From: Patescibacteria group bacterium
Lineage (GTDB): Bacteria; Patescibacteriota; Microgenomatia; UBA8517; UBA10165
Direction of reading: 5' to 3'
DNA: 49,593 nt
Assembly: GCA_038062025.1 (NCBI GenBank)
Contig: JBBTXW010000006.1
Span: 1-49,593, forward strand
In this document: positions 1 to 49,593 of the stretch, one piece after another
How positions within the stretch are numbered: the first letter of the stretch is position 1
Layout of the letters: each line of letters opens with the position of its first letter
Program-made: the position numbers and the translations under genes
The notes under the pieces: model-generated
Databases searched by the model: none
Seen by the model: the letters and a program-made list of their open reading frames with translations, nothing else
Told to the model about the DNA's origin: nothing

Positions 1-65
1 CGGGCAACGGCAGTTTTTCTTCGGCCGACTGTATGGATGTAGTCTTTTTGTTTTTTTCTAGCCAT
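1..65 (-). CDS. rpsI: 30S ribosomal protein S9, N-terminal fragment (gene runs off the window)
   Basis: My translation from ATG (65..63) gives MARKKQKDYIHTVGRRKTAVAR, the conserved S9 N-terminus. The ATG overlaps the rplM stop (ATGGCTAG). Fits rplM-rpsI synteny. Confidence 0.85.
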   Translation of the reverse strand, partial: MARKKQKDYIHTVGRRKTAVA

Positions 66-483
66 TGTTCTTTATTTTGTCGGCATACGGATGCTGATCG
101 CTTGCGTATATTTTTAATCTTGCCATGCGTTTTGCCTGCAGCCTATTTTTGGGAAGCATTCTTTTTACTGCCAACTCAATAAGTCTTGTTGGGTTTGTCG
201 CACGAACTTGTGCCACACTTCTAGCCTTTAACCCTCCCGGGTAACCTGAATGCGAATAATATATCTTATCTTTTTCTTTCTTTCCGGTTACACGTACCTT
301 TCCGGCATTGATAACAACAACATAATCACCCTCATCTGCCTGCGGAGCGTATGTTTTTTTGTTTTTACCCATTAATTTTTGGGCAATGTCTGTTGAAACG
401 CGTCCAAGCACTTTACCTTCAACATCTACCAAGTGCCATTCTCTTTTTGGATTATTTCCCCTGGGTTGATATGACTTAAACAT
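58..483 (-). CDS. rplM: 50S ribosomal protein L13
   Basis: MFKSYQPRGNNPKREWHLVDVEGKVLGRVST... is L13-like. Start moved to the ATG at 483; the track ORF extends upstream to 546. rpsI follows. Confidence 0.93.
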   Translation of the reverse strand: MFKSYQPRGNNPKREWHLVDVEGKVLGRVSTDIAQKLMGKNKKTYAPQADEGDYVVVINAGKVRVTGKKEKDKIYYSHSGYPGGLKARSVAQVRATNPTRLIELAVKRMLPKNRLQAKRMARLKIYASDQHPYADKIKNNG

Positions 484-886
484 TTGTTTTTGCTTCTTTG
501 GGCTTTTTGGGTTTTGAAGTCGCTCGGACAGCGGGAAGTTTAGCAAGAAGCTCTAAACGTATACGAGGAGACATGTCGCCGGCGCGGGATCCTAGGCGAA
601 TTGTTCTTGTTGCTGATTGCCCTTTTTCCAAGGATTTTCCAAGAATGACCACTTTTTTTGCTTGGGGTTTGTTAATGCCCAACAATCCTGCTGATCTTCG
701 AAGGTCAAGCTCTTCATTTTCTGAAACTCTTAAAACGCTTTGAATGAAACTTCTTACTCCTTTTGCGCGGGTTTCTGAAGTTTCGATACTGCCTTTTTCA
801 AAAAGGCTTAATGCTAGGCCGCGAAGTAGGGCTTTTTTTGCGCCTTTGGATCTTGCTAATCGGGGGTTTTTTACTCTCTTTAACAT
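476..886 (-). CDS. rplQ: 50S ribosomal protein L17
   Basis: Sits directly after rpoA. Basic L17-like N-terminus (KGAKKALLRGLALSL). AGGAGG lies 4 nt upstream of the ATG. Confidence 0.85.
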   Translation of the reverse strand: MLKRVKNPRLARSKGAKKALLRGLALSLFEKGSIETSETRAKGVRSFIQSVLRVSENEELDLRRSAGLLGINKPQAKKVVILGKSLEKGQSATRTIRLGSRAGDMSPRIRLELLAKLPAVRATSKPKKPKEAKTNV

Positions 887-890
887 CTTT

Positions 891-910
891 CCTCCTTATT
901 TTTTAGGAGG
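891..910 (-). promoter_or_regulatory. SD-sequestering hairpin between rpoA and rplQ
   Basis: Minus-strand RNA: UAA-UUGG-CCUCCU-AAAAAAUA-AGGAGG-AAAG-AUG. Confidence 0.45.
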
Positions 911-914
911 CCAA

Positions 915-1856
915 TTATTCTTGCCCCCAGGTAACTCCTTTTTCTGCTAATGCCGCTTCAATAACTTTTGCTGACTTTTCCCCAAGATTTCTAACTTTTG
1001 CCAACTCTTCGCGGCTCGCATTTAGGATGTCTTCTACTGTTTCAAAGCCAGCACCAATAAGTGCGTTTGTTATTCTGGTTGGGAGGTTTAACTCTTCTAC
1101 TGAAAGTTTGCTTGTTGTATTTCCTGTGCGAACTTTTGTTCCGTCTTGAGGAACTTCTTTCTTTGCTGGCGAGACAACGGATTGAAGATATTGAATTAAA
1201 ATTTCGGCTGCTCTTTTGAGGGACTCTTTAGGTTCAATTGCCCCATCAGTCCAGAGTTCTAGGGTTAATTTGTCATAGTTTGTTAAGCGTCCAACACGGG
1301 TTTCTTCAACTTTAACGTTTACTCTTTTTACTGGAGAAAAGTCTGCATCAAGAGGAATAAGCCCTACTGTTCCTGTTTTTCTGTCTTCTGCTGGTGAGTA
1401 ACCAACTCCGGTTTCGACTTGGAGTTCAACATCAATTTTTGATTTGTCATCAGCAAGATTTGCCAAGACTAAATCAGGATTTGCAATCGTTACTCCTGGA
1501 GGGGTTTTTATATCTCCTGCTGTAACGGGCCCCTTTCCGCGAGCTGTGAGGGTAAGCCTTACTGGCTTGTCGCCCTCGTAAGCAATTCTTACCTTTTTAA
1601 GGTTTAGGAGAAGGTCAACACCGTCTTCTTTAACGCCTTTGACTGCTGAAAATTGATGTTTAAGGCCTGAGATTCTTGCTTGGGTTATGGCGCTTCCTTG
1701 AAGCCCAGTTAAAAGAACACGGCGCAAAGCTGTGCCTAGTGTATGGCCGTAGCCGCGCTCTAGAGGTTCAATTACGAACTGCCCGTAATCTGCTCTTGTT
1801 TCTTTGGTTTCTATTTGGAATGGCTGCATGTTTTGTAAAAAAAGCACGGCGTTCAC
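915..1856 (-). CDS. rpoA: DNA-directed RNA polymerase alpha subunit
   Basis: Has EPLERGYGHTLGTALRRVLL (N-terminal domain) and a C-terminal domain (LNLPTRITNALIGAG). Track start is GTG at 1856; an alternative ATG lies at 1829. Confidence 0.93.
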   Translation of the reverse strand: MNAVLFLQNMQPFQIETKETRADYGQFVIEPLERGYGHTLGTALRRVLLTGLQGSAITQARISGLKHQFSAVKGVKEDGVDLLLNLKKVRIAYEGDKPVRLTLTARGKGPVTAGDIKTPPGVTIANPDLVLANLADDKSKIDVELQVETGVGYSPAEDRKTGTVGLIPLDADFSPVKRVNVKVEETRVGRLTNYDKLTLELWTDGAIEPKESLKRAAEILIQYLQSVVSPAKKEVPQDGTKVRTGNTTSKLSVEELNLPTRITNALIGAGFETVEDILNASREELAKVRNLGEKSAKVIEAALAEKGVTWGQE

Positions 1857-1877
1857 CGTGACTATAGTATTATACGC

Positions 1878-2456
1878 CTACCTTGAATAGAATTCAATAA
1901 TCTCCTGTTCTGAGAAGGGCTCTTGGACATCTTCACGGCTCGGAAGCCTTTTTACCTTGCCCAATACAGCCTCTCTTTCAAGCCAGGGTGTAACTTCTGC
2001 GTTCTTGCCAAGGGATTTTTTAACTTCAGGGATATTTTGGCTCTTTGTATCGAGTACAACAACATCTCCAACTTTTACCATGTATGAGGGGATATTGACT
2101 GGCTTGTCGTTTACTAAAATGTGTTTGTGGGAGACAAGCTGTCTTGCTGCCGGGCGGGATGGGGCAAATCCAAGCCTATAAACAACGTTATCCAGCCTTC
2201 TTTCAAGAAGTTGGGTCAAATTTTTTTCCTTTTGGCTTTTGTCGACGTAAGTCTTAAATTGCTTCTCAGTTACTCCGTAAATTCTTTTTGCTTTTTGTTT
2301 TTCTCTTAATTGTTTTGCGTATTCTGAAACTTTTCCTGTTCCTTTTGGTCCATGAACCCCCGGTGGGATATTAAGCCTTCTGAAAGATTGACCTTTTCCA
2401 AAAAGGTCTACTCCTTCTCTTCTTGATAGTCTGTCTTTTGGTCCGGTATATCTCAT
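1878..2456 (-). CDS. rpsD: 30S ribosomal protein S4
   Basis: MRYTGPKDRLSRREG... and an S4 RNA-binding domain (ARQLVSHKHILVN). Alpha-operon synteny. Confidence 0.95.
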   Translation of the reverse strand: MRYTGPKDRLSRREGVDLFGKGQSFRRLNIPPGVHGPKGTGKVSEYAKQLREKQKAKRIYGVTEKQFKTYVDKSQKEKNLTQLLERRLDNVVYRLGFAPSRPAARQLVSHKHILVNDKPVNIPSYMVKVGDVVVLDTKSQNIPEVKKSLGKNAEVTPWLEREAVLGKVKRLPSREDVQEPFSEQEIIEFYSR

Positions 2457-2538
2457 ATAGAGTAAAAGAGTTAAAGAGTAAAAGAGCGAGAGTATTTAAC
2501 CTTTACTCTCCTGTTCTCTTGCCCTCTTGCTCTTATTA
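2457..2538. repeat. Low-complexity palindromic spacer element (family A, copy 1) between rpsK and rpsD
   Basis: A purine-rich arm (gagtaaaagag units) faces a pyrimidine-rich arm. atagagtaaaagagttaaagagt (2457..2479) recurs reverse-complemented at 8538..8560. Confidence 0.7.
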
Positions 2539-2934
2539 TCATGCTCTCCTTTTCTTTTTTGCCCTTGGGCCGTTGTAGGGCATGGGTGTGACGTCTGCGA
2601 TCATATTCATCCTTATTCCTGCGCTTTTTATCGCACGAAGGGCTGCGTCTCGCCCAGGGCCTGGGCCTTTTATAAACACATCAACATCTTTCATCTGGAA
2701 ATCATTTTTCGCTTTTTTTATTGCAGACTCAACTGCTGAGGTTGCAGCAAAAGGAGTAGCTTTTCTAGTCCCTTTAAAGCCGGATTTGCCTGAAGACCCA
2801 AAAGCCAAAGAGTTACCATTTTCGTCTGTTATGGTAATGATTGTATTGTTAAAAGTTGCAGTAACGTAAACCTTTCCGTTTGGATAAGCGGTGGGTGTTT
2901 TTGGTTTTTTTGTTTCTTTATTTTTTGCAGCCAT
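2539..2934 (-). CDS. rpsK: 30S ribosomal protein S11
   Basis: GKVYVTATFNNTIITITDENGN...GFKGTRKATPFAA is S11-like. Synteny supports it. Confidence 0.95.
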   Translation of the reverse strand: MAAKNKETKKPKTPTAYPNGKVYVTATFNNTIITITDENGNSLAFGSSGKSGFKGTRKATPFAATSAVESAIKKAKNDFQMKDVDVFIKGPGPGRDAALRAIKSAGIRMNMIADVTPMPYNGPRAKKKRRA

Positions 2935-2957
2935 TTTAAAAGCTTTCTTTCTACAGT

Positions 2958-3368
2958 CTATTTGCCACCCGCTGGTTTAGCGGGGCTCATCTTTGCGAGG
3001 GCTTCTTTTTTGAATGCTCCGACTGTCTTTCTTTTACCTTTTTTGGTTCGACCGTTTGTTTTTGTTCTTTGTCCTCGAACGGGAAGATTTTTTAAATGGC
3101 GAATGCCTTTATATGTACCAATGTCTTTTAGTCTTTGAACGTTTTGACGAATCTCTCGGCGAAGATCTCCTTCTACTGTATAGTCTTCAATTGCTTTTGT
3201 GACCTTTGCAAGTTCCGAATCTGAAAGGTCTTTGGTTCTTTTGTCTTTTGATACACCTGATTTTTCTAGAATATCCTCAGCACGTCTCCAACCAATTCCA
3301 TAAATTAAGGTAAGGGCGTAATCTATTTTTTTGTTTTCTGGTAAATCGACTCCTGCAATTCTTGCCAT
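2958..3368 (-). CDS. rpsM: 30S ribosomal protein S13
   Basis: [26 protein letters not shown]... is S13-like. Synteny supports it. Confidence 0.95.
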
Positions 3369-3369
3369 A

Positions 3370-3483
3370 TTATCCTTGTCTTTGCTTATGTTTAGGGTTT
3401 TTGCAAACCACGAAAAGAACGCCTCGGCGTTTGACGAGTTTGCAGTCTTTGCATATTTCTTTTACAGATGCTCGTACCTTCAT
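3370..3483 (-). CDS. rpmJ: 50S ribosomal protein L36 (zinc type)
   Basis: Absent from the ORF track because it is under 60 aa. My translation gives [37 protein letters not shown]. The ATG overlaps the infA stop by 1 nt (TAATG). Confidence 0.9.
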
Positions 3484-3704
3484 TACTTTTCTCTCCACAC
3501 TATTCTTCCGCGTGCATCATCATACGGCGTCATTTCAACAACAACCTTGTCGCCTGGCAGAATCCGTATAAAGTGTCTTCGCATCTTCCCAGCAACTGTT
3601 GCTGTTACTATACGACCATCCTCAAGCTCTATCCGAAACATTGTGTTCGGAAGAGATTCAAGAACCTTGCCCGACACTTCTTGGTTTTTTTGTTGATCTT
3701 CCAC
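3483..3704 (-). CDS. infA: Translation initiation factor IF-1
   Basis: [43 protein letters not shown] is the IF-1 S1-fold. Confidence 0.93.
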
Positions 3705-3790
3705 AATACTTTAACTATTTAAGAACACGAAATGGTCCCTTAATCACTCGAGCTTAAGGACCTGCCTCGCTTGCAGAACCTTGAGCTTTA

Positions 3791-4564
3791 CTAATCGTAA
3801 AGCTTGAAACCCGGGGAGCTTAGGACCAGAGGTTCTCCATCAGTTATTGCAATGGTTTCCTCAAATAGTGCTGCTATTTTACCATCTTGGGTTTTAATTG
3901 TCCAACCATCATCACCCGATAGTACAAGCTCGGGCGAGCCTTGGGCATAGATGACTTCTATTGCCAAAGTCGCACCCTCGGGAATCACAGGAGATCTTTT
4001 TTCGTCCCCCACCCAGTAACAGGGAATTTGGGGATCTTCATGAAGGTTTTTACCAACCCCATGGCCTGTTAAATCACGAACTGGTGCGTATCCCTTTTTT
4101 GTCAGGGTTTCTTCTAAAACCCGAGATATGTGGGCAACACGATTTCCAGAAATTGCTTGATTTATGGAATTTTTTAGAGCCTGCTGTCCTGTTTCTAAAA
4201 AATCCTGATCTTTTCTTGATATTTCCCCTATCCCAACAGAAAATGCTGTATCGTTGTGGAATCCTTTGTAGAAGATACCTATGTCAAGCTTGACAATATC
4301 GCCATTTTTGAAAGGGAGTTTTGTTGGAACCCCATGAACCACACCATCGTTTATGTTTATACAAGTTGCCCAACGATACTTTGGAACCATCTTAAAAGAC
4401 GGCTGACCCCCCGCTTCTAGGATTAGTTCTTCTGCCCTTTTGTCTATATCGGCTGGGATTGCCCCAGGGATCATTAATTTTTTTAACTCGTCTTTAATTT
4501 TTGAGATTTTGCGCCCACCTTCGGCCATGATCTCAATCTCTTCTTTAGATTTTATGTTGATCAT
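3791..4564 (-). CDS. map: Methionine aminopeptidase type I
   Basis: Contains VVHGVP, DIVKLDIG, GHGVG and the C-terminal FEETIAIT, all MetAP motifs. adk-map-infA synteny. Confidence 0.9.
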   Translation of the reverse strand: MINIKSKEEIEIMAEGGRKISKIKDELKKLMIPGAIPADIDKRAEELILEAGGQPSFKMVPKYRWATCININDGVVHGVPTKLPFKNGDIVKLDIGIFYKGFHNDTAFSVGIGEISRKDQDFLETGQQALKNSINQAISGNRVAHISRVLEETLTKKGYAPVRDLTGHGVGKNLHEDPQIPCYWVGDEKRSPVIPEGATLAIEVIYAQGSPELVLSGDDGWTIKTQDGKIAALFEETIAITDGEPLVLSSPGFKLYD

Positions 4565-4577
4565 CCTTCGACTCCGC

Positions 4578-5111
4578 TCAGGACAAGCTTGACCTCTTTT
4601 CTAAGTCTTGGGCAATCTCTTCGATCTGGTGCTCACCATCTATTTCTTCTAATACTCCTTTTGGGCGGTAAAACTCAAGGATTGGTTCCGTTTCTTTGTG
4701 ATAAACCTTAAGACGCTCTTTAATTGTCTCTTCGGAGTCGTCTGCACGACCTCGGGACGTTAGTCTCTTTCTTGATTCTTCATCACTCACTTTAATGTAA
4801 TAAACGCGATCTACCGGGAAAATTTCTTTTTCGGCTTGAGAGAGAGTTCTGGGGAAGCCATCAATCACAATGTTTTTGGCATCTTTATGATCATTAAGAT
4901 ATTGTTTGATTAAACTCTCTGTTATATCTTCATCAACCATTTGCCCTTTTTCCATGTCAAGTTTGATCTCTTGTGCTTCTGGGTCAGATCCTTTGGAGGC
5001 ATAGTACAAGAGGTCTCCAGTATTTAGGTGGGGAGCACCAAGATTTTGGGCAAGGAGTTGTGCTTGTGTTGTTTTGCCCGAGCCAGGAGGGCCGATTACC
5101 ACTATGTTCAT
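4578..5111 (-). CDS. adk: Adenylate kinase (short-LID form)
   Basis: P-loop GPPGSGKTTQA. Only 177 aa with a short LID segment (TSRGRADDSEE). Confidence 0.9.
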   Translation of the reverse strand: MNIVVIGPPGSGKTTQAQLLAQNLGAPHLNTGDLLYYASKGSDPEAQEIKLDMEKGQMVDEDITESLIKQYLNDHKDAKNIVIDGFPRTLSQAEKEIFPVDRVYYIKVSDEESRKRLTSRGRADDSEETIKERLKVYHKETEPILEFYRPKGVLEEIDGEHQIEEIAQDLEKRSSLS

Positions 5112-5114
5112 AAT

Positions 5115-6395
5115 TTATTGCAAGAACTTGTCGTAGTTCCGCATTACTAACTGCGCTTCAAGTTTTTTAACAGTTTCTAAAACTACTGAAACTACGATTA
5201 AAATTCCTGTTCCGCCGACTGCAAGGTTTGTTACACCAGAAATTCCCTGAACAATTGAAGGGAGAATTGCAATTAACCCCAAGAAAGTTGCGCCAACAAG
5301 AGTTATTCGCATCAAAACATAGTTTAGATATTTTGCAGTTGACTCGCCTGGTCTTATTCCAGGAATAAATCCGCCGTGTTTTTTAATTTCATCTGCAATT
5401 TTTGTGGGGTTAAAGATTACTGCAGTGTAGAAAAAGGTAAAGCCGACAACAAGCAGAAAATACATTGTTTCATAAGTTACAGATTGCGGCTGAAACCAGG
5501 AAGACAAAACGCCAGCAAGGTATGATACTTGCGGGTTTGGGACTTTGGCTAAAAACTGGCTAATCATAGTTGGGGCTAAAACTAAAGATACCGCAAAGAT
5601 TATTGGAATTACCCCGGCTTGGTTTAGGCGAAGTGGGAGATGTGAAGTTTGTGCTACAGTTCCACCTCTGACAGCACGTCTTGCATATTGGACATTGACC
5701 CTTCTTATTGCTTCATTCATAAAGACAACGCTTGCTATAACAACAACCGAGACAAGAGAAAAAATTATAACTGGAAACAGGTCTTCTGCGCCCGAAGTTA
5801 GGAAAGTTTGGCTTGCAACAACTGGGATTCTTCCGACAATTCCTGCAAAAATTAAAAGTGATATTCCATTGCCAATTCCATATTCAGTTATTAGCTCCCC
5901 AATCCAGACTGAAAACATTGTTCCTGCTGTCATTGTTGCTGCCAACACAAATAAAGAGACGGGGTTTAGGCTTTCAACAACACCTTGGCTGTTTAACAAA
6001 AAATACATTCCAACGGCCTGCATTGCAGCAAGCGGGACTGTCAGCACACGTGTATATTGATTTAATTTGGCGCGGCCGGGTTCTCCTTCTTTTTGGAGTT
6101 CTTCAAGAGCGGGAAAAACTAGGGTTAAAAGCTGGATAACTATTGAGGCATTGATGTAAGGGTTTAGTCCCAAGGCAAGAATTGAGAAGTTTGCCAAGGT
6201 TCCGCCTGAAAATACATCCAAAAGCGAAAGAAACGGACTTTGCAAGAAGAGAGTTCTTAAGGCTTGGTGGTCAACGCCGGAAGCCGGAATGTGGGCAACC
6301 AGTCTAAAAACAATAAGGAGGAATGCAGAAATTAGAAGTTTTTTTCTTAAGGGAGGTGATGACCAAAGTCGGGATAGTACGGTCTTTATATTCAT
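5115..6395 (-). CDS. secY: Preprotein translocase subunit SecY
   Basis: Multi-pass membrane protein of 426 aa. The rplO-secY-adk synteny is conserved. Confidence 0.95.
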   Translation of the reverse strand: MNIKTVLSRLWSSPPLRKKLLISAFLLIVFRLVAHIPASGVDHQALRTLFLQSPFLSLLDVFSGGTLANFSILALGLNPYINASIVIQLLTLVFPALEELQKEGEPGRAKLNQYTRVLTVPLAAMQAVGMYFLLNSQGVVESLNPVSLFVLAATMTAGTMFSVWIGELITEYGIGNGISLLIFAGIVGRIPVVASQTFLTSGAEDLFPVIIFSLVSVVVIASVVFMNEAIRRVNVQYARRAVRGGTVAQTSHLPLRLNQAGVIPIIFAVSLVLAPTMISQFLAKVPNPQVSYLAGVLSSWFQPQSVTYETMYFLLVVGFTFFYTAVIFNPTKIADEIKKHGGFIPGIRPGESTAKYLNYVLMRITLVGATFLGLIAILPSIVQGISGVTNLAVGGTGILIVVSVVLETVKKLEAQLVMRNYDKFLQ

Positions 6396-6667
6396 CCAAC
6401 CATTTTACCACTAATTGTGTCTCGGATTTTTTCTTTTCTTGATTTTTGCGGCTTGTTTTTGCCTTTTCCGCGCAAAAGAGGGAGCCTTTGGATTAAAGAC
6501 TTTTTTGTTTTTTGACCTTCAAAAAGCGGATGAATTTTCCCGCGAACTTTTTGTCCTTTTTGTCCGCGGCTTGAGGTATGACCTCCTTTTCCGCTTCCAT
6601 ATCCGCGCCCTAGTCGTTTTTTGCTGCGAGTTTTTATTTTTGGTAAAGAATTAATTTGCAGATTCAT
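6392..6667 (-). CDS. rplO: 50S ribosomal protein L15, C-terminally short (91 aa)
   Basis: KRLGRGYGSGKGGHTSSRGQKGQK...LIQRLPLLRGKG matches the L15 N-terminal extension. The ORF then ends with a 4-nt overlap onto secY. Confidence 0.8.
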   Translation of the reverse strand: MNLQINSLPKIKTRSKKRLGRGYGSGKGGHTSSRGQKGQKVRGKIHPLFEGQKTKKSLIQRLPLLRGKGKNKPQKSRKEKIRDTISGKMVG

Positions 6668-7136
6668 GTTTTTCAGATGATGTCTTATCAGATAATGAAT
6701 TTAATGCTTGTATTGCTCGCATCACTGCATAAAGATTTGTAACTTTGTTGTTGCTTCCTAAGATTTTTGCAACTATGTCACGAAGGCCTGCAGATTCAAA
6801 AACAGCTCTTAAAGGACCCCCCGCAACTATTCCCGAGCCAACTCTTGCTGGTTTAAGAAGAATTTTTGCGGCTCCGTACTTAACTCTAACTTCGTAGGGA
6901 ATGGTTGTGCCTTTTTTAGGAATCGTTAGCATGTTTTTCTTTGCTTGTGTAATTGCTTTTCTTATACCTGAGACAACGTTTGGAGCCTTGCCCATACCAA
7001 CCCCAACTTTCCCTTTTCTATCCCCAACAACAACGAGTGCTGAAAATCTGATTTGATTTCCACCTTTGGTTTTTTTAGAAATTCTGTTTATTTCAATTAC
7101 TGTTTCTTGAAATTCACTTTGCGATCTTGGATCCAT
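6651..7136 (-). CDS. rpsE: 30S ribosomal protein S5
   Basis: Start set at MDPRSQSEFQETVIEINRISKKTKGG... The track's 17-aa N-terminal extension only translates the spacer hairpin. Confidence 0.92.
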   Translation of the reverse strand: MDPRSQSEFQETVIEINRISKKTKGGNQIRFSALVVVGDRKGKVGVGMGKAPNVVSGIRKAITQAKKNMLTIPKKGTTIPYEVRVKYGAAKILLKPARVGSGIVAGGPLRAVFESAGLRDIVAKILGSNNKVTNLYAVMRAIQALNSLSDKTSSEKHESAN

Positions 7137-7211
7137 AATTTGGTGATTAGTGATTAGTGATGAGTGATTAGTGGGTGAAATTTCCAATCACCCGTCACTT
7201 GTCACTCGTCA
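7137..7211. repeat. Low-complexity hairpin spacer (gtgattag units) between rplR and rpsE
   Basis: gtgattagtgattagtgatgagtgattagtgggtga / tcacccgtcacttgtcactcgtcacta. Confidence 0.6.
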
Positions 7212-7535
7212 CTAAAAAGAGAGCTCCTTTCTTGCGCCTTCTGCCAATGCTTTTATTTTCCCATGATACTTTTTTGAGCCTCTATCAAAGACAACCTCTT
7301 TCAATTTTGCAGCTTTTGCATATTGACCTAAAATTTCTCCAACCTTTTGGGCAACATCAACGCTTTTGCCCGAAATTCCGGTATCTTTATCACTTGCTGA
7401 AACTAATGTTTTTCCGGTTTTGTCATCGATTATTTGAGCATATATGTGAGTATTTGAAACGAACACAGAAAGTCTTGGCCTGTTTTTACCAAGCTTTGCA
7501 CGAGTTCTTCTTGCCCTAATTTTTGTGTTTTTCAT
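7212..7535 (-). CDS. rplR: 50S ribosomal protein L18
   Basis: [20 protein letters not shown]...[20 protein letters not shown] is L18-like. Confidence 0.92.
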
Positions 7536-7544
7536 TTTGTTTCC

Positions 7545-8093
7545 TTACACCTTTGCACCAACTTTAGCCGATTTTCCAGCTTTTCTTCTGATGTATTCTC
7601 CGAGATATCTAACACCCTTTCCTTGATATGGCTCTGGTGGTCGGGCTGCGCGAATATTTGCTGCAATTTGTCCTATTAGGTGTTTATCATACCCGGAAAC
7701 AGTTACTTTATTTTCCTCAACTGTAAAACTTATTCCTTCGGGCGGATTGAATTTAACTGGATGTGAGTAGCCAAGTGTCAAGACAAGGGATTTTCCTTCA
7801 AGTCTTGCTCGGTATCCAGTTCCAATCAACTCTAAAGTTTTTTTCCAACCATCGTTTACGCCCTGAACTCCGTTTGACAAAAGCCTTGCAAACGTTCCAT
7901 AAAGTTTTTGGGCTGCCCTGGTATTTGATACCTTTTTAACTTGGAGTTGGCCATTTTTTATTTCAACTTCAAGTTCTGGCGGAACAACAAAAGTCTTCTC
8001 GCCTTTTAGGCCTGAGATTTTTACTAAACGAGCCTCCATTGTAACTTTCACAGTTTCCGGGGCTTGAATTGGTTTTTTGCCGATACGACTCAT
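7545..8093 (-). CDS. rplF: 50S ribosomal protein L6
   Basis: Start set at MSRIGKKPIQAPETVKV (ATG at 8093). Has the duplicated L6 domain. Confidence 0.93.
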   Translation of the reverse strand: MSRIGKKPIQAPETVKVTMEARLVKISGLKGEKTFVVPPELEVEIKNGQLQVKKVSNTRAAQKLYGTFARLLSNGVQGVNDGWKKTLELIGTGYRARLEGKSLVLTLGYSHPVKFNPPEGISFTVEENKVTVSGYDKHLIGQIAANIRAARPPEPYQGKGVRYLGEYIRRKAGKSAKVGAKV

Positions 8094-8098
8094 TGTTG

Positions 8099-8479
8099 TT
8101 ACCAAACTAGGGCGAGTACTTCTCCCCCAAGTTTTTCTTTCCATGCCTTTCTGTTTGACATTACACCTTTTGGTGTCGAAACAATTGATATTCCAACTCC
8201 GCCTAAAGGACGAGGAAGTTCGTTCTTTTTTCTATAGATTCTTAAGCCCGGTTTTGAAACATTTTTTATTCCTGTGATTCGCGGCTGTCGTCTTTTGAAA
8301 GTTAAGACAATTTGCAAATTTCTGCCCTCTTTTTTGAAGCTTTCAACATAACCTTCTTCTTTTAAAACCCGTATAACCTCTTTTTTAAGGCGAGAATGTG
8401 GCACAGAAAGTTCGGCGGTTTTTATTGAAACCGCATTTCTAATTCTTGTTAATAAGTCGCCGACTGGATCAGTAATCAT
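8099..8479 (-). CDS. rpsH: 30S ribosomal protein S8
   Basis: MITDPVGDLLTRIRNA... is the S8 N-terminus. Confidence 0.95.
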   Translation of the reverse strand: MITDPVGDLLTRIRNAVSIKTAELSVPHSRLKKEVIRVLKEEGYVESFKKEGRNLQIVLTFKRRQPRITGIKNVSKPGLRIYRKKNELPRPLGGVGISIVSTPKGVMSNRKAWKEKLGGEVLALVW

Positions 8480-8563
8480 ATTTTGTTAGAGCAGGAGAGC
8501 CAGAGAGTAGAAGAGTGTAAATTACTCTTGCTCTTCCACTCTTTAACTCTTTTACTCTATTTT
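8480..8563. repeat. Low-complexity palindromic spacer element (family A, copy 2, inverted) between rpsN and rpsH
   Basis: Its reverse complement aligns with 2457..2538 over most of its length, including an exact 23-mer. Confidence 0.7.
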
Positions 8564-8749
8564 CTACCATGATGCTTTTCTAATTCCTGGGATTTCTCCT
8601 TTTGCTGCGAGTTCTCGAAAACATAGTCTGCAAATTCCAAAGCGCCTTATAAAAGCACGTGGACGGCCACAACGCGCACATCGGTTGTGGTAGCGTGTTT
8701 TAAACTTTAGATCTTTTGTTTCTCTTGCAATTTTTGATTTCTTAGCCAT
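8564..8749 (-). CDS. rpsN: 30S ribosomal protein S14 type Z (zinc)
   Basis: 61 aa with CxxC...CxxC (CARCGRP...CRLCFRE). Confidence 0.93.
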
Positions 8750-8814
8750 GGTAGTAGGATAAGAGGATAAGAATGATGAGTCTGAAAGTCAAGACTCATC
8801 ATTTTAATCTTAGT
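8750..8814. repeat. Low-complexity hairpin spacer (ggataag units) between rplE and rpsN
   Basis: taagaatgatgagtct-gaaagtca-agactcatcattttaatctta. Confidence 0.6.
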
Positions 8815-9366
8815 TTACTCTTTTCCTCCTTTCTTAAAGGGCATTCCGAGATCTTCCAAAAGCTTCTCTGAAACTTTTGGATCGCAATTTGTCACAATTG
8901 TTATCTCCAAACCCCGAATTCGACTTATTTTTCCAAGGTCGATTTCTGGGAAAACTGTGTGTTCTGTAATTGCCAGGGTGTAGTTGCCTCTTTGATCAAA
9001 CGAAGAGCGGGGTACCCCCCTAAAATCTCTAATTCTTGGCAGAACTACATTTATTAATTTACTCAAAAACGTGTGCATCCTTTTGCCCCTTAAAGTCGCC
9101 ATCATTCCAACAGGTTGGCCTTCGCGAACATTAAAACCTGCAATCGATTTCTTGCTACGGGTAACCTTTGGCTTTTGGCCAACAATACTTGCAAGTTCTG
9201 ATAAAGCTTTTCCTTGCTCTTCTTTGTTTTCTTTTATTTCTCCAATTCCCATGTTGACAACAACTTTTTTTATTTGGGGTTTGGCCATAGGGCTTGGCTT
9301 CGCCATAGGGCTTGGCTTCGCCATAGGGCTTGGCTTCGCCATAGGGCTAGTTGAATTTTGAGGCAT
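8815..9366 (-). CDS. rplE: 50S ribosomal protein L5 with a repeat-containing N-terminus
   Basis: The L5 core is clear (VVVNMGIGE...PRIRDFRG...GNYTLAITEHTVFPEI). The N-terminus reads MPQNSTSP(MAKPSP)x3MAKPQ. The ATG at 9366 overlaps the rplX stop as TAATG. Alternative in-frame ATGs run down to 9288. Confidence 0.9.
   Translation of the reverse strand: MPQNSTSPMAKPSPMAKPSPMAKPSPMAKPQIKKVVVNMGIGEIKENKEEQGKALSELASIVGQKPKVTRSKKSIAGFNVREGQPVGMMATLRGKRMHTFLSKLINVVLPRIRDFRGVPRSSFDQRGNYTLAITEHTVFPEIDLGKISRIRGLEITIVTNCDPKVSEKLLEDLGMPFKKGGKE
9278..9348 (-). repeat. 18-nt in-frame tandem repeat in the rplE 5' end
   Basis: agggcttggcttcgccat occurs as 3 perfect copies (9289..9342) with degenerate flanking copies. 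Encodes (MAKPSP)n. Confidence 0.9.
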
Positions 9367-9713
9367 TATAACTTTGCTCCTTTTGTATCAATTTGTCTTT
9401 TGCATTTTTTACAAATTCTTACCTTACCTGCGCCAAGCCGGCCGCTACCATTTTTCAGGATTTGCAATCCAATTCTTGTTTGCTTTTTGCAGTGTGGGCA
9501 AACTAGAGCAATATTTGCCAAAGGAAGAGGTCTTGAGAATTCGATCAAGCCCCCAGCCTCACCATTTGGGCCTGCTTTTCTTGCACGCTTGTAAATGTTG
9601 ACGCCTGAAACAACGACTTTATTCTCTTTTTTGGAGAGTTTGTCGATTTTCCCGGTTCTTCCTTTGTCTTTTCCGGCGGTTATTAATACTGTGTCTCCGA
9701 TTTTGAGTCTCAT
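9366..9713 (-). CDS. rplX: 50S ribosomal protein L24 (Cys4 variant)
   Basis: MRLKIGDTVLITAGKDKGRTGKI is the KOW motif. The C-terminal part carries CPHC...CKKC. Confidence 0.9.
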   Translation of the reverse strand: MRLKIGDTVLITAGKDKGRTGKIDKLSKKENKVVVSGVNIYKRARKAGPNGEAGGLIEFSRPLPLANIALVCPHCKKQTRIGLQILKNGSGRLGAGKVRICKKCKRQIDTKGAKL

Positions 9714-9732
9714 GTTTTTTATTTTTCTTTGC

Positions 9733-9759
9733 CAAACTTTCTTTTCTAAAGAAAGTTTG
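9733..9759. repeat. Perfect 12-bp hairpin between rplN and rplX
   Basis: caaactttcttt-tct-aaagaaagtttg. Confidence 0.6.
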
Positions 9760-9764
9760 AATAC

Positions 9765-10130
9765 CTATACTACCTCCATTGCCAGTGAGGCAATTTGCCT
9801 AAAACCTTTATCTCTTACTTCTCTTGCAATTGGGCCGAAGATTCGAGTTCCGCGTGGAGCACCATTGTTGTCGATTATGACACCTGCATTGTCATCAAAC
9901 CGGACGTAACTGCCGTCAACTCTTCTTGTTTCTTTTCGAGTTCGAACAATGACTGCTTTTACAATTTCAGAATCTTTGACAACTCCAGTTGGGTCCGATC
10001 TATCTACAACAGCATTAACAATATCCCCTATATGGGCGATCTTTTTGCTTGATCCGGGGATGCCGATAACTTTTAGGGCTTTGGCTCCCGAGTTGTCCGC
10101 AACATTTAGTACACTTCTTCTTTGTATCAT
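9765..10130 (-). CDS. rplN: 50S ribosomal protein L14
   Basis: [17 protein letters not shown]... is L14-like. Confidence 0.96.
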
Positions 10131-10354
10131 TTAGCTCCCTCCATAATTACCCATTTTTTAGTTCTTGAATAGGGTTTGGTTTCAACAAATCCAATAGTTT
10201 GTCCAATTTTTACTTCAACTTCTGTATGGACTGGGTAACGTTTTGTTCTTTTAAATCGTTTCTCGTAAATTGGATGTACTTTAAATCGGGCCACTTCAAT
10301 AATGGCTGTATTTTTGTTTTTTGTGCTGACTACTGTACCTTGATATTTCTTCAT
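10127..10354 (-). CDS. rpsQ: 30S ribosomal protein S17
   Basis: [35 protein letters not shown] is S17-like. 4-nt overlaps with both neighbours. Confidence 0.9.
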
Positions 10355-10587
10355 ATGCTTTGCTTTCCTTCTAATAGTTGTTTTTCCCGAATGAGTGTTT
10401 TTATTCTTGCTATTTCATTCTTTAAATTTTTAACTGATCGAATGTTTTTTATTTTTCCACGAAACATATCAGCACGAGTTTTGATAACTTCTTGTTCTTT
10501 ATCTATAAGAAGCTTTTCAAGTTCAGCTATGTTTTTTTCTTTTAATGCTTTTTTGTCTTTAGTTTTCATGATATTTTCTAATGTCAT
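10351..10587 (-). CDS. rpmC: 50S ribosomal protein L29
   Basis: Small helical protein in the canonical slot between rplP and rpsQ. Confidence 0.85.
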   Translation of the reverse strand: MTLENIMKTKDKKALKEKNIAELEKLLIDKEQEVIKTRADMFRGKIKNIRSVKNLKNEIARIKTLIREKQLLEGKQSI

Positions 10588-10611
10588 ATCGGATTTTTTT
10601 AAATCCGTTAT

Positions 10612-11016
10612 TTAGTGTCTTTCCACCATAGTTGTTTTAAATGGTAATTTTGCAGATGCTTTTCTGAATGCAACTTTAGCCAATTCTTGGTCGATACCTG
10701 CAATTTCAAAAATTATTCTCCCAGGGGTAATCACAGCAACATATCCTGAGACATCCCCTTTTCCTCCACCCATACGGACTCCCGGGCCGCGGGAAGTAAT
10801 TGGCTTTTGTGGGAAAACCCTAAGCCAAACTTTACCGCCTCTTGAGGTTGTGTTTGCGATTGCACGGCGGGCGGCCTCAAGTTGTTTTGCGGAGAGCCAA
10901 CCGCGGCCTAAACTTTTTAAGCCATATTCCCCGAAGTCGACATTTGATCCACGGGTTGAAACACCCTTTCTTCGGCCTCTGTGACTTTTTCTGTATTTTG
11001 AACTTTTAGGCTGCAT
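10612..11016 (-). CDS. rplP: 50S ribosomal protein L16
   Basis: MQPKSSKYRKSHRGRRKG...ARRAIANTTSRGGKVWLRVFP is L16-like. Confidence 0.95.
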   Translation of the reverse strand: MQPKSSKYRKSHRGRRKGVSTRGSNVDFGEYGLKSLGRGWLSAKQLEAARRAIANTTSRGGKVWLRVFPQKPITSRGPGVRMGGGKGDVSGYVAVITPGRIIFEIAGIDQELAKVAFRKASAKLPFKTTMVERH

Positions 11017-11673
11017 TTAATTTCTTTTCTCCTCCGGTGAATTGATCCAGACTTTAATTCCTACATATCCTCTTTTTAGGAGGGCTTTTTGTTCTGCGTA
11101 GTCAATATTTACCCTTAAAGATTGTGTTGGAACCGAGCCTTCTTGGTATTTTTCTTTTCTTGCAATTTCTGCTCCTTCAATACGTCCTGCAAGTTTTACT
11201 CTTATTCCCTGGGCTCCGGCGGCCATTACTCTTTCTATAGTTCTTGTGATAACTCGTCTGTGCGGCATTCTTCGCTCAAGCTCGCCGGCGATGCGCTGGG
11301 CGACAAGGCGAGCTGAGAGTTCAGGACTTTTTACTTGTTCGACAATGATATCAATTTTTGGTGCAAGTCCATTTTTTGTACTGTGACCTAAGGTCTTCAA
11401 TATGAATGACTTTGTTTCTTCAATTCCTGAGCCGCCACGCCCAATGACGATTCCAGGACGAGATACTGAGATTCTAACCGTCATTGCCTTGGGCAGCCTT
11501 TCGATTTCAACAGAATGGACTCCCGCTAAGCGGAATTTTTCTTCTAAGGCCTGTCTTAATTTGATGTCTTCAAAAAGAAGTTTTCTATAATCCACTCCTT
11601 TGGCAAACCAGCGAGATTTCCAAGTTTTGACGACACCAATTCTAAAATTAATTGGATTAACTTTCTGACCCAT
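11017..11673 (-). CDS. rpsC: 30S ribosomal protein S3
   Basis: MGQKVNPINFRIGV... with a KH domain (GIVIGRGGSGIE). Confidence 0.95.
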   Translation of the reverse strand: MGQKVNPINFRIGVVKTWKSRWFAKGVDYRKLLFEDIKLRQALEEKFRLAGVHSVEIERLPKAMTVRISVSRPGIVIGRGGSGIEETKSFILKTLGHSTKNGLAPKIDIIVEQVKSPELSARLVAQRIAGELERRMPHRRVITRTIERVMAAGAQGIRVKLAGRIEGAEIARKEKYQEGSVPTQSLRVNIDYAEQKALLKRGYVGIKVWINSPEEKRN

Positions 11674-12019
11674 ATGCTCTCCTTTCAGTTGATTCTAGTA
11701 TTACTGTGATGTGACTAGTTTTCTTTTTGATTGGGTGGAAGCGGCCTCGGGAAACTGGTTGTCCCCTTTTGTATGTTGGGCCTTCGTTTATCATTATTTC
11801 TTTTAGATGAAGCGAAGTTGGGTCTAATTTTAGATTGTTAGTTGCATTGGAGATTGCAGTTTTGACGACTTTTCCTAAAACTTTTCCGGCTTTTTGGGGT
11901 ATTACCTCAAGATAGCTCAAAGCGCGAGAGGGCTTGTCTATTTTGCGCACAGAATCCGCCACCAGTCTTAATTTTCTGGGGCTTGTTCTTACGAATTTTT
12001 GTGTTGATTTGATAAGCAT
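11657..12019 (-). CDS. rplV: 50S ribosomal protein L22
   Basis: VRTSPRKLRLVADSVR...KRGQPVSRGRFHPIKKKTSHITV is L22-like. Confidence 0.92.
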   Translation of the reverse strand: MLIKSTQKFVRTSPRKLRLVADSVRKIDKPSRALSYLEVIPQKAGKVLGKVVKTAISNATNNLKLDPTSLHLKEIMINEGPTYKRGQPVSRGRFHPIKKKTSHITVILESTERRAYGSES

Positions 12020-12034
12020 GTCTTTAGTCTTTCT

Positions 12035-12310
12035 CTATGTTTTGTCAAGCGTACGCTTGACCACCTGGCCGTGGCCGCGAAAAGTTCGAGTCGGTGCAAA
12101 TTCTCCCAACCTGTGGCCCACCATGTCTTCAGTAACAAATACTTCCAAAAAGTTCTTGCCGTTGTGAACTAAAAACCTGTGGCCTACAAACTCAGGGGCA
12201 ATTTGTGAACTGCGGCTCCAGGTTTTGATTGGCATTTTTCCAGCCCCGAGCTTTGCAATTTTTTGTAATAGTTTTGGATCCACATAAGGACCTTTTATAC
12301 TCGATCTCAT
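12035..12310 (-). CDS. rpsS: 30S ribosomal protein S19
   Basis: [27 protein letters not shown]...[16 protein letters not shown] is S19-like. Confidence 0.95.
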
Positions 12311-13053
12311 ATCTTTTGATACCTTCTAACAACTATCAGTCTGTCTGAATATTTATTTCTTTTTCTAGTTCTTACTCCTCTGGCTTTTTTACCCCAAGGG
12401 GTTTTTGGTCCGGGCATTCCGACTCCAGAGCGGCCTTCTCCTCCGCCATGGGGATGGGCTGCTGGGTGCATTGCAACTCCGCGAACTCTTGGTCTTACCC
12501 CCATTCTTCTTTTGCGGCCTGCTAGTCCTAGCTTTTCTTTGGGATCCCCTGAGGATTGGCCAATTGTTGCCCAAGACTCGGGTGAGAACCTTCGAATTTC
12601 GCCGGAAGGTAATTTTACCAGAACAAAATTTTCTTCTCTACCTTGGATAATTGCCGAAGATTGGCCGCTTCTTACCAATTGGGCGCCTTTGCCAGGAGTT
12701 ATCTCAATATTGAATATTTGGGTTCCAACAGGAATTCTTCTTAATGGAAGACTGTTCCCAGGCTTTATTGGAGCTCCCTCTCCGGAGATTAAATGATCTC
12801 CAACAGCTACTCCTTGAGAGGCAAGAAGATAAACTCTAGCTCCATCCGGATATACAACTTGCGCTAATTTTGCGTTTCTGTTTGGATCGTATTCAACCCT
12901 TTCAACTTTTCCCGGAATATTTCTTTTTTCGCGCACAAAATCAACAACCCTCATAAAGCGTTTTTGGCGTCCGCCTTGATGGCGAACTGACACATGGCCT
13001 TGGGAATCACGACCCGATGCTTTTGGTAAAATACGTTTTAGTTTTCTCATCAC
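12307..13053 (-). CDS. rplB: 50S ribosomal protein L2 (short N-terminus)
   Basis: [15 protein letters not shown]...[16 protein letters not shown] is L2-like. Confidence 0.95.
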
Positions 13054-13376
13054 TTTTTACCTTTCACTTTTGACTTTTTATTTTTTTCTTCCGTTTCAAA
13101 CAGATCTATCTTTTCTTTCTCGGGAAGTTTAACAACCGCTTTTTTAAGATCGCTTCCCCATACAAGGGATTTTTTTGCTCCGCGTTTTTTTGCTTTGCCT
13201 TGTATGTTTGCAATTTGGATATCAACAGGATTAACGTTGAATGCCTCTTTTAACGCTTGGCGAACGCTATATTTTGTTTCCCTCGTGCCCACAGAAAAGG
13301 TGTATTGATTTTGGGTTTTTGCAAGTTTTAATGTTTTTTCTGTAAGGATTGGTTGAAAACGGCTTCGCTTAAGCAT
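13050..13376 (-). CDS. rplW: 50S ribosomal protein L23
   Basis: PILTEKTLKLAKTQNQYTFSV is L23-like. Synteny supports it. Confidence 0.88.
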   Translation of the reverse strand: MLKRSRFQPILTEKTLKLAKTQNQYTFSVGTRETKYSVRQALKEAFNVNPVDIQIANIQGKAKKRGAKKSLVWGSDLKKAVVKLPEKEKIDLFETEEKNKKSKVKGKK

Positions 13377-14073
13377 TCTTTTTGTCTCCGATTCTTTTTG
13401 TTAAGATTTCAAGTCCTTCTTGGGTTAAAAGAAGATTTTTTGCAACTAAGACGTCGTAGGTATTTAGTTGGTCTGCGCGAACTAAAGACAAACCTTCAAT
13501 ATTTTTGCCTGCACGGTAAAGCATGTCTGATCCAGAATGGACAAGAAGAGGTTTTTCTACCTTAGTCTTTTTCAAAAAGCTTGCGACAACGCGGGTTTTT
13601 GGTTCAATTTTTTCAAAACCTTTGACTACGCTTACTTTCTTATCTTGAGCTTTGTCTGAAAGAACGTATATGAACGCTTTTTGAGATTGCTTTTTTGACA
13701 GTTCTAGTTTGTAATTTTTGATATTTTTAGGACCATGGGCTACTCCTCCGCCGACAAATATTGGAGCAGATTTTGCACCGTGTCTGGCTCCTCCTGTCCC
13801 TTTTTGTTTATAGACTTTCTTTTTTGTTAGATTTACATCAGCCCTTCTTTTTGTGTGAGCATTTGCCTGCCTTTGGCGGGAAAGATATACGCGGACTGCT
13901 TGTGCAACTAATCTTGCATTCGGCTTTGCTCCAAATAGTTCTTTTGGGAGGTCAATTTCGCCCATTTGGGTCCCAGCGACCGTAAAGAGAGGCGCAGAAA
14001 GCCCAGAACTTCTTGAAGCACGTTTTACCACGGTTTTTTTGACTGGTGTTATGTTACTTTTCTTCGCCGCCAT
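13369..14073 (-). CDS. rplD: 50S ribosomal protein L4
   Basis: Start set at MAAKKSNI (ATG at 14073). KQKGTGGARHGAKSAPIFVGGGVAHGP is L4-like. Confidence 0.92.
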   Translation of the reverse strand: MAAKKSNITPVKKTVVKRASRSSGLSAPLFTVAGTQMGEIDLPKELFGAKPNARLVAQAVRVYLSRQRQANAHTKRRADVNLTKKKVYKQKGTGGARHGAKSAPIFVGGGVAHGPKNIKNYKLELSKKQSQKAFIYVLSDKAQDKKVSVVKGFEKIEPKTRVVASFLKKTKVEKPLLVHSGSDMLYRAGKNIEGLSLVRADQLNTYDVLVAKNLLLTQEGLEILTKRIGDKKNA

Positions 14074-14752
14074 CTGAATCCTCCACTTCATCCGTCATCA
14101 ACTTATATTGTTTCTTGCTTTTTCCAATCTTTTTTATTGTTAGCAGGGAGCCGGGAGCGCCTGGGACTAAACCTGATAAGAGTATTTCTCCGGTTTTATC
14201 GTCAACTTTTAATACAACAAGATTTTTAATTGTGTTTTGCTCCCCGCCCATTCGGCCGGCCATTCTTTTGCCTTTATAAACTCGTCCGGGGGTTGTTCCC
14301 TGACCGATAGAACCCGGAGCACGATGTCTGTCCGACTGACCGTGGGTTTTGGGGCCTCCTGCAAAGCTGTGTCTTTTTACTCCTCCTGCAAAGCCTTTTC
14401 CTTTTGAAATACCTGTTACATTTACTAAATCTCCAGCTTCCAAGGTTTCGTGGGGGAGAACAGTTGAGCCTGCAGTCATTCCCTCGTCACTTTGAAGCCT
14501 GACTTCTCTCAAAAATTTAGGGGCTTTTTCCTTTAAGCCCCCTTTTTCTAAATGTCCCTTTTGTGGTTTGTTGAGATTTTTAATCTTTCTTTCCCCGAAT
14601 CCGAATTGAGTTGCCCAATATCCGTCGCGGTCTGCATTTTTTGTGGCAACAACAGTATGGGGTCCGGAGCGAACCATAGTAACAGGAAGTCTTACCCCTT
14701 CGGGGGTAAAGACTTGGGACATGTATTGCTTGGTTGCAAGAACTGTATTCAT
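14054..14752 (-). CDS. rplC: 50S ribosomal protein L3
   Basis: VTGISKGKGFAGGVKRHSFAGGPKTHGQSDRHRAPGSIG is L3-like. Confidence 0.94.
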   Translation of the reverse strand: MNTVLATKQYMSQVFTPEGVRLPVTMVRSGPHTVVATKNADRDGYWATQFGFGERKIKNLNKPQKGHLEKGGLKEKAPKFLREVRLQSDEGMTAGSTVLPHETLEAGDLVNVTGISKGKGFAGGVKRHSFAGGPKTHGQSDRHRAPGSIGQGTTPGRVYKGKRMAGRMGGEQNTIKNLVVLKVDDKTGEILLSGLVPGAPGSLLTIKKIGKSKKQYKLMTDEVEDSDGGEEK

Positions 14753-14764
14753 GATGAAAAATAT

Positions 14765-14792
14765 GCAAAAAACAAGGCGCCTACTGGCGCCC
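14765..14792 (-). terminator. Hairpin + U-tract immediately upstream of the rplC start (terminator/attenuator-like)
   Basis: Minus strand: AGGGCGCC-AGUA-GGCGCCUU, then GUUUUUUGCAUAUUUUUCAUC-AUG. Confidence 0.55.
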
Positions 14793-14866
14793 TATTTCCA
14801 AGAGCCCTTCGGCACACAAACATTAAGTTTCAGGAAGAATTTCTCTTTACCTGCACGTTGGAGATG

Positions 14867-14875
14867 AGTATACCA
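14867..14875 (-). promoter_or_regulatory. Candidate extended -10 promoter for the rplC operon (TGGTATACT)
   Basis: The minus strand reads tctGGTATACTcatc. No good -35. Lies about 108 nt upstream of the rplC ATG. Confidence 0.4.
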
Positions 14876-14879
14876 GATT

Positions 14880-15638
14880 TTGAGCTCCACACGCAAGATT
14901 CGTGCAGTAGCGAACTTCTTAACAGGGAGAACCTACTCCGGCATCTCCTGGTTGTATCCAGAAGACACAAAGAAATATTTTTGTGATAAGTTAACAGAAA
15001 TTCTACCTAGATATAAAATGGTGCTTGATGCCTGGGTAATCTGCAATAATCATTACCACTTGCTTTTGGGTGTTTCGGACGGAAAACAAATACCGAAGTT
15101 TACTAAACACCTTCATGGGTCAACGGCACACTACATAAGGCAACACATGCCTTCAATGGTAATCAGTGACCATCAAGTACTTACAAGGGAAATTACTCCT
15201 TGGGACAAAAGGCAAAAGATCAGTTTTCTTAAAAGAACAGGAGAATTTCAGCGCGGATTAAAATCCGCTAATATACAGGGTGTAGTGAAACCTACTGGCG
15301 TAGTAGCGCAATTTATTGCGCCGGATAGTGCAATAGCGAAATTTATTTCGCGCCATCCGGAGATTAATGACCCAGAAGTGCTTGCGCTTCTTTCTGTAAA
15401 AGATCCACCCATTTGGTATCAGTACATGGATCATGTGATAAGAGACGAAGAAGATTACTACAAACACTTAAACTACATCCACCAAAATCCAGTAAAACAC
15501 GCCTATACTGATAAACTGACAGACTACAAATGGAGCAGTATTCATACCTGGATTGAGGATAAAGGTAATGACTTCATATCGGATTGCTTTAGAACATACC
15601 CGATCATAGATTTTGAACCTACAGCAGGCGCAGACTAA
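14880..15638 (+). CDS. HUH Y1-type transposase-like protein (COG1943 / RAYT / IS200-like), possibly degenerate
   Basis: HUH motif in VICNNHYHLLLGV and a Tyr-helix motif LNYIHQNPVKHAY. TTG start is uncertain. An in-frame segment at 15250..15360 consists of REP-like hairpins. Confidence 0.6.
   Translation: MSSTRKIRAVANFLTGRTYSGISWLYPEDTKKYFCDKLTEILPRYKMVLDAWVICNNHYHLLLGVSDGKQIPKFTKHLHGSTAHYIRQHMPSMVISDHQVLTREITPWDKRQKISFLKRTGEFQRGLKSANIQGVVKPTGVVAQFIAPDSAIAKFISRHPEINDPEVLALLSVKDPPIWYQYMDHVIRDEEDYYKHLNYIHQNPVKHAYTDKLTDYKWSSIHTWIEDKGNDFISDCFRTYPIIDFEPTAGAD
15253..15360 (+). repeat. REP-like hairpin module, copy inside the RAYT-like ORF
   Basis: gcggatt-aa-aatccgc+taat (15253..15272), gcgcaatttattgcgc (15306..15321), and gcgaaatttatttcgc (15336..15351). 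The last is nested in ccggat/atccgg (15321..15360). Confidence 0.7.
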
Positions 15639-15684
15639 AGTCTGCTAATGCACTGTTTGCGTGTAATAGCGAAATTCATTTCGC
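15630..15684 (+). repeat. REP-like hairpin module, 3' flank of the RAYT-like ORF
   Basis: gcagact-aa-agtctgc+taat (15630..15649), with the ORF's TAA stop in the loop, followed by gcgaaattcatttcgc (15669..15684). Confidence 0.7.
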
Positions 15685-15691
15685 GTCAAAC

Positions 15692-15743
15692 AAAAAGAGC
15701 CCTCAGCAAATTCATCTCGAAGCGAGACAAAAAGTGAGGGCTC
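15692..15743 (-). terminator. Intrinsic terminator of the G+C-rich orphan
   Basis: Minus strand: GAGCCCUCA...UGAGGGCUC (9-bp outer stem with an inner UCUCG/CGAGA stem), followed by UUUUUGUUUG. Confidence 0.55.
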
Positions 15744-15776
15744 AAGAATTCAAAAAGGGCCGAGTGCTCGAGAGTT

Positions 15777-16589
15777 TTAGGGCTCGACTGGCAACTTCCG
15801 GGAGGCAGCAACGCCAATGTTCGGGCCCGGCCCGTCATCCCAGCCGTCGACAACGACCCTGTACGGATCGCAGCTGCCGACATCGACGCGGAAGCCGTAA
15901 GACGTGGTATCAGAAGTCCGAGCATAGCGCTCGCGGTTCAAGTACGTCCTGGACGTCTTGTAGCAAAAGACGTCTTTTCCAGCCTCTTCAACCGCGGTTG
16001 GTGCCTCGTACTCGACCGGCAGCATTGAAAGCTGTTGGTCCCAGGTTTTGCTCTCAGAGCCAGGCACAATGCTTTTGAGAAGCAGGTACCAGCGAAGCCT
16101 GATGGCGACGTCGGTTGCGAACGGCTGTTTGCGATACCAGGCATCATCCGGAGAGGAGAAGAATTTTGGTTGCTTATTGCTCGGATGGAATATGTTCAGC
16201 TTCATGAGCGATAGCGCCTCGCCTTCGACCTCCGATAGCCCCAAAAACGCGAAGTGCGTGTCCTTGGCCTTCTTGCCCCGAACGAACGGGCAGGGTGAGT
16301 TCAGGACCTCTGCGTTCCATGGGAACTCGGGCACTTCAGGAACAGTGATGCCGTAGTAGGTCTGCCACTCCTCGGCCCCGAAAAAGAACTTGCCCATGAT
16401 ACCCCGCGCTTGGGCCACAGAATCCGGCTGAGCCGAATCTGTGCCGATGATGGCCCCGACCACGAGAGCTAAGCGATCACCGTTTCCGCGGACTTCTCTT
16501 AGGTGCTCTCTAGTTACCCCGCATCTTCCTAAAACTTCGAGGGTTTCATGCCACTCTGAGGCTGGAATCTGAGTTGTAAGGCTCACCAC
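15777..16589 (-). CDS. Hypothetical protein (270 aa), G+C-rich orphan
   Basis: GTG start preceded by AAGGAGAG. Long ORF in a segment where my hand counts give 66/100 and 61/100 G+C (15801-15900, 16201-16300), against 36/100 at 17001-17100. I recognise no motif. Confidence 0.6.
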   Translation of the reverse strand: MVSLTTQIPASEWHETLEVLGRCGVTREHLREVRGNGDRLALVVGAIIGTDSAQPDSVAQARGIMGKFFFGAEEWQTYYGITVPEVPEFPWNAEVLNSPCPFVRGKKAKDTHFAFLGLSEVEGEALSLMKLNIFHPSNKQPKFFSSPDDAWYRKQPFATDVAIRLRWYLLLKSIVPGSESKTWDQQLSMLPVEYEAPTAVEEAGKDVFCYKTSRTYLNRERYARTSDTTSYGFRVDVGSCDPYRVVVDGWDDGPGPNIGVAASRKLPVEP

Positions 16590-16702
16590 TTTAGGCTCTC
16601 CTTAGATTTGGTTTGGGCTCTTTCCGAGTTTGTCGGAACTCTCCCATAGGCTCGAACTCTGTCGAGAACAGGCACACTCTACGTTTTGAATGTACAGTGC
16701 GT

Positions 16703-16732
16703 ATTGTACTATATTATGAGGCTTTTAGTCAA
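16703..16732 (-). promoter_or_regulatory. Candidate promoter of the G+C-rich orphan (TTGACT-18-TACAAT)
   Basis: -35 at 16732..16727 and -10 at 16708..16703. Lies just downstream of the retropepsin-like stop. The ~110-nt leader has hairpins CUCGA/UCGAG and UUCCGA/UCGGAA. Confidence 0.45.
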
Positions 16733-16740
16733 GCTCGCTG

Positions 16741-25800: not shown

Positions 25801-26607
25801 TTCTGCACCCATTTCCCCTTTGAAGAAGTCGGCGGCATTATAATTTACAAGCTCTATATATTCCTCTTCTGAGAGGAGATTTAGGAATTTAACACTTTTA
25901 ACAATATTTATAAGTTTTCCAAAAAGTTCTTCTGTGTTTTTGACATTATTTTCAATCTCTTCTTTGAGGGCAGTTGTTCTCTTTCTGCTTTCAAGCTCGA
26001 CTTCCTCTATTGCTAAAGCTTGGGCTTCTGCGTCTTTAACTTTTGAGCGAACAGATTCCTTCTTTAAGTTCTGCTCTTTGAGGATTTGTTCCTCACGCGT
26101 TTTTTCTTCCTCACGCAGCTCCTCTATTTGTGCTTTTGCTTGTTTTTCTAATGACTCTATTGCTGTACCTCGGCCTGCTTCTTCAACTTCTGTTACCAAA
26201 TAGCGAGCAAAGTAGATTACTTGTTCCAAAGCTTTGGGTGGAAGGTCTAAGACGAGTGAGAGTTTTGAGGGAGCGCCCTTGAAAAACCAAATATGGGCAA
26301 CAGGAACTACTAAATTTAGATGTCCCATTCTTTCACGCCTTACTCGAGAAAGGGTGACTTCAACTCCGCACTTGTCGCAGATTATCCCGCGATAGCGAAT
26401 TCTTTTGTACTTTCCGCAGTAACATTCCCAATCTTTTGTAGGGCCAAAGATTCTTTCGTCAAAAAGACCGTCCTTTTCGGGGCGCAGGGTACGGTAATTT
26501 ATAGTTTCAGGTTTGGTTACTTCCCCGTGGGACCATGAAAGTATATCCTCAGGCGAGGCTAGACGAATTTTTAGGCTTGAAAAGTCAGATAATCTTGAAA
26601 GATCCAT
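22891..26607 (-). CDS. rpoC: DNA-directed RNA polymerase beta' subunit
   Basis: Catalytic NADFDGDQM motif and an N-terminal zinc motif ([20 protein letters not shown]). The ATG overlaps the rpoB stop by 1 nt. Confidence 0.97.
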
Positions 26608-29600
26608 TAATTAGTAGCTCCTTGCACGGCGACAGCCATGGTTGGCATAGTTTCTGCTTCCACAGTTGAGGGTTTGTCAGCAACAATTGCACCCTCAGGC
26701 TGGATGACAAGACCAAGAGAGTTTAACTCACGAACCAAGACTTTGAAAGACTCGGGAATTGTAGCTTCTGGGATTTCGGTCCCTTTAACAATTGCTTCAA
26801 ATGCACGGGCACGGCCTACAACATCGTCAGATTTTATTGTAAGCATCTCCTGAAGCGTGTGGGCTGCGCGGTGGGCCTCCAGTGCCCAAACTTCCATTTC
26901 CCCTAAGCGTTGTCCTCCCATTTGAGCTTTTCCTCCAAGAGGCTGTTGGGTAACAAGCGAGTATGGTCCGGTTGAGCGAGCGTGAGTCTTGTCCTCGACC
27001 ATGTGGATTAGCTTCATAATGTATCCACGGCCTACAAAGGTTTGTTCTTTGAATGGTTCTCCTGTTCTTCCATCATAAAGCTGAACCTTTCCAGAAGGCG
27101 GAAGGCCTGCTTCCTTCATTATGTTTTCGATAGAATCCTGAGGCAATCGGTCAAATACAGGGAGAACAAATCTTTCACCAATTTTTTCTGCAGCCATCCC
27201 GAGTTGAGCTTCAAGAAGCTGTCCTAGGTTCATACGAGCAAGAACTGACAATGGAGAAATAACTATGTCAACTGGGGTTCCGTCCTCTAAATGAGGCATG
27301 TCTGCAACCGGGACTATTTTTGAGATAACGCCTTTATTGCCGTGGCGGCCTGCAATTTTGTCCCCGACTGAGAGTTTTCTCATTTGAGCAACAAGAACAA
27401 TAACTTCTTTTAGGGTTCCTGGGTCAAGCTCGTCTCCCTTTTCGCGATCTAAGATTTGGACATCAACAACGATCCCGTGTTCGCCATGGGGAACTCGAAG
27501 AGAAGTATCGCGAACTTCACGAGCCTTTTCGCCGAAGATTGCACGCAGCAATCTTTCTTCTGCTGTGAGCTCAGTTTCACCTTTTGGCGCAATTTTTCCA
27601 ACTAAAATGTCGTTTGGACCAACTTCTGCACCAATCACAACTATTCCGTCTTCTGCTAAGTTTGAAAGGTCTCCTTCTGCAACATTTGGGATATCGCGGG
27701 TGAGCTCTTCTGGGCCAAGTTTTGTGTCAACAACAGCGCATGTATATTCTTCAATATGGATTGAGGTTAAAAGGTCTTCTCGAACTACACGATCTGATAT
27801 GGCAATTGCGTCCTCAAAGCCTAAACCTTCAAACGAACAATAAGCAACCAAAAGGTTTTGACCCAAAGACAGGTTTCCCTGATCTGATCCCGGGCCATCG
27901 ATTATTATGTCCCCTGCTTTGACTTTGTCCCCAACATTAACAATTGGGCGCTGGTTGAAGCAAGTTGATTGAGAGGTTCGCATAAATTTCTCAAGAGTAT
28001 AAATTTCTTTTCCGCCCACTCTTTTTATGCGATCCCCGTCTACTGAACCGTGTGGGTTGCCATCTGGTTTGATTTCAACTCTTTCTGAGTCTACATATGT
28101 AACTGTCCCAGAGTTTATGGCGTAAACTACCCGTCCCATGGCGCTTGCTACGCTTGACTCCATTCCTGTCATCATGAGCGGTGAGCCTGGGCGAACCAAT
28201 GGTACTGCTTGGCATTGCATGTGGGTACCCATCAAAGCGCGGTTTGCTTCATCATGCTGTAAAAATGGAATTAATGAGGCAGAAGTTCCGACAACCTGAC
28301 GAGGCGAGTAGTCAACATAGTCGACCAAGTCAACTGGGCCTTCTGTGAACTCCCCCTGGAAGCGCATAGGTACCCATTCTTCAAGAATTGTCCCATTTTT
28401 GTCTGTTTTTACAGCTGCGTGGGTTATGTGGAAGTCTTCCTCATCATCTGCTGGGAAATAAACTATTTCATCTGTTACTTTTACATTCTTCCCATTTTTT
28501 TCAACTTTTCTATAAGGAGCTTCTAAAAATCCGTATTCATTTACTCTTGTATAAAGAGCAAGGTAGGTAACTAGTCCAATGTTTGGTCCTTCTGGAGATC
28601 TTACAGGATCAATTCTTCCGTATTGGGAGGCGTTTATATCGCGGATTGAGAAGGATGCCCGGTCACGAGTTATACCGCCTGGACCCATAACGGAAATACG
28701 GCGAAGGTTGTCAATTTCGCTCAGCGGATTGGTTTGGTCAAGAATGACAGAAAGTTGGTTTGATCGGAAAAACTCATTTAGAGCCGCAATTACGGGACGC
28801 GCGTTAACTAAGAAAGATGGGTTTACCATTTCATCTGTTGAGGTAAGAGACATTTTTTCTTTGATCGCGCGTTCAAGGCGAAGAAGGCCGGGGCGGAATG
28901 CTGAGGCCCCAACAAGCTCGCCTGCGCGCCTGATTCTTCGGTTTGCAAGATGATCTATATCGTCAACTTTGCCTTGATTATTTTGGAGGCCAATTAGATA
29001 ATGAAGCACTGCTACAAAGTCGCCTAAGGATAAAACAGAATCAGATCCTGTTATTCCCAGCCTCTTATTAAGCTTGTAGCGGCCGACTTTTTCAAGATTG
29101 TAGCGTCTTGCATCAAAAAAGAGGGTATGGAAAAGGTTTTGGGCATTCTCCAAAACCGCTGGTTCCCCGGGGCGCATTCTTCTATAAATTTCTAAAAGCG
29201 CGTCTTCTCTTGTTTTTGAAGAATCTTTTGCGAGGGTACTTTCAATAAATTTATGGTTTTCGTTTGTATCTACATCCTGGAACTTTTCGTGGATAGCTGC
29301 AGGATCATCAAGGCCTAACGCGCGAAGAAGCATCGTTGCCGGGAGTTTTCTTCTTCTGTCGATTCTAGCAATAATTACGTCTTGTTTTGAAACTTCAAAC
29401 TCAAGCCAAGAGCCGTTTGAGGGGCGAACTTCACCCCTGTAAAGCATTCGCCCTGAGCCTGGATCTTGTTCACCAAAAAAGTAAACTCCAGGGGAGCGGA
29501 CAATTTGGGAAACTACACAACGCTCAACGCCATTTACTATAAAAGTTGCCTGCGCGGTCATTTGGGGAATATCGCCCAAAAAAACTTCCTGGGAAGTTGA

Positions 29601-29900
29601 TTGGCCTGATTTTTTGTTTAAGAGTGATGCTTGTATATAAATGGGAGAGGAGTATGTTAAGCCTTTTTCGCGGGCACGTGATGGGGTAATTTGCGAATCG
29701 CCCAAGCGGTATTTTCCGAATGAGAGTTCCCAGTTTTTGCCTGTGAAGTCAGAGATGGGGTTTACTATTTTTAGTGCTTCTCCAATTCCAGATTGTAAAA
29801 ACTCGTCCCAAGACTCTTTTTGAATCTTTAATAAATCAAGCTCGTTTAAAGTATTTTCTTTGCTGGTCAAATATCGGTATTTGAGCTTGGAAGAATCCAT
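26607..29900 (-). CDS. rpoB: DNA-directed RNA polymerase beta subunit
   Basis: 1097 aa with conserved beta blocks ([29 protein letters not shown]). Confidence 0.97.
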
Positions 29901-29920
29901 TTAATCTGGTGCAGGAAACC

Positions 29921-29944
29921 GCAAAACGCCCCGCTTGGCGGGGT
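29921..29944 (-). terminator. Hairpin + U-tract about 20 nt upstream of the rpoB start (attenuator/terminator-like)
   Basis: Minus strand: CCCCGC-CAA-GCGGGG, then CGUUUUGCGGUUUCC. Confidence 0.45.
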
Positions 29945-29980
29945 ACAAAAACCCTGCGTAAAGACTTACGCTTGAGAAGT

Positions 29981-30009
29981 AAGTTATCACACTGCTAAGG
30001 ACTTGTCAA
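29981..30009 (-). promoter_or_regulatory. Candidate rpoB promoter (TTGACA-17-TAACTT)
   Basis: -35 at 30009..30004 and a weak -10 at 29986..29981. The hairpin GCGUAAGUCUUUACGC plus a U-run starts about 10 nt after the -10. Confidence 0.35.
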
Positions 30010-30141
30010 GACCCTCTTGATGTGCTATGCTTATGTGTAACGCTGTATAACACATTGATATAAGTTGATGTGGAGTCGAAATGCAGAAAGGCTCTACTGC
30101 GGGGTACAAGTAGACTCGTCCTCGGATGGGCATCCAAAGTA

Positions 30142-30612
30142 CTACGATGAAGGAAGGTCGCCCTTCCGACTCCACAAGAGCTTATATCCTTGAAGGTAGT
30201 TTTCTTTTCTAATTCTAAAAGCAGTTGCTACAAAGTTAATATCCTCAACCTCCTCCACCAAATTAGCAGTCTGAGTTGTTTCTATTGAGCAAAAGTAGCT
30301 GTGGTTCTTGATTTTCTTTACGAAACAGTATTGTCCTCGCTTTTCCTTTTTGTTTTTATAGATGAAATCGGGAAACCTAACTATCTGCACCATGTTTCTC
30401 AGAACAAATTCATACTCTTCAGCGGGTTTTGAATCATATAAATGCTTCAACATTTTTGTAGTCACATGAACCTTAGAAGTCTTAAGGTTAATTGCTTTGG
30501 CTACAGTATTTGTCACACTGCACAACAGTGCCGTTTGTAAAATCACGGGTGCTTTTTCTTCAGTACCTTGTATACAATGTTTGTTTAATTTAATCAAAAC
30601 AGAATTCTTCAT
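30142..30612 (-). CDS. Hypothetical protein resembling phage PBECR-type (Barnase/EndoU/ColicinE5-D/RelE-like) nuclease-fold proteins
   Basis: The layout ...TKMLKHLYDSKP..EYEFVLRNMVQIVRFPDFIYKN...FVKKI...FVATAFRIRKENYL matches my recollection of that family. Start set at MKNSV (30612), which has TACAAT 6 nt upstream. Confidence 0.4.
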   Translation of the reverse strand: MKNSVLIKLNKHCIQGTEEKAPVILQTALLCSVTNTVAKAINLKTSKVHVTTKMLKHLYDSKPAEEYEFVLRNMVQIVRFPDFIYKNKKEKRGQYCFVKKIKNHSYFCSIETTQTANLVEEVEDINFVATAFRIRKENYLQGYKLLWSRKGDLPSS

Positions 30613-30642
30613 ATATTGATTGTAGCGTAGTACACTGCATGA

Positions 30643-31071
30643 GTGAGAAAGAAACAATCTAAGAAATGGATTATTCGCGATCTTGAAAAGAATGTTTATT
30701 GCAGAATCGGAATATCAAAAATAGATGGGGTGGGTGTAATTGCAATCCGGGACATACCAAAAGGTATAAATCCATTTGGTGGAGTTCCACAGAATAAATA
30801 CACAAAAGTCGATGCTGAAAAAGTGTTGAAAAACAAAAAAATCCACCCTGAAGTTATAAAAATGGTCAAAGACTTTTATTCGATAATTGACGGGAAGATA
30901 TATTTTCCAGACGTTTCACTAAATGCAATAAATATTTCTTTTTTTATGAATACCTCAAAGAATGCAAACGTGGGAACAGAAAACGGCGAGACGTTCCGGA
31001 CAAAGTGGAAAATAAAAAAAGGTGAGGAATTAACTGTGGATTACGACAAGTTTTCAGACAGATGGGATTAA
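30643..31071 (+). CDS. Small SET-domain protein (putative lysine methyltransferase)
   Basis: SKIDGVGVIAIRDIPKGINPF (N-SET strand), a degenerate NHS-like block (FMNTSKNANV), and the C-terminal KKGEELTVDYD. GTG start. Confidence 0.6.
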   Translation: MRKKQSKKWIIRDLEKNVYCRIGISKIDGVGVIAIRDIPKGINPFGGVPQNKYTKVDAEKVLKNKKIHPEVIKMVKDFYSIIDGKIYFPDVSLNAINISFFMNTSKNANVGTENGETFRTKWKIKKGEELTVDYDKFSDRWD

Positions 31072-32396
31072 TAAAGATATCCTGATGTTTGGAGTTTATC
31101 GGAGTCTTCGTGCCAACGCAGACCTATGTCGGTTCTGTAAAACATATTTGGAATCATAATATTTTCAACCCGAGAATAGGCTTGCTTTCTGGCCACTTCA
31201 ACAGTTGGGCCGGAACCAGTAATAATTAGTGCATACCCTGCTTTTCCAGCCAGTTTCCAGTCTCCGTCTTCAAGCTTTACTTCTCCTAGATGAATTCCCT
31301 TTCTATCTCCATTTTTAAACAAAACTACAGCGTCTTCGGAGTAGCGGGTAAATGCTTCTGTATCCCAAAAAGGAAATGGCGGGACTGCGATTACAACTCC
31401 AACTTGAAATCCACGTTTGACTTTTATATTGAATTTGTCACCCTTTGCTAAGCGATACATAAATTCCCCCCACTCAGAAGTTACACCCTCCATGGCAATG
31501 CTTATATGAGGGTAGCCAAATCGCGCAGTGAACTCGAGTGGGTAAATCCCTTTTCCGTTTGCGATACAGTTTATGTCAATATAGCCCACGTATCCTGATT
31601 TGGCCAGTTTTGTGCCCATTCTTTTTAAAGTTTCTTCAAAAACCCTGTTTGGAGCAGACCAATACATCAATGTTCCCATCTCACCAGTCGAGGGGCCGAT
31701 TTCACCATTAAACAACCTCTTGTGCTCAAAATTAATGTTTATTGGATAAATAAATTCTTTGCCGTTAAAAAATGCGCCAACCGCAATTTCAACACCAGAG
31801 GCATATTTTTGAATTTGGAAGCGTTTTATTTTTCTTGCCCAGTTTTTTTTATAGTGCTTTAAAACTTGAATAATATCCCGCCCGTCGTCCTCTTGCCCCA
31901 CAAACAAGAGTTCTTTGTCAGAAGATTGTGCCCTTCCTGACGGCTTGATGACATATCTGCCTGGGTTCTTCTTAACAAATTTTGCTGCTTCGTCAAAATC
32001 TCTAAAGTTATAATTTGGGAGAATGTTGACCCCAACTTCTGCAAGTTCTTTTTGTCCAAACTCGCGATCAAGTTCCAGTCTATCCGTATAAGAAGTTCCG
32101 CCAATAGCAAGTTTTCCCTTTTTTCTTAAAGTTTGAGGTAGATTTCCATTCCCTACATCATCAAAGACAATTACATCCGCCCAGTCAACATAGTCGCGCC
32201 AAGAGGCAACTTTTTGGACAAATCCGTCGCAAATGTTTTTCTCAAATTTTTCTTTTATATAATACTTAACACTATGCCCTTCTTCACTTATTTTCCAAGC
32301 CAAGTCTCCTATTAATCCTTCAAGCGAAACAAACAAAAAATTCAGGCGAGGTTTTTTCACAATTAAAGTTCTACAGGGTATTAAACTTACTGTCAA
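31068..32396 (-). CDS. ATP-grasp enzyme of the PurD (phosphoribosylamine-glycine ligase) family
   Basis: The N-terminus LEGLIGDLAWKI resembles PurD GGREHALAWKL. Also an ATP-grasp core (YVIKPSGRAQSSDKELLFV, GVEIAVGAFFNG, LEFTARFGYP). An alternative GTG start lies at 32360. Confidence 0.7.
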   Translation of the reverse strand: MTVSLIPCRTLIVKKPRLNFLFVSLEGLIGDLAWKISEEGHSVKYYIKEKFEKNICDGFVQKVASWRDYVDWADVIVFDDVGNGNLPQTLRKKGKLAIGGTSYTDRLELDREFGQKELAEVGVNILPNYNFRDFDEAAKFVKKNPGRYVIKPSGRAQSSDKELLFVGQEDDGRDIIQVLKHYKKNWARKIKRFQIQKYASGVEIAVGAFFNGKEFIYPININFEHKRLFNGEIGPSTGEMGTLMYWSAPNRVFEETLKRMGTKLAKSGYVGYIDINCIANGKGIYPLEFTARFGYPHISIAMEGVTSEWGEFMYRLAKGDKFNIKVKRGFQVGVVIAVPPFPFWDTEAFTRYSEDAVVLFKNGDRKGIHLGEVKLEDGDWKLAGKAGYALIITGSGPTVEVARKQAYSRVENIMIPNMFYRTDIGLRWHEDSDKLQTSGYLY

Positions 32397-32425
32397 ATTT
32401 CAAGCGTCATTTGTGCTTGAAATTT
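32395..32425 (-). terminator. 11-bp hairpin after relE (weak terminator candidate)
   Basis: aaatttcaagc-gtcatttgt-gcttgaaattt, with A/U-rich flanks. Confidence 0.35.
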
Positions 32426-32681
32426 AATTATACGCTATGCCTCTGTGTTTAACGGATAAGATTACAATCTTTTTATCTCTGGGATAAACTTTATAGATTA
32501 TCCTGTAGACACTAACATGCCAAGCATGCCTCCCTTTCATCTCGCGCTCTAAAGGTTTGCCTTCTTGGGGAACCTCTCTGATTTCTTGTATTGCGGCTTT
32601 AATTGGTTTGTGATATTTCTGAGGAATATTTCTAAAATTTGCTCTGCACTCGGGCGTGATTTCAAGTTTATATTCTACCAT
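32424..32681 (-). CDS. relE: RelE/ParE-family type II toxin
   Basis: 85 aa with GKPLEREMKGRHAWHVSVYRIIYKVYPRDKKIVILSVKHR. 7-nt overlap with the upstream antitoxin. Confidence 0.8.
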   Translation of the reverse strand: MVEYKLEITPECRANFRNIPQKYHKPIKAAIQEIREVPQEGKPLEREMKGRHAWHVSVYRIIYKVYPRDKKIVILSVKHRGIAYN

Positions 32682-32944
32682 CCCATTTCTTTTTTGAATT
32701 CTTCCCAGGGAATAGTTTTACCCTCAGCCTCTTCTTGTTCGGCTTGCCTAATAGATTTTACCAGTTCCCTGTCTGCCAATATTTCATTCGTCTCTTTCCA
32801 AGAATCATATTCAGCAGCAGAGACAATGACAGCTTTGGGCTTTCCGTTAACGGTAATCACATATTCATCCAAAAGCCTGTCGGCTTTATCGACAAGAGTT
32901 GTGAGCTGCTCTCTTGCATCAGTAATCGGGAGTGTTTTTACCAT
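32675..32944 (-). CDS. yefM: Phd/YefM-family antitoxin
   Basis: LPITDAREQLTTLVDKA...VITVNGKPKAVIVSAAEYDSWKETNEIL is Phd/YefM-like. Confidence 0.85.
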   Translation of the reverse strand: MVKTLPITDAREQLTTLVDKADRLLDEYVITVNGKPKAVIVSAAEYDSWKETNEILADRELVKSIRQAEQEEAEGKTIPWEEFKKEMGW

Positions 32945-32950
32945 ATTCTA

Positions 32951-32979
32951 ATTGTACGTAATTCTGTACATAATGTCAA
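32951..32979 (-). promoter_or_regulatory. Consensus promoter of yefM-relE (TTGACA-17-TACAAT) with the ATG 6 nt after the -10 (leaderless)
   Basis: -35 at 32979..32974, -10 at 32956..32951, ATG at 32944..32942. An inverted repeat TGTAC/GTACA (32953..32970) overlaps the -10 and the spacer. Confidence 0.6.
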
Positions 32980-33193
32980 ATTGCGGTGGGTGTGTTGGGA
33001 CGCGTGAAACCTCTATCTAGTGAAAGTGAAGCTGTTAAATATAGTCAACAAAACACCTTTTGTTAATTTCCCCTCATTTTCCTAGAAGTGCAGTCAAAAG
33101 TAAAAAAATTAATATGGAAGAGAAACCTCTTTGGGATTTTCTGGAGTACACTAAATTAATTTTATACAGACCAGTAGGTCTTTGCAACCTATC

Positions 33194-34201
33194 TTATCTT
33201 AAATATTTATCTATATTTGCGGCGTGTTCTTCTGCGGTTTTAGCATAGTGAATTTTTCCATCTTTGTCATGGATATAAAACCAGTAGTCTGAATTCTCAG
33301 GGTAAATAACTGCGCGAATTGAGGAAAGCGAAGGGTTGGCAATTGGAGCGGGCGGGAGAGTTTTGTTTGTATATGTGTTATATGGGGATCTTACTTGTCG
33401 ATCTTCAACTTCTGGAATTACCCACCAGTCGCAATCCAAAACTGGCTTTGTTAAATCTTTTGCGCAACGAGTATTTCCTGTTGCATATTGAAGCGTTGCG
33501 TCAGCTTGGAGCGGCCAGCCAGCGTCAAGGCGCTTTAGGAGAATTCCTGCCACAATTGGGCGTTCTTCATTTGTTTTAGTCTCTCTTTCCACTATGGATG
33601 CCAAAGTTATCAACTCATCGAATGAAAGATCAGACTTTTGTGCATCAGCGCGCATTTGAGTCACTTTGTTTTCGAAAGTGGTTATCAGTTTATTTGCAAC
33701 TGTTGTTCCTTTAACGTCCTTTGGAAAAAGATAAGTTTCTGGGAAAAGATAGCCTTCTTTGCCCTTTGCCACAGTCATGAATTCTGCCCAAAAGGTTTGG
33801 GCTATATCTGCCTTCATTCCTAAAGTTTTAATTGTCTTTGCTGCCATCTCTTCAAGGCGAAGTCCTTCAGGATACGTTACCCAAAGTTCTTTGGGGCCGG
33901 AGACAAGAGTCATCATAATTTTGTCTAAAGAGTAAGAAGGGGAAAGAGAGTATTCTCCGGGTTGAATTTTTCCAGCTTGACCTGCGGCTTGGGTATAGAT
34001 TCTGAAGGCAAACCCATTCTTTACCAAGCCCCGTTTTTCAAGGTTTTGGGCAACTCGAGTTAGAGACTGACCACGAGTTACTAGAAAGTCTTGACTTTTC
34101 GTGTTTTTGGGATCAAGAGGAGAAGAGACACTCGACCACCAGAGGAAAAGTGACACGGCACACGCAACAAGTAACACGAGGGAAAAGAGAAGTTTTTTCA
34201 T
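33194..34201 (-). CDS. mltG: Endolytic murein transglycosylase MltG (YceG-like)
   Basis: N-terminal TM segment, KEGYLFPETYLFP and ASIVERE motifs. Confidence 0.9.
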   Translation of the reverse strand: MKKLLFSLVLLVACAVSLFLWWSSVSSPLDPKNTKSQDFLVTRGQSLTRVAQNLEKRGLVKNGFAFRIYTQAAGQAGKIQPGEYSLSPSYSLDKIMMTLVSGPKELWVTYPEGLRLEEMAAKTIKTLGMKADIAQTFWAEFMTVAKGKEGYLFPETYLFPKDVKGTTVANKLITTFENKVTQMRADAQKSDLSFDELITLASIVERETKTNEERPIVAGILLKRLDAGWPLQADATLQYATGNTRCAKDLTKPVLDCDWWVIPEVEDRQVRSPYNTYTNKTLPPAPIANPSLSSIRAVIYPENSDYWFYIHDKDGKIHYAKTAEEHAANIDKYLR

Positions 34202-34425
34202 TACACTTCGTTAAGGAGTGCGCGGCGGAATTTTCCTGATTTTTCTTTAATGAATAGTCGGCCGCAAGTGCAGGTTACTTTTTCGGTGCCGTCTTTTCTT
34301 TTTTGTACTTTACCTTCTGAGAGTTCACGACCACAGCCTACACATCTACCTTGGGACATAAGCCAGAGTTGAACTGGAGCAATGACGTTCTTGAATACTT
34401 GTGGAACTCTAGGTTGCCGTGTCAT
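34201..34425 (-). CDS. Small zinc-ribbon protein (hypothetical)
   Basis: CVGCG...CTCG form a Cys4 pattern. Tightly packed between ruvX and mltG. Confidence 0.5.
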   Translation of the reverse strand: MTRQPRVPQVFKNVIAPVQLWLMSQGRCVGCGRELSEGKVQKRKDGTEKVTCTCGRLFIKEKSGKFRRALLNEV

Positions 34426-34798
34426 CTAAGAATGATTGTAGCATTATTGCCGCTGCAAATGCATCTTCCATTTCACGACGCTTTTTTTGTCCCTGGCCAC
34501 TCTTGATCGAGACTTGTTGTGCGTCGTGAGTTGTTAGGGTTTCGTCCCACAAAACGATATCAGCTTCGGTTTTTTCTTTTAACAGTTGGGCAAAGCGTCT
34601 CTGCTCTTCCCCCATCTCACCCTCCGAGATTCCGACCACAACCTGAACTACTTGTTCTACTTGAACTACTTGTTCTACTTTTTTAAGAGCATCTTCAAAA
34701 GAATTTACTCGTAACACAGAGAGTGGTTGGGCAAGAGGACCTTCTGCTACCGCAAGTCCTATCTTACTTCGGCCGTAATCGATGCCAAGAACTTTCAT
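34409..34798 (-). CDS. ruvX: Putative pre-16S rRNA nuclease / Holliday-junction-resolvase-like YqgF
   Basis: Start set at MKVLGIDYGRSKIGLAVAEG (ATG at 34798, ATGA overlap with the sortase stop). Contains the duplicated VEQVVQ. Confidence 0.85.
   Translation of the reverse strand: MKVLGIDYGRSKIGLAVAEGPLAQPLSVLRVNSFEDALKKVEQVVQVEQVVQVVVGISEGEMGEEQRRFAQLLKEKTEADIVLWDETLTTHDAQQVSIKSGQGQKKRREMEDAFAAAIMLQSFLDDTAT
34644..34679 (-). repeat. 18-nt in-frame tandem duplication in ruvX
   Basis: gaactacttgttctactt occurs as 2 perfect copies. Encodes VEQVVQVEQVVQ. Confidence 0.9.
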
Positions 34799-35451
34799 CT
34801 TTTGTATGGTACTATTTTTGCACGGACAATCAAGCGCCTTAGATAAGTACCCGGGGGAACGCAAGTAACTAGTGTTATATATGAGTTGTCATCTTTTTGC
34901 TCAAGAATTTGTAAAGCATCCGGCTTTACCTCAAACATCTCTTCAACTTTGAATGTGTAAGTTATCCCATCATACTCAACAAACAAATCTTCGCCTTTTT
35001 TGAGAGTTGGAAGATAGCTAAAAATTGTCATGTAGTTGTTTGGGTTGTAAAGCTGTAAGATCGTTGAGTGTCCAAAGATAACTGCGTTTCCAGGTTTTCC
35101 GGGGAGTGCTGTTCCGCCGAAATGAATGAGACTTTTTGTGAGGTCTTCACCTCCAACTTCAACAACTGCGTCTTTTATTTTCAACTTAGGGATTGAGAGT
35201 TTGTAATGTTTTATTTGGTAATTAACACTTGGAAGAGGATATCCATCAAACCAAGTTGAGGCTTTTGTGTAGTCGCGTGGCCCACTAGGTTTTGGTGTTG
35301 TATTAGAAACTGGGGACAAAAACTCTCTTCTTTCTAAGGTTGGGCTAACTAAGAGCTCATATTGGATAATGGGCATGAGAGCCGTAAAAGTTAGGATAAG
35401 GCCAACACAGATAAGAATTAAGGATAAAAATTTGACAGCACTTTTGGACAT
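34795..35451 (-). CDS. Sortase-family transpeptidase
   Basis: N-terminal TM segment, VIFGHS (His), ITLVTCVPPG (TLxTC Cys) and RLIVRA (Arg). Confidence 0.8.
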   Translation of the reverse strand: MSKSAVKFLSLILICVGLILTFTALMPIIQYELLVSPTLERREFLSPVSNTTPKPSGPRDYTKASTWFDGYPLPSVNYQIKHYKLSIPKLKIKDAVVEVGGEDLTKSLIHFGGTALPGKPGNAVIFGHSTILQLYNPNNYMTIFSYLPTLKKGEDLFVEYDGITYTFKVEEMFEVKPDALQILEQKDDNSYITLVTCVPPGTYLRRLIVRAKIVPYKR

Positions 35452-35453
35452 AT

Positions 35454-37571
35454 CTACTTGGCGATAACTTCAACTGAGATATTCTTACCCTGACGGGGAA
35501 GTGTACCCAAAGGTCCGGGGAATTTAAACTTGATTTTAATTTCTGCGCGTACAAAACCTGGAGTTGTTGAAAGGATGTTTCTTGCATCGGGTAAAGATTT
35601 GCCGGTTATTCTTTTTGTTAAATCTTGGGAATCTACTTGGGGTAGAAGATTTGCAGTAATTTTTACTTCATATTCGCCTTTGCCTTGAGGAACAGAAGAA
35701 ATTTGAATTTGATCTTCCTTCAGGGTAAATCCGTCTGGCAATCCCCCTTCCTTTTCGAGCAGTTCTTTTATGTGAGATTTTGAAACTGCAAAAAACTTTA
35801 CTTTTCCCGTCATTTTTACTGATAAGCTTTGTGCTTCATTACCTACTTTTGCTGAGTAATCTTCTTCTGTTACCACAATCCCTTCTTCTTGAGCGATTAA
35901 AATTTCTCCATCTTTAAGTTGGTTTTTCAGAGAGCTTTGGGCTTGGGACTCAAGTTCTTTTTTTGCTTCATCTGCGAGTTTTGAAATGTCATCTTTTGAG
36001 ACTGCTTGAACTTCTCTTGATACTCCGCCTGTTAAGGCTTTTTCATTTTTTGCCGTCATTGTTTCTGAGGATAAGGTGCCAATTTTAAAGGCGGTTCCCA
36101 CGGATAGGTTTGAGTCTGTTCCGATTGCGGAGGCAGTGATTGGGGCGCTTTCTGTGTTTTTGCCAAGCGAATCAGGCCCTGCGGAGCCTGAGGCAACTTT
36201 AACGTCTTTGTCAAGTGTAAACTTTAAGATCCCTGAAGAAAGTAAAGTTCCCTTGGGTAGAGTTGTTTGGGCGCCAACTCTATATATCGTCACTTCTCCC
36301 TTTGCCACGTCACCTACTAAAGCCGATCCTGTTGTGTCTTTGCTTTTAGATATTGTCACATTGGCTTCCAAATGGCGAGCAGAGAGAGTTTTTGGTTTTA
36401 TATCCAACTCTTTTTCGTATTTTTTCGGAGAGACATATATTGCAACTTTTGCTTCCGGCAAAAACCAATAAGCAAGACCTGATCCAAGAATTACAAGAGT
36501 GAGTAAGAGTGGAAGTAGAGATCTTCTGGAACCAAATGAGCCGCGAGACGAGAGAGTTGGAATTTTTATTTTTGAGAATAGTCTTGATAGTTGTGCTAGT
36601 GGTTTTGGGGCGGGAACTTGGGGCACTGAAACGGGAGGCACGGCAAACTCCCTTTCCTGAGCATCTTCGCCTTCTTTAAACCCAAATTCTTCCGCGGAGA
36701 CAGTTTTTACATTTTGATCTTTTGTAACTTCTGTTATCTCTGCCACTTCTTCCTCATCTATTTTCGCAGGTTCCACATCACTCTCCTCAACGGCTGCACT
36801 TTTCCCTGCAAGCATGGTTGCATTACCAACTTCTGCGCCTCCTGCTAAAGATATTGCTCGGGCGACGACGTCTTCGGGGAGAACTTCAACTTTTGGAGTG
36901 TGAAGAAAGCTTAAACCCTCCGCCTTTTCCCAATCGGTCTCCAAAAGATTGTCTTTTGTGCTTTGGATGTCTGCTGCTTTGTGGTTGTAAACTAAAATTC
37001 TTGTTGGGTATTGTTCAACTTTTGGAAGGCGGGTTAAACCCTCTTGGAGATCTGTGCCTGTTGAGATGCTTCTTCCGACTTCTGTTGTTCCCAAAACTTT
37101 TCCGTTCTGGACTAAGGTTACTTCCAAAAAATCTTCGGAGGAGCCAACAAGAATGACATTTGGCGGGGCGCCTTCTTGGGATTTTAATAAATGGACTATT
37201 GCTTCGGGAATAACCACAAATCCTGCGGGGGCGAGCTCTAGTTCTTTTGATAAGACTTTTAAGATTTCGACTGTGTCGCTTTTAATTTCTCCTCCTTCCA
37301 AATATGCCGGAGGGAGGCCAAAAACTACTTTTTTTGGTTCGGGGGAACCCTCGGGAAGATGACTTGCCGCATTTGAAAGCGAGCCGTCGGCTGCTTCTAT
37401 AAGAGAGGTTTTATCACCTTCTTGATAAGGAAACGCGCCGCCGTGGGAGACTATTTCTGCTTTCTCTCCAACAACTCGCCAGATTGCAGAATCAACCCAG
37501 TTTTTGCCCAAAACAAGGGTCCAAAAGTTTTCAGGATTCTCTTCGTTGTTTTTTAAAAATGGCAGGGACAT
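35454..37571 (-). CDS. Large membrane protein (705 aa), function unknown
   Basis: The N-terminal ~250 aa have an FtsA/PilM-like layout (weak, from memory). An acidic linker follows, then one TM segment (LLPLLLTLVILGSGLAYWFL) and a beta-rich C-terminal half. Confidence 0.6.
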   Translation of the reverse strand: MSLPFLKNNEENPENFWTLVLGKNWVDSAIWRVVGEKAEIVSHGGAFPYQEGDKTSLIEAADGSLSNAASHLPEGSPEPKKVVFGLPPAYLEGGEIKSDTVEILKVLSKELELAPAGFVVIPEAIVHLLKSQEGAPPNVILVGSSEDFLEVTLVQNGKVLGTTEVGRSISTGTDLQEGLTRLPKVEQYPTRILVYNHKAADIQSTKDNLLETDWEKAEGLSFLHTPKVEVLPEDVVARAISLAGGAEVGNATMLAGKSAAVEESDVEPAKIDEEEVAEITEVTKDQNVKTVSAEEFGFKEGEDAQEREFAVPPVSVPQVPAPKPLAQLSRLFSKIKIPTLSSRGSFGSRRSLLPLLLTLVILGSGLAYWFLPEAKVAIYVSPKKYEKELDIKPKTLSARHLEANVTISKSKDTTGSALVGDVAKGEVTIYRVGAQTTLPKGTLLSSGILKFTLDKDVKVASGSAGPDSLGKNTESAPITASAIGTDSNLSVGTAFKIGTLSSETMTAKNEKALTGGVSREVQAVSKDDISKLADEAKKELESQAQSSLKNQLKDGEILIAQEEGIVVTEEDYSAKVGNEAQSLSVKMTGKVKFFAVSKSHIKELLEKEGGLPDGFTLKEDQIQISSVPQGKGEYEVKITANLLPQVDSQDLTKRITGKSLPDARNILSTTPGFVRAEIKIKFKFPGPLGTLPRQGKNISVEVIAK

Positions 37572-37669
37572 GACAGGGAAATTAACCAGTTATCATTTAA
37601 TCAGTTAACAGTAAGTGGATCATTTAATTAATTGATCAATTGTTTAACTTATTGATAACTGGCTAATTG
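37572..37669. repeat. Low-complexity hairpin spacer between alaS and the 705-aa gene
   Basis: aattaaccagttatcatttaa ... cttattgataactggctaatt, with A/T-rich word repeats (cagttaac, ttaat). Confidence 0.55.
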
Positions 37670-39580
37670 TTAACTGATAACTTCAGCATAGATGCGCCTT
37701 ATTCCAGCGCCGGCCGATTCTTCTTTTATTATTCTAACATGCCCGATCGATCCTGTTGATTCAACGTGCGGGCCGCCGCAGAATTCGCGACTAAAAGGAG
37801 CGCCCCGCGGAGCCTCGTGCGAAGTGCGGCCTATTGTATAAACTGTAACTCGGTCACCGTATTTTTGACCGAAAGCACCTATTGCGCCTTGCTGGTATGC
37901 TTCTTCTCGCGTCATTTCTTGAGATGTCACTGGTATATCTTTATCTATTTGCTCATTAACTAAGTCTTCTACTTCTTTGAGTTGTTCCTCTGTTAGTTTT
38001 CCTGGATGAGAAAAATCAAATCGGAGGCGCTCGGCATTGATGTTTGAACCACGCTGTAAAACATGATCACCTAATGTTTGACGGAGAGCGGCATGTAAAA
38101 GGTGTGTTGCGGTGTGGTACTTGGTTTCTGTTTCTCCGGTTGATGCAAGTCCCCCCTTAAACATTCCAGCTACGCTAGCGCGGGATACATCTTGGTGTTG
38201 TTGAGAGAAAATATGGAAAGTTTTATCGAACTCTTCTCTATTAAATTCATTTCCGAGTTTGGCTTCTGCGATGGAAACTGTGCCTTGTGAGCCCTGAGCT
38301 GGGAAACCCAGTGTTGACTGTGCATCAAAAGCAACAGAACCAGCTGCTACTGACGGAAGTGATGTAAAGCGATTTTTTTCTATTAAGCTGCTAAAGTCTG
38401 GTGTTCCGAAATATTTTTTGGAATTTTGGGCAAGCACTTGTTTACTTGCAACCTCGTCTGTTGATACTAAAGGTTCAACCTTTGGAGCGTTGCTGTGAAT
38501 TATCTCTCCGTATTTCTCTAATTCACTCTTAATAGTGTTGAGGGTATTATTGTCGAATTCGTAGATCCCATTGAATGTCTCTTTATAGTGGCTAAGTGCT
38601 TTCTCCCACCAGATCACAGCTTCCGTATGTGCCACATCATGAAACAAGAGTGTTAACTGGTCGTTGGCTCTTCTAATAAGTCTCCTCAGGATATAATCCC
38701 TTTCTTTTTGCCCTGGTCTAATTCCTTCTCTTATTAAGAAGAATGAGGCGCGGGAGTGATCTAGAAATATTCTCACTCTTTGATTCCCGACCACGTTCAT
38801 TTTTGCCTTGGCACTATCTTTAATCTCCTCATAAAGTTCGAAAAACAGATCTGTTTCATAGACATTTGTTTTTCCTTGTACTACTGTTGTGGTTCTTTCA
38901 ACTCCAATCCCTGTATCTACATTTCTTTGTTTGAGGGGTTCAAAATTCCCATCTTGAGCTTTGTTATATTCCATAAATACGTTATTCCAGACCTCAACCC
39001 AAAGAGGATTTGTGTCGGGAGATTTTTTAGGTTCACCCTCCCCAGTCCAGAAGAAAATTTCTGAGTCTGGGCCACAAGGACCAGAGTCCCCGACAGGACC
39101 CCACCAATTGTCTTTTTTTCCTAAAGGAAAGATTCTATTTTTCGCAATTCCAAGACTCTTCCAGATTTCTATTGATTCTTCGTCTCGAGGTGCATCAGAA
39201 TCCCCTGCAAATACTGTAACTGCAAGTTTTTCTTTTGGAAGATTTAATTCTTCTGTTAAAAATTCTAAACTCCACTTTAGGGAATCTGTTTTCCAATAAT
39301 CACCCAAGGACCAGTTCCCCATCATTTCTAAAAAGGTGTTGTGGGTATTATCCCCGACCTCATCTATGTCATCAGTTCGCAAACACGGTTGGATATCAAC
39401 AAGCCTCTTTCCTTCTGGGTGTGGTTCTCCAAGAAGATATGGAACTAAAGGTTGCATACCGGCGGTTGTAAAAAGCGTCGTTGGATCGTCTTTGGGAATT
39501 AAAGGGGCGGGCGGGATAATTTTGTGCCCGCGAGCCTGAAAGAATTTCAAATATTTCTCGCGGATTTCTCGGGAGGTCAT
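37670..39580 (-). CDS. alaS: Alanine--tRNA ligase (short form lacking the C-Ala domain)
   Basis: REKYLKFFQARGH...TTAGMQP, plus editing-domain motifs HTATHLLHAALR and CGGPHV. 636 aa. Confidence 0.93.
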   Translation of the reverse strand: MTSREIREKYLKFFQARGHKIIPPAPLIPKDDPTTLFTTAGMQPLVPYLLGEPHPEGKRLVDIQPCLRTDDIDEVGDNTHNTFLEMMGNWSLGDYWKTDSLKWSLEFLTEELNLPKEKLAVTVFAGDSDAPRDEESIEIWKSLGIAKNRIFPLGKKDNWWGPVGDSGPCGPDSEIFFWTGEGEPKKSPDTNPLWVEVWNNVFMEYNKAQDGNFEPLKQRNVDTGIGVERTTTVVQGKTNVYETDLFFELYEEIKDSAKAKMNVVGNQRVRIFLDHSRASFFLIREGIRPGQKERDYILRRLIRRANDQLTLLFHDVAHTEAVIWWEKALSHYKETFNGIYEFDNNTLNTIKSELEKYGEIIHSNAPKVEPLVSTDEVASKQVLAQNSKKYFGTPDFSSLIEKNRFTSLPSVAAGSVAFDAQSTLGFPAQGSQGTVSIAEAKLGNEFNREEFDKTFHIFSQQHQDVSRASVAGMFKGGLASTGETETKYHTATHLLHAALRQTLGDHVLQRGSNINAERLRFDFSHPGKLTEEQLKEVEDLVNEQIDKDIPVTSQEMTREEAYQQGAIGAFGQKYGDRVTVYTIGRTSHEAPRGAPFSREFCGGPHVESTGSIGHVRIIKEESAGAGIRRIYAEVIS

Positions 39581-39606
39581 GTGAGGCTATTGTAGCAGAA
39601 AGGAGA

Positions 39607-39810
39607 TTAGTTGGTGTATGTTTTCCACTCTGTAGCTTGGTCGCTTGCTTGAGTTGGAGTTGTGGAAACTTGTGCGCCAGGGGCCGGGGGAGTTTGTTTT
39701 AGAGAAAAACCACCCTTCCCGTAAAAATAAGCACCTGTGCCGACTGCAATTAAAGCAATTGCAAAGAGAAGAATTATTCCTATATTTCCGCGCTGGGGTT
39801 TGTTGTTCAC
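39607..39810 (-). CDS. Small membrane-anchored protein, possibly a 5' remnant of a secreted protein
   Basis: TM segment plus a P/T/Q-rich linker, ending ...TEWKTYTN* just before the alaS promoter region. Confidence 0.4.
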   Translation of the reverse strand: MNNKPQRGNIGIILLFAIALIAVGTGAYFYGKGGFSLKQTPPAPGAQVSTTPTQASDQATEWKTYTN

Positions 39811-39814
39811 TTGC

Positions 39815-40162
39815 TTACTGGCTTTCTATGTCTAAGACTGCTTTTAAGGCAATTTCCACTTCAGACATTTTTTCATCGTTGATTTTTCCTACTTTTTCTA
39901 CTAAGCGCTTTCTATCGATGGATCTGATTTCTGTGGTTAAGATTTCAGACTCTTGTTTAACTCCCGACTCTTTCCCGATAGCTACTTTTTCTATACCGGG
40001 ATAATACACTTTTGTAGTTATGGGGATAGCCACAATTTTTGGCCAGTAAGAGTTGATTGTGTTATTGGAGATAATCAAAACTGGCCTTTTTTTTCTAATT
40101 TCTGTGCCAAAGCCGGGATCTAAATTTGCGATCCATATTTCGCCCCGTTTTATTCTGGCCAT
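39815..40162 (-). CDS. mazF: MazF/PemK-family endoribonuclease toxin
   Basis: RGEIWIANLDPGFGTEIRKKRPVLIISNN is MazF/PemK-like. Confidence 0.85.
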   Translation of the reverse strand: MARIKRGEIWIANLDPGFGTEIRKKRPVLIISNNTINSYWPKIVAIPITTKVYYPGIEKVAIGKESGVKQESEILTTEIRSIDRKRLVEKVGKINDEKMSEVEIALKAVLDIESQ

Positions 40163-40383
40163 GACTCAAGGTCAATTGCCTCCCATTCTTTGTTAACTTC
40201 TCTATAAAGTTTAGCATTAGCTTTGTAGCTTTTTATCAATTCCTTTTTAAGGTTTTTTTTTCTATTAAGCTTACCTTGAACAGCCACTGCAATGAAGCGA
40301 CTACGACTGCGTGAAGGAATTTCTCTCCTTAGCTGGTTTGCTAGCTTTGTAGGAACAGTTATGTTTATTCTTTGATATTGCAT
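40150..40383 (-). CDS. Ribbon-helix-helix (CopG/MazE-like) antitoxin
   Basis: Start set at MQYQRINITVPTKLANQLRRE (ATG at 40383). 13-nt overlap with mazF. Confidence 0.7.
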   Translation of the reverse strand: MQYQRINITVPTKLANQLRREIPSRSRSRFIAVAVQGKLNRKKNLKKELIKSYKANAKLYREVNKEWEAIDLESWPE

Positions 40384-40392
40384 TACACACTG

Positions 40393-40421
40393 ATAATACA
40401 TACTGGGGGTTGATTTGTCAA
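40393..40421 (-). promoter_or_regulatory. Promoter of the RHH-mazF operon (TTGACA-17-TATTAT), with the ATG 9 nt after the -10
   Basis: -35 at 40421..40416, -10 at 40398..40393, ATG at 40383..40381. Confidence 0.55.
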
Positions 40422-40840
40422 GAAGTTAATGGTTTGCCGGCGCGGTGGAAGAATCTTCTTCCTTGCTCTTGGACTCTATGGATTGGATGTTTTACTCCCT
40501 CTTTAATTAAAGCCCTTGCTCTTTCTTCAACTGATGGTTCCTCTTGGATGGTTTCTACAAAAGCTTCTTCTTTTTTGACAAAATGGGAAACGAGACCTGA
40601 GAGGGTTTTTACGTCTGAAAGATGCCCTATATCTTTTACCCCCTCAACAAAATGTCTTAAGCCCTCAATTGGACGTGTGACAGAGTTTGTTAAAACATGT
40701 GCATCGTCCAATAATTTATTTGCGCGATCTATGGTTTTTTGAACATTTCTGAGAATCAAGAAAACCTGAACGCCTACTGCAACAAGAAGGCCAGTTAGGA
40801 TTGTTACGGTTACAAAGAGGAGAATTTGGACAGGATCCAT
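40418..40840 (-). CDS. DUF948-like membrane protein
   Basis: Start set at MDPVQILLFVTVTILTGLLVAVGVQVFLILRNVQKTIDRANKLLDD. One TM segment followed by helical repeats. Confidence 0.45.
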   Translation of the reverse strand: MDPVQILLFVTVTILTGLLVAVGVQVFLILRNVQKTIDRANKLLDDAHVLTNSVTRPIEGLRHFVEGVKDIGHLSDVKTLSGLVSHFVKKEEAFVETIQEEPSVEERARALIKEGVKHPIHRVQEQGRRFFHRAGKPLTS

Positions 40841-40895
40841 GACCAATTGACGATACCATAGAAATTCTTGGAGAGTCAATTGGAATTTTTAGTTT

Positions 40896-41504
40896 TTAAT
40901 TTGTAATTTTTAATTCTTTTGTTGTGCTTTTGCCGGAGCGGGAGGTGGATTTTATTTCTACTTTATCTCCGAGCTCGGCTTTATCAAAAGATACTGAGAA
41001 TGTTCCATTTTTTTCAAGTAGTATCGCGCGGCGATTTACCTCCAAAGTTGCGCTAGGGGAAGTTTTTCCAGATACAACAATTTCGTTTCCTCTTGGAGCT
41101 ATATCAACTTTTAAAGACGGCGGGGCGACAAAAAGAAAATATTGTCTTGCTAAATACCCTGCAACAAGGAGAACCACAAAAACTGCTGACGCAACTATTG
41201 TATTTTGTGGAGTCCAGATTGTTCGGCCTCCGAGAGGAAGTTCTTTTTCTCTTCTTGCAAACGGGCTTGGGGGGAATTCGCGTCGAACCAAGGCCCCCAC
41301 TCTTTCATTGTCCACCCCAATCACATTTGCGAAACTTCTGACAAAGCCTGAGGCAACGGTTAGGTTTGGCAGCTCTTCCCAATTAGATTCTTCCAGGGCT
41401 ACAAGGAACTTCTCCTTTATCTTCGTTTCCCTTGCAATTTTTTCAATAGACCAGCCGCGAGATTCGCGGGCATCTTTTAGGATTTGGCCGACAGTTTGCA
41501 TCAC
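40896..41504 (-). CDS. RodZ-like HTH membrane protein
   Basis: N-terminal HTH (VGQILKDARESRGWSIEKIARETKIKEKFLVALEE), one TM segment and a C-terminal beta domain. Confidence 0.65.
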   Translation of the reverse strand: MMQTVGQILKDARESRGWSIEKIARETKIKEKFLVALEESNWEELPNLTVASGFVRSFANVIGVDNERVGALVRREFPPSPFARREKELPLGGRTIWTPQNTIVASAVFVVLLVAGYLARQYFLFVAPPSLKVDIAPRGNEIVVSGKTSPSATLEVNRRAILLEKNGTFSVSFDKAELGDKVEIKSTSRSGKSTTKELKITN

Positions 41505-43570
41505 TAGTTTGCGCTTTGCGCAAGAAACTCTTCCGGGTTTGAAATTAGCACTTCTCTTGGTTTTGAGCCTTCTGCTCTCCCTACAACGCCTGCATACTCA
41601 AGTTGGTCAAGAAGACGGGCTGCACGGGCATAACCAATCGAGAGTCTTCGTTGCATAAGGGAGGCTGAGGCCTTGTCCATATTACAAACGATTCTCACAG
41701 CATCGGAAAAAAGCTCATCCCGATCTTCCAAACTTGTGCTACCGAATCCGCTACCACCTTTTGGCGGCATACTGGTCACTTCCTCGGTATATTGAGGTGT
41801 AACCCCATTCTTCCTTAAGAATTCGATTAGGCGATTTGTATCGCTGTCTGCAACGTAGGCTCCTTGGATACGACGGGGGCGCGCCTCATCTGGTGGAAGA
41901 TAGAGCATGTCACCCCGCCCCAGAAGCTTTTCTGCACCTGGAGTATCAAGGATAACCCGAGAGTCTACAAGAGAAGACACTGCAAATGCGATACGAGCCG
42001 GAATATTTGCTTTAATAAGTCCAGTTAAAACATCAACTGATGGCCTTTGGGTAGCAATCAACATGTGGATTCCAGTTGCGCGGGACATCTGGGCAAGACG
42101 GGTAATTGAGTCTTCAACTTCGGCAGGAGACAGAAGCATGATGTCTGCCAGCTCGTCAACTACTAAAACGATATAAGGAAGAGCCTGAAATCCTGACATT
42201 TCGTTATAGCTTTGGATGTTTCGAGCTCCAACCTCTGCAAACATTTTGTATCGGTTGTCCATCTCGGCAGTTAGATATTTAAGGGCAGAAATTACTTTGT
42301 CTGCTTCTGTTATGACCGGGGCCAAAAGATGCGGGATTCCATTAAACTGGGTAAACTCAACGCGTTTTGGGTCAACAAGAATAAATTTAACTTCTGCTGG
42401 GGATGCTCGGAAAAGAATTGATGCTAAAAACGAATTCAGAGCGATAGATTTTCCGGATCCTGTTTGACCTGCAATTAATGAATGGGGCATTTTTGCAAGG
42501 TCTGCAATCATTGGTTTTCCTGAGACATCAAGTCCTAATGCGACTGCAAGTTTTGATTTAGACTCGCGCATTACATCCGATTCCAATACCCCGCGCAAAG
42601 TTACGAACTCAGGAGATCGGTTTGGAAGTTCTATTCCGACTAAAGAGCGGCCGGGAATTGGAGCCTCAATACGAATTTGGCCGGAAGGAGCAGCAAGAGC
42701 TAAAGCTAAATCGTTTGAAAGATTGGTAATTCTTGATAGTTTTGTACCAAGGGCAACTTCGATTGCGTATTGAGTAACCGCAGGTCCGAGGTTTACTTCT
42801 ACAACCTTGGATTTAACGCCAAAAGACTCTAGCGTCCGCTCAATTATGTCTGCATTTGCTTTAATATCTCCGCGGTCTGCTTTGCCTGAGTGGGTATCAG
42901 AAAGCAAAGAAAGAGGGGGGTAGTCCCAAATTCCTGGTTGGCCGGGAATATTGACTGCGGGGGCAATTGCCTCTTTTTGGAGAACTCCGGGTTTTGCGTT
43001 CTGGGTTTGGTTTCCTCCGGTTACTTTGATATCTTTGCCGACATTTAGATTAAAAGCTTTGGAGTTTTGAGTTCCTAAAATTCTGTGACGAAGAGAAATC
43101 AACATTGAGATAAAGAAAGAGACTATGCGGTCAAGGGAGGTGTTGAAAAGAATTAAAAGGCCGATTACTGCACCACCCAAGAAAACTACAGCTGCACCAA
43201 AGGAGGTAATAAGGCTTGCAACTCCTGCCCAAATTTCGTCCCCTAGTTTTCCAGCTTGAGTTAAGCCTGCGGCGCAGAGGGCGAAAATTACCCCTCCCAT
43301 AAGAACTGTTGGATTACTTAGAGGAGTTTTTAATTTTGAGAGCATTAATCCTGAGACAATAAGGAAGAATGGGATAAAAAGTGAGGTCCAAGAAAAGTAG
43401 TCTGTAAAAAACTTGTTGATTGAGTAGAGGATTAGACCCTGGCGGGAAAATGAAACAATAATTAAGCCTGCAAGTGCAAAGCACAAAATTTGTGTAATTG
43501 AAACTACTGTATGTTTCTTAAGTTTTAGGTTGAAAGAGCTTTTTAACAAAGATCTTCTTCGTCTGGGCAT
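41504..43570 (-). CDS. ftsK: DNA translocase FtsK/SpoIIIE
   Basis: N-terminal TM segments, Walker A GQTGSGKS, and a gamma wHTH domain (LMQRRLSIGYARAARLLDQLE). Confidence 0.93.
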   Translation of the reverse strand: MPRRRRSLLKSSFNLKLKKHTVVSITQILCFALAGLIIVSFSRQGLILYSINKFFTDYFSWTSLFIPFFLIVSGLMLSKLKTPLSNPTVLMGGVIFALCAAGLTQAGKLGDEIWAGVASLITSFGAAVVFLGGAVIGLLILFNTSLDRIVSFFISMLISLRHRILGTQNSKAFNLNVGKDIKVTGGNQTQNAKPGVLQKEAIAPAVNIPGQPGIWDYPPLSLLSDTHSGKADRGDIKANADIIERTLESFGVKSKVVEVNLGPAVTQYAIEVALGTKLSRITNLSNDLALALAAPSGQIRIEAPIPGRSLVGIELPNRSPEFVTLRGVLESDVMRESKSKLAVALGLDVSGKPMIADLAKMPHSLIAGQTGSGKSIALNSFLASILFRASPAEVKFILVDPKRVEFTQFNGIPHLLAPVITEADKVISALKYLTAEMDNRYKMFAEVGARNIQSYNEMSGFQALPYIVLVVDELADIMLLSPAEVEDSITRLAQMSRATGIHMLIATQRPSVDVLTGLIKANIPARIAFAVSSLVDSRVILDTPGAEKLLGRGDMLYLPPDEARPRRIQGAYVADSDTNRLIEFLRKNGVTPQYTEEVTSMPPKGGSGFGSTSLEDRDELFSDAVRIVCNMDKASASLMQRRLSIGYARAARLLDQLEYAGVVGRAEGSKPREVLISNPEEFLAQSAN

Positions 43571-43579
43571 GGTGAATGG

Positions 43580-43646
43580 ATTGTATCACAAGTTTTCGCA
43601 CAATTGTGATCTAACTAATAGTACTATAGGTTGACTAGTTTGTCAA
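43580..43646 (-). promoter_or_regulatory. Two candidate ftsK promoters: distal TTGACA-17-TACTAT and proximal TGATACAAT 9 nt from the ATG
   Basis: Distal -35 at 43646..43641 and -10 at 43623..43618. Proximal -10 at 43585..43580 with TG at 43588..43587. An inverted repeat ATCACAA/TTGTGAT lies between them. Confidence 0.5.
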
Positions 43647-43653
43647 GTGTGGG

Positions 43654-45330
43654 TTAAACTTCCACAACCACAGGGAGAATCATGGGGCGGCGGCCGGTTT
43701 CGTCAAAGAAGAAGCGTTCTAAGAATTCAACAGCTTTTACTTTAACATCCCTCGCGTCGCCTTTTTTGTGCTTTGCGCGAATCTCATTTGCAACCGCGTT
43801 TGCTGCACGCTCTAAAAACTGTTTGTTTTCTTTAACGAATACAAATCCTCGGCTTATTATGTCAGGATCGCCGATAAGAACACTATTTGCTTTATCAACT
43901 TGAAGAACAACAATTACAACTCCTTCGCGAGCTAGGGTTTTTCTGTCTGATAAAACTACCTCGCCAACATCTCCCAAACCAAGGCCGTCTACGAGCAGGC
44001 TTTTAACCGGGATATGCTCCCCTGCTTTTACTTTCCCATCGCGGGTAAATTCCATAACATCACCATGGCGAAGCTCTAAAGTTTCCTCTTTCTTCCAACC
44101 CATCTTTTGGGCGAGGGCGTTGTAGGCTCTGTTATGGCGAATTGTTCCTCCAATTGGGATTAAATATTTGGGACGAACTAAAGACAGAAGCATCTCGATA
44201 TCTTTTCTGGAGCCGTGGCCTGAGACGTGAAGGTCTTCTTGGGTGTCGTAGTAATGGACTTCTGCTCCCTTTTCAATAAGTTGATCGACCACATAATTTG
44301 TTGAAAAATGGGTTCCTGGAGGGGCTGGGTCTGCTGAGAAGACAACCATATCAGGGTTTTTAATTTTTAAGAATTTATGGTCATCTGTTGCGACTCTGTA
44401 AAGTGCTGATCCGACTTGGCCATAACAGCCTGAGATTATATAAACAACTTTTTCAGGAGGCAAGGACCTTGCCTGTCTATCCATTACCACATCTTTATCA
44501 TTGTAGGTAATATTTCCCAGGGTCCTTGCAATTGCGACTTTTTTTTCAATTGAGCGTCCGACAAAAATTACTTTTCTTCCAAGAGAGCGAGAAATATTAA
44601 TAACCTGCTGCATTCTTGATATGTTGGAAGAGATTGTTGTAACAAAAATTCGCCCCTTTGCATCTTTGAAGATGTTGCCAATGTTTTTTTCAAGTTCAGC
44701 CTCAGACATTGTATAACCTTCAGAAGTTGACCCAAGCGAGTCTGAGGCCATTGCAATTACACCGCCTTTTGCCAAGGTTGCTGCTTTTGCAATATCAAAG
44801 GGTTTCCCGTCAACCGGGGTCCAGTCAAATTTGTAATCCGGAACGTGGAAGAATCTTCCAATTGGGGTGCCTATACAAAAGCCCAAGGAGTCAGGAACCG
44901 AATGGGTAATTCTAAATGCGTCCACGATGAAGCTACCTGCAGTAGTCGGGGCACCTTCAGGATCAATTATATTTACCTTCTTGCCGCCAATTCCATAATC
45001 CACCAGTTTGTCTTCAATAAACCCTGCGACTAGTTTTGCCGAGTAAATTGAGACATCTGGAAGTTGGTCAAGAAGAAAAGGAAGTGCTCCGAAATGATCC
45101 TCATGAGCGTGGGAGATGAAAACTCCTTTGATTTTGTCTTTGTTTTTAACTAAATAGGAGAAGTCGGGCACAACAAGATCAACTCCAAAAGCTGCCTCTT
45201 CCGGGAAGCCAACACCGCAATCAAGAACTATAATTTCCGCACTTCCCCGATCGGGAATATATTCGTAGACGTATAAGTTTTCAGTAACGTCTATTGTGCC
45301 TGAAATTGCAATGAATCTAAGTTTGTCCAT
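43654..45330 (-). CDS. rnj: Ribonuclease J
   Basis: Metallo-beta-lactamase HAHEDHFGALP, beta-CASP region, 558 aa. Confidence 0.92.
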   Translation of the reverse strand: MDKLRFIAISGTIDVTENLYVYEYIPDRGSAEIIVLDCGVGFPEEAAFGVDLVVPDFSYLVKNKDKIKGVFISHAHEDHFGALPFLLDQLPDVSIYSAKLVAGFIEDKLVDYGIGGKKVNIIDPEGAPTTAGSFIVDAFRITHSVPDSLGFCIGTPIGRFFHVPDYKFDWTPVDGKPFDIAKAATLAKGGVIAMASDSLGSTSEGYTMSEAELEKNIGNIFKDAKGRIFVTTISSNISRMQQVINISRSLGRKVIFVGRSIEKKVAIARTLGNITYNDKDVVMDRQARSLPPEKVVYIISGCYGQVGSALYRVATDDHKFLKIKNPDMVVFSADPAPPGTHFSTNYVVDQLIEKGAEVHYYDTQEDLHVSGHGSRKDIEMLLSLVRPKYLIPIGGTIRHNRAYNALAQKMGWKKEETLELRHGDVMEFTRDGKVKAGEHIPVKSLLVDGLGLGDVGEVVLSDRKTLAREGVVIVVLQVDKANSVLIGDPDIISRGFVFVKENKQFLERAANAVANEIRAKHKKGDARDVKVKAVEFLERFFFDETGRRPMILPVVVEV

Positions 45331-45359
45331 ACTTTAGAGGAGGTCTAGCTGTTCTGCGT
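44801..45359 (-). repeat. Left copy of a 4234-bp-spaced direct repeat (rnj 5' part + UDG 3' end)
   Basis: Aligns without indels to 49035..49593. The last ~75 nt are near-identical, while the rest shows many third-position differences. Confidence 0.8.
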
Positions 45360-45948
45360 TATTATCTTCTTTTGTATCACCAATTTTAACTAAAATCTCA
45401 GGGAGTCTTTTGAAGTCTTCCTTAAACTGTTCCATTACCGCCCCTGCACGAAGAGCAGCAGCGGGGTGATACATTGGGACTATTGTAACATCTTTCCCCT
45501 TCCATCTCACAACTCTAGGTTTTCCGTGGACGCGGGAGATCATTTCACCGGGTAGAAATTTGCCCATAGAGAAACGGCCTAAAGTTACAATTACTTTTGG
45601 ATTTATTATTTCAATTTCCCGATCAACGTATGGTTGGAAGCTTTTGATTTCTTCGGGTAATGGGTCGCGGTTTTCGGGCGGGCGGAAGCGAACAATGTTT
45701 GAAATATAAACATCCTCGCGTTTTAAGCCGATTGATTCAAGAGTTCTTTCAAGAAGTTTTCCTGCTTGGCCAACGAATGGTCTTCCTTGTTGGTCTTCAT
45801 GGAACCCTGGGCCTTCACCAAGAAAATATAAATCGGCATCAGGATTCCCCTCGCCGAACACAAGCTGTGTTGCACCAACTCTTAGCGGTAGGCTTTTGTC
45901 GTTCTCCATTTCTTTTTTGAGTTCACTTAGCGCAACTTTTTTGTCCAT
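45334..45948 (-). CDS. Uracil-DNA glycosylase, family 4
   Basis: GEGPGFHEDQQGRPFVGQAGKLL and MYHPAAALR. Start set at MDKKVAL. Confidence 0.88.
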   Translation of the reverse strand: MDKKVALSELKKEMENDKSLPLRVGATQLVFGEGNPDADLYFLGEGPGFHEDQQGRPFVGQAGKLLERTLESIGLKREDVYISNIVRFRPPENRDPLPEEIKSFQPYVDREIEIINPKVIVTLGRFSMGKFLPGEMISRVHGKPRVVRWKGKDVTIVPMYHPAAALRAGAVMEQFKEDFKRLPEILVKIGDTKEDNNAEQLDLL

Positions 45949-46003
45949 AAGTAAAAAATACATTAATTTGACAGGTCTTGACTAGGGGTGTTTTAATTTA
46001 TAT

Positions 46004-46798
46004 GTGTACTGCTCAAAACTGCTAATTACACTTCCTCTTCTACTTCTTGCGCTAGTTGTTTCTCCCGTTGCCGCGCAAGACACAACAAGTGTTTCCGATC
46101 GCGTGACAAACAAGCAAGAGAAGCGTACCGAGAAAGTTGAGGCCCGCCAAGAAAAGCGCGAAGCACGACTAGAAAAGAGAGAAGAGCGCGTGGAATCAAG
46201 ACAAGTGAAACGCGAGGATAGGCAAGCAACCAGAGAGGCAAAGCGTGAAGCAAGAATTGAAAAGCGAGAAGAGTTTTTGGCATCCGTTTCCGCAAGAAGA
46301 GAAGAGATCAAAGAAAAGATTCAAGAGCGCAGAGCAGAGTTAAAAGAGAAACTTGCCGAATTTAGGGATCAGAAAAAAGCAGAAATTGCAGAAAAAATTG
46401 ACCAAAAGTTGGGTGAGATAAACGAGAACAGAACAACAAAGATGTCCCAATCACTTGATAAAATGTCTGCAATCTTAGATAAGCTTGAGTCCATAATCTC
46501 TGAGCGGGGAGGAAACGCAGAAGCTCAAGCTGCAGTTGATGGTGCACGAACAGCTGTAAGCACAGCACAAGATGCGGTTTCTGCTCAAGCCGGGAAAGAT
46601 TACGGAGTAACGGTAAATACAGAAACCACTGTAAAGTCCGATGCTCAGACTTCAAGGAACTCTCTACATACTGATCTTAAGGCAGCCCATAATTTGATAG
46701 TTGCCGCAAGGCAAGCTGTAGCAAAGGCAATTTCAACGACAAAGTCCACAGTTGGTGGACAGAAAGGAGCGACCGGAAGTGCAACACAGCAACAGTAA
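46004..46798 (+). CDS. Secreted coiled-coil protein (hypothetical)
   Basis: Signal-like N-terminus (LLITLPLLLLALVVSPVAAQ), then a degenerate K/R/E-rich repeat (EKRE...). GTG start. Confidence 0.55.
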   Translation: MYCSKLLITLPLLLLALVVSPVAAQDTTSVSDRVTNKQEKRTEKVEARQEKREARLEKREERVESRQVKREDRQATREAKREARIEKREEFLASVSARREEIKEKIQERRAELKEKLAEFRDQKKAEIAEKIDQKLGEINENRTTKMSQSLDKMSAILDKLESIISERGGNAEAQAAVDGARTAVSTAQDAVSAQAGKDYGVTVNTETTVKSDAQTSRNSLHTDLKAAHNLIVAARQAVAKAISTTKSTVGGQKGATGSATQQQ

Positions 46799-46808
46799 CA
46801 AAGGGTTT

Positions 46809-47039
46809 ATGGGAATAGTGGTTGTAGCCGTTTTAGCAGTTGCTTTGATTGCTGGAGGAGTTTTCTTTTTCCTAAACGGGACGAGTCTATTGAAGAAGAC
46901 TGACAATTATGGAAAGATTGTGGCCGAACTAACCGCCGAGACTCCAGATGAGTTAGATAAAGAACTTCAAGCTCTTGATCTAGGGGTGGATATAGATTCA
47001 GAATTTACAGAAATAGACTCCGACCTCTCCAGTCTTTGA
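46809..47039 (+). CDS. Small membrane protein (hypothetical)
   Basis: Start set at MGIVVVAVLAVALIAGGVFFFL. Acidic tail. Confidence 0.4.
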   Translation: MGIVVVAVLAVALIAGGVFFFLNGTSLLKKTDNYGKIVAELTAETPDELDKELQALDLGVDIDSEFTEIDSDLSSL

Positions 47040-47062
47040 CGTTATGTTAATTACCACAAAGA

Positions 47063-47090
47063 TTGCACAGTGAAAATCTTGCGATATAAT
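47063..47090 (+). promoter_or_regulatory. Promoter of the MNT-HepT operon (TTGCAC-16-TATAAT) with the ATG 6 nt after the -10 (leaderless)
   Basis: -35 at 47063..47068, -10 at 47085..47090, ATG at 47097. Confidence 0.55.
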
Positions 47091-47096
47091 CTAGAT

Positions 47097-47501
47097 ATGC
47101 TAAACGAAAGCTTAATGTCAGAAATACGAAATGCCTTAAAACCAGAGCCTAAAATAATTGCTGCTTACGTATTGGGTTCTTATGTTTTTGGCAAGGAAAC
47201 TGGTGAAAGTGATTTTGACCTTGCTGTGGTGGTTGAAAGTAGAAAAGACATTTCTTTCGACCACATATACAATCTTCTTTCCGAAATAAAGTTCCCCAAA
47301 GATTTAGATTTGTCCGTTGTTGACAGAAGCTCTTCTCCTTTGTTTTTATTCCAAGCAATAAACGGTAGATGTGCTTATGCTCGCTCAGGGGAGGATAGAG
47401 GCTTATTTGAAGCATCTATTGCTGAGAACTACTACGATACGGCCCATATGCGAAAAATATATTATTCGCATCTGAAAGAGAAATTTCCATATGCCGGCTA
47501 A
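47097..47501 (+). CDS. mntA: Minimal nucleotidyltransferase (MNT-type antitoxin)
   Basis: GSYVFGKETGESDFDLAVV fits the GSx(n)SDxD motif. Start moved to the ATG at 47097. Confidence 0.8.
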   Translation: MLNESLMSEIRNALKPEPKIIAAYVLGSYVFGKETGESDFDLAVVVESRKDISFDHIYNLLSEIKFPKDLDLSVVDRSSSPLFLFQAINGRCAYARSGEDRGLFEASIAENYYDTAHMRKIYYSHLKEKFPYAG

Positions 47502-47916
47502 CTTGTCTTTAGTCTCCAAGAAGCTTGATTTCTTAAACGATCAAATAAGAAAAATCGAGCAAATGACTTTTACCAAAGAATCTTTTGTCCAAAACCCAGA
47601 TATTCACGACTTGGTCGTGTTTCGCCTACAACAAGCAGTTGAAACTTGCATTGATATTGCAACCCATATCATCGCCCAGCTTGATGTTCCACAAAAAGAA
47701 ACCGCAAAGGATGCGTTTTTGTTTTTAGGGGAGAAGGGATTTGTTGATCTTGAGTTGGCTAAAAGAATGGGAAAGGCGGCAGATTTCAGAAACAGAGTTG
47801 TGCATGGATATAATGATTTTGACTTTAATTTGCTGTTTGAAGATTATAAAGAGAATTTGAATGATCTGCGTACATTTGGCGCCCAAATATTAAAGTTTCT
47901 AGAAAGCACTTCTTAG
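47491..47916 (+). CDS. hepT: HepT (DUF86/HEPN) toxin
   Basis: RNRVVHGY fits the Rx4HxY HEPN motif. 11-nt overlap with the MNT gene. Confidence 0.8.
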   Translation: MPANLSLVSKKLDFLNDQIRKIEQMTFTKESFVQNPDIHDLVVFRLQQAVETCIDIATHIIAQLDVPQKETAKDAFLFLGEKGFVDLELAKRMGKAADFRNRVVHGYNDFDFNLLFEDYKENLNDLRTFGAQILKFLESTS

Positions 47917-47988
47917 TCTGTGAATTTGAAGGTGGAGAGGATTTTGTTGAGCAACTGATTATCAGAAAGTATAAACGATAACGTATGA

Positions 47989-48918
47989 TTAGTAACAAGC
48001 CCCTGCGTTAATGCTGTCTATCGGAACAATTGGTATATCTATGTTCATTGATGTTTGTGAACCGCCAAGGCCATATGTAGGAGGATTAAATTTTGGGTTG
48101 GATTTATATCCTGAAGGAACTACACCATGATCTATGGAAACATTCAGGCTGTCATTCGGTTGAATGTTTTGCGAGAAACTAAAATTACCGCCACCATCAG
48201 TTGTAGTTTCCGCATAAACCGAATATTCAGGCATTTTAGAAAGCACCACAGGAGCACCACCTACGCCTACCTCATTAGGTTCGGGTAGAGTGTTACAATT
48301 TGTATCAGCATAGATTCTTCCTGTTACTCTAACCGTTATACCAGAAGGTACGGTAATACCTTTTGTACACACATTTGTCATGGAACCATCTGAAGCCTGC
48401 AACTGCAATCTAGGATTGTATGTACCAGATCTCCCATATGTATGTTCTATTATCCCGTTTGATTGCTTTAAATCAGTATCCCAACTCCCGTTACCGTCAA
48501 AATCCCATTGAGCTCCTGTCATATAGGTGTTGTTGTAACTTGAGAAGCTGGAAATTAGTGTAACTAATAAAGGATCACTACTGCCTCCGCCCAGTTTTCC
48601 ATAAGTCACGTTTATGCTACATGGATTTTTCTTCGGGGTTGGAGTTGGGGTAGGTTTAGGCGTAGTTGTAGGTTTGGGTGTAGATGATTTATTTTGAGAA
48701 GTTGGTATTGGTGTGGGCTTGTCGCTTTCGGTTGTTGGTTGAGCGCTAGGAGCCGCTTGAGTTAAAGATTGAGAGGCTGGAGTCTCGATAGATACAATCT
48801 TGGATTTTATTTTAACGTACGCTACACCACCAATAGCACCTACTGCTAGTACTACTAACAAAATTAAAACCGGTGTAAAGCCGTGTTGGGAGTTTTGAGA
48901 CATTAGTTTATGATGCAC
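47989..48918 (-). CDS. Secreted protein with a P/T-rich linker, a PKD-like domain and a Cna-B/SdrD-like domain
   Basis: TM/signal segment, TPKPTTTPKPTPTPTP linker, WDFDGNGSWD...HTYGRSGTYNP (PKD-like), and GRIYADTNCN...TTTDGGGNFSF. Confidence 0.6.
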   Translation of the reverse strand: MHHKLMSQNSQHGFTPVLILLVVLAVGAIGGVAYVKIKSKIVSIETPASQSLTQAAPSAQPTTESDKPTPIPTSQNKSSTPKPTTTPKPTPTPTPKKNPCSINVTYGKLGGGSSDPLLVTLISSFSSYNNTYMTGAQWDFDGNGSWDTDLKQSNGIIEHTYGRSGTYNPRLQLQASDGSMTNVCTKGITVPSGITVRVTGRIYADTNCNTLPEPNEVGVGGAPVVLSKMPEYSVYAETTTDGGGNFSFSQNIQPNDSLNVSIDHGVVPSGYKSNPKFNPPTYGLGGSQTSMNIDIPIVPIDSINAGACY

Positions 48919-48934
48919 TTGTCTTAAGAATGTG

Positions 48935-49564
48935 TCAAACAGAGGCTGTCAGGATTTCTTTCCTTAATTCGTTAGGAAGTGACTTGTTTATATCTTTTAT
49001 AAGTCTAGACGCAAACAACACTTCAATATATACCGGTTTTCCATCAACCGGAGTCCAGTCAAATTTATAATCAGGGACATGGAAGAAGCGGCCAATTGGG
49101 GTGCTTATGCAAAATCCTAAAGAGTCGGGAACTGAGTGGGTAATTCTGAATGCGTCTACTATGAAGCTTCCAACTGTGGTTGGCGGGCCTTCCGGGTCAA
49201 TTATATTTACCTTTTTGCCGCGAATTCCATAGTCAGTTAGTTTATCTTCAATAAAACCTGCAACAAGTTTTGCTGAATAGATTGAAACATCAGGGAGCTG
49301 ATCAAGAAGAAATGGCAAAGCTCCAAAATGGTCTTCATGGGCATGAGAGATAAAGACTCCTTTTATTTTTTCGCTGTTTTTAACAAGATATGAAAAATCA
49401 GGAACTACCAAATCCACGCCAAAAGCGGCCTCTTCGGGGAAGCCTACCCCACAGTCTAAAACTATTAATTCCGCGGGCCCTTTTTCGGGGACATATTCAT
49501 AGACATAGAGGTTTTCTGTAACGTCTATTGTTCCTGATATTGCAATGAATCTAAGTTTGTCCAT
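48935..49564 (-). pseudogene. Truncated, diverged second copy of the RNase J N-terminus (~177 aa homologous plus a 32-aa unrelated tail)
   Basis: Colinear with RNase J residues 1-177 at the protein level with scattered substitutions. Homology ends after ...WTPVDGKP. Confidence 0.7.
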
Positions 49565-49593
49565 ACTTTAGAGGAGGTCTAGCTGTTCTGCGT
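49035..49593 (-). repeat. Right copy of the direct repeat
   Basis: See 44801..45359. Confidence 0.8.
49568..49593 (-). CDS. 3' end of a second UDG-like gene copy (partial, runs off the window)
   Basis: 49565..49593 is identical to 45331..45359, which is the UDG stop and its last codons. Confidence 0.5.

What the first reader, a model, noticed from the sequence alone, without database searches (positions are those of the whole stretch)
14880..15690. HUH (RAYT/IS200-like) gene carries an in-frame copy of its own flanking hairpin module, with compensatory stem changes
The protein has the HUH motif (NNHYHLLL) and the Tyr-helix (YIHQNPVKH), but about 150 aa separate them. The extra stretch at 15250..15360 (...RGLKSANIQGVVKPTGVVAQFIAPDSAIAKFISRHPE...) is built from three hairpins. 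These are gcggatt-aa-aatccgc+taat, then gcgcaatttattgcgc, then gcgaaatttatttcgc. The 3' flank repeats the same order: gcagact-aa-agtctgc+taat, with the TAA stop in the loop, then gcgaaattcatttcgc. The two leading hairpins differ at stem positions 3 and 6, and both changes are compensated (G:C to A:T, T:A to C:G). The pairing itself is therefore conserved. This looks like a REP/PATE-type element recognised by the encoded Y1 enzyme that has landed inside, or been duplicated into, its own gene without breaking the frame.
Basis: seen in the sequence. Interest (0 to 1): 0.7.

Follow-up and report, generated by a model that had tools for sequence, protein, structure and literature searches.

The report
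REP hairpins translated inside their transposase gene
A REP-associated tyrosine transposase (RAYT) gene of a groundwater Patescibacteria genome has copies of its own 23-nt palindromic REP element translated in frame between its two catalytic motifs and supplying its stop codon; this holds across a small clade of such genes, so the enzyme's presumed DNA substrate lies inside its own coding sequence.

Summary
ORF 14880-15638 (+) is an HUH/Y1 protein of the RAYT type. It holds three perfect 16-nt hairpins in frame. A fourth hairpin carries the TAA stop in its loop, a fifth lies 31 nt downstream, and a sixth lies upstream of tuf. That is six copies against 0.12 expected by chance.

This is not a one-off event. 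About 50 long-form homologues carry the same modules in the same linker, translated as R-x-L-K-x'-A and A-x-F-I-x'-R, where x and x' covary as base pairing predicts. The element is GTAnTA + GCRNANT-TY-ANTNYGC + G. It usually occurs as inverted doublets that flank the gene. Density is 4.4/kb inside the ORF, 6.8/kb in the flanks and 0.11/kb elsewhere. Codon choice shows constraint at the nucleotide level. Copies also sit in frame in other genes (nadE, a CbiA/ferredoxin gene).

The window's own gene has lost its 5' doublet, start codon and conserved HRPPHIH N-terminus, with the breakpoint in a hairpin loop.

Best reading: a REPtron whose REPs repeatedly colonise the one permissive linker of the transposase ORF. 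Intragenic REPs, and REPs that supply stop codons, are already known. A RAYT clade that carries them in its own ORF appears to be undescribed. I rate it a new variant of a known kind.

The parts
14880..15638 (+). RAYT-like HUH/Y1 ORF (252 aa as listed). Homology to relatives starts at codon F13 (14916). The conserved N-terminus M..HRPPHIHPD is missing.
14901..14918 (+). Remnant of the 5' flanking REP: foot plus left arm only (CGTGCAGTAGCGAAC|TTC), fused directly to codon F13. This marks the deletion breakpoint in the hairpin loop.
   Evidence: family D2, 83% to 15660-15677
15048..15068 (+). HUH motif NHYHLLL (H58, H60).
15252..15274 (+). In-frame REP copy 1, A orientation (loop AA): hairpin 15253-15268 plus foot TAATAT. 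Translated as RGLKSAN.
15300..15322 (+). In-frame REP copy 2, B orientation (loop TT): foot GTAGTA plus hairpin 15306-15321. Translated as VVAQFIA. This position is shared by >=90% of the clade (F145).
15330..15352 (+). In-frame REP copy 3, B orientation: foot GCAATA plus hairpin 15336-15351. Translated as IAKFISR. It is a 30-nt unit absent from the closest relative (P0002/L172) and most similar to the 3' flank copy.
   Evidence: family D1, 89%
15471..15500 (+). Tyr helix NYIHQNPVKH (catalytic Y199 at 15474-15476).
15629..15651 (+). REP copy 4, A orientation: hairpin 15630-15645. In reading frame 1 its loop supplies the TAA stop (15636-15638) and its left arm encodes the C-terminal A-D.
15663..15685 (+). 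REP copy 5, B orientation: foot GTAATA plus hairpin 15669-15684 plus G. With copy 4 it forms the 3' inverted doublet (REPIN-like, 39 nt start to start).
18935..18957 (+). Dispersed REP copy (foot GCAGTA plus GCGCAATTTATTGCGC plus G) in the intergenic region upstream of tuf. A degenerate partner (CTGCTAAAGCAG) lies 30 nt before it.

Best explanation
The locus is a REPtron: a RAYT-type HUH/Y1 gene together with its cognate REP element. The REP is a 23-nt unit, 5'-GTAnTA | GCRNANT-TY-ANTNYGC | G, that is a foot followed by a hairpin with a 7-bp stem and 2-nt loop. It normally occurs as inverted doublets on both sides of the gene. In one small clade of mostly Patescibacteria RAYTs, further copies have repeatedly entered the ORF itself. 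Most sit in the surface linker between the helix that follows the HUH strand and the strand that precedes the Tyr helix. One sits at the very 3' end, where its loop provides the stop codon. Only copies in stop-free frames survive. These are translated as R-x-L-K-x'-A-[NTI]-T in one orientation and V-[VLI]-A-x-F-[ITSN]-x'-R in the other. The hairpins are kept as nucleic-acid elements: pairing and synonymous positions are conserved beyond what the protein needs. I infer the following mechanism. The enzyme binds and cuts these hairpins on single-stranded DNA, as E. coli TnpA-REP does, and acts mostly in cis. New copies therefore pile up at and within its own gene, and selection filters for frame and for a permissive site. 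In the window itself, a deletion with one end in the loop of the 5' hairpin has removed the start codon and about 16 codons, so this particular copy is probably disabled or N-terminally shortened. What is shown: the element's anatomy, its enrichment, its in-frame translation, the nucleotide-level constraint, the clade-wide distribution and the gain/loss pattern. What is inferred: catalysis by this protein, the cis preference, and any function of the in-gene copies.
For: RAYT identity. Pfam Y1_Tnp scores 29.9 bits against a cut-off of 23. NCBIfam REP_Tyr_transpos scores 75 bits in two stretches split by the insert. The best PDB sequence match is 4er8 (E. coli TnpA-REP), 1.7e-13, split between chain residues 33-70 and 91-139. 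4er8_A is also the top Foldseek hit for the AF2 model.

Element definition. From 110 oriented copies, G-5 is present in 109/110, A-3 in 108, T-1 in 110, A0 in 109 and G+17 in 109.

Pairing, tested without circularity. Of 158 matches to GC....T..A....GC, 114 have all four inner pairs complementary, against 0.25 in shuffles, and there are 18 distinct inner stems. Of 99 sites anchored only on the left foot GTANTAGC, 73 are followed by a perfect hairpin.

Association with the gene. Density is 4.4/kb in the ORF, 6.75/kb within 300 nt and 0.11/kb elsewhere, across 13 loci and 174 kb (p = 6e-26 and 2e-38).

Clade-wide distribution. The A motif occurs in 45 and the B motif in 42 of 54 long-form proteins. 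80 of 87 A instances and 51 of 55 B instances obey the residue pairing predicted from base pairing (E/F, G/S, R/S, K/F; Q..IA, K..IS, N..SS, D..SP). F145 is >=90% conserved.

Nucleotide-level constraint. At sites defined by the protein motif alone, Arg1 is CGC in 20/20 (24/163 elsewhere), Ala6 is GCT in 20/20 (28/136 elsewhere) and Ala1 is GCG in 15/17 (33/136 elsewhere).

Stop codon. It lies in the hairpin loop at an identical offset in 10 of 16 genes.

Gain and loss. Copy number runs from 1 to about 9. Hairpins also occur after the HUH strand (L087, L093) and in a C-terminal insert (L119). Some lineages carry decayed copies (L090, L172, L089). Short-form relatives have hairpins of the same geometry in their flanks only.

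Mobility into other genes. In-frame copies occur in nadE and in a CbiA/ferredoxin gene. They coincide with alignment gaps against a paralogue and against a solved NadE structure.
Against: No biochemical evidence links this protein to these hairpins. No complete genome was available, so copy number and true dispersal are unknown. Only one dispersed copy lies in 49.6 kb of the window. The central hairpin occupies a homologous position across proteins that are only ~45% identical. This fits long-term retention (a function, or gene conversion from a master copy) better than simple repeated insertion. Perfect palindromes can also be regenerated without selection, by intrastrand template switching. 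The window's own gene lacks the conserved N-terminus, so it may not make an active enzyme.
Confidence: 0.7

Rival explanations
1. The in-gene and stop-codon hairpins are retained because they act as cis elements for the gene itself. For example, the RAYT binds its own coding strand or mRNA and limits its own expression, or the stems slow translation or termination or stabilise the transcript. On this view the copies are domesticated regulators rather than passengers.
For: The central B hairpin sits at a homologous site in >=90% of the clade. It has the identical 16-mer GCGCAATTTATTGCGC in the window, L081, L083 and L172, although these proteins are only 45-70% identical. The stop codon lies in the loop at the same offset in 10 of 16 genes. 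Synonymous positions are fixed. 73 perfect copies stand against only 8 with a single mismatch. Folded as RNA, copies 1 and 3 pair with each other into a long stem. A translation effect of REPs close to stop codons is reported for E. coli (Liang, Rudd and Deutscher 2015, seen here only as a reference; the content is from my own knowledge).
Against: Copy number, orientation and position vary widely (1 to ~9). Several lineages carry decayed copies in otherwise intact genes (L090 AQFTER, L172 HGIKSA). Short-form relatives do without them. Mismatches show no excess of G:T over A:C, so nothing favours pairing at the RNA level. No expression data exist.
Confidence: 0.3
2. The extra segment is simply a helical protein domain of this subfamily, and the palindromes are a by-product of conserved peptide motifs.
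For: Part of the insert (VLTREITPWDKRQ, residues ~95-120) is conserved and not hairpin-coded. AF2 predicts helices through the insert, H107-129 and H147-158. Distant long relatives (P0047, P0051, P0052; loci L094, L096) have a linker of similar length with no hairpins.
Against: The same 16-mers with the same foot occur in the untranslated flanks, in intergenic DNA and in unrelated genes. Codon choice at motif sites is fixed well beyond what the amino acids require. Residue pairs covary according to Watson-Crick rules. Module number varies from 1 to ~9. pLDDT drops to ~49 over residues 131-150.
Confidence: 0.05
3. The palindromes are maintained and spread without the enzyme. Imperfect palindromes are corrected by template switching, and copies are homogenised by gene conversion. 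The RAYT association would then be historical.
For: Nearly all copies are perfect, yet there are 18 different inner stems and several variants within one contig. This is what arm-to-arm copying would produce. Insertions nested inside hairpin loops (L174, L083) and a deletion ending in a loop (the window's 5' end) show that the loops are fragile sites.
Against: Hairpins of this geometry flank relatives of this gene in several phyla, each with its own stem sequence. They are 40-60 times denser at the gene than elsewhere. The invariant unpaired foot GTAnTA cannot be maintained by arm-to-arm correction. It resembles the GTAG tag needed by E. coli TnpA-REP (PMC3733652; role of the tag from my own knowledge of Ton-Hoang 2012 and Messing 2012).
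Confidence: 0.15
4. The whole unit (doublet - gene - doublet) is an autonomous IS200/IS605-like insertion sequence. The internal hairpins would be scars of nested or abortive insertions of the same IS.
For: Close relatives carry the same A..B doublet in direct orientation at both ends. Genomic neighbours differ between relatives. In the window the gene lies within a ~2.6-kb block that separates rpsJ from rplC.
Against: No fragments of the gene accompany the internal hairpins. No identical second copies were seen on any contig. The protein groups with RAYTs rather than IS200 TnpA (75 versus 17 bits).
Confidence: 0.1

Closest known systems
REPtron: E. coli TnpA-REP (RAYT, PDB 4er8) with REP/BIME elements
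   Same: It is an HUH/Y1 protein with the RAYT-type Tyr helix, and 4er8 is the best sequence and fold match. The gene is bordered by short hairpins that carry a conserved unpaired 5' tag (GTAnTA-G here, GTAG in E. coli), and copies are also dispersed in the genome.
   Different: The hairpins here are much shorter (16 nt, no bulge). The inner stems are highly diverse within one contig. The elements lie inside the ORF between the catalytic motifs and supply the stop codon. The protein has a ~90-residue insert relative to 4er8.
REPIN-RAYT systems of Pseudomonas and Enterobacteria (Bertels and Rainey)
   Same: Inverted REP doublets about 36-39 nt apart can fold into a longer hairpin. They cluster around a RAYT gene. 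The short-form relative in a Kapaibacterium contig shows a classical doublet population (L019).
   Different: In the long-form clade there is no single master sequence. Most observed copies lie at or in the gene rather than dispersed. The papers I consulted do not report REPINs inside the RAYT ORF.
Intragenic REPs and Rickettsia palindromic elements (Di Nocera et al. 2013, PMC3733652; Ogata et al. 2000)
   Same: Palindromic repeats are inserted in frame in functional genes and translated. REP termini provide stop codons. REPs overlap the ends of RAYT genes. Here, in-frame copies are found in nadE and in a CbiA/ferredoxin gene.
   Different: The host gene here is the transposase itself, at a conserved site, throughout a clade, with up to ~9 modules. 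The units are 23 nt, against 100-150 bp for RPE-1. The lineage is Patescibacteria.
IS200/IS605 TnpA with subterminal hairpins (IS608, ISDra2)
   Same: The catalytic fold is the same, and recognition is of hairpins on single-stranded DNA (ranks 2-24).
   Different: The IS200 profile score is weak (17 bits). There is no TnpB partner and no evidence of multiple identical copies. The hairpins are repeated and internal rather than one at each end.

Membership tests
RAYT (REP-associated tyrosine transposase, HUH/Y1) | HUH motif on a beta strand | tested here: met
   NNHYHLLL is present; H58 and H60 are invariant in 46 homologues.
RAYT (REP-associated tyrosine transposase, HUH/Y1) | Catalytic Tyr in the RAYT-type helix (D/N)Y(I/V)xxNP(V)KHG | tested here: met
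   NYIHQNPVKH is present and Y199 is invariant. This region aligns to 4er8 residues 91-139.
RAYT (REP-associated tyrosine transposase, HUH/Y1) | Score above the curated profile cut-offs | tested here: inconclusive
   Pfam Y1_Tnp scores 29.9 against a cut-off of 23, so it passes. NCBIfam REP_Tyr_transpos scores 75.1 against a cut-off of 80, just below, with the match split in two by the insert.
RAYT (REP-associated tyrosine transposase, HUH/Y1) | Fold like TnpA-REP | tested here: met
   The AF2 model has mean pLDDT 82. The top Foldseek hit is 4er8_A, E = 8e-6, TM-score 0.62 normalised by target length.
RAYT (REP-associated tyrosine transposase, HUH/Y1) | Gene flanked by its REPs on both sides | tested here: inconclusive
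   Relatives have doublets on both sides. The window has the 3' doublet but only the foot and left arm of the 5' copy.
RAYT (REP-associated tyrosine transposase, HUH/Y1) | Intact full-length protein | tested here: not met
   The conserved N-terminus HRPPHIHPD (H4, R5, P6 and H8 each >=90% conserved) is absent in every frame. Homology starts at F13.
RAYT (REP-associated tyrosine transposase, HUH/Y1) | Single copy per genome, vertical inheritance | not testable with these tools
   Only contigs are available, not complete genomes.
REP / REPIN | Short palindrome with a conserved unpaired tag at its 5' foot (GTAG class) | tested here: met
   The consensus is GTAnTA-GC...GC-G, with the foot positions conserved in 108-110 of 110 copies. 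The tag is a variant (nTAG overlapping the stem), not the literal GTAG.
REP / REPIN | Inverted doublets able to form a larger hairpin | tested here: met
   A..B doublets 36-39 nt apart lie at the gene borders. In the RNA fold, copies 1 and 3 pair with each other.
REP / REPIN | Many dispersed extragenic copies in the genome | tested here: inconclusive
   There is one dispersed copy in the 49.6-kb window. Density away from the gene in related contigs is 0.11/kb. Whole genomes were not available.
REP / REPIN | Binding, cleavage and mobilisation by the associated RAYT | not testable with these tools
   This needs biochemistry or mobilome sequencing.
Rickettsia palindromic elements (RPE) | In-frame insertion in protein-coding genes, translated | tested here: met
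   Seen in the RAYT ORFs, in nadE and in a CbiA/ferredoxin gene.
Rickettsia palindromic elements (RPE) | RPE sequence families, 100-150 bp, Rickettsia lineage | tested here: not met
   The units here are 23 nt, with an unrelated sequence, in Patescibacteria. The resemblance is one of behaviour only.
IS200/IS605 insertion sequence | Best match to the IS200 TnpA profile; multiple identical copies; one hairpin at each end | tested here: not met
   The NCBIfam transpos_IS200 profile scores 17 bits against a cut-off of 55. No second copy was seen on any contig. Copy number per genome is not testable.

The most novel reading that the evidence does not exclude
The long-form linker was built from REP DNA and is now a working part of the system. 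The transposase would read, bind or cut hairpins inside its own coding strand, or bind its own mRNA. This would give self-limiting expression or self-editing of the gene: loop-targeted deletions, insertions or module number changes, like the events seen in the window, L174 and L083. The same elements would also seed new peptide segments in other Patescibacteria proteins. That would be a case of a selfish palindrome giving rise to a protein segment, and of an enzyme whose substrate is its own gene.
Probability: 0.2. Interest if true: 0.85.

Novelty: new variant of a known kind. Interest (0 to 1): 0.62.

Why it matters
What RAYTs and REPs do is still an open question. Here the presumed substrate lies inside the enzyme's own ORF, conserved across a clade, so function can be tested directly. 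Synonymous recoding separates the role of the DNA or RNA hairpin from the role of the peptide. The natural diversity of stems (18 compensated variants sharing one invariant foot and apex) predicts what the enzyme recognises. The finding also gives a clear example of amino-acid covariation that is really nucleic-acid covariation, which is a trap for protein-family and contact-prediction methods. It shows that REP-type elements contribute translated segments to proteins in the small Patescibacteria genomes. I found no paper that reports REP/RAYT systems in that group.

Tried and rejected
1. L026 (Methylococcaceae) first looked like an independent case of in-gene hairpins. Translation showed two tandem genes with a REP cluster between them, so I dropped it.
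2. I searched the 5.8-billion-protein index with a concatenated module peptide to find other host proteins. It returned nothing, because of the word-index limits.
3. The genome-contig scan gave almost only short-form genes, with one long-form locus.
4. I compared near-identical assemblies (window/L171, L089/L092, L081/L082, L083/L084, L085/L086) to catch recent hairpin changes. There were no informative differences.
5. An Rfam scan of 14400-19300 at E<=1 gave no family.
6. I tested for RNA-level pairing through an excess of G:T mismatches and found none.
7. P0211, a 1181-aa hit with 14 matched stretches, is a translated tandem repeat and is not relevant.
8. I tried to align the window's 5' region to relatives in order to recover the N-terminus. 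No frame holds HRPPHIH, and homology ends at 14916.
9. I considered terminator or CRISPR-repeat readings and rejected them: there are no T runs and no regular spacers, and the copies are translated.
Full report
**1. The observation**

ORF 14880..15638 (+) encodes 252 aa. It contains CNNHYHLLL (H58, H60) and NYIHQNPVKH (Y199), 141 residues apart. A scan for perfect hairpins with a 7-bp stem and 2-nt loop that start with GC finds six in the whole 49.6-kb window, against 0.12 in shuffles.
- Three are in frame in the ORF (15253, 15306, 15336).
- One carries the TAA stop in its loop (15630).
- One lies 31 nt after the stop (15669).
- One lies upstream of tuf (18941).

The compensated differences between the two 'leading' hairpins (stem positions 3 and 6) are real. 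As single-stranded DNA, the three in-gene hairpins all form in the minimum-energy fold (z = -3.0).

**2. The protein**

The protein is a RAYT-type HUH/Y1 enzyme.
- Pfam Y1_Tnp passes its cut-off.
- NCBIfam REP_Tyr_transpos scores 75 bits, just under its cut-off of 80, in two stretches split by the insert. The IS200 profile scores only 17 bits.
- A profile of the family finds E. coli TnpA-REP (4er8) as the best solved relative. The match is again split, between chain residues 33-70 and 91-139.
- An AlphaFold model (mean pLDDT 82) has 4er8_A as its top Foldseek hit.

Relative to 4er8, about 90 residues are inserted between the helix after the HUH strand and the strand before the Tyr helix. Confidence falls to about 49 over residues 131-150, where the second hairpin is translated.

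**3. Homologues**

A database search found about 55 long-form relatives (230-340 aa), mostly unnamed metagenomic proteins; the few that carry a name are from Patescibacteria. It also found many short-form relatives (~180 aa) that lack the insert. An exhaustive search of 1.84 billion cluster representatives gave only 11 at E<=1e-30, so the long form is a small clade.

In the alignment, the insert varies in length and is built from recurring peptides:
- RGLKSA, RELKFA, RRLKSA, RRINSA
- AQFIAR, AKFISR, ANFSSR, ANFNSR

I fetched DNA for 13 long-form loci. It shows that each of these peptides is the translation of a perfect 16-nt hairpin. The same hairpins crowd both flanks of every gene.

**4. The element**

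The two 'types' are one element in its two orientations: loop AA/GA is the reverse complement of loop TT/TC. From 110 oriented copies the consensus is 5'-GTAnTA | GCRNANT-TY-ANTNYGC | G. The unpaired foot and the apex are almost invariant, and stem positions 3, 4 and 6 are free.

Two tests that do not presuppose pairing confirm it.
- Of 158 matches to the frame GC....T..A....GC, 114 have all four inner pairs complementary, against 0.25 expected. There are 18 different inner stems.
- Of 99 sites chosen only by the left foot GTANTAGC, 73 are followed by a perfect hairpin and 8 by one with a single mismatch.

The reading-frame rules follow from the sequence.
- Orientation A in frame 1 gives GCN-GAN-TAA/TGA, that is A-[DE]-stop.
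- Orientation A in frame 2 gives R-x-L-K-x'-A.
- Orientation B in frame 1 gives A-x-F-I-x'-R.

**5. Constraint at the nucleotide level**

I used protein sequences only and applied the residue pairs that base pairing predicts: G/S, E/F, R/S, K/F, L-K, I/M/V-N, Q..I-A, K..I-S, N..S-S, H..S-A, D..S-P. These pairs hold for 80 of 87 A-type and 51 of 55 B-type motif instances in 54 proteins.

At sites defined by the peptide motif alone, codon choice is fixed:

| Site | Codon in motif | Same codon elsewhere in these genes |
|---|---|---|
| Arg1 | CGC 20/20 | 24/163 |
| Ala6 | GCT 20/20 | 28/136 |
| Ala1 | GCG 15/17 | 33/136 |

The insert is therefore not just a protein domain that happens to be palindromic.

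**6. Association with the gene**

Across 174 kb of long-form loci, the hairpin density is 4.4/kb in the ORF, 6.75/kb within 300 nt of it and 0.11/kb elsewhere.

Close relatives (L172, L173, L174, L088) share one architecture:
- an A..B doublet ending about 7 nt before the ATG;
- the gene with 1-3 internal copies;
- an A copy whose loop is the stop codon;
- a B copy 36-39 nt further on.

The stop lies in a hairpin loop at the same offset in 10 of 16 genes. In the other long-form genes that carry the element, the left arm remains and a fresh hairpin follows 4-5 nt after the stop.

Short-form relatives from several phyla have hairpins of the same geometry, each with its own stem sequence, in their flanks only. 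One of them, in a Kapaibacterium contig, shows a textbook population of REPIN doublets at about 1 per kb.

**7. Old and new events**

Some features are old. The central B copy sits at a homologous site in >=90% of the clade (F145). It has the identical 16-mer in proteins that are only 45-70% identical.

Other features are recent or variable.
- Module number ranges from 1 to about 9 (P0040).
- Copies also occur after the HUH strand (L087, L093) and in a C-terminal insert (L119).
- Some copies have decayed.
- Foreign sequence is nested inside hairpin loops in L174 and L083.
- In the window, the third in-gene copy is a 30-nt unit absent from the closest relative and 89% identical to the 3' flank copy.

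**8. Other genes**

The same modules occur in frame in a NAD synthetase gene (RELKFATT; REVNFATT..ARSKLR) and in a CbiA/ferredoxin gene (VVAQFTARPQRRGLKSAIT) next to RAYT loci. They fall exactly in alignment gaps against a paralogue and against a solved NadE structure.

**9. The window's gene is damaged**

Homology to relatives stops at TTC (14916). Directly before it lies CGTGCAGTAGCGAAC, which is the foot and left arm of a B copy. The simplest reading is a deletion from the loop of the 5' flanking hairpin to about codon 16, across a TTC microhomology. It removed the right arm, the start codon and the conserved HRPPHIHPD. The rest of the ORF is open, and it is identical in four assemblies from the same aquifer. 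The truncation is therefore recent, or the product is tolerated.

**10. Literature**

Di Nocera et al. 2013 (PMC3733652) document intragenic REPs, REP termini that supply stop codons, and REPs that overlap the ends of RAYT genes. They also recall the in-frame Rickettsia palindromic elements. Searches for RAYT/REPIN papers, for intragenic RAYT-associated REPs, and for REPs in the candidate phyla radiation found no report of REPs embedded between the catalytic motifs of a RAYT, and none of REP/RAYT systems in Patescibacteria. This covers only the library I could search.

**11. Verdict**

The most likely account (0.7) is a REPtron whose REPs accumulate in cis, repeatedly colonise the permissive linker and the 3' end of the transposase ORF, and are kept as hairpins.

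The main live alternative, which overlaps with this account, is that the retained in-gene copies now regulate the gene (0.3). A purely protein-level reading is essentially excluded.

I rate it a new variant of a known kind, with interest 0.62.

Noticed in passing
window 14753-17385: rpsJ (S10, 17386-17694, minus strand) and rplC (L3, 14057-14752, minus strand) are normally adjacent. Here about 2.6 kb separates them. The block holds a DUF5678 gene (17148-17360), an aspartyl-protease-like gene (16744-17148), an orphan 270-aa gene at 56% GC against ~41% around it (15780-16589), and the RAYT ORF. DUF5678 is also the neighbour of the closest relative's RAYT (L172).
   Followed up: partly
window 18905-18957: A solo REP copy, identical over 20 nt to in-gene copy 2, sits about 45 nt upstream of the tuf start codon. 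A degenerate partner hairpin (CTGCTAAAGCAG) lies 30 nt before it. It may lie in the tuf leader or promoter.
   Followed up: no
window 14901-14918: The RAYT ORF's 5' end is a fusion between the left half of a REP hairpin and codon 13. This suggests that hairpin loops are break or rejoin points.
   Followed up: yes
L174 1186-1884 and L083 10001-10912 (insert regions): Two in-gene hairpins have foreign sequence inserted in their loops, with both arms still present and the frame kept. In L174 the insert is 24 nt and is itself a hairpin, giving ANFLPPKEGLLHSR. In L083 the insert is about 48 nt.
   Followed up: partly
L019 (Kapaibacterium contig), whole locus: A short-form relative lies among 19 copies of GCGGAATTTATTCCGC / GCGGAATAAATTCCGC, arranged as inverted doublets about 28-43 nt apart, at roughly one per kb. 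This is a classical REPIN population with the same 16-nt geometry as the window's element.
   Followed up: no
L081 10905-11744 and L085 4127-5053: Housekeeping-type genes next to RAYT loci (NAD synthetase, a CbiA/ferredoxin ATPase) carry translated REP modules. The peptide signatures could be used to screen Patescibacteria proteomes.
   Followed up: partly
L026 205-1247: In a Methylococcaceae contig, two RAYT-like genes lie in tandem, separated by an array of at least seven GCAAGGCCTGCCTTGC-type hairpins at ~39-nt spacing.
   Followed up: partly

What the first reader, a model, noticed from the sequence alone, without database searches (positions are those of the whole stretch)
44801..49593. 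A diverged duplicate of the RNase J 5' part brackets a 3.7-kb accessory segment
44801..45359 and 49035..49593 align without indels at a 4234-nt offset. The protein-level match covers RNase J residues 1-177 with scattered substitutions and many silent differences. In contrast, the first ~75 nt of the gene plus the upstream UDG 3' end are almost identical (2 mismatches). The right copy loses homology right after ...WTPVDGKP and runs into a 32-aa unrelated tail. Between the copies lie UDG, two secreted/membrane proteins, MNT/HepT and a PKD-domain protein. This pattern fits three scenarios. One is an island that inserted into rnj while carrying a replacement 5' end. Another is a segmental duplication with later divergence and partial gene conversion. 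The third is a strain-variant mis-join, since the window ends inside the repeat.
Basis: seen in the sequence. Interest (0 to 1): 0.65.

Follow-up and report, generated by a model that had tools for sequence, protein, structure and literature searches.

The report
Captured second allele beside RNase J
A groundwater ultra-small bacterium (Candidatus Blackburnbacteria) carries two diverged versions of one variable gene neighbourhood side by side, leaving a truncated RNase J fused to a scrap of another gene; this is ordinary recombination scarring, and a perfect 140-base repeat inside it is what broke the assembly at the window's end.

Summary
A longer public contig of the same genome shows a 1,130-nt direct repeat at about 80% identity. 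It covers most of a uracil-DNA glycosylase gene (UDG) plus RNase J (rnj) codons 1-177.

This is not a duplication that later diverged. Synonymous sites are near saturation (pS 0.73, dN/dS about 0.02). The truncated copy is closer to intact RNase J genes of other lineages (97.6% and 94.6% aa) than to the resident gene (92.9%).

The "unrelated" 32-aa tail is the in-frame 3' end of a DUF2283 gene, joined at 4-5 nt of microhomology.

Related Blackburnbacteria carry one copy of the layout metallophosphatase-(DUF2283)-surface protein-toxin/antitoxin-UDG-rnj-ftsK. Here two alternative versions sit in tandem.

Inside the repeat is a perfect 140-nt tract (R) that is only 57-71% conserved in relatives. 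It marks a recent crossover or gene conversion. The window ends on its last 55-mer, an assembly-graph loop. One assembly gives the insert-free chromosome plus a separate 4.2-kb loop contig; others give the tandem.

Best reading: a 4.2-kb allele from a related lineage was captured by illegitimate joining plus homologous recombination. The route is unresolved between single-crossover integration of a circle (Campbell-type) and homology-facilitated illegitimate recombination followed by conversion. This is a known kind of event, of modest interest.

The parts
43654..45330 (-). Resident full-length RNase J (rnj, 558 aa). Its first 177 codons form the right-hand part of repeat copy 2.
   Evidence: Pfam hits to Lactamase_B, RNase_J_b_CASP, RMMBL and RNase_J_C. 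It has orthologues in all relatives, next to ftsK.
44801..45918 (-). Repeat copy 2: most of UDG plus rnj codons 1-177. It is about 80% identical to copy 1, most of which lies beyond the window end.
   Evidence: blastn of L001 4032-5160 against 8266-9394 gives 79.8% over 1130 nt with 2 gaps.
45305..45444 (-). R copy 2: a perfect 140-nt tract covering the last ~37 UDG codons, the stop codon, the 3-nt spacer and rnj codons 1-9. It is a crossover or gene-conversion tract, and it is the repeat node in the assembly graphs.
   Evidence: The alignment shows 100% identity between the copies, against 57-71% to all relatives. Contigs L002, L088, the 4560-nt contig carrying P0103 and the window itself all start or end on its first or last 55-mer.
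45334..45963 (-). UDG-superfamily gene of unit 2. The ORF is 209 aa; the likely start gives 204 aa.
   Evidence: Pfam PF03167, E 1e-34. It is 83% aa identical to UDG'. Its nearest relatives are L006 and L007.
46004..46798 (+). Secreted coiled-coil protein (sec264), cargo of unit 2.
   Evidence: ORF with a signal-like N-terminus. Homologues lie directly upstream of UDG in L004, L006, L007, L010 and L056.
46809..47039 (+). Small membrane protein (g76), cargo of unit 2.
   Evidence: Gene call in L001 at 7145-7375. A homologue sits in the same position in L007.
47097..47916 (+). MNT/HepT toxin-antitoxin pair: MNT at 47097..47501 and HepT at 47491..47916.
   Evidence: Pfam Polbeta 4.7e-13 and NTP_transf_2; HepT-like 1.8e-25.
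47914..47945 (-). Relic of the last 10 codons plus stop of a g342-like gene (KILSTFKFTD*), lying just after the PKD gene.
   Evidence: It matches the 3' end of g342 in unit 1 at 30 of 32 nt (L001 2924-2955 against 6239-6270).
47989..48903 (-). PKD/SdrD_B-like surface protein (304 aa), counterpart of the SdrD-like 299-aa protein of unit 1.
   Evidence: Weak Pfam PKD and SdrD_B hits. Relatives at 45-63% identity lie in the same position between DUF2283 and UDG in other Blackburnbacteria. The N-terminal anchor and linker are similar to SdrD299.
48935..49033 (-). 3' end of a DUF2283 gene (32 codons plus stop), fused in frame to rnj'.
   Evidence: BLASTP to the unit-1 DUF2283 gives 51% over 35 aa, E 3e-9. 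Identity to L008 is 71% and to L010 65%.
49034..49564 (-). rnj': RNase J codons 1-177 of a different allele, truncated at ...WTPVDGKP.
   Evidence: It is 93.2% aa identical to rnj, 97.6% to P0225 and 94.6% to L006. Only the Lactamase_B part hits in Pfam.
49030..49051 (-). Illegitimate junction: GAT GGA AAA CCG|GTA TAT. It has 4-5 nt of exact microhomology (AACC[N]) within an 8-9/12 near-match between rnj and DUF2283. A 6-bp hairpin, CCGGTT-N7-AACCGG, overlaps it.
   Evidence: Codon-level comparison with rnj and with DUF2283 homologues of L008, L010 and L095; hairpin.
49539..49593 (-). Last 55 nt of R copy 1, covering the UDG' 3' end (49568..49593), the spacer and the rnj' start. The window ends here.
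   Evidence: It matches 45305..45359 exactly over 55 nt. L002 starts at the same base.

Best explanation
The locus is a tandem of two different alleles (a natural partial diploid) at a recombination hotspot of Candidatus Blackburnbacteria. Reading along the gene strand, the chromosome runs as follows.
- A: metallophosphatase, g86, DUF2283, SdrD-like protein, g342, g77/AbiEii, UDG'.
- R: a 140-nt tract.
- C: rnj'(1-177)::DUF2283 C-terminus, PKD protein, HepT/MNT, g76, sec264, UDG.
- R again.
- D: rnj, ftsK and onward.

C plus one R is 4,234 bp. It is a circular permutation of a contiguous stretch, from mid-DUF2283 to rnj codon 177, of the same neighbourhood in a related lineage.

Proposed steps, all inferred:
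1. A donor fragment was taken up or excised.
2. Its ends were joined at a 4-5-nt microhomology (rnj ...GAT GGA AAA CC / DUF2283 ...GGN GAA CC). This created the in-frame rnj'::DUF2283 chimera.
3. The resulting circle, or an equivalent ends-in molecule, integrated by one homologous crossover in the UDG-rnj homology. This is Campbell-type insertion-duplication.
4. Gap or heteroduplex repair at the crossover left the perfect 140-nt tract R in both copies.

The result keeps one intact rnj, adds a second UDG, and leaves a 209-aa truncated RNase J fusion that lacks the beta-CASP, RMMBL and C-terminal domains and is most likely inert. The MNT/HepT pair in the insert could oppose loss of the segment through R x R recombination.

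The window ends inside the repeat because 140 nt of exact identity exceeds the assembler's k of 55.

I put about 0.8 on the general reading: a real tandem, a second allele from another lineage, a microhomology junction, and R as a recombination tract. I put about 0.45 on the specific circle-integration route; the confidence field gives that second, narrower figure.
For: **Shown directly**
- The repeat is 1,130 nt at about 80% identity and contains a perfect 140-nt core.
- R is among the least conserved stretches across relatives, at 57-71% identity. Its 100% identity between the copies is therefore not due to constraint.
- For rnj' against rnj, pS is 0.73, pN is 0.057 and dN/dS is about 0.02. 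The divergence therefore accrued in functional genes.
- rnj' is nearest to the intact RNase J P0225 (97.6%) and to L006 (94.6%), ahead of the resident rnj (92.9%). UDG' is nearest to L008, and UDG to L006 and L007.
- The tail is the 3' end of DUF2283, in frame, joined at a microhomology.
- The two units match along their whole length: DUF2283, a surface protein, a g342 relic, a toxin-antitoxin module, UDG and rnj.
- Single-copy versions of each layout exist. L008 resembles A. L004, L006, L007, L094 and L095 resemble C.
- None of 55 related genomes has a second UDG or an rnj fragment.
- No recombinase is found in C.

**Assembly evidence**
- A-R-C-R-D appears in the GCA_964361765.1 contig. A-R-C appears in L003. 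C-R-D appears in the window contig.
- The insert-free form A-R-D is assembled in L087 and has every gene intact. This is the recipient that the circle model predicts.
- Coverage of the loop contig (6.3x) is close to that of the flanks (6.8x), from the contig names.
Against: - Segment phylogeny does not separate this route from homology-facilitated illegitimate recombination. Both rnj' and rnj fall in the L006/L007/P0225 clade, and only UDG' leans towards L008.
- Homologous crossover between sequences 20-27% diverged is inefficient.
- The 140-nt tract could equally be a later conversion, unrelated to integration.
- No donor genome with a near-identical C segment was found. The best PKD304 relative is 63% identical.
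- No reads were available, so the tandem form, the insert-free form and a free circle cannot be quantified.
- DNA uptake by this organism is assumed, not shown.
Confidence: 0.45

Rival explanations
1. Homology-facilitated illegitimate recombination (HFIR), followed by a separate gene conversion. In this route the recipient carried A-UDG'-rnj'(full length)-ftsK. A long linear donor fragment (DUF2283 C-terminus, PKD ... UDG, rnj, ftsK...) was anchored by homologous recombination somewhere downstream. Its other end joined illegitimately inside the recipient's rnj' at codon 177, replacing rnj' codons 178 onward. A later intrachromosomal conversion made the 140-nt tract identical in both copies.
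For: The junction has the 4-5-nt microhomology typical of HFIR. HFIR is documented in naturally transformable bacteria and has been invoked for arrays of displaced gene remnants (PMC3240628; PMC5361080). The route needs no circular intermediate. UDG' and rnj' are adjacent, as an intact operon would be. The phylogeny is equally compatible with it.
Against: It needs an extra, independent conversion event to create R. The insert-free A-R-D contig (L087) would then be a secondary deletion or an assembler shortcut, not the ancestor. At four diagnostic residues (28, 30, 33, 131) the resident rnj matches L008, the relative whose layout resembles A, while rnj' matches L006 and L007, whose layout resembles C. 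That is the opposite of what this route predicts.
Confidence: 0.3
2. The tandem is not the true chromosome. The chromosome is A-R-D, as in L087. The 4.2-kb loop is either an extrachromosomal circle excised by R x R recombination, or it belongs to a co-occurring strain, and some assemblers threaded it into the chromosome.
For: The assembly graph is a simple loop on a 140-nt exact repeat. The R2 assembly gives A-R-D (18.3 kb, 6.8x) and a separate loop contig whose two ends are 55-mers of R (4204 nt, 6.3x). The window and several contigs end exactly on R 55-mers.
Against: A-R-C (L003) and C-R-D (the window contig) were each assembled through R in other assemblies, and the co-assembled genome contig holds the whole tandem. 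C has no replication or recombinase gene, so a stable plasmid is implausible. The rnj'::DUF2283 junction needs R on both sides in any genome that carries it. Loop coverage is close to chromosomal coverage, which fits one integrated copy per genome.
Confidence: 0.12
3. An ordinary tandem duplication arose within this genome and the two copies then diverged in place, with gene turnover and patchy gene conversion.
For: The junction (rnj codon 177 joined to mid-DUF2283) is exactly what a tandem duplication of the DUF2283-to-rnj segment would produce. The units match along their length. A conversion tract exists.
Against: The truncated rnj' shows dN/dS of about 0.02 with synonymous sites near saturation, and has no frameshift or stop. 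That is not expected of a fragment drifting without function. The copies are not each other's closest relatives. An intact gene 97.6% identical to rnj' exists elsewhere. The two layouts occur separately, in single copy, in different species.
Confidence: 0.05

Closest known systems
Campbell-type insertion-duplication: single-crossover integration of a non-replicating circle, as used in insertion-duplication mutagenesis
   Same: An insert is flanked by direct repeats of the homology region. One copy of the gene is truncated and one is intact. The insert plus one repeat is a circular permutation of a contiguous fragment. The event can be reversed by recombination between the repeats.
   Different: This case is natural rather than engineered. 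The homology is only 73-80% identical, apart from a perfect 140-nt core. The circle would have had to form by a microhomology join of a chromosomal fragment from another lineage. The intermediate was not observed.
Homology-facilitated illegitimate recombination in naturally transformable bacteria (Acinetobacter, Pseudomonas stutzeri, Streptococcus pneumoniae; PMC3240628), and its proposed role in arrays of displaced type VI effector, immunity and Rhs gene remnants (PMC5361080)
   Same: Foreign DNA is captured using a conserved neighbouring gene as the anchor. One end is a short-microhomology junction. The displaced allele is left behind as a truncated remnant next to the new one.
   Different: Here the retained remnant is the 5' part of a housekeeping RNase gene, not a toxin 3' end or an immunity gene. 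The homologous anchor cannot be located. An extra 140-nt identity tract is present.
Transformation-generated partial diploids (tandem duplications) in Streptococcus pneumoniae (Johnston et al. 2013, PMC3784515)
   Same: A tandem structure holds both an intact and an altered copy of an essential gene. It is bordered by repeats and is potentially unstable.
   Different: The pneumococcal duplications are 100-900 kb, are bounded by IS-derived repeats, and start as identical copies. Here the unit is 4.2 kb, the two copies are different alleles, and the novel junction is a microhomology join.
Integrase-mediated genomic islands that insert into a gene end and carry a replacement end
   Same: An accessory segment carrying a toxin-antitoxin pair and surface proteins lies next to a duplicated gene end, and the target gene stays intact.
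   Different: There is no integrase or recombinase. There is no short att repeat at the true boundaries. The duplicated part is a 1.1-kb diverged homologue, and the cargo is the allelic counterpart of the resident variable region.

Membership tests
Tandem duplication followed by in-place divergence | The two copies are each other's closest relatives. | tested here: not met
   rnj' is 97.6% identical to P0225 and 94.6% to L006, against 92.9% to rnj. UDG' is 85.1% identical to L008 against 79.8% to UDG.
Tandem duplication followed by in-place divergence | The non-functional truncated copy shows relaxed selection: dN/dS near 1, indels or stops. | tested here: not met
   pS is 0.73, pN is 0.057 and dN/dS is about 0.02. 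There is no indel or stop in 177 codons.
Integrase-mediated integrative island | A tyrosine or serine recombinase is encoded in or next to the segment. | tested here: not met
   A Pfam scan of all ORFs of the segment and of the upstream unit found no recombinase or transposase.
Integrase-mediated integrative island | Short identical att repeats lie exactly at both island boundaries. | tested here: not met
   The identical 140-nt tract lies inside a 1,130-nt diverged repeat. The true novel junction (rnj' joined to DUF2283) has only 4-5 nt of microhomology.
Campbell-type insertion-duplication | Direct repeats of the homology region flank the insert, with one truncated and one intact gene copy. 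| tested here: met
   The order is UDG'-rnj'(1-177), then the insert, then UDG-rnj(558 aa).
Campbell-type insertion-duplication | The insert plus one repeat equals a circular permutation of a contiguous donor segment. | tested here: met
   The gene order of C matches the single-copy layouts DUF2283, SdrD/PKD protein..., UDG, rnj in L095, L094 and L007. The junction joins the two ends of that segment.
Campbell-type insertion-duplication | An insert-free allele exists with the same flanks. | tested here: inconclusive
   L087 is A-R-D, with A and R 100% identical and 3 SNPs in 11.6 kb of D. It may instead be an assembler bypass of the loop, and no reads were available.
Homology-facilitated illegitimate recombination | An illegitimate junction with 3-12 nt of microhomology at one end. 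| tested here: met
   AACC[N] is shared between rnj codons 176-177 and DUF2283 homologues.
Homology-facilitated illegitimate recombination | A homologous anchor crossover at the other end, seen as a switch of ancestry downstream. | not testable with these tools
   Neither a donor nor a recipient reference genome is available. PKD304 relatives are at most 63% identical.
Assembly artefact (strain mis-join) | The novel junction is present in only one assembly and sits on a shared k-mer. | tested here: not met
   The rnj'::DUF2283 junction is identical in the GCA_964361765.1 contig, the window contig, L002, L003, L090 and L091. No repeat of k-mer length lies at the junction.
Assembly artefact (strain mis-join) | The contig end coincides with a repeat longer than k. 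| tested here: met
   The window ends on the last 55 nt of the 140-nt exact repeat. L002, L088 and the 4560-nt contig also end on R 55-mers. This explains the window end, not the structure.
MNT/HepT type II toxin-antitoxin pair | Adjacent, overlapping genes for a minimal nucleotidyltransferase and a HEPN (HepT) protein. | tested here: met
   Polbeta E 4.7e-13 and HepT-like E 1.8e-25, both above the Pfam gathering scores. The ORFs overlap by 11 nt. Activity was not tested.

The most novel reading that the evidence does not exclude
The 4,234-bp unit (C plus R) may be a recombinase-free, toxin-antitoxin-stabilised cassette. It would cycle between a circular form and an integrated form by homologous recombination at the 140-nt tract in the conserved UDG-rnj boundary. 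It would spread between Blackburnbacteria lineages this way, moving surface-protein alleles using only host RecA and a housekeeping-gene anchor. The coexistence of A-R-D and loop contigs in one assembly would then reflect a real population of excised and integrated states.
Probability: 0.1. Interest if true: 0.6.

Novelty: new member of a known kind. Interest (0 to 1): 0.3.

Why it matters
It is a clean natural record of recombination between lineages in an uncultivated ultra-small bacterium of the Candidate Phyla Radiation. A whole variable neighbourhood from a relative (surface proteins plus a toxin-antitoxin pair) was captured using the conserved UDG-rnj genes as homology. The join can be read to the base, and a fresh recombination tract is visible.

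It shows that the metallophosphatase-UDG-rnj-ftsK backbone is a hotspot for gene turnover in Microgenomates.

It is also a practical warning. A 140-nt exact repeat creates an assembly-graph loop that different assemblers resolved as an insert-free chromosome, a tandem, or broken contigs. Presence or absence of this segment in metagenome-assembled genomes should not be read as strain variation without read-level support.

The truncated RNase J::DUF2283 ORF should not be annotated as a second RNase J.

Tried and rejected
- **Separating the two routes by phylogeny.** I compared nucleotide and protein identities for four pieces: UDG before R, R itself, rnj codons 10-177, and the rnj 3' part. The comparison covered 13 relatives. 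It was inconclusive. Both rnj copies fall in the L006/L007/P0225 clade, and only four residues hint that rnj pairs with the unit-A lineage.
- **Finding the donor.** A protein search with PKD304 gave nothing above 63% identity. Exact look-ups of PKD304, rnj' and UDG returned only contigs of this same population.
- **Looking for more contigs that leave UDG'.** P0223 gave the three contigs already known.
- **Looking for the same arrangement elsewhere.** None of 55 related loci has a second UDG or an rnj fragment.
- **Explaining the identical tract by functional constraint.** Rejected, because R is the least conserved stretch among relatives.
- **A site-specific element.** There is no recombinase and no tRNA in the window.
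- **Promoter and terminator scans.** They gave only chance-level hits, apart from the hairpin at the junction.
- **Scans not used.** I did not run the JGI metagenome scan, because the population comes from ENA and Logan data that the exact look-ups already cover.

Full report
**1. The observation**

The two stretches 44801..45359 and 49035..49593 align at an offset of 4234 nt without indels, at 81% identity. All genes involved lie on the minus strand. They are ftsK (43570..41504), a full-length RNase J gene rnj (45330..43654, 558 aa), a UDG-superfamily gene (45963..45334), and a 209-aa ORF, rnj' (49564..48935).

The first 177 residues of rnj' are 93% identical to RNase J. Over those 177 codons, 78 codons differ synonymously and 12 non-synonymously. 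The last 55 nt of the window match 45305..45359 exactly.

They are a secreted coiled-coil protein, a small membrane protein, an MNT/HepT pair and a PKD/SdrD-like surface protein.

**2. What lies beyond the window**

An exact look-up of rnj' found the 54,281-nt contig CAYIBT010000002.1 of GCA_964361765.1. Locus L001 is taken from it and is 100% identical to the window over the 10,659 nt compared. L001 continues 4,590 nt past the window end.

A complete second UDG (UDG', 204 aa, 83% aa identity to UDG) precedes rnj'. Upstream of it lie, in order, a metallophosphatase, g86, DUF2283, an SdrD-like 299-aa protein, g342, g77 and AbiEii.

The repeat is 1,130 nt at about 80% identity. It starts near the UDG start codon and ends at rnj codon 177. 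At the nucleotide level the repeat is bounded and is not a plain large duplication.

**3. The "unrelated" tail**

The 32-aa tail of rnj' (VYIEVLFASRLIKDINKSLPNELRKEILTASV) is homologous to the C-terminus of the DUF2283 protein of the upstream unit (E 3e-9). It matches DUF2283 genes of relatives even better, for example L008 ...GGEPVYIEVLFASKLIKDIGKSLPKKLKKEIFASA.

At the codon level the join is rnj' GAT GGA AAA CCG | GTA TAT ATT GAA. DUF2283 homologues read GAC/GGT GGN GAR CCT GTT TAY ATT GAR there. That gives 4-5 nt of exact microhomology inside an 8-9/12 near-match. The join is in frame and keeps the native DUF2283 stop codon and the spacer before the next gene.

A second relic supports the same picture. 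The last 10 codons of a g342-like gene (KILSTFKFTD*) survive just after the PKD gene. They match the end of g342 in the upstream unit at 30 of 32 nt.

The two units therefore correspond along their whole length: DUF2283, an SdrD/PKD surface protein, g342, a toxin-antitoxin module (AbiE against MNT/HepT), UDG and rnj.

**4. Relatives**

The organism is a Candidatus Blackburnbacteria (Microgenomates, Candidate Phyla Radiation) from groundwater.

Across 55 related loci the backbone metallophosphatase-UDG-rnj-ftsK is conserved. In most Woesebacteria the metallophosphatase abuts UDG. In Blackburnbacteria 1.4-2.3 kb of variable genes intervene. The rnj-ftsK gap varies from 86 nt to 5 kb.

Single-copy versions of both layouts exist.
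- L008 has metallophosphatase, DUF2283, ..., g77, AbiEii, UDG, rnj, ftsK. This resembles the upstream unit.
- L004, L006, L007, L010 and L056 have (g76), sec264, UDG, rnj. This resembles the inner unit.
- L095 has metallophosphatase, g87, DUF2283, SdrD-like protein, x, UDG, rnj, ftsK.
- L094 carries a Phd/ParE pair in the variable slot.

No other genome has a second UDG or an rnj fragment.

**5. Divergence pattern**

For rnj codons 10-177, rnj' against rnj gives pS 0.73, pN 0.057 and dN/dS of about 0.02. Against L006, rnj' gives pS 0.51.

At the protein level rnj' is closest to P0225 at 97.6%. P0225 is an intact RNase J from another metagenome that continues normally past residue 177. Next come L006 at 94.6% and then the resident rnj at 92.9%. 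UDG' is closest to L008 (85.1%), UDG to L006 and L007, and UDG' to UDG is 79.8%.

The copies therefore diverged as functional genes in separate lineages and were brought together later. This rejects the idea of duplication followed by divergence.

**6. The 140-nt tract R**

Within the repeat, L001 4506-4645 is identical to 8740-8879 (window 45305..45444). The tract spans the last ~37 UDG codons, the stop codon, the spacer and rnj codons 1-9.

With about 78% flanking identity, a run of 140 matches has a chance probability of roughly 1e-13 (my estimate). Among relatives this stretch is only 57-71% identical, less than its flanks, so constraint cannot explain the identity.

It is a recent recombination tract, either a crossover with gap or heteroduplex repair, or a gene conversion.

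**7. Assembly behaviour**

R is longer than k = 55, so it forms a repeat node with a loop in the assembly graph. The contigs recovered fit that picture.

| Assembly | Contig | Path |
|---|---|---|
| Window contig | 49,593 nt | last 55-mer of R, then C-R-D |
| Same genome as the window (inferred) | 4,560 nt, carries P0103 | ends at the contig position of the first 55-mer of R (inferred from its length and the truncated 186-aa UDG'; its DNA was not read) |
| Hainich H51 R2 | L002, 4,204 nt, 6.3x | the loop C with 55-nt R overlaps at both ends |
| Hainich H51 R2 | L087, 18,335 nt, 6.8x | A-R-D with no insert, every gene intact |
| Hainich H51 R3 | L003 | A-R-C |
| Hainich H51 R3 | L088 | last 55-mer of R, then D |
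| Co-assembled genome GCA_964361765.1 | 54,281 nt | A-R-C-R-D |
| Logan ERR3858114 | L090 | last 30 nt of R, then C, including the junction |
| Logan SRR32696705 | L091 | within C, including the junction |

In L087, A and R are 100% identical to the co-assembled contig, and D differs by 3 SNPs in 11.6 kb.

The rnj'::DUF2283 junction is therefore real, because no k-mer repeat exists there that could cause a mis-join. The window end, by contrast, is an assembly effect.

The contigs cannot say whether the population is uniformly tandem, mixed with an insert-free form, or holds an excised circle. Loop coverage close to flank coverage, and the lack of any replication gene in C, favour one integrated copy per genome.

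**8. Mechanism**

C plus one R (4,234 bp) is a circular permutation of a contiguous stretch, from mid-DUF2283 to rnj codon 177, of a neighbourhood laid out like the inner unit.

The route needing fewest events has two steps. First, the ends of such a fragment join at the microhomology. Second, the circle integrates by a single homologous crossover in the UDG-rnj homology, and repair at the crossover creates R. This is Campbell-type insertion-duplication. It predicts the intact A-R-D form as the ancestor or as a revertant.

The main rival is homology-facilitated illegitimate recombination. It has been described in transformable bacteria and invoked for arrays of displaced gene remnants (PMC3240628; PMC5361080). 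It needs a separate later conversion to make R.

Segment phylogeny cannot decide between them. Four residues at which rnj matches L008 and rnj' matches L006/L007 lean towards the first route.

Transformation-generated tandem duplications in pneumococcus (PMC3784515) are a looser parallel.

DNA uptake in this lineage is assumed from general knowledge of Candidate Phyla Radiation genomes. I did not test it here.

**9. Consequences**

One intact rnj is kept. Two intact-looking UDG genes are present.

The 209-aa chimera keeps only the N-terminal metallo-beta-lactamase part and lacks the beta-CASP, RMMBL and C-terminal domains. I infer it to be inactive. Because it sits 3 nt after UDG', it is probably transcribed with it (inference).

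The insert adds a different surface protein and an MNT/HepT pair. The pair could counter-select loss of the segment through R x R recombination (inference).

**10. Verdict**

The feature is a real, well-resolved example of a known kind of event, capture of a foreign allele at a hotspot by illegitimate plus homologous recombination. An assembly-graph loop explains why the window ends inside the repeat. Interest is modest.

Noticed in passing
window 49033..49051 (- strand): A 6-bp inverted repeat, CCGGTT-N7-AACCGG, sits exactly on the rnj'::DUF2283 junction. The resident rnj has no perfect hairpin at the same place (it reads CCGGTTGACGGGAAACCC). It could be chance, or it could have favoured breakage there.
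   Followed up: partly
L001 514..973 (beyond the window); also L095 2157..2637 and L010 12625..13105: A small overlapping gene pair, g86 (no Pfam hit) plus DUF2283, recurs at variable positions around UDG-rnj in Blackburnbacteria. In L010 it lies between rnj and ftsK instead of upstream. It behaves like a mobile two-gene module, possibly a toxin-antitoxin pair.
   Followed up: partly
L001 3148..3986 (beyond the window): The AbiEii-family gene is short (218 aa). It is preceded by an overlapping 77-aa ORF that is 90% identical to its L008 counterpart, while AbiEii itself is only 58% identical. The conservation across this module is very uneven.
   Followed up: no
window 45334..45963 and L001 4002..4616: Both UDG-superfamily proteins carry the GEGPG and HPAAALR motifs but contain no cysteine at all. 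They therefore cannot bind the iron-sulfur cluster typical of classical family 4 UDGs.
   Followed up: no
window ~39600..40570 (L001 13783..14577): A PemK-family toxin gene with small flanking ORFs lies downstream of ftsK and an HTH_25 gene. The same arrangement recurs in L095. This stretch of genome is dense in toxin-antitoxin modules (AbiE, MNT/HepT, PemK).
   Followed up: no
window 9284..9348: A perfect 18-nt tandem repeat of 3.6 copies (GCCATAGGGCTTGGCTTC).
   Followed up: no
record titles of L006, L009, L012 and others: Many public co-assembled genomes that clearly belong to Microgenomates/Blackburnbacteria, judging by rnj and synteny, are titled 'uncultured Gammaproteobacteria bacterium'. 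This looks like mislabelled taxonomy in those records.
   Followed up: no
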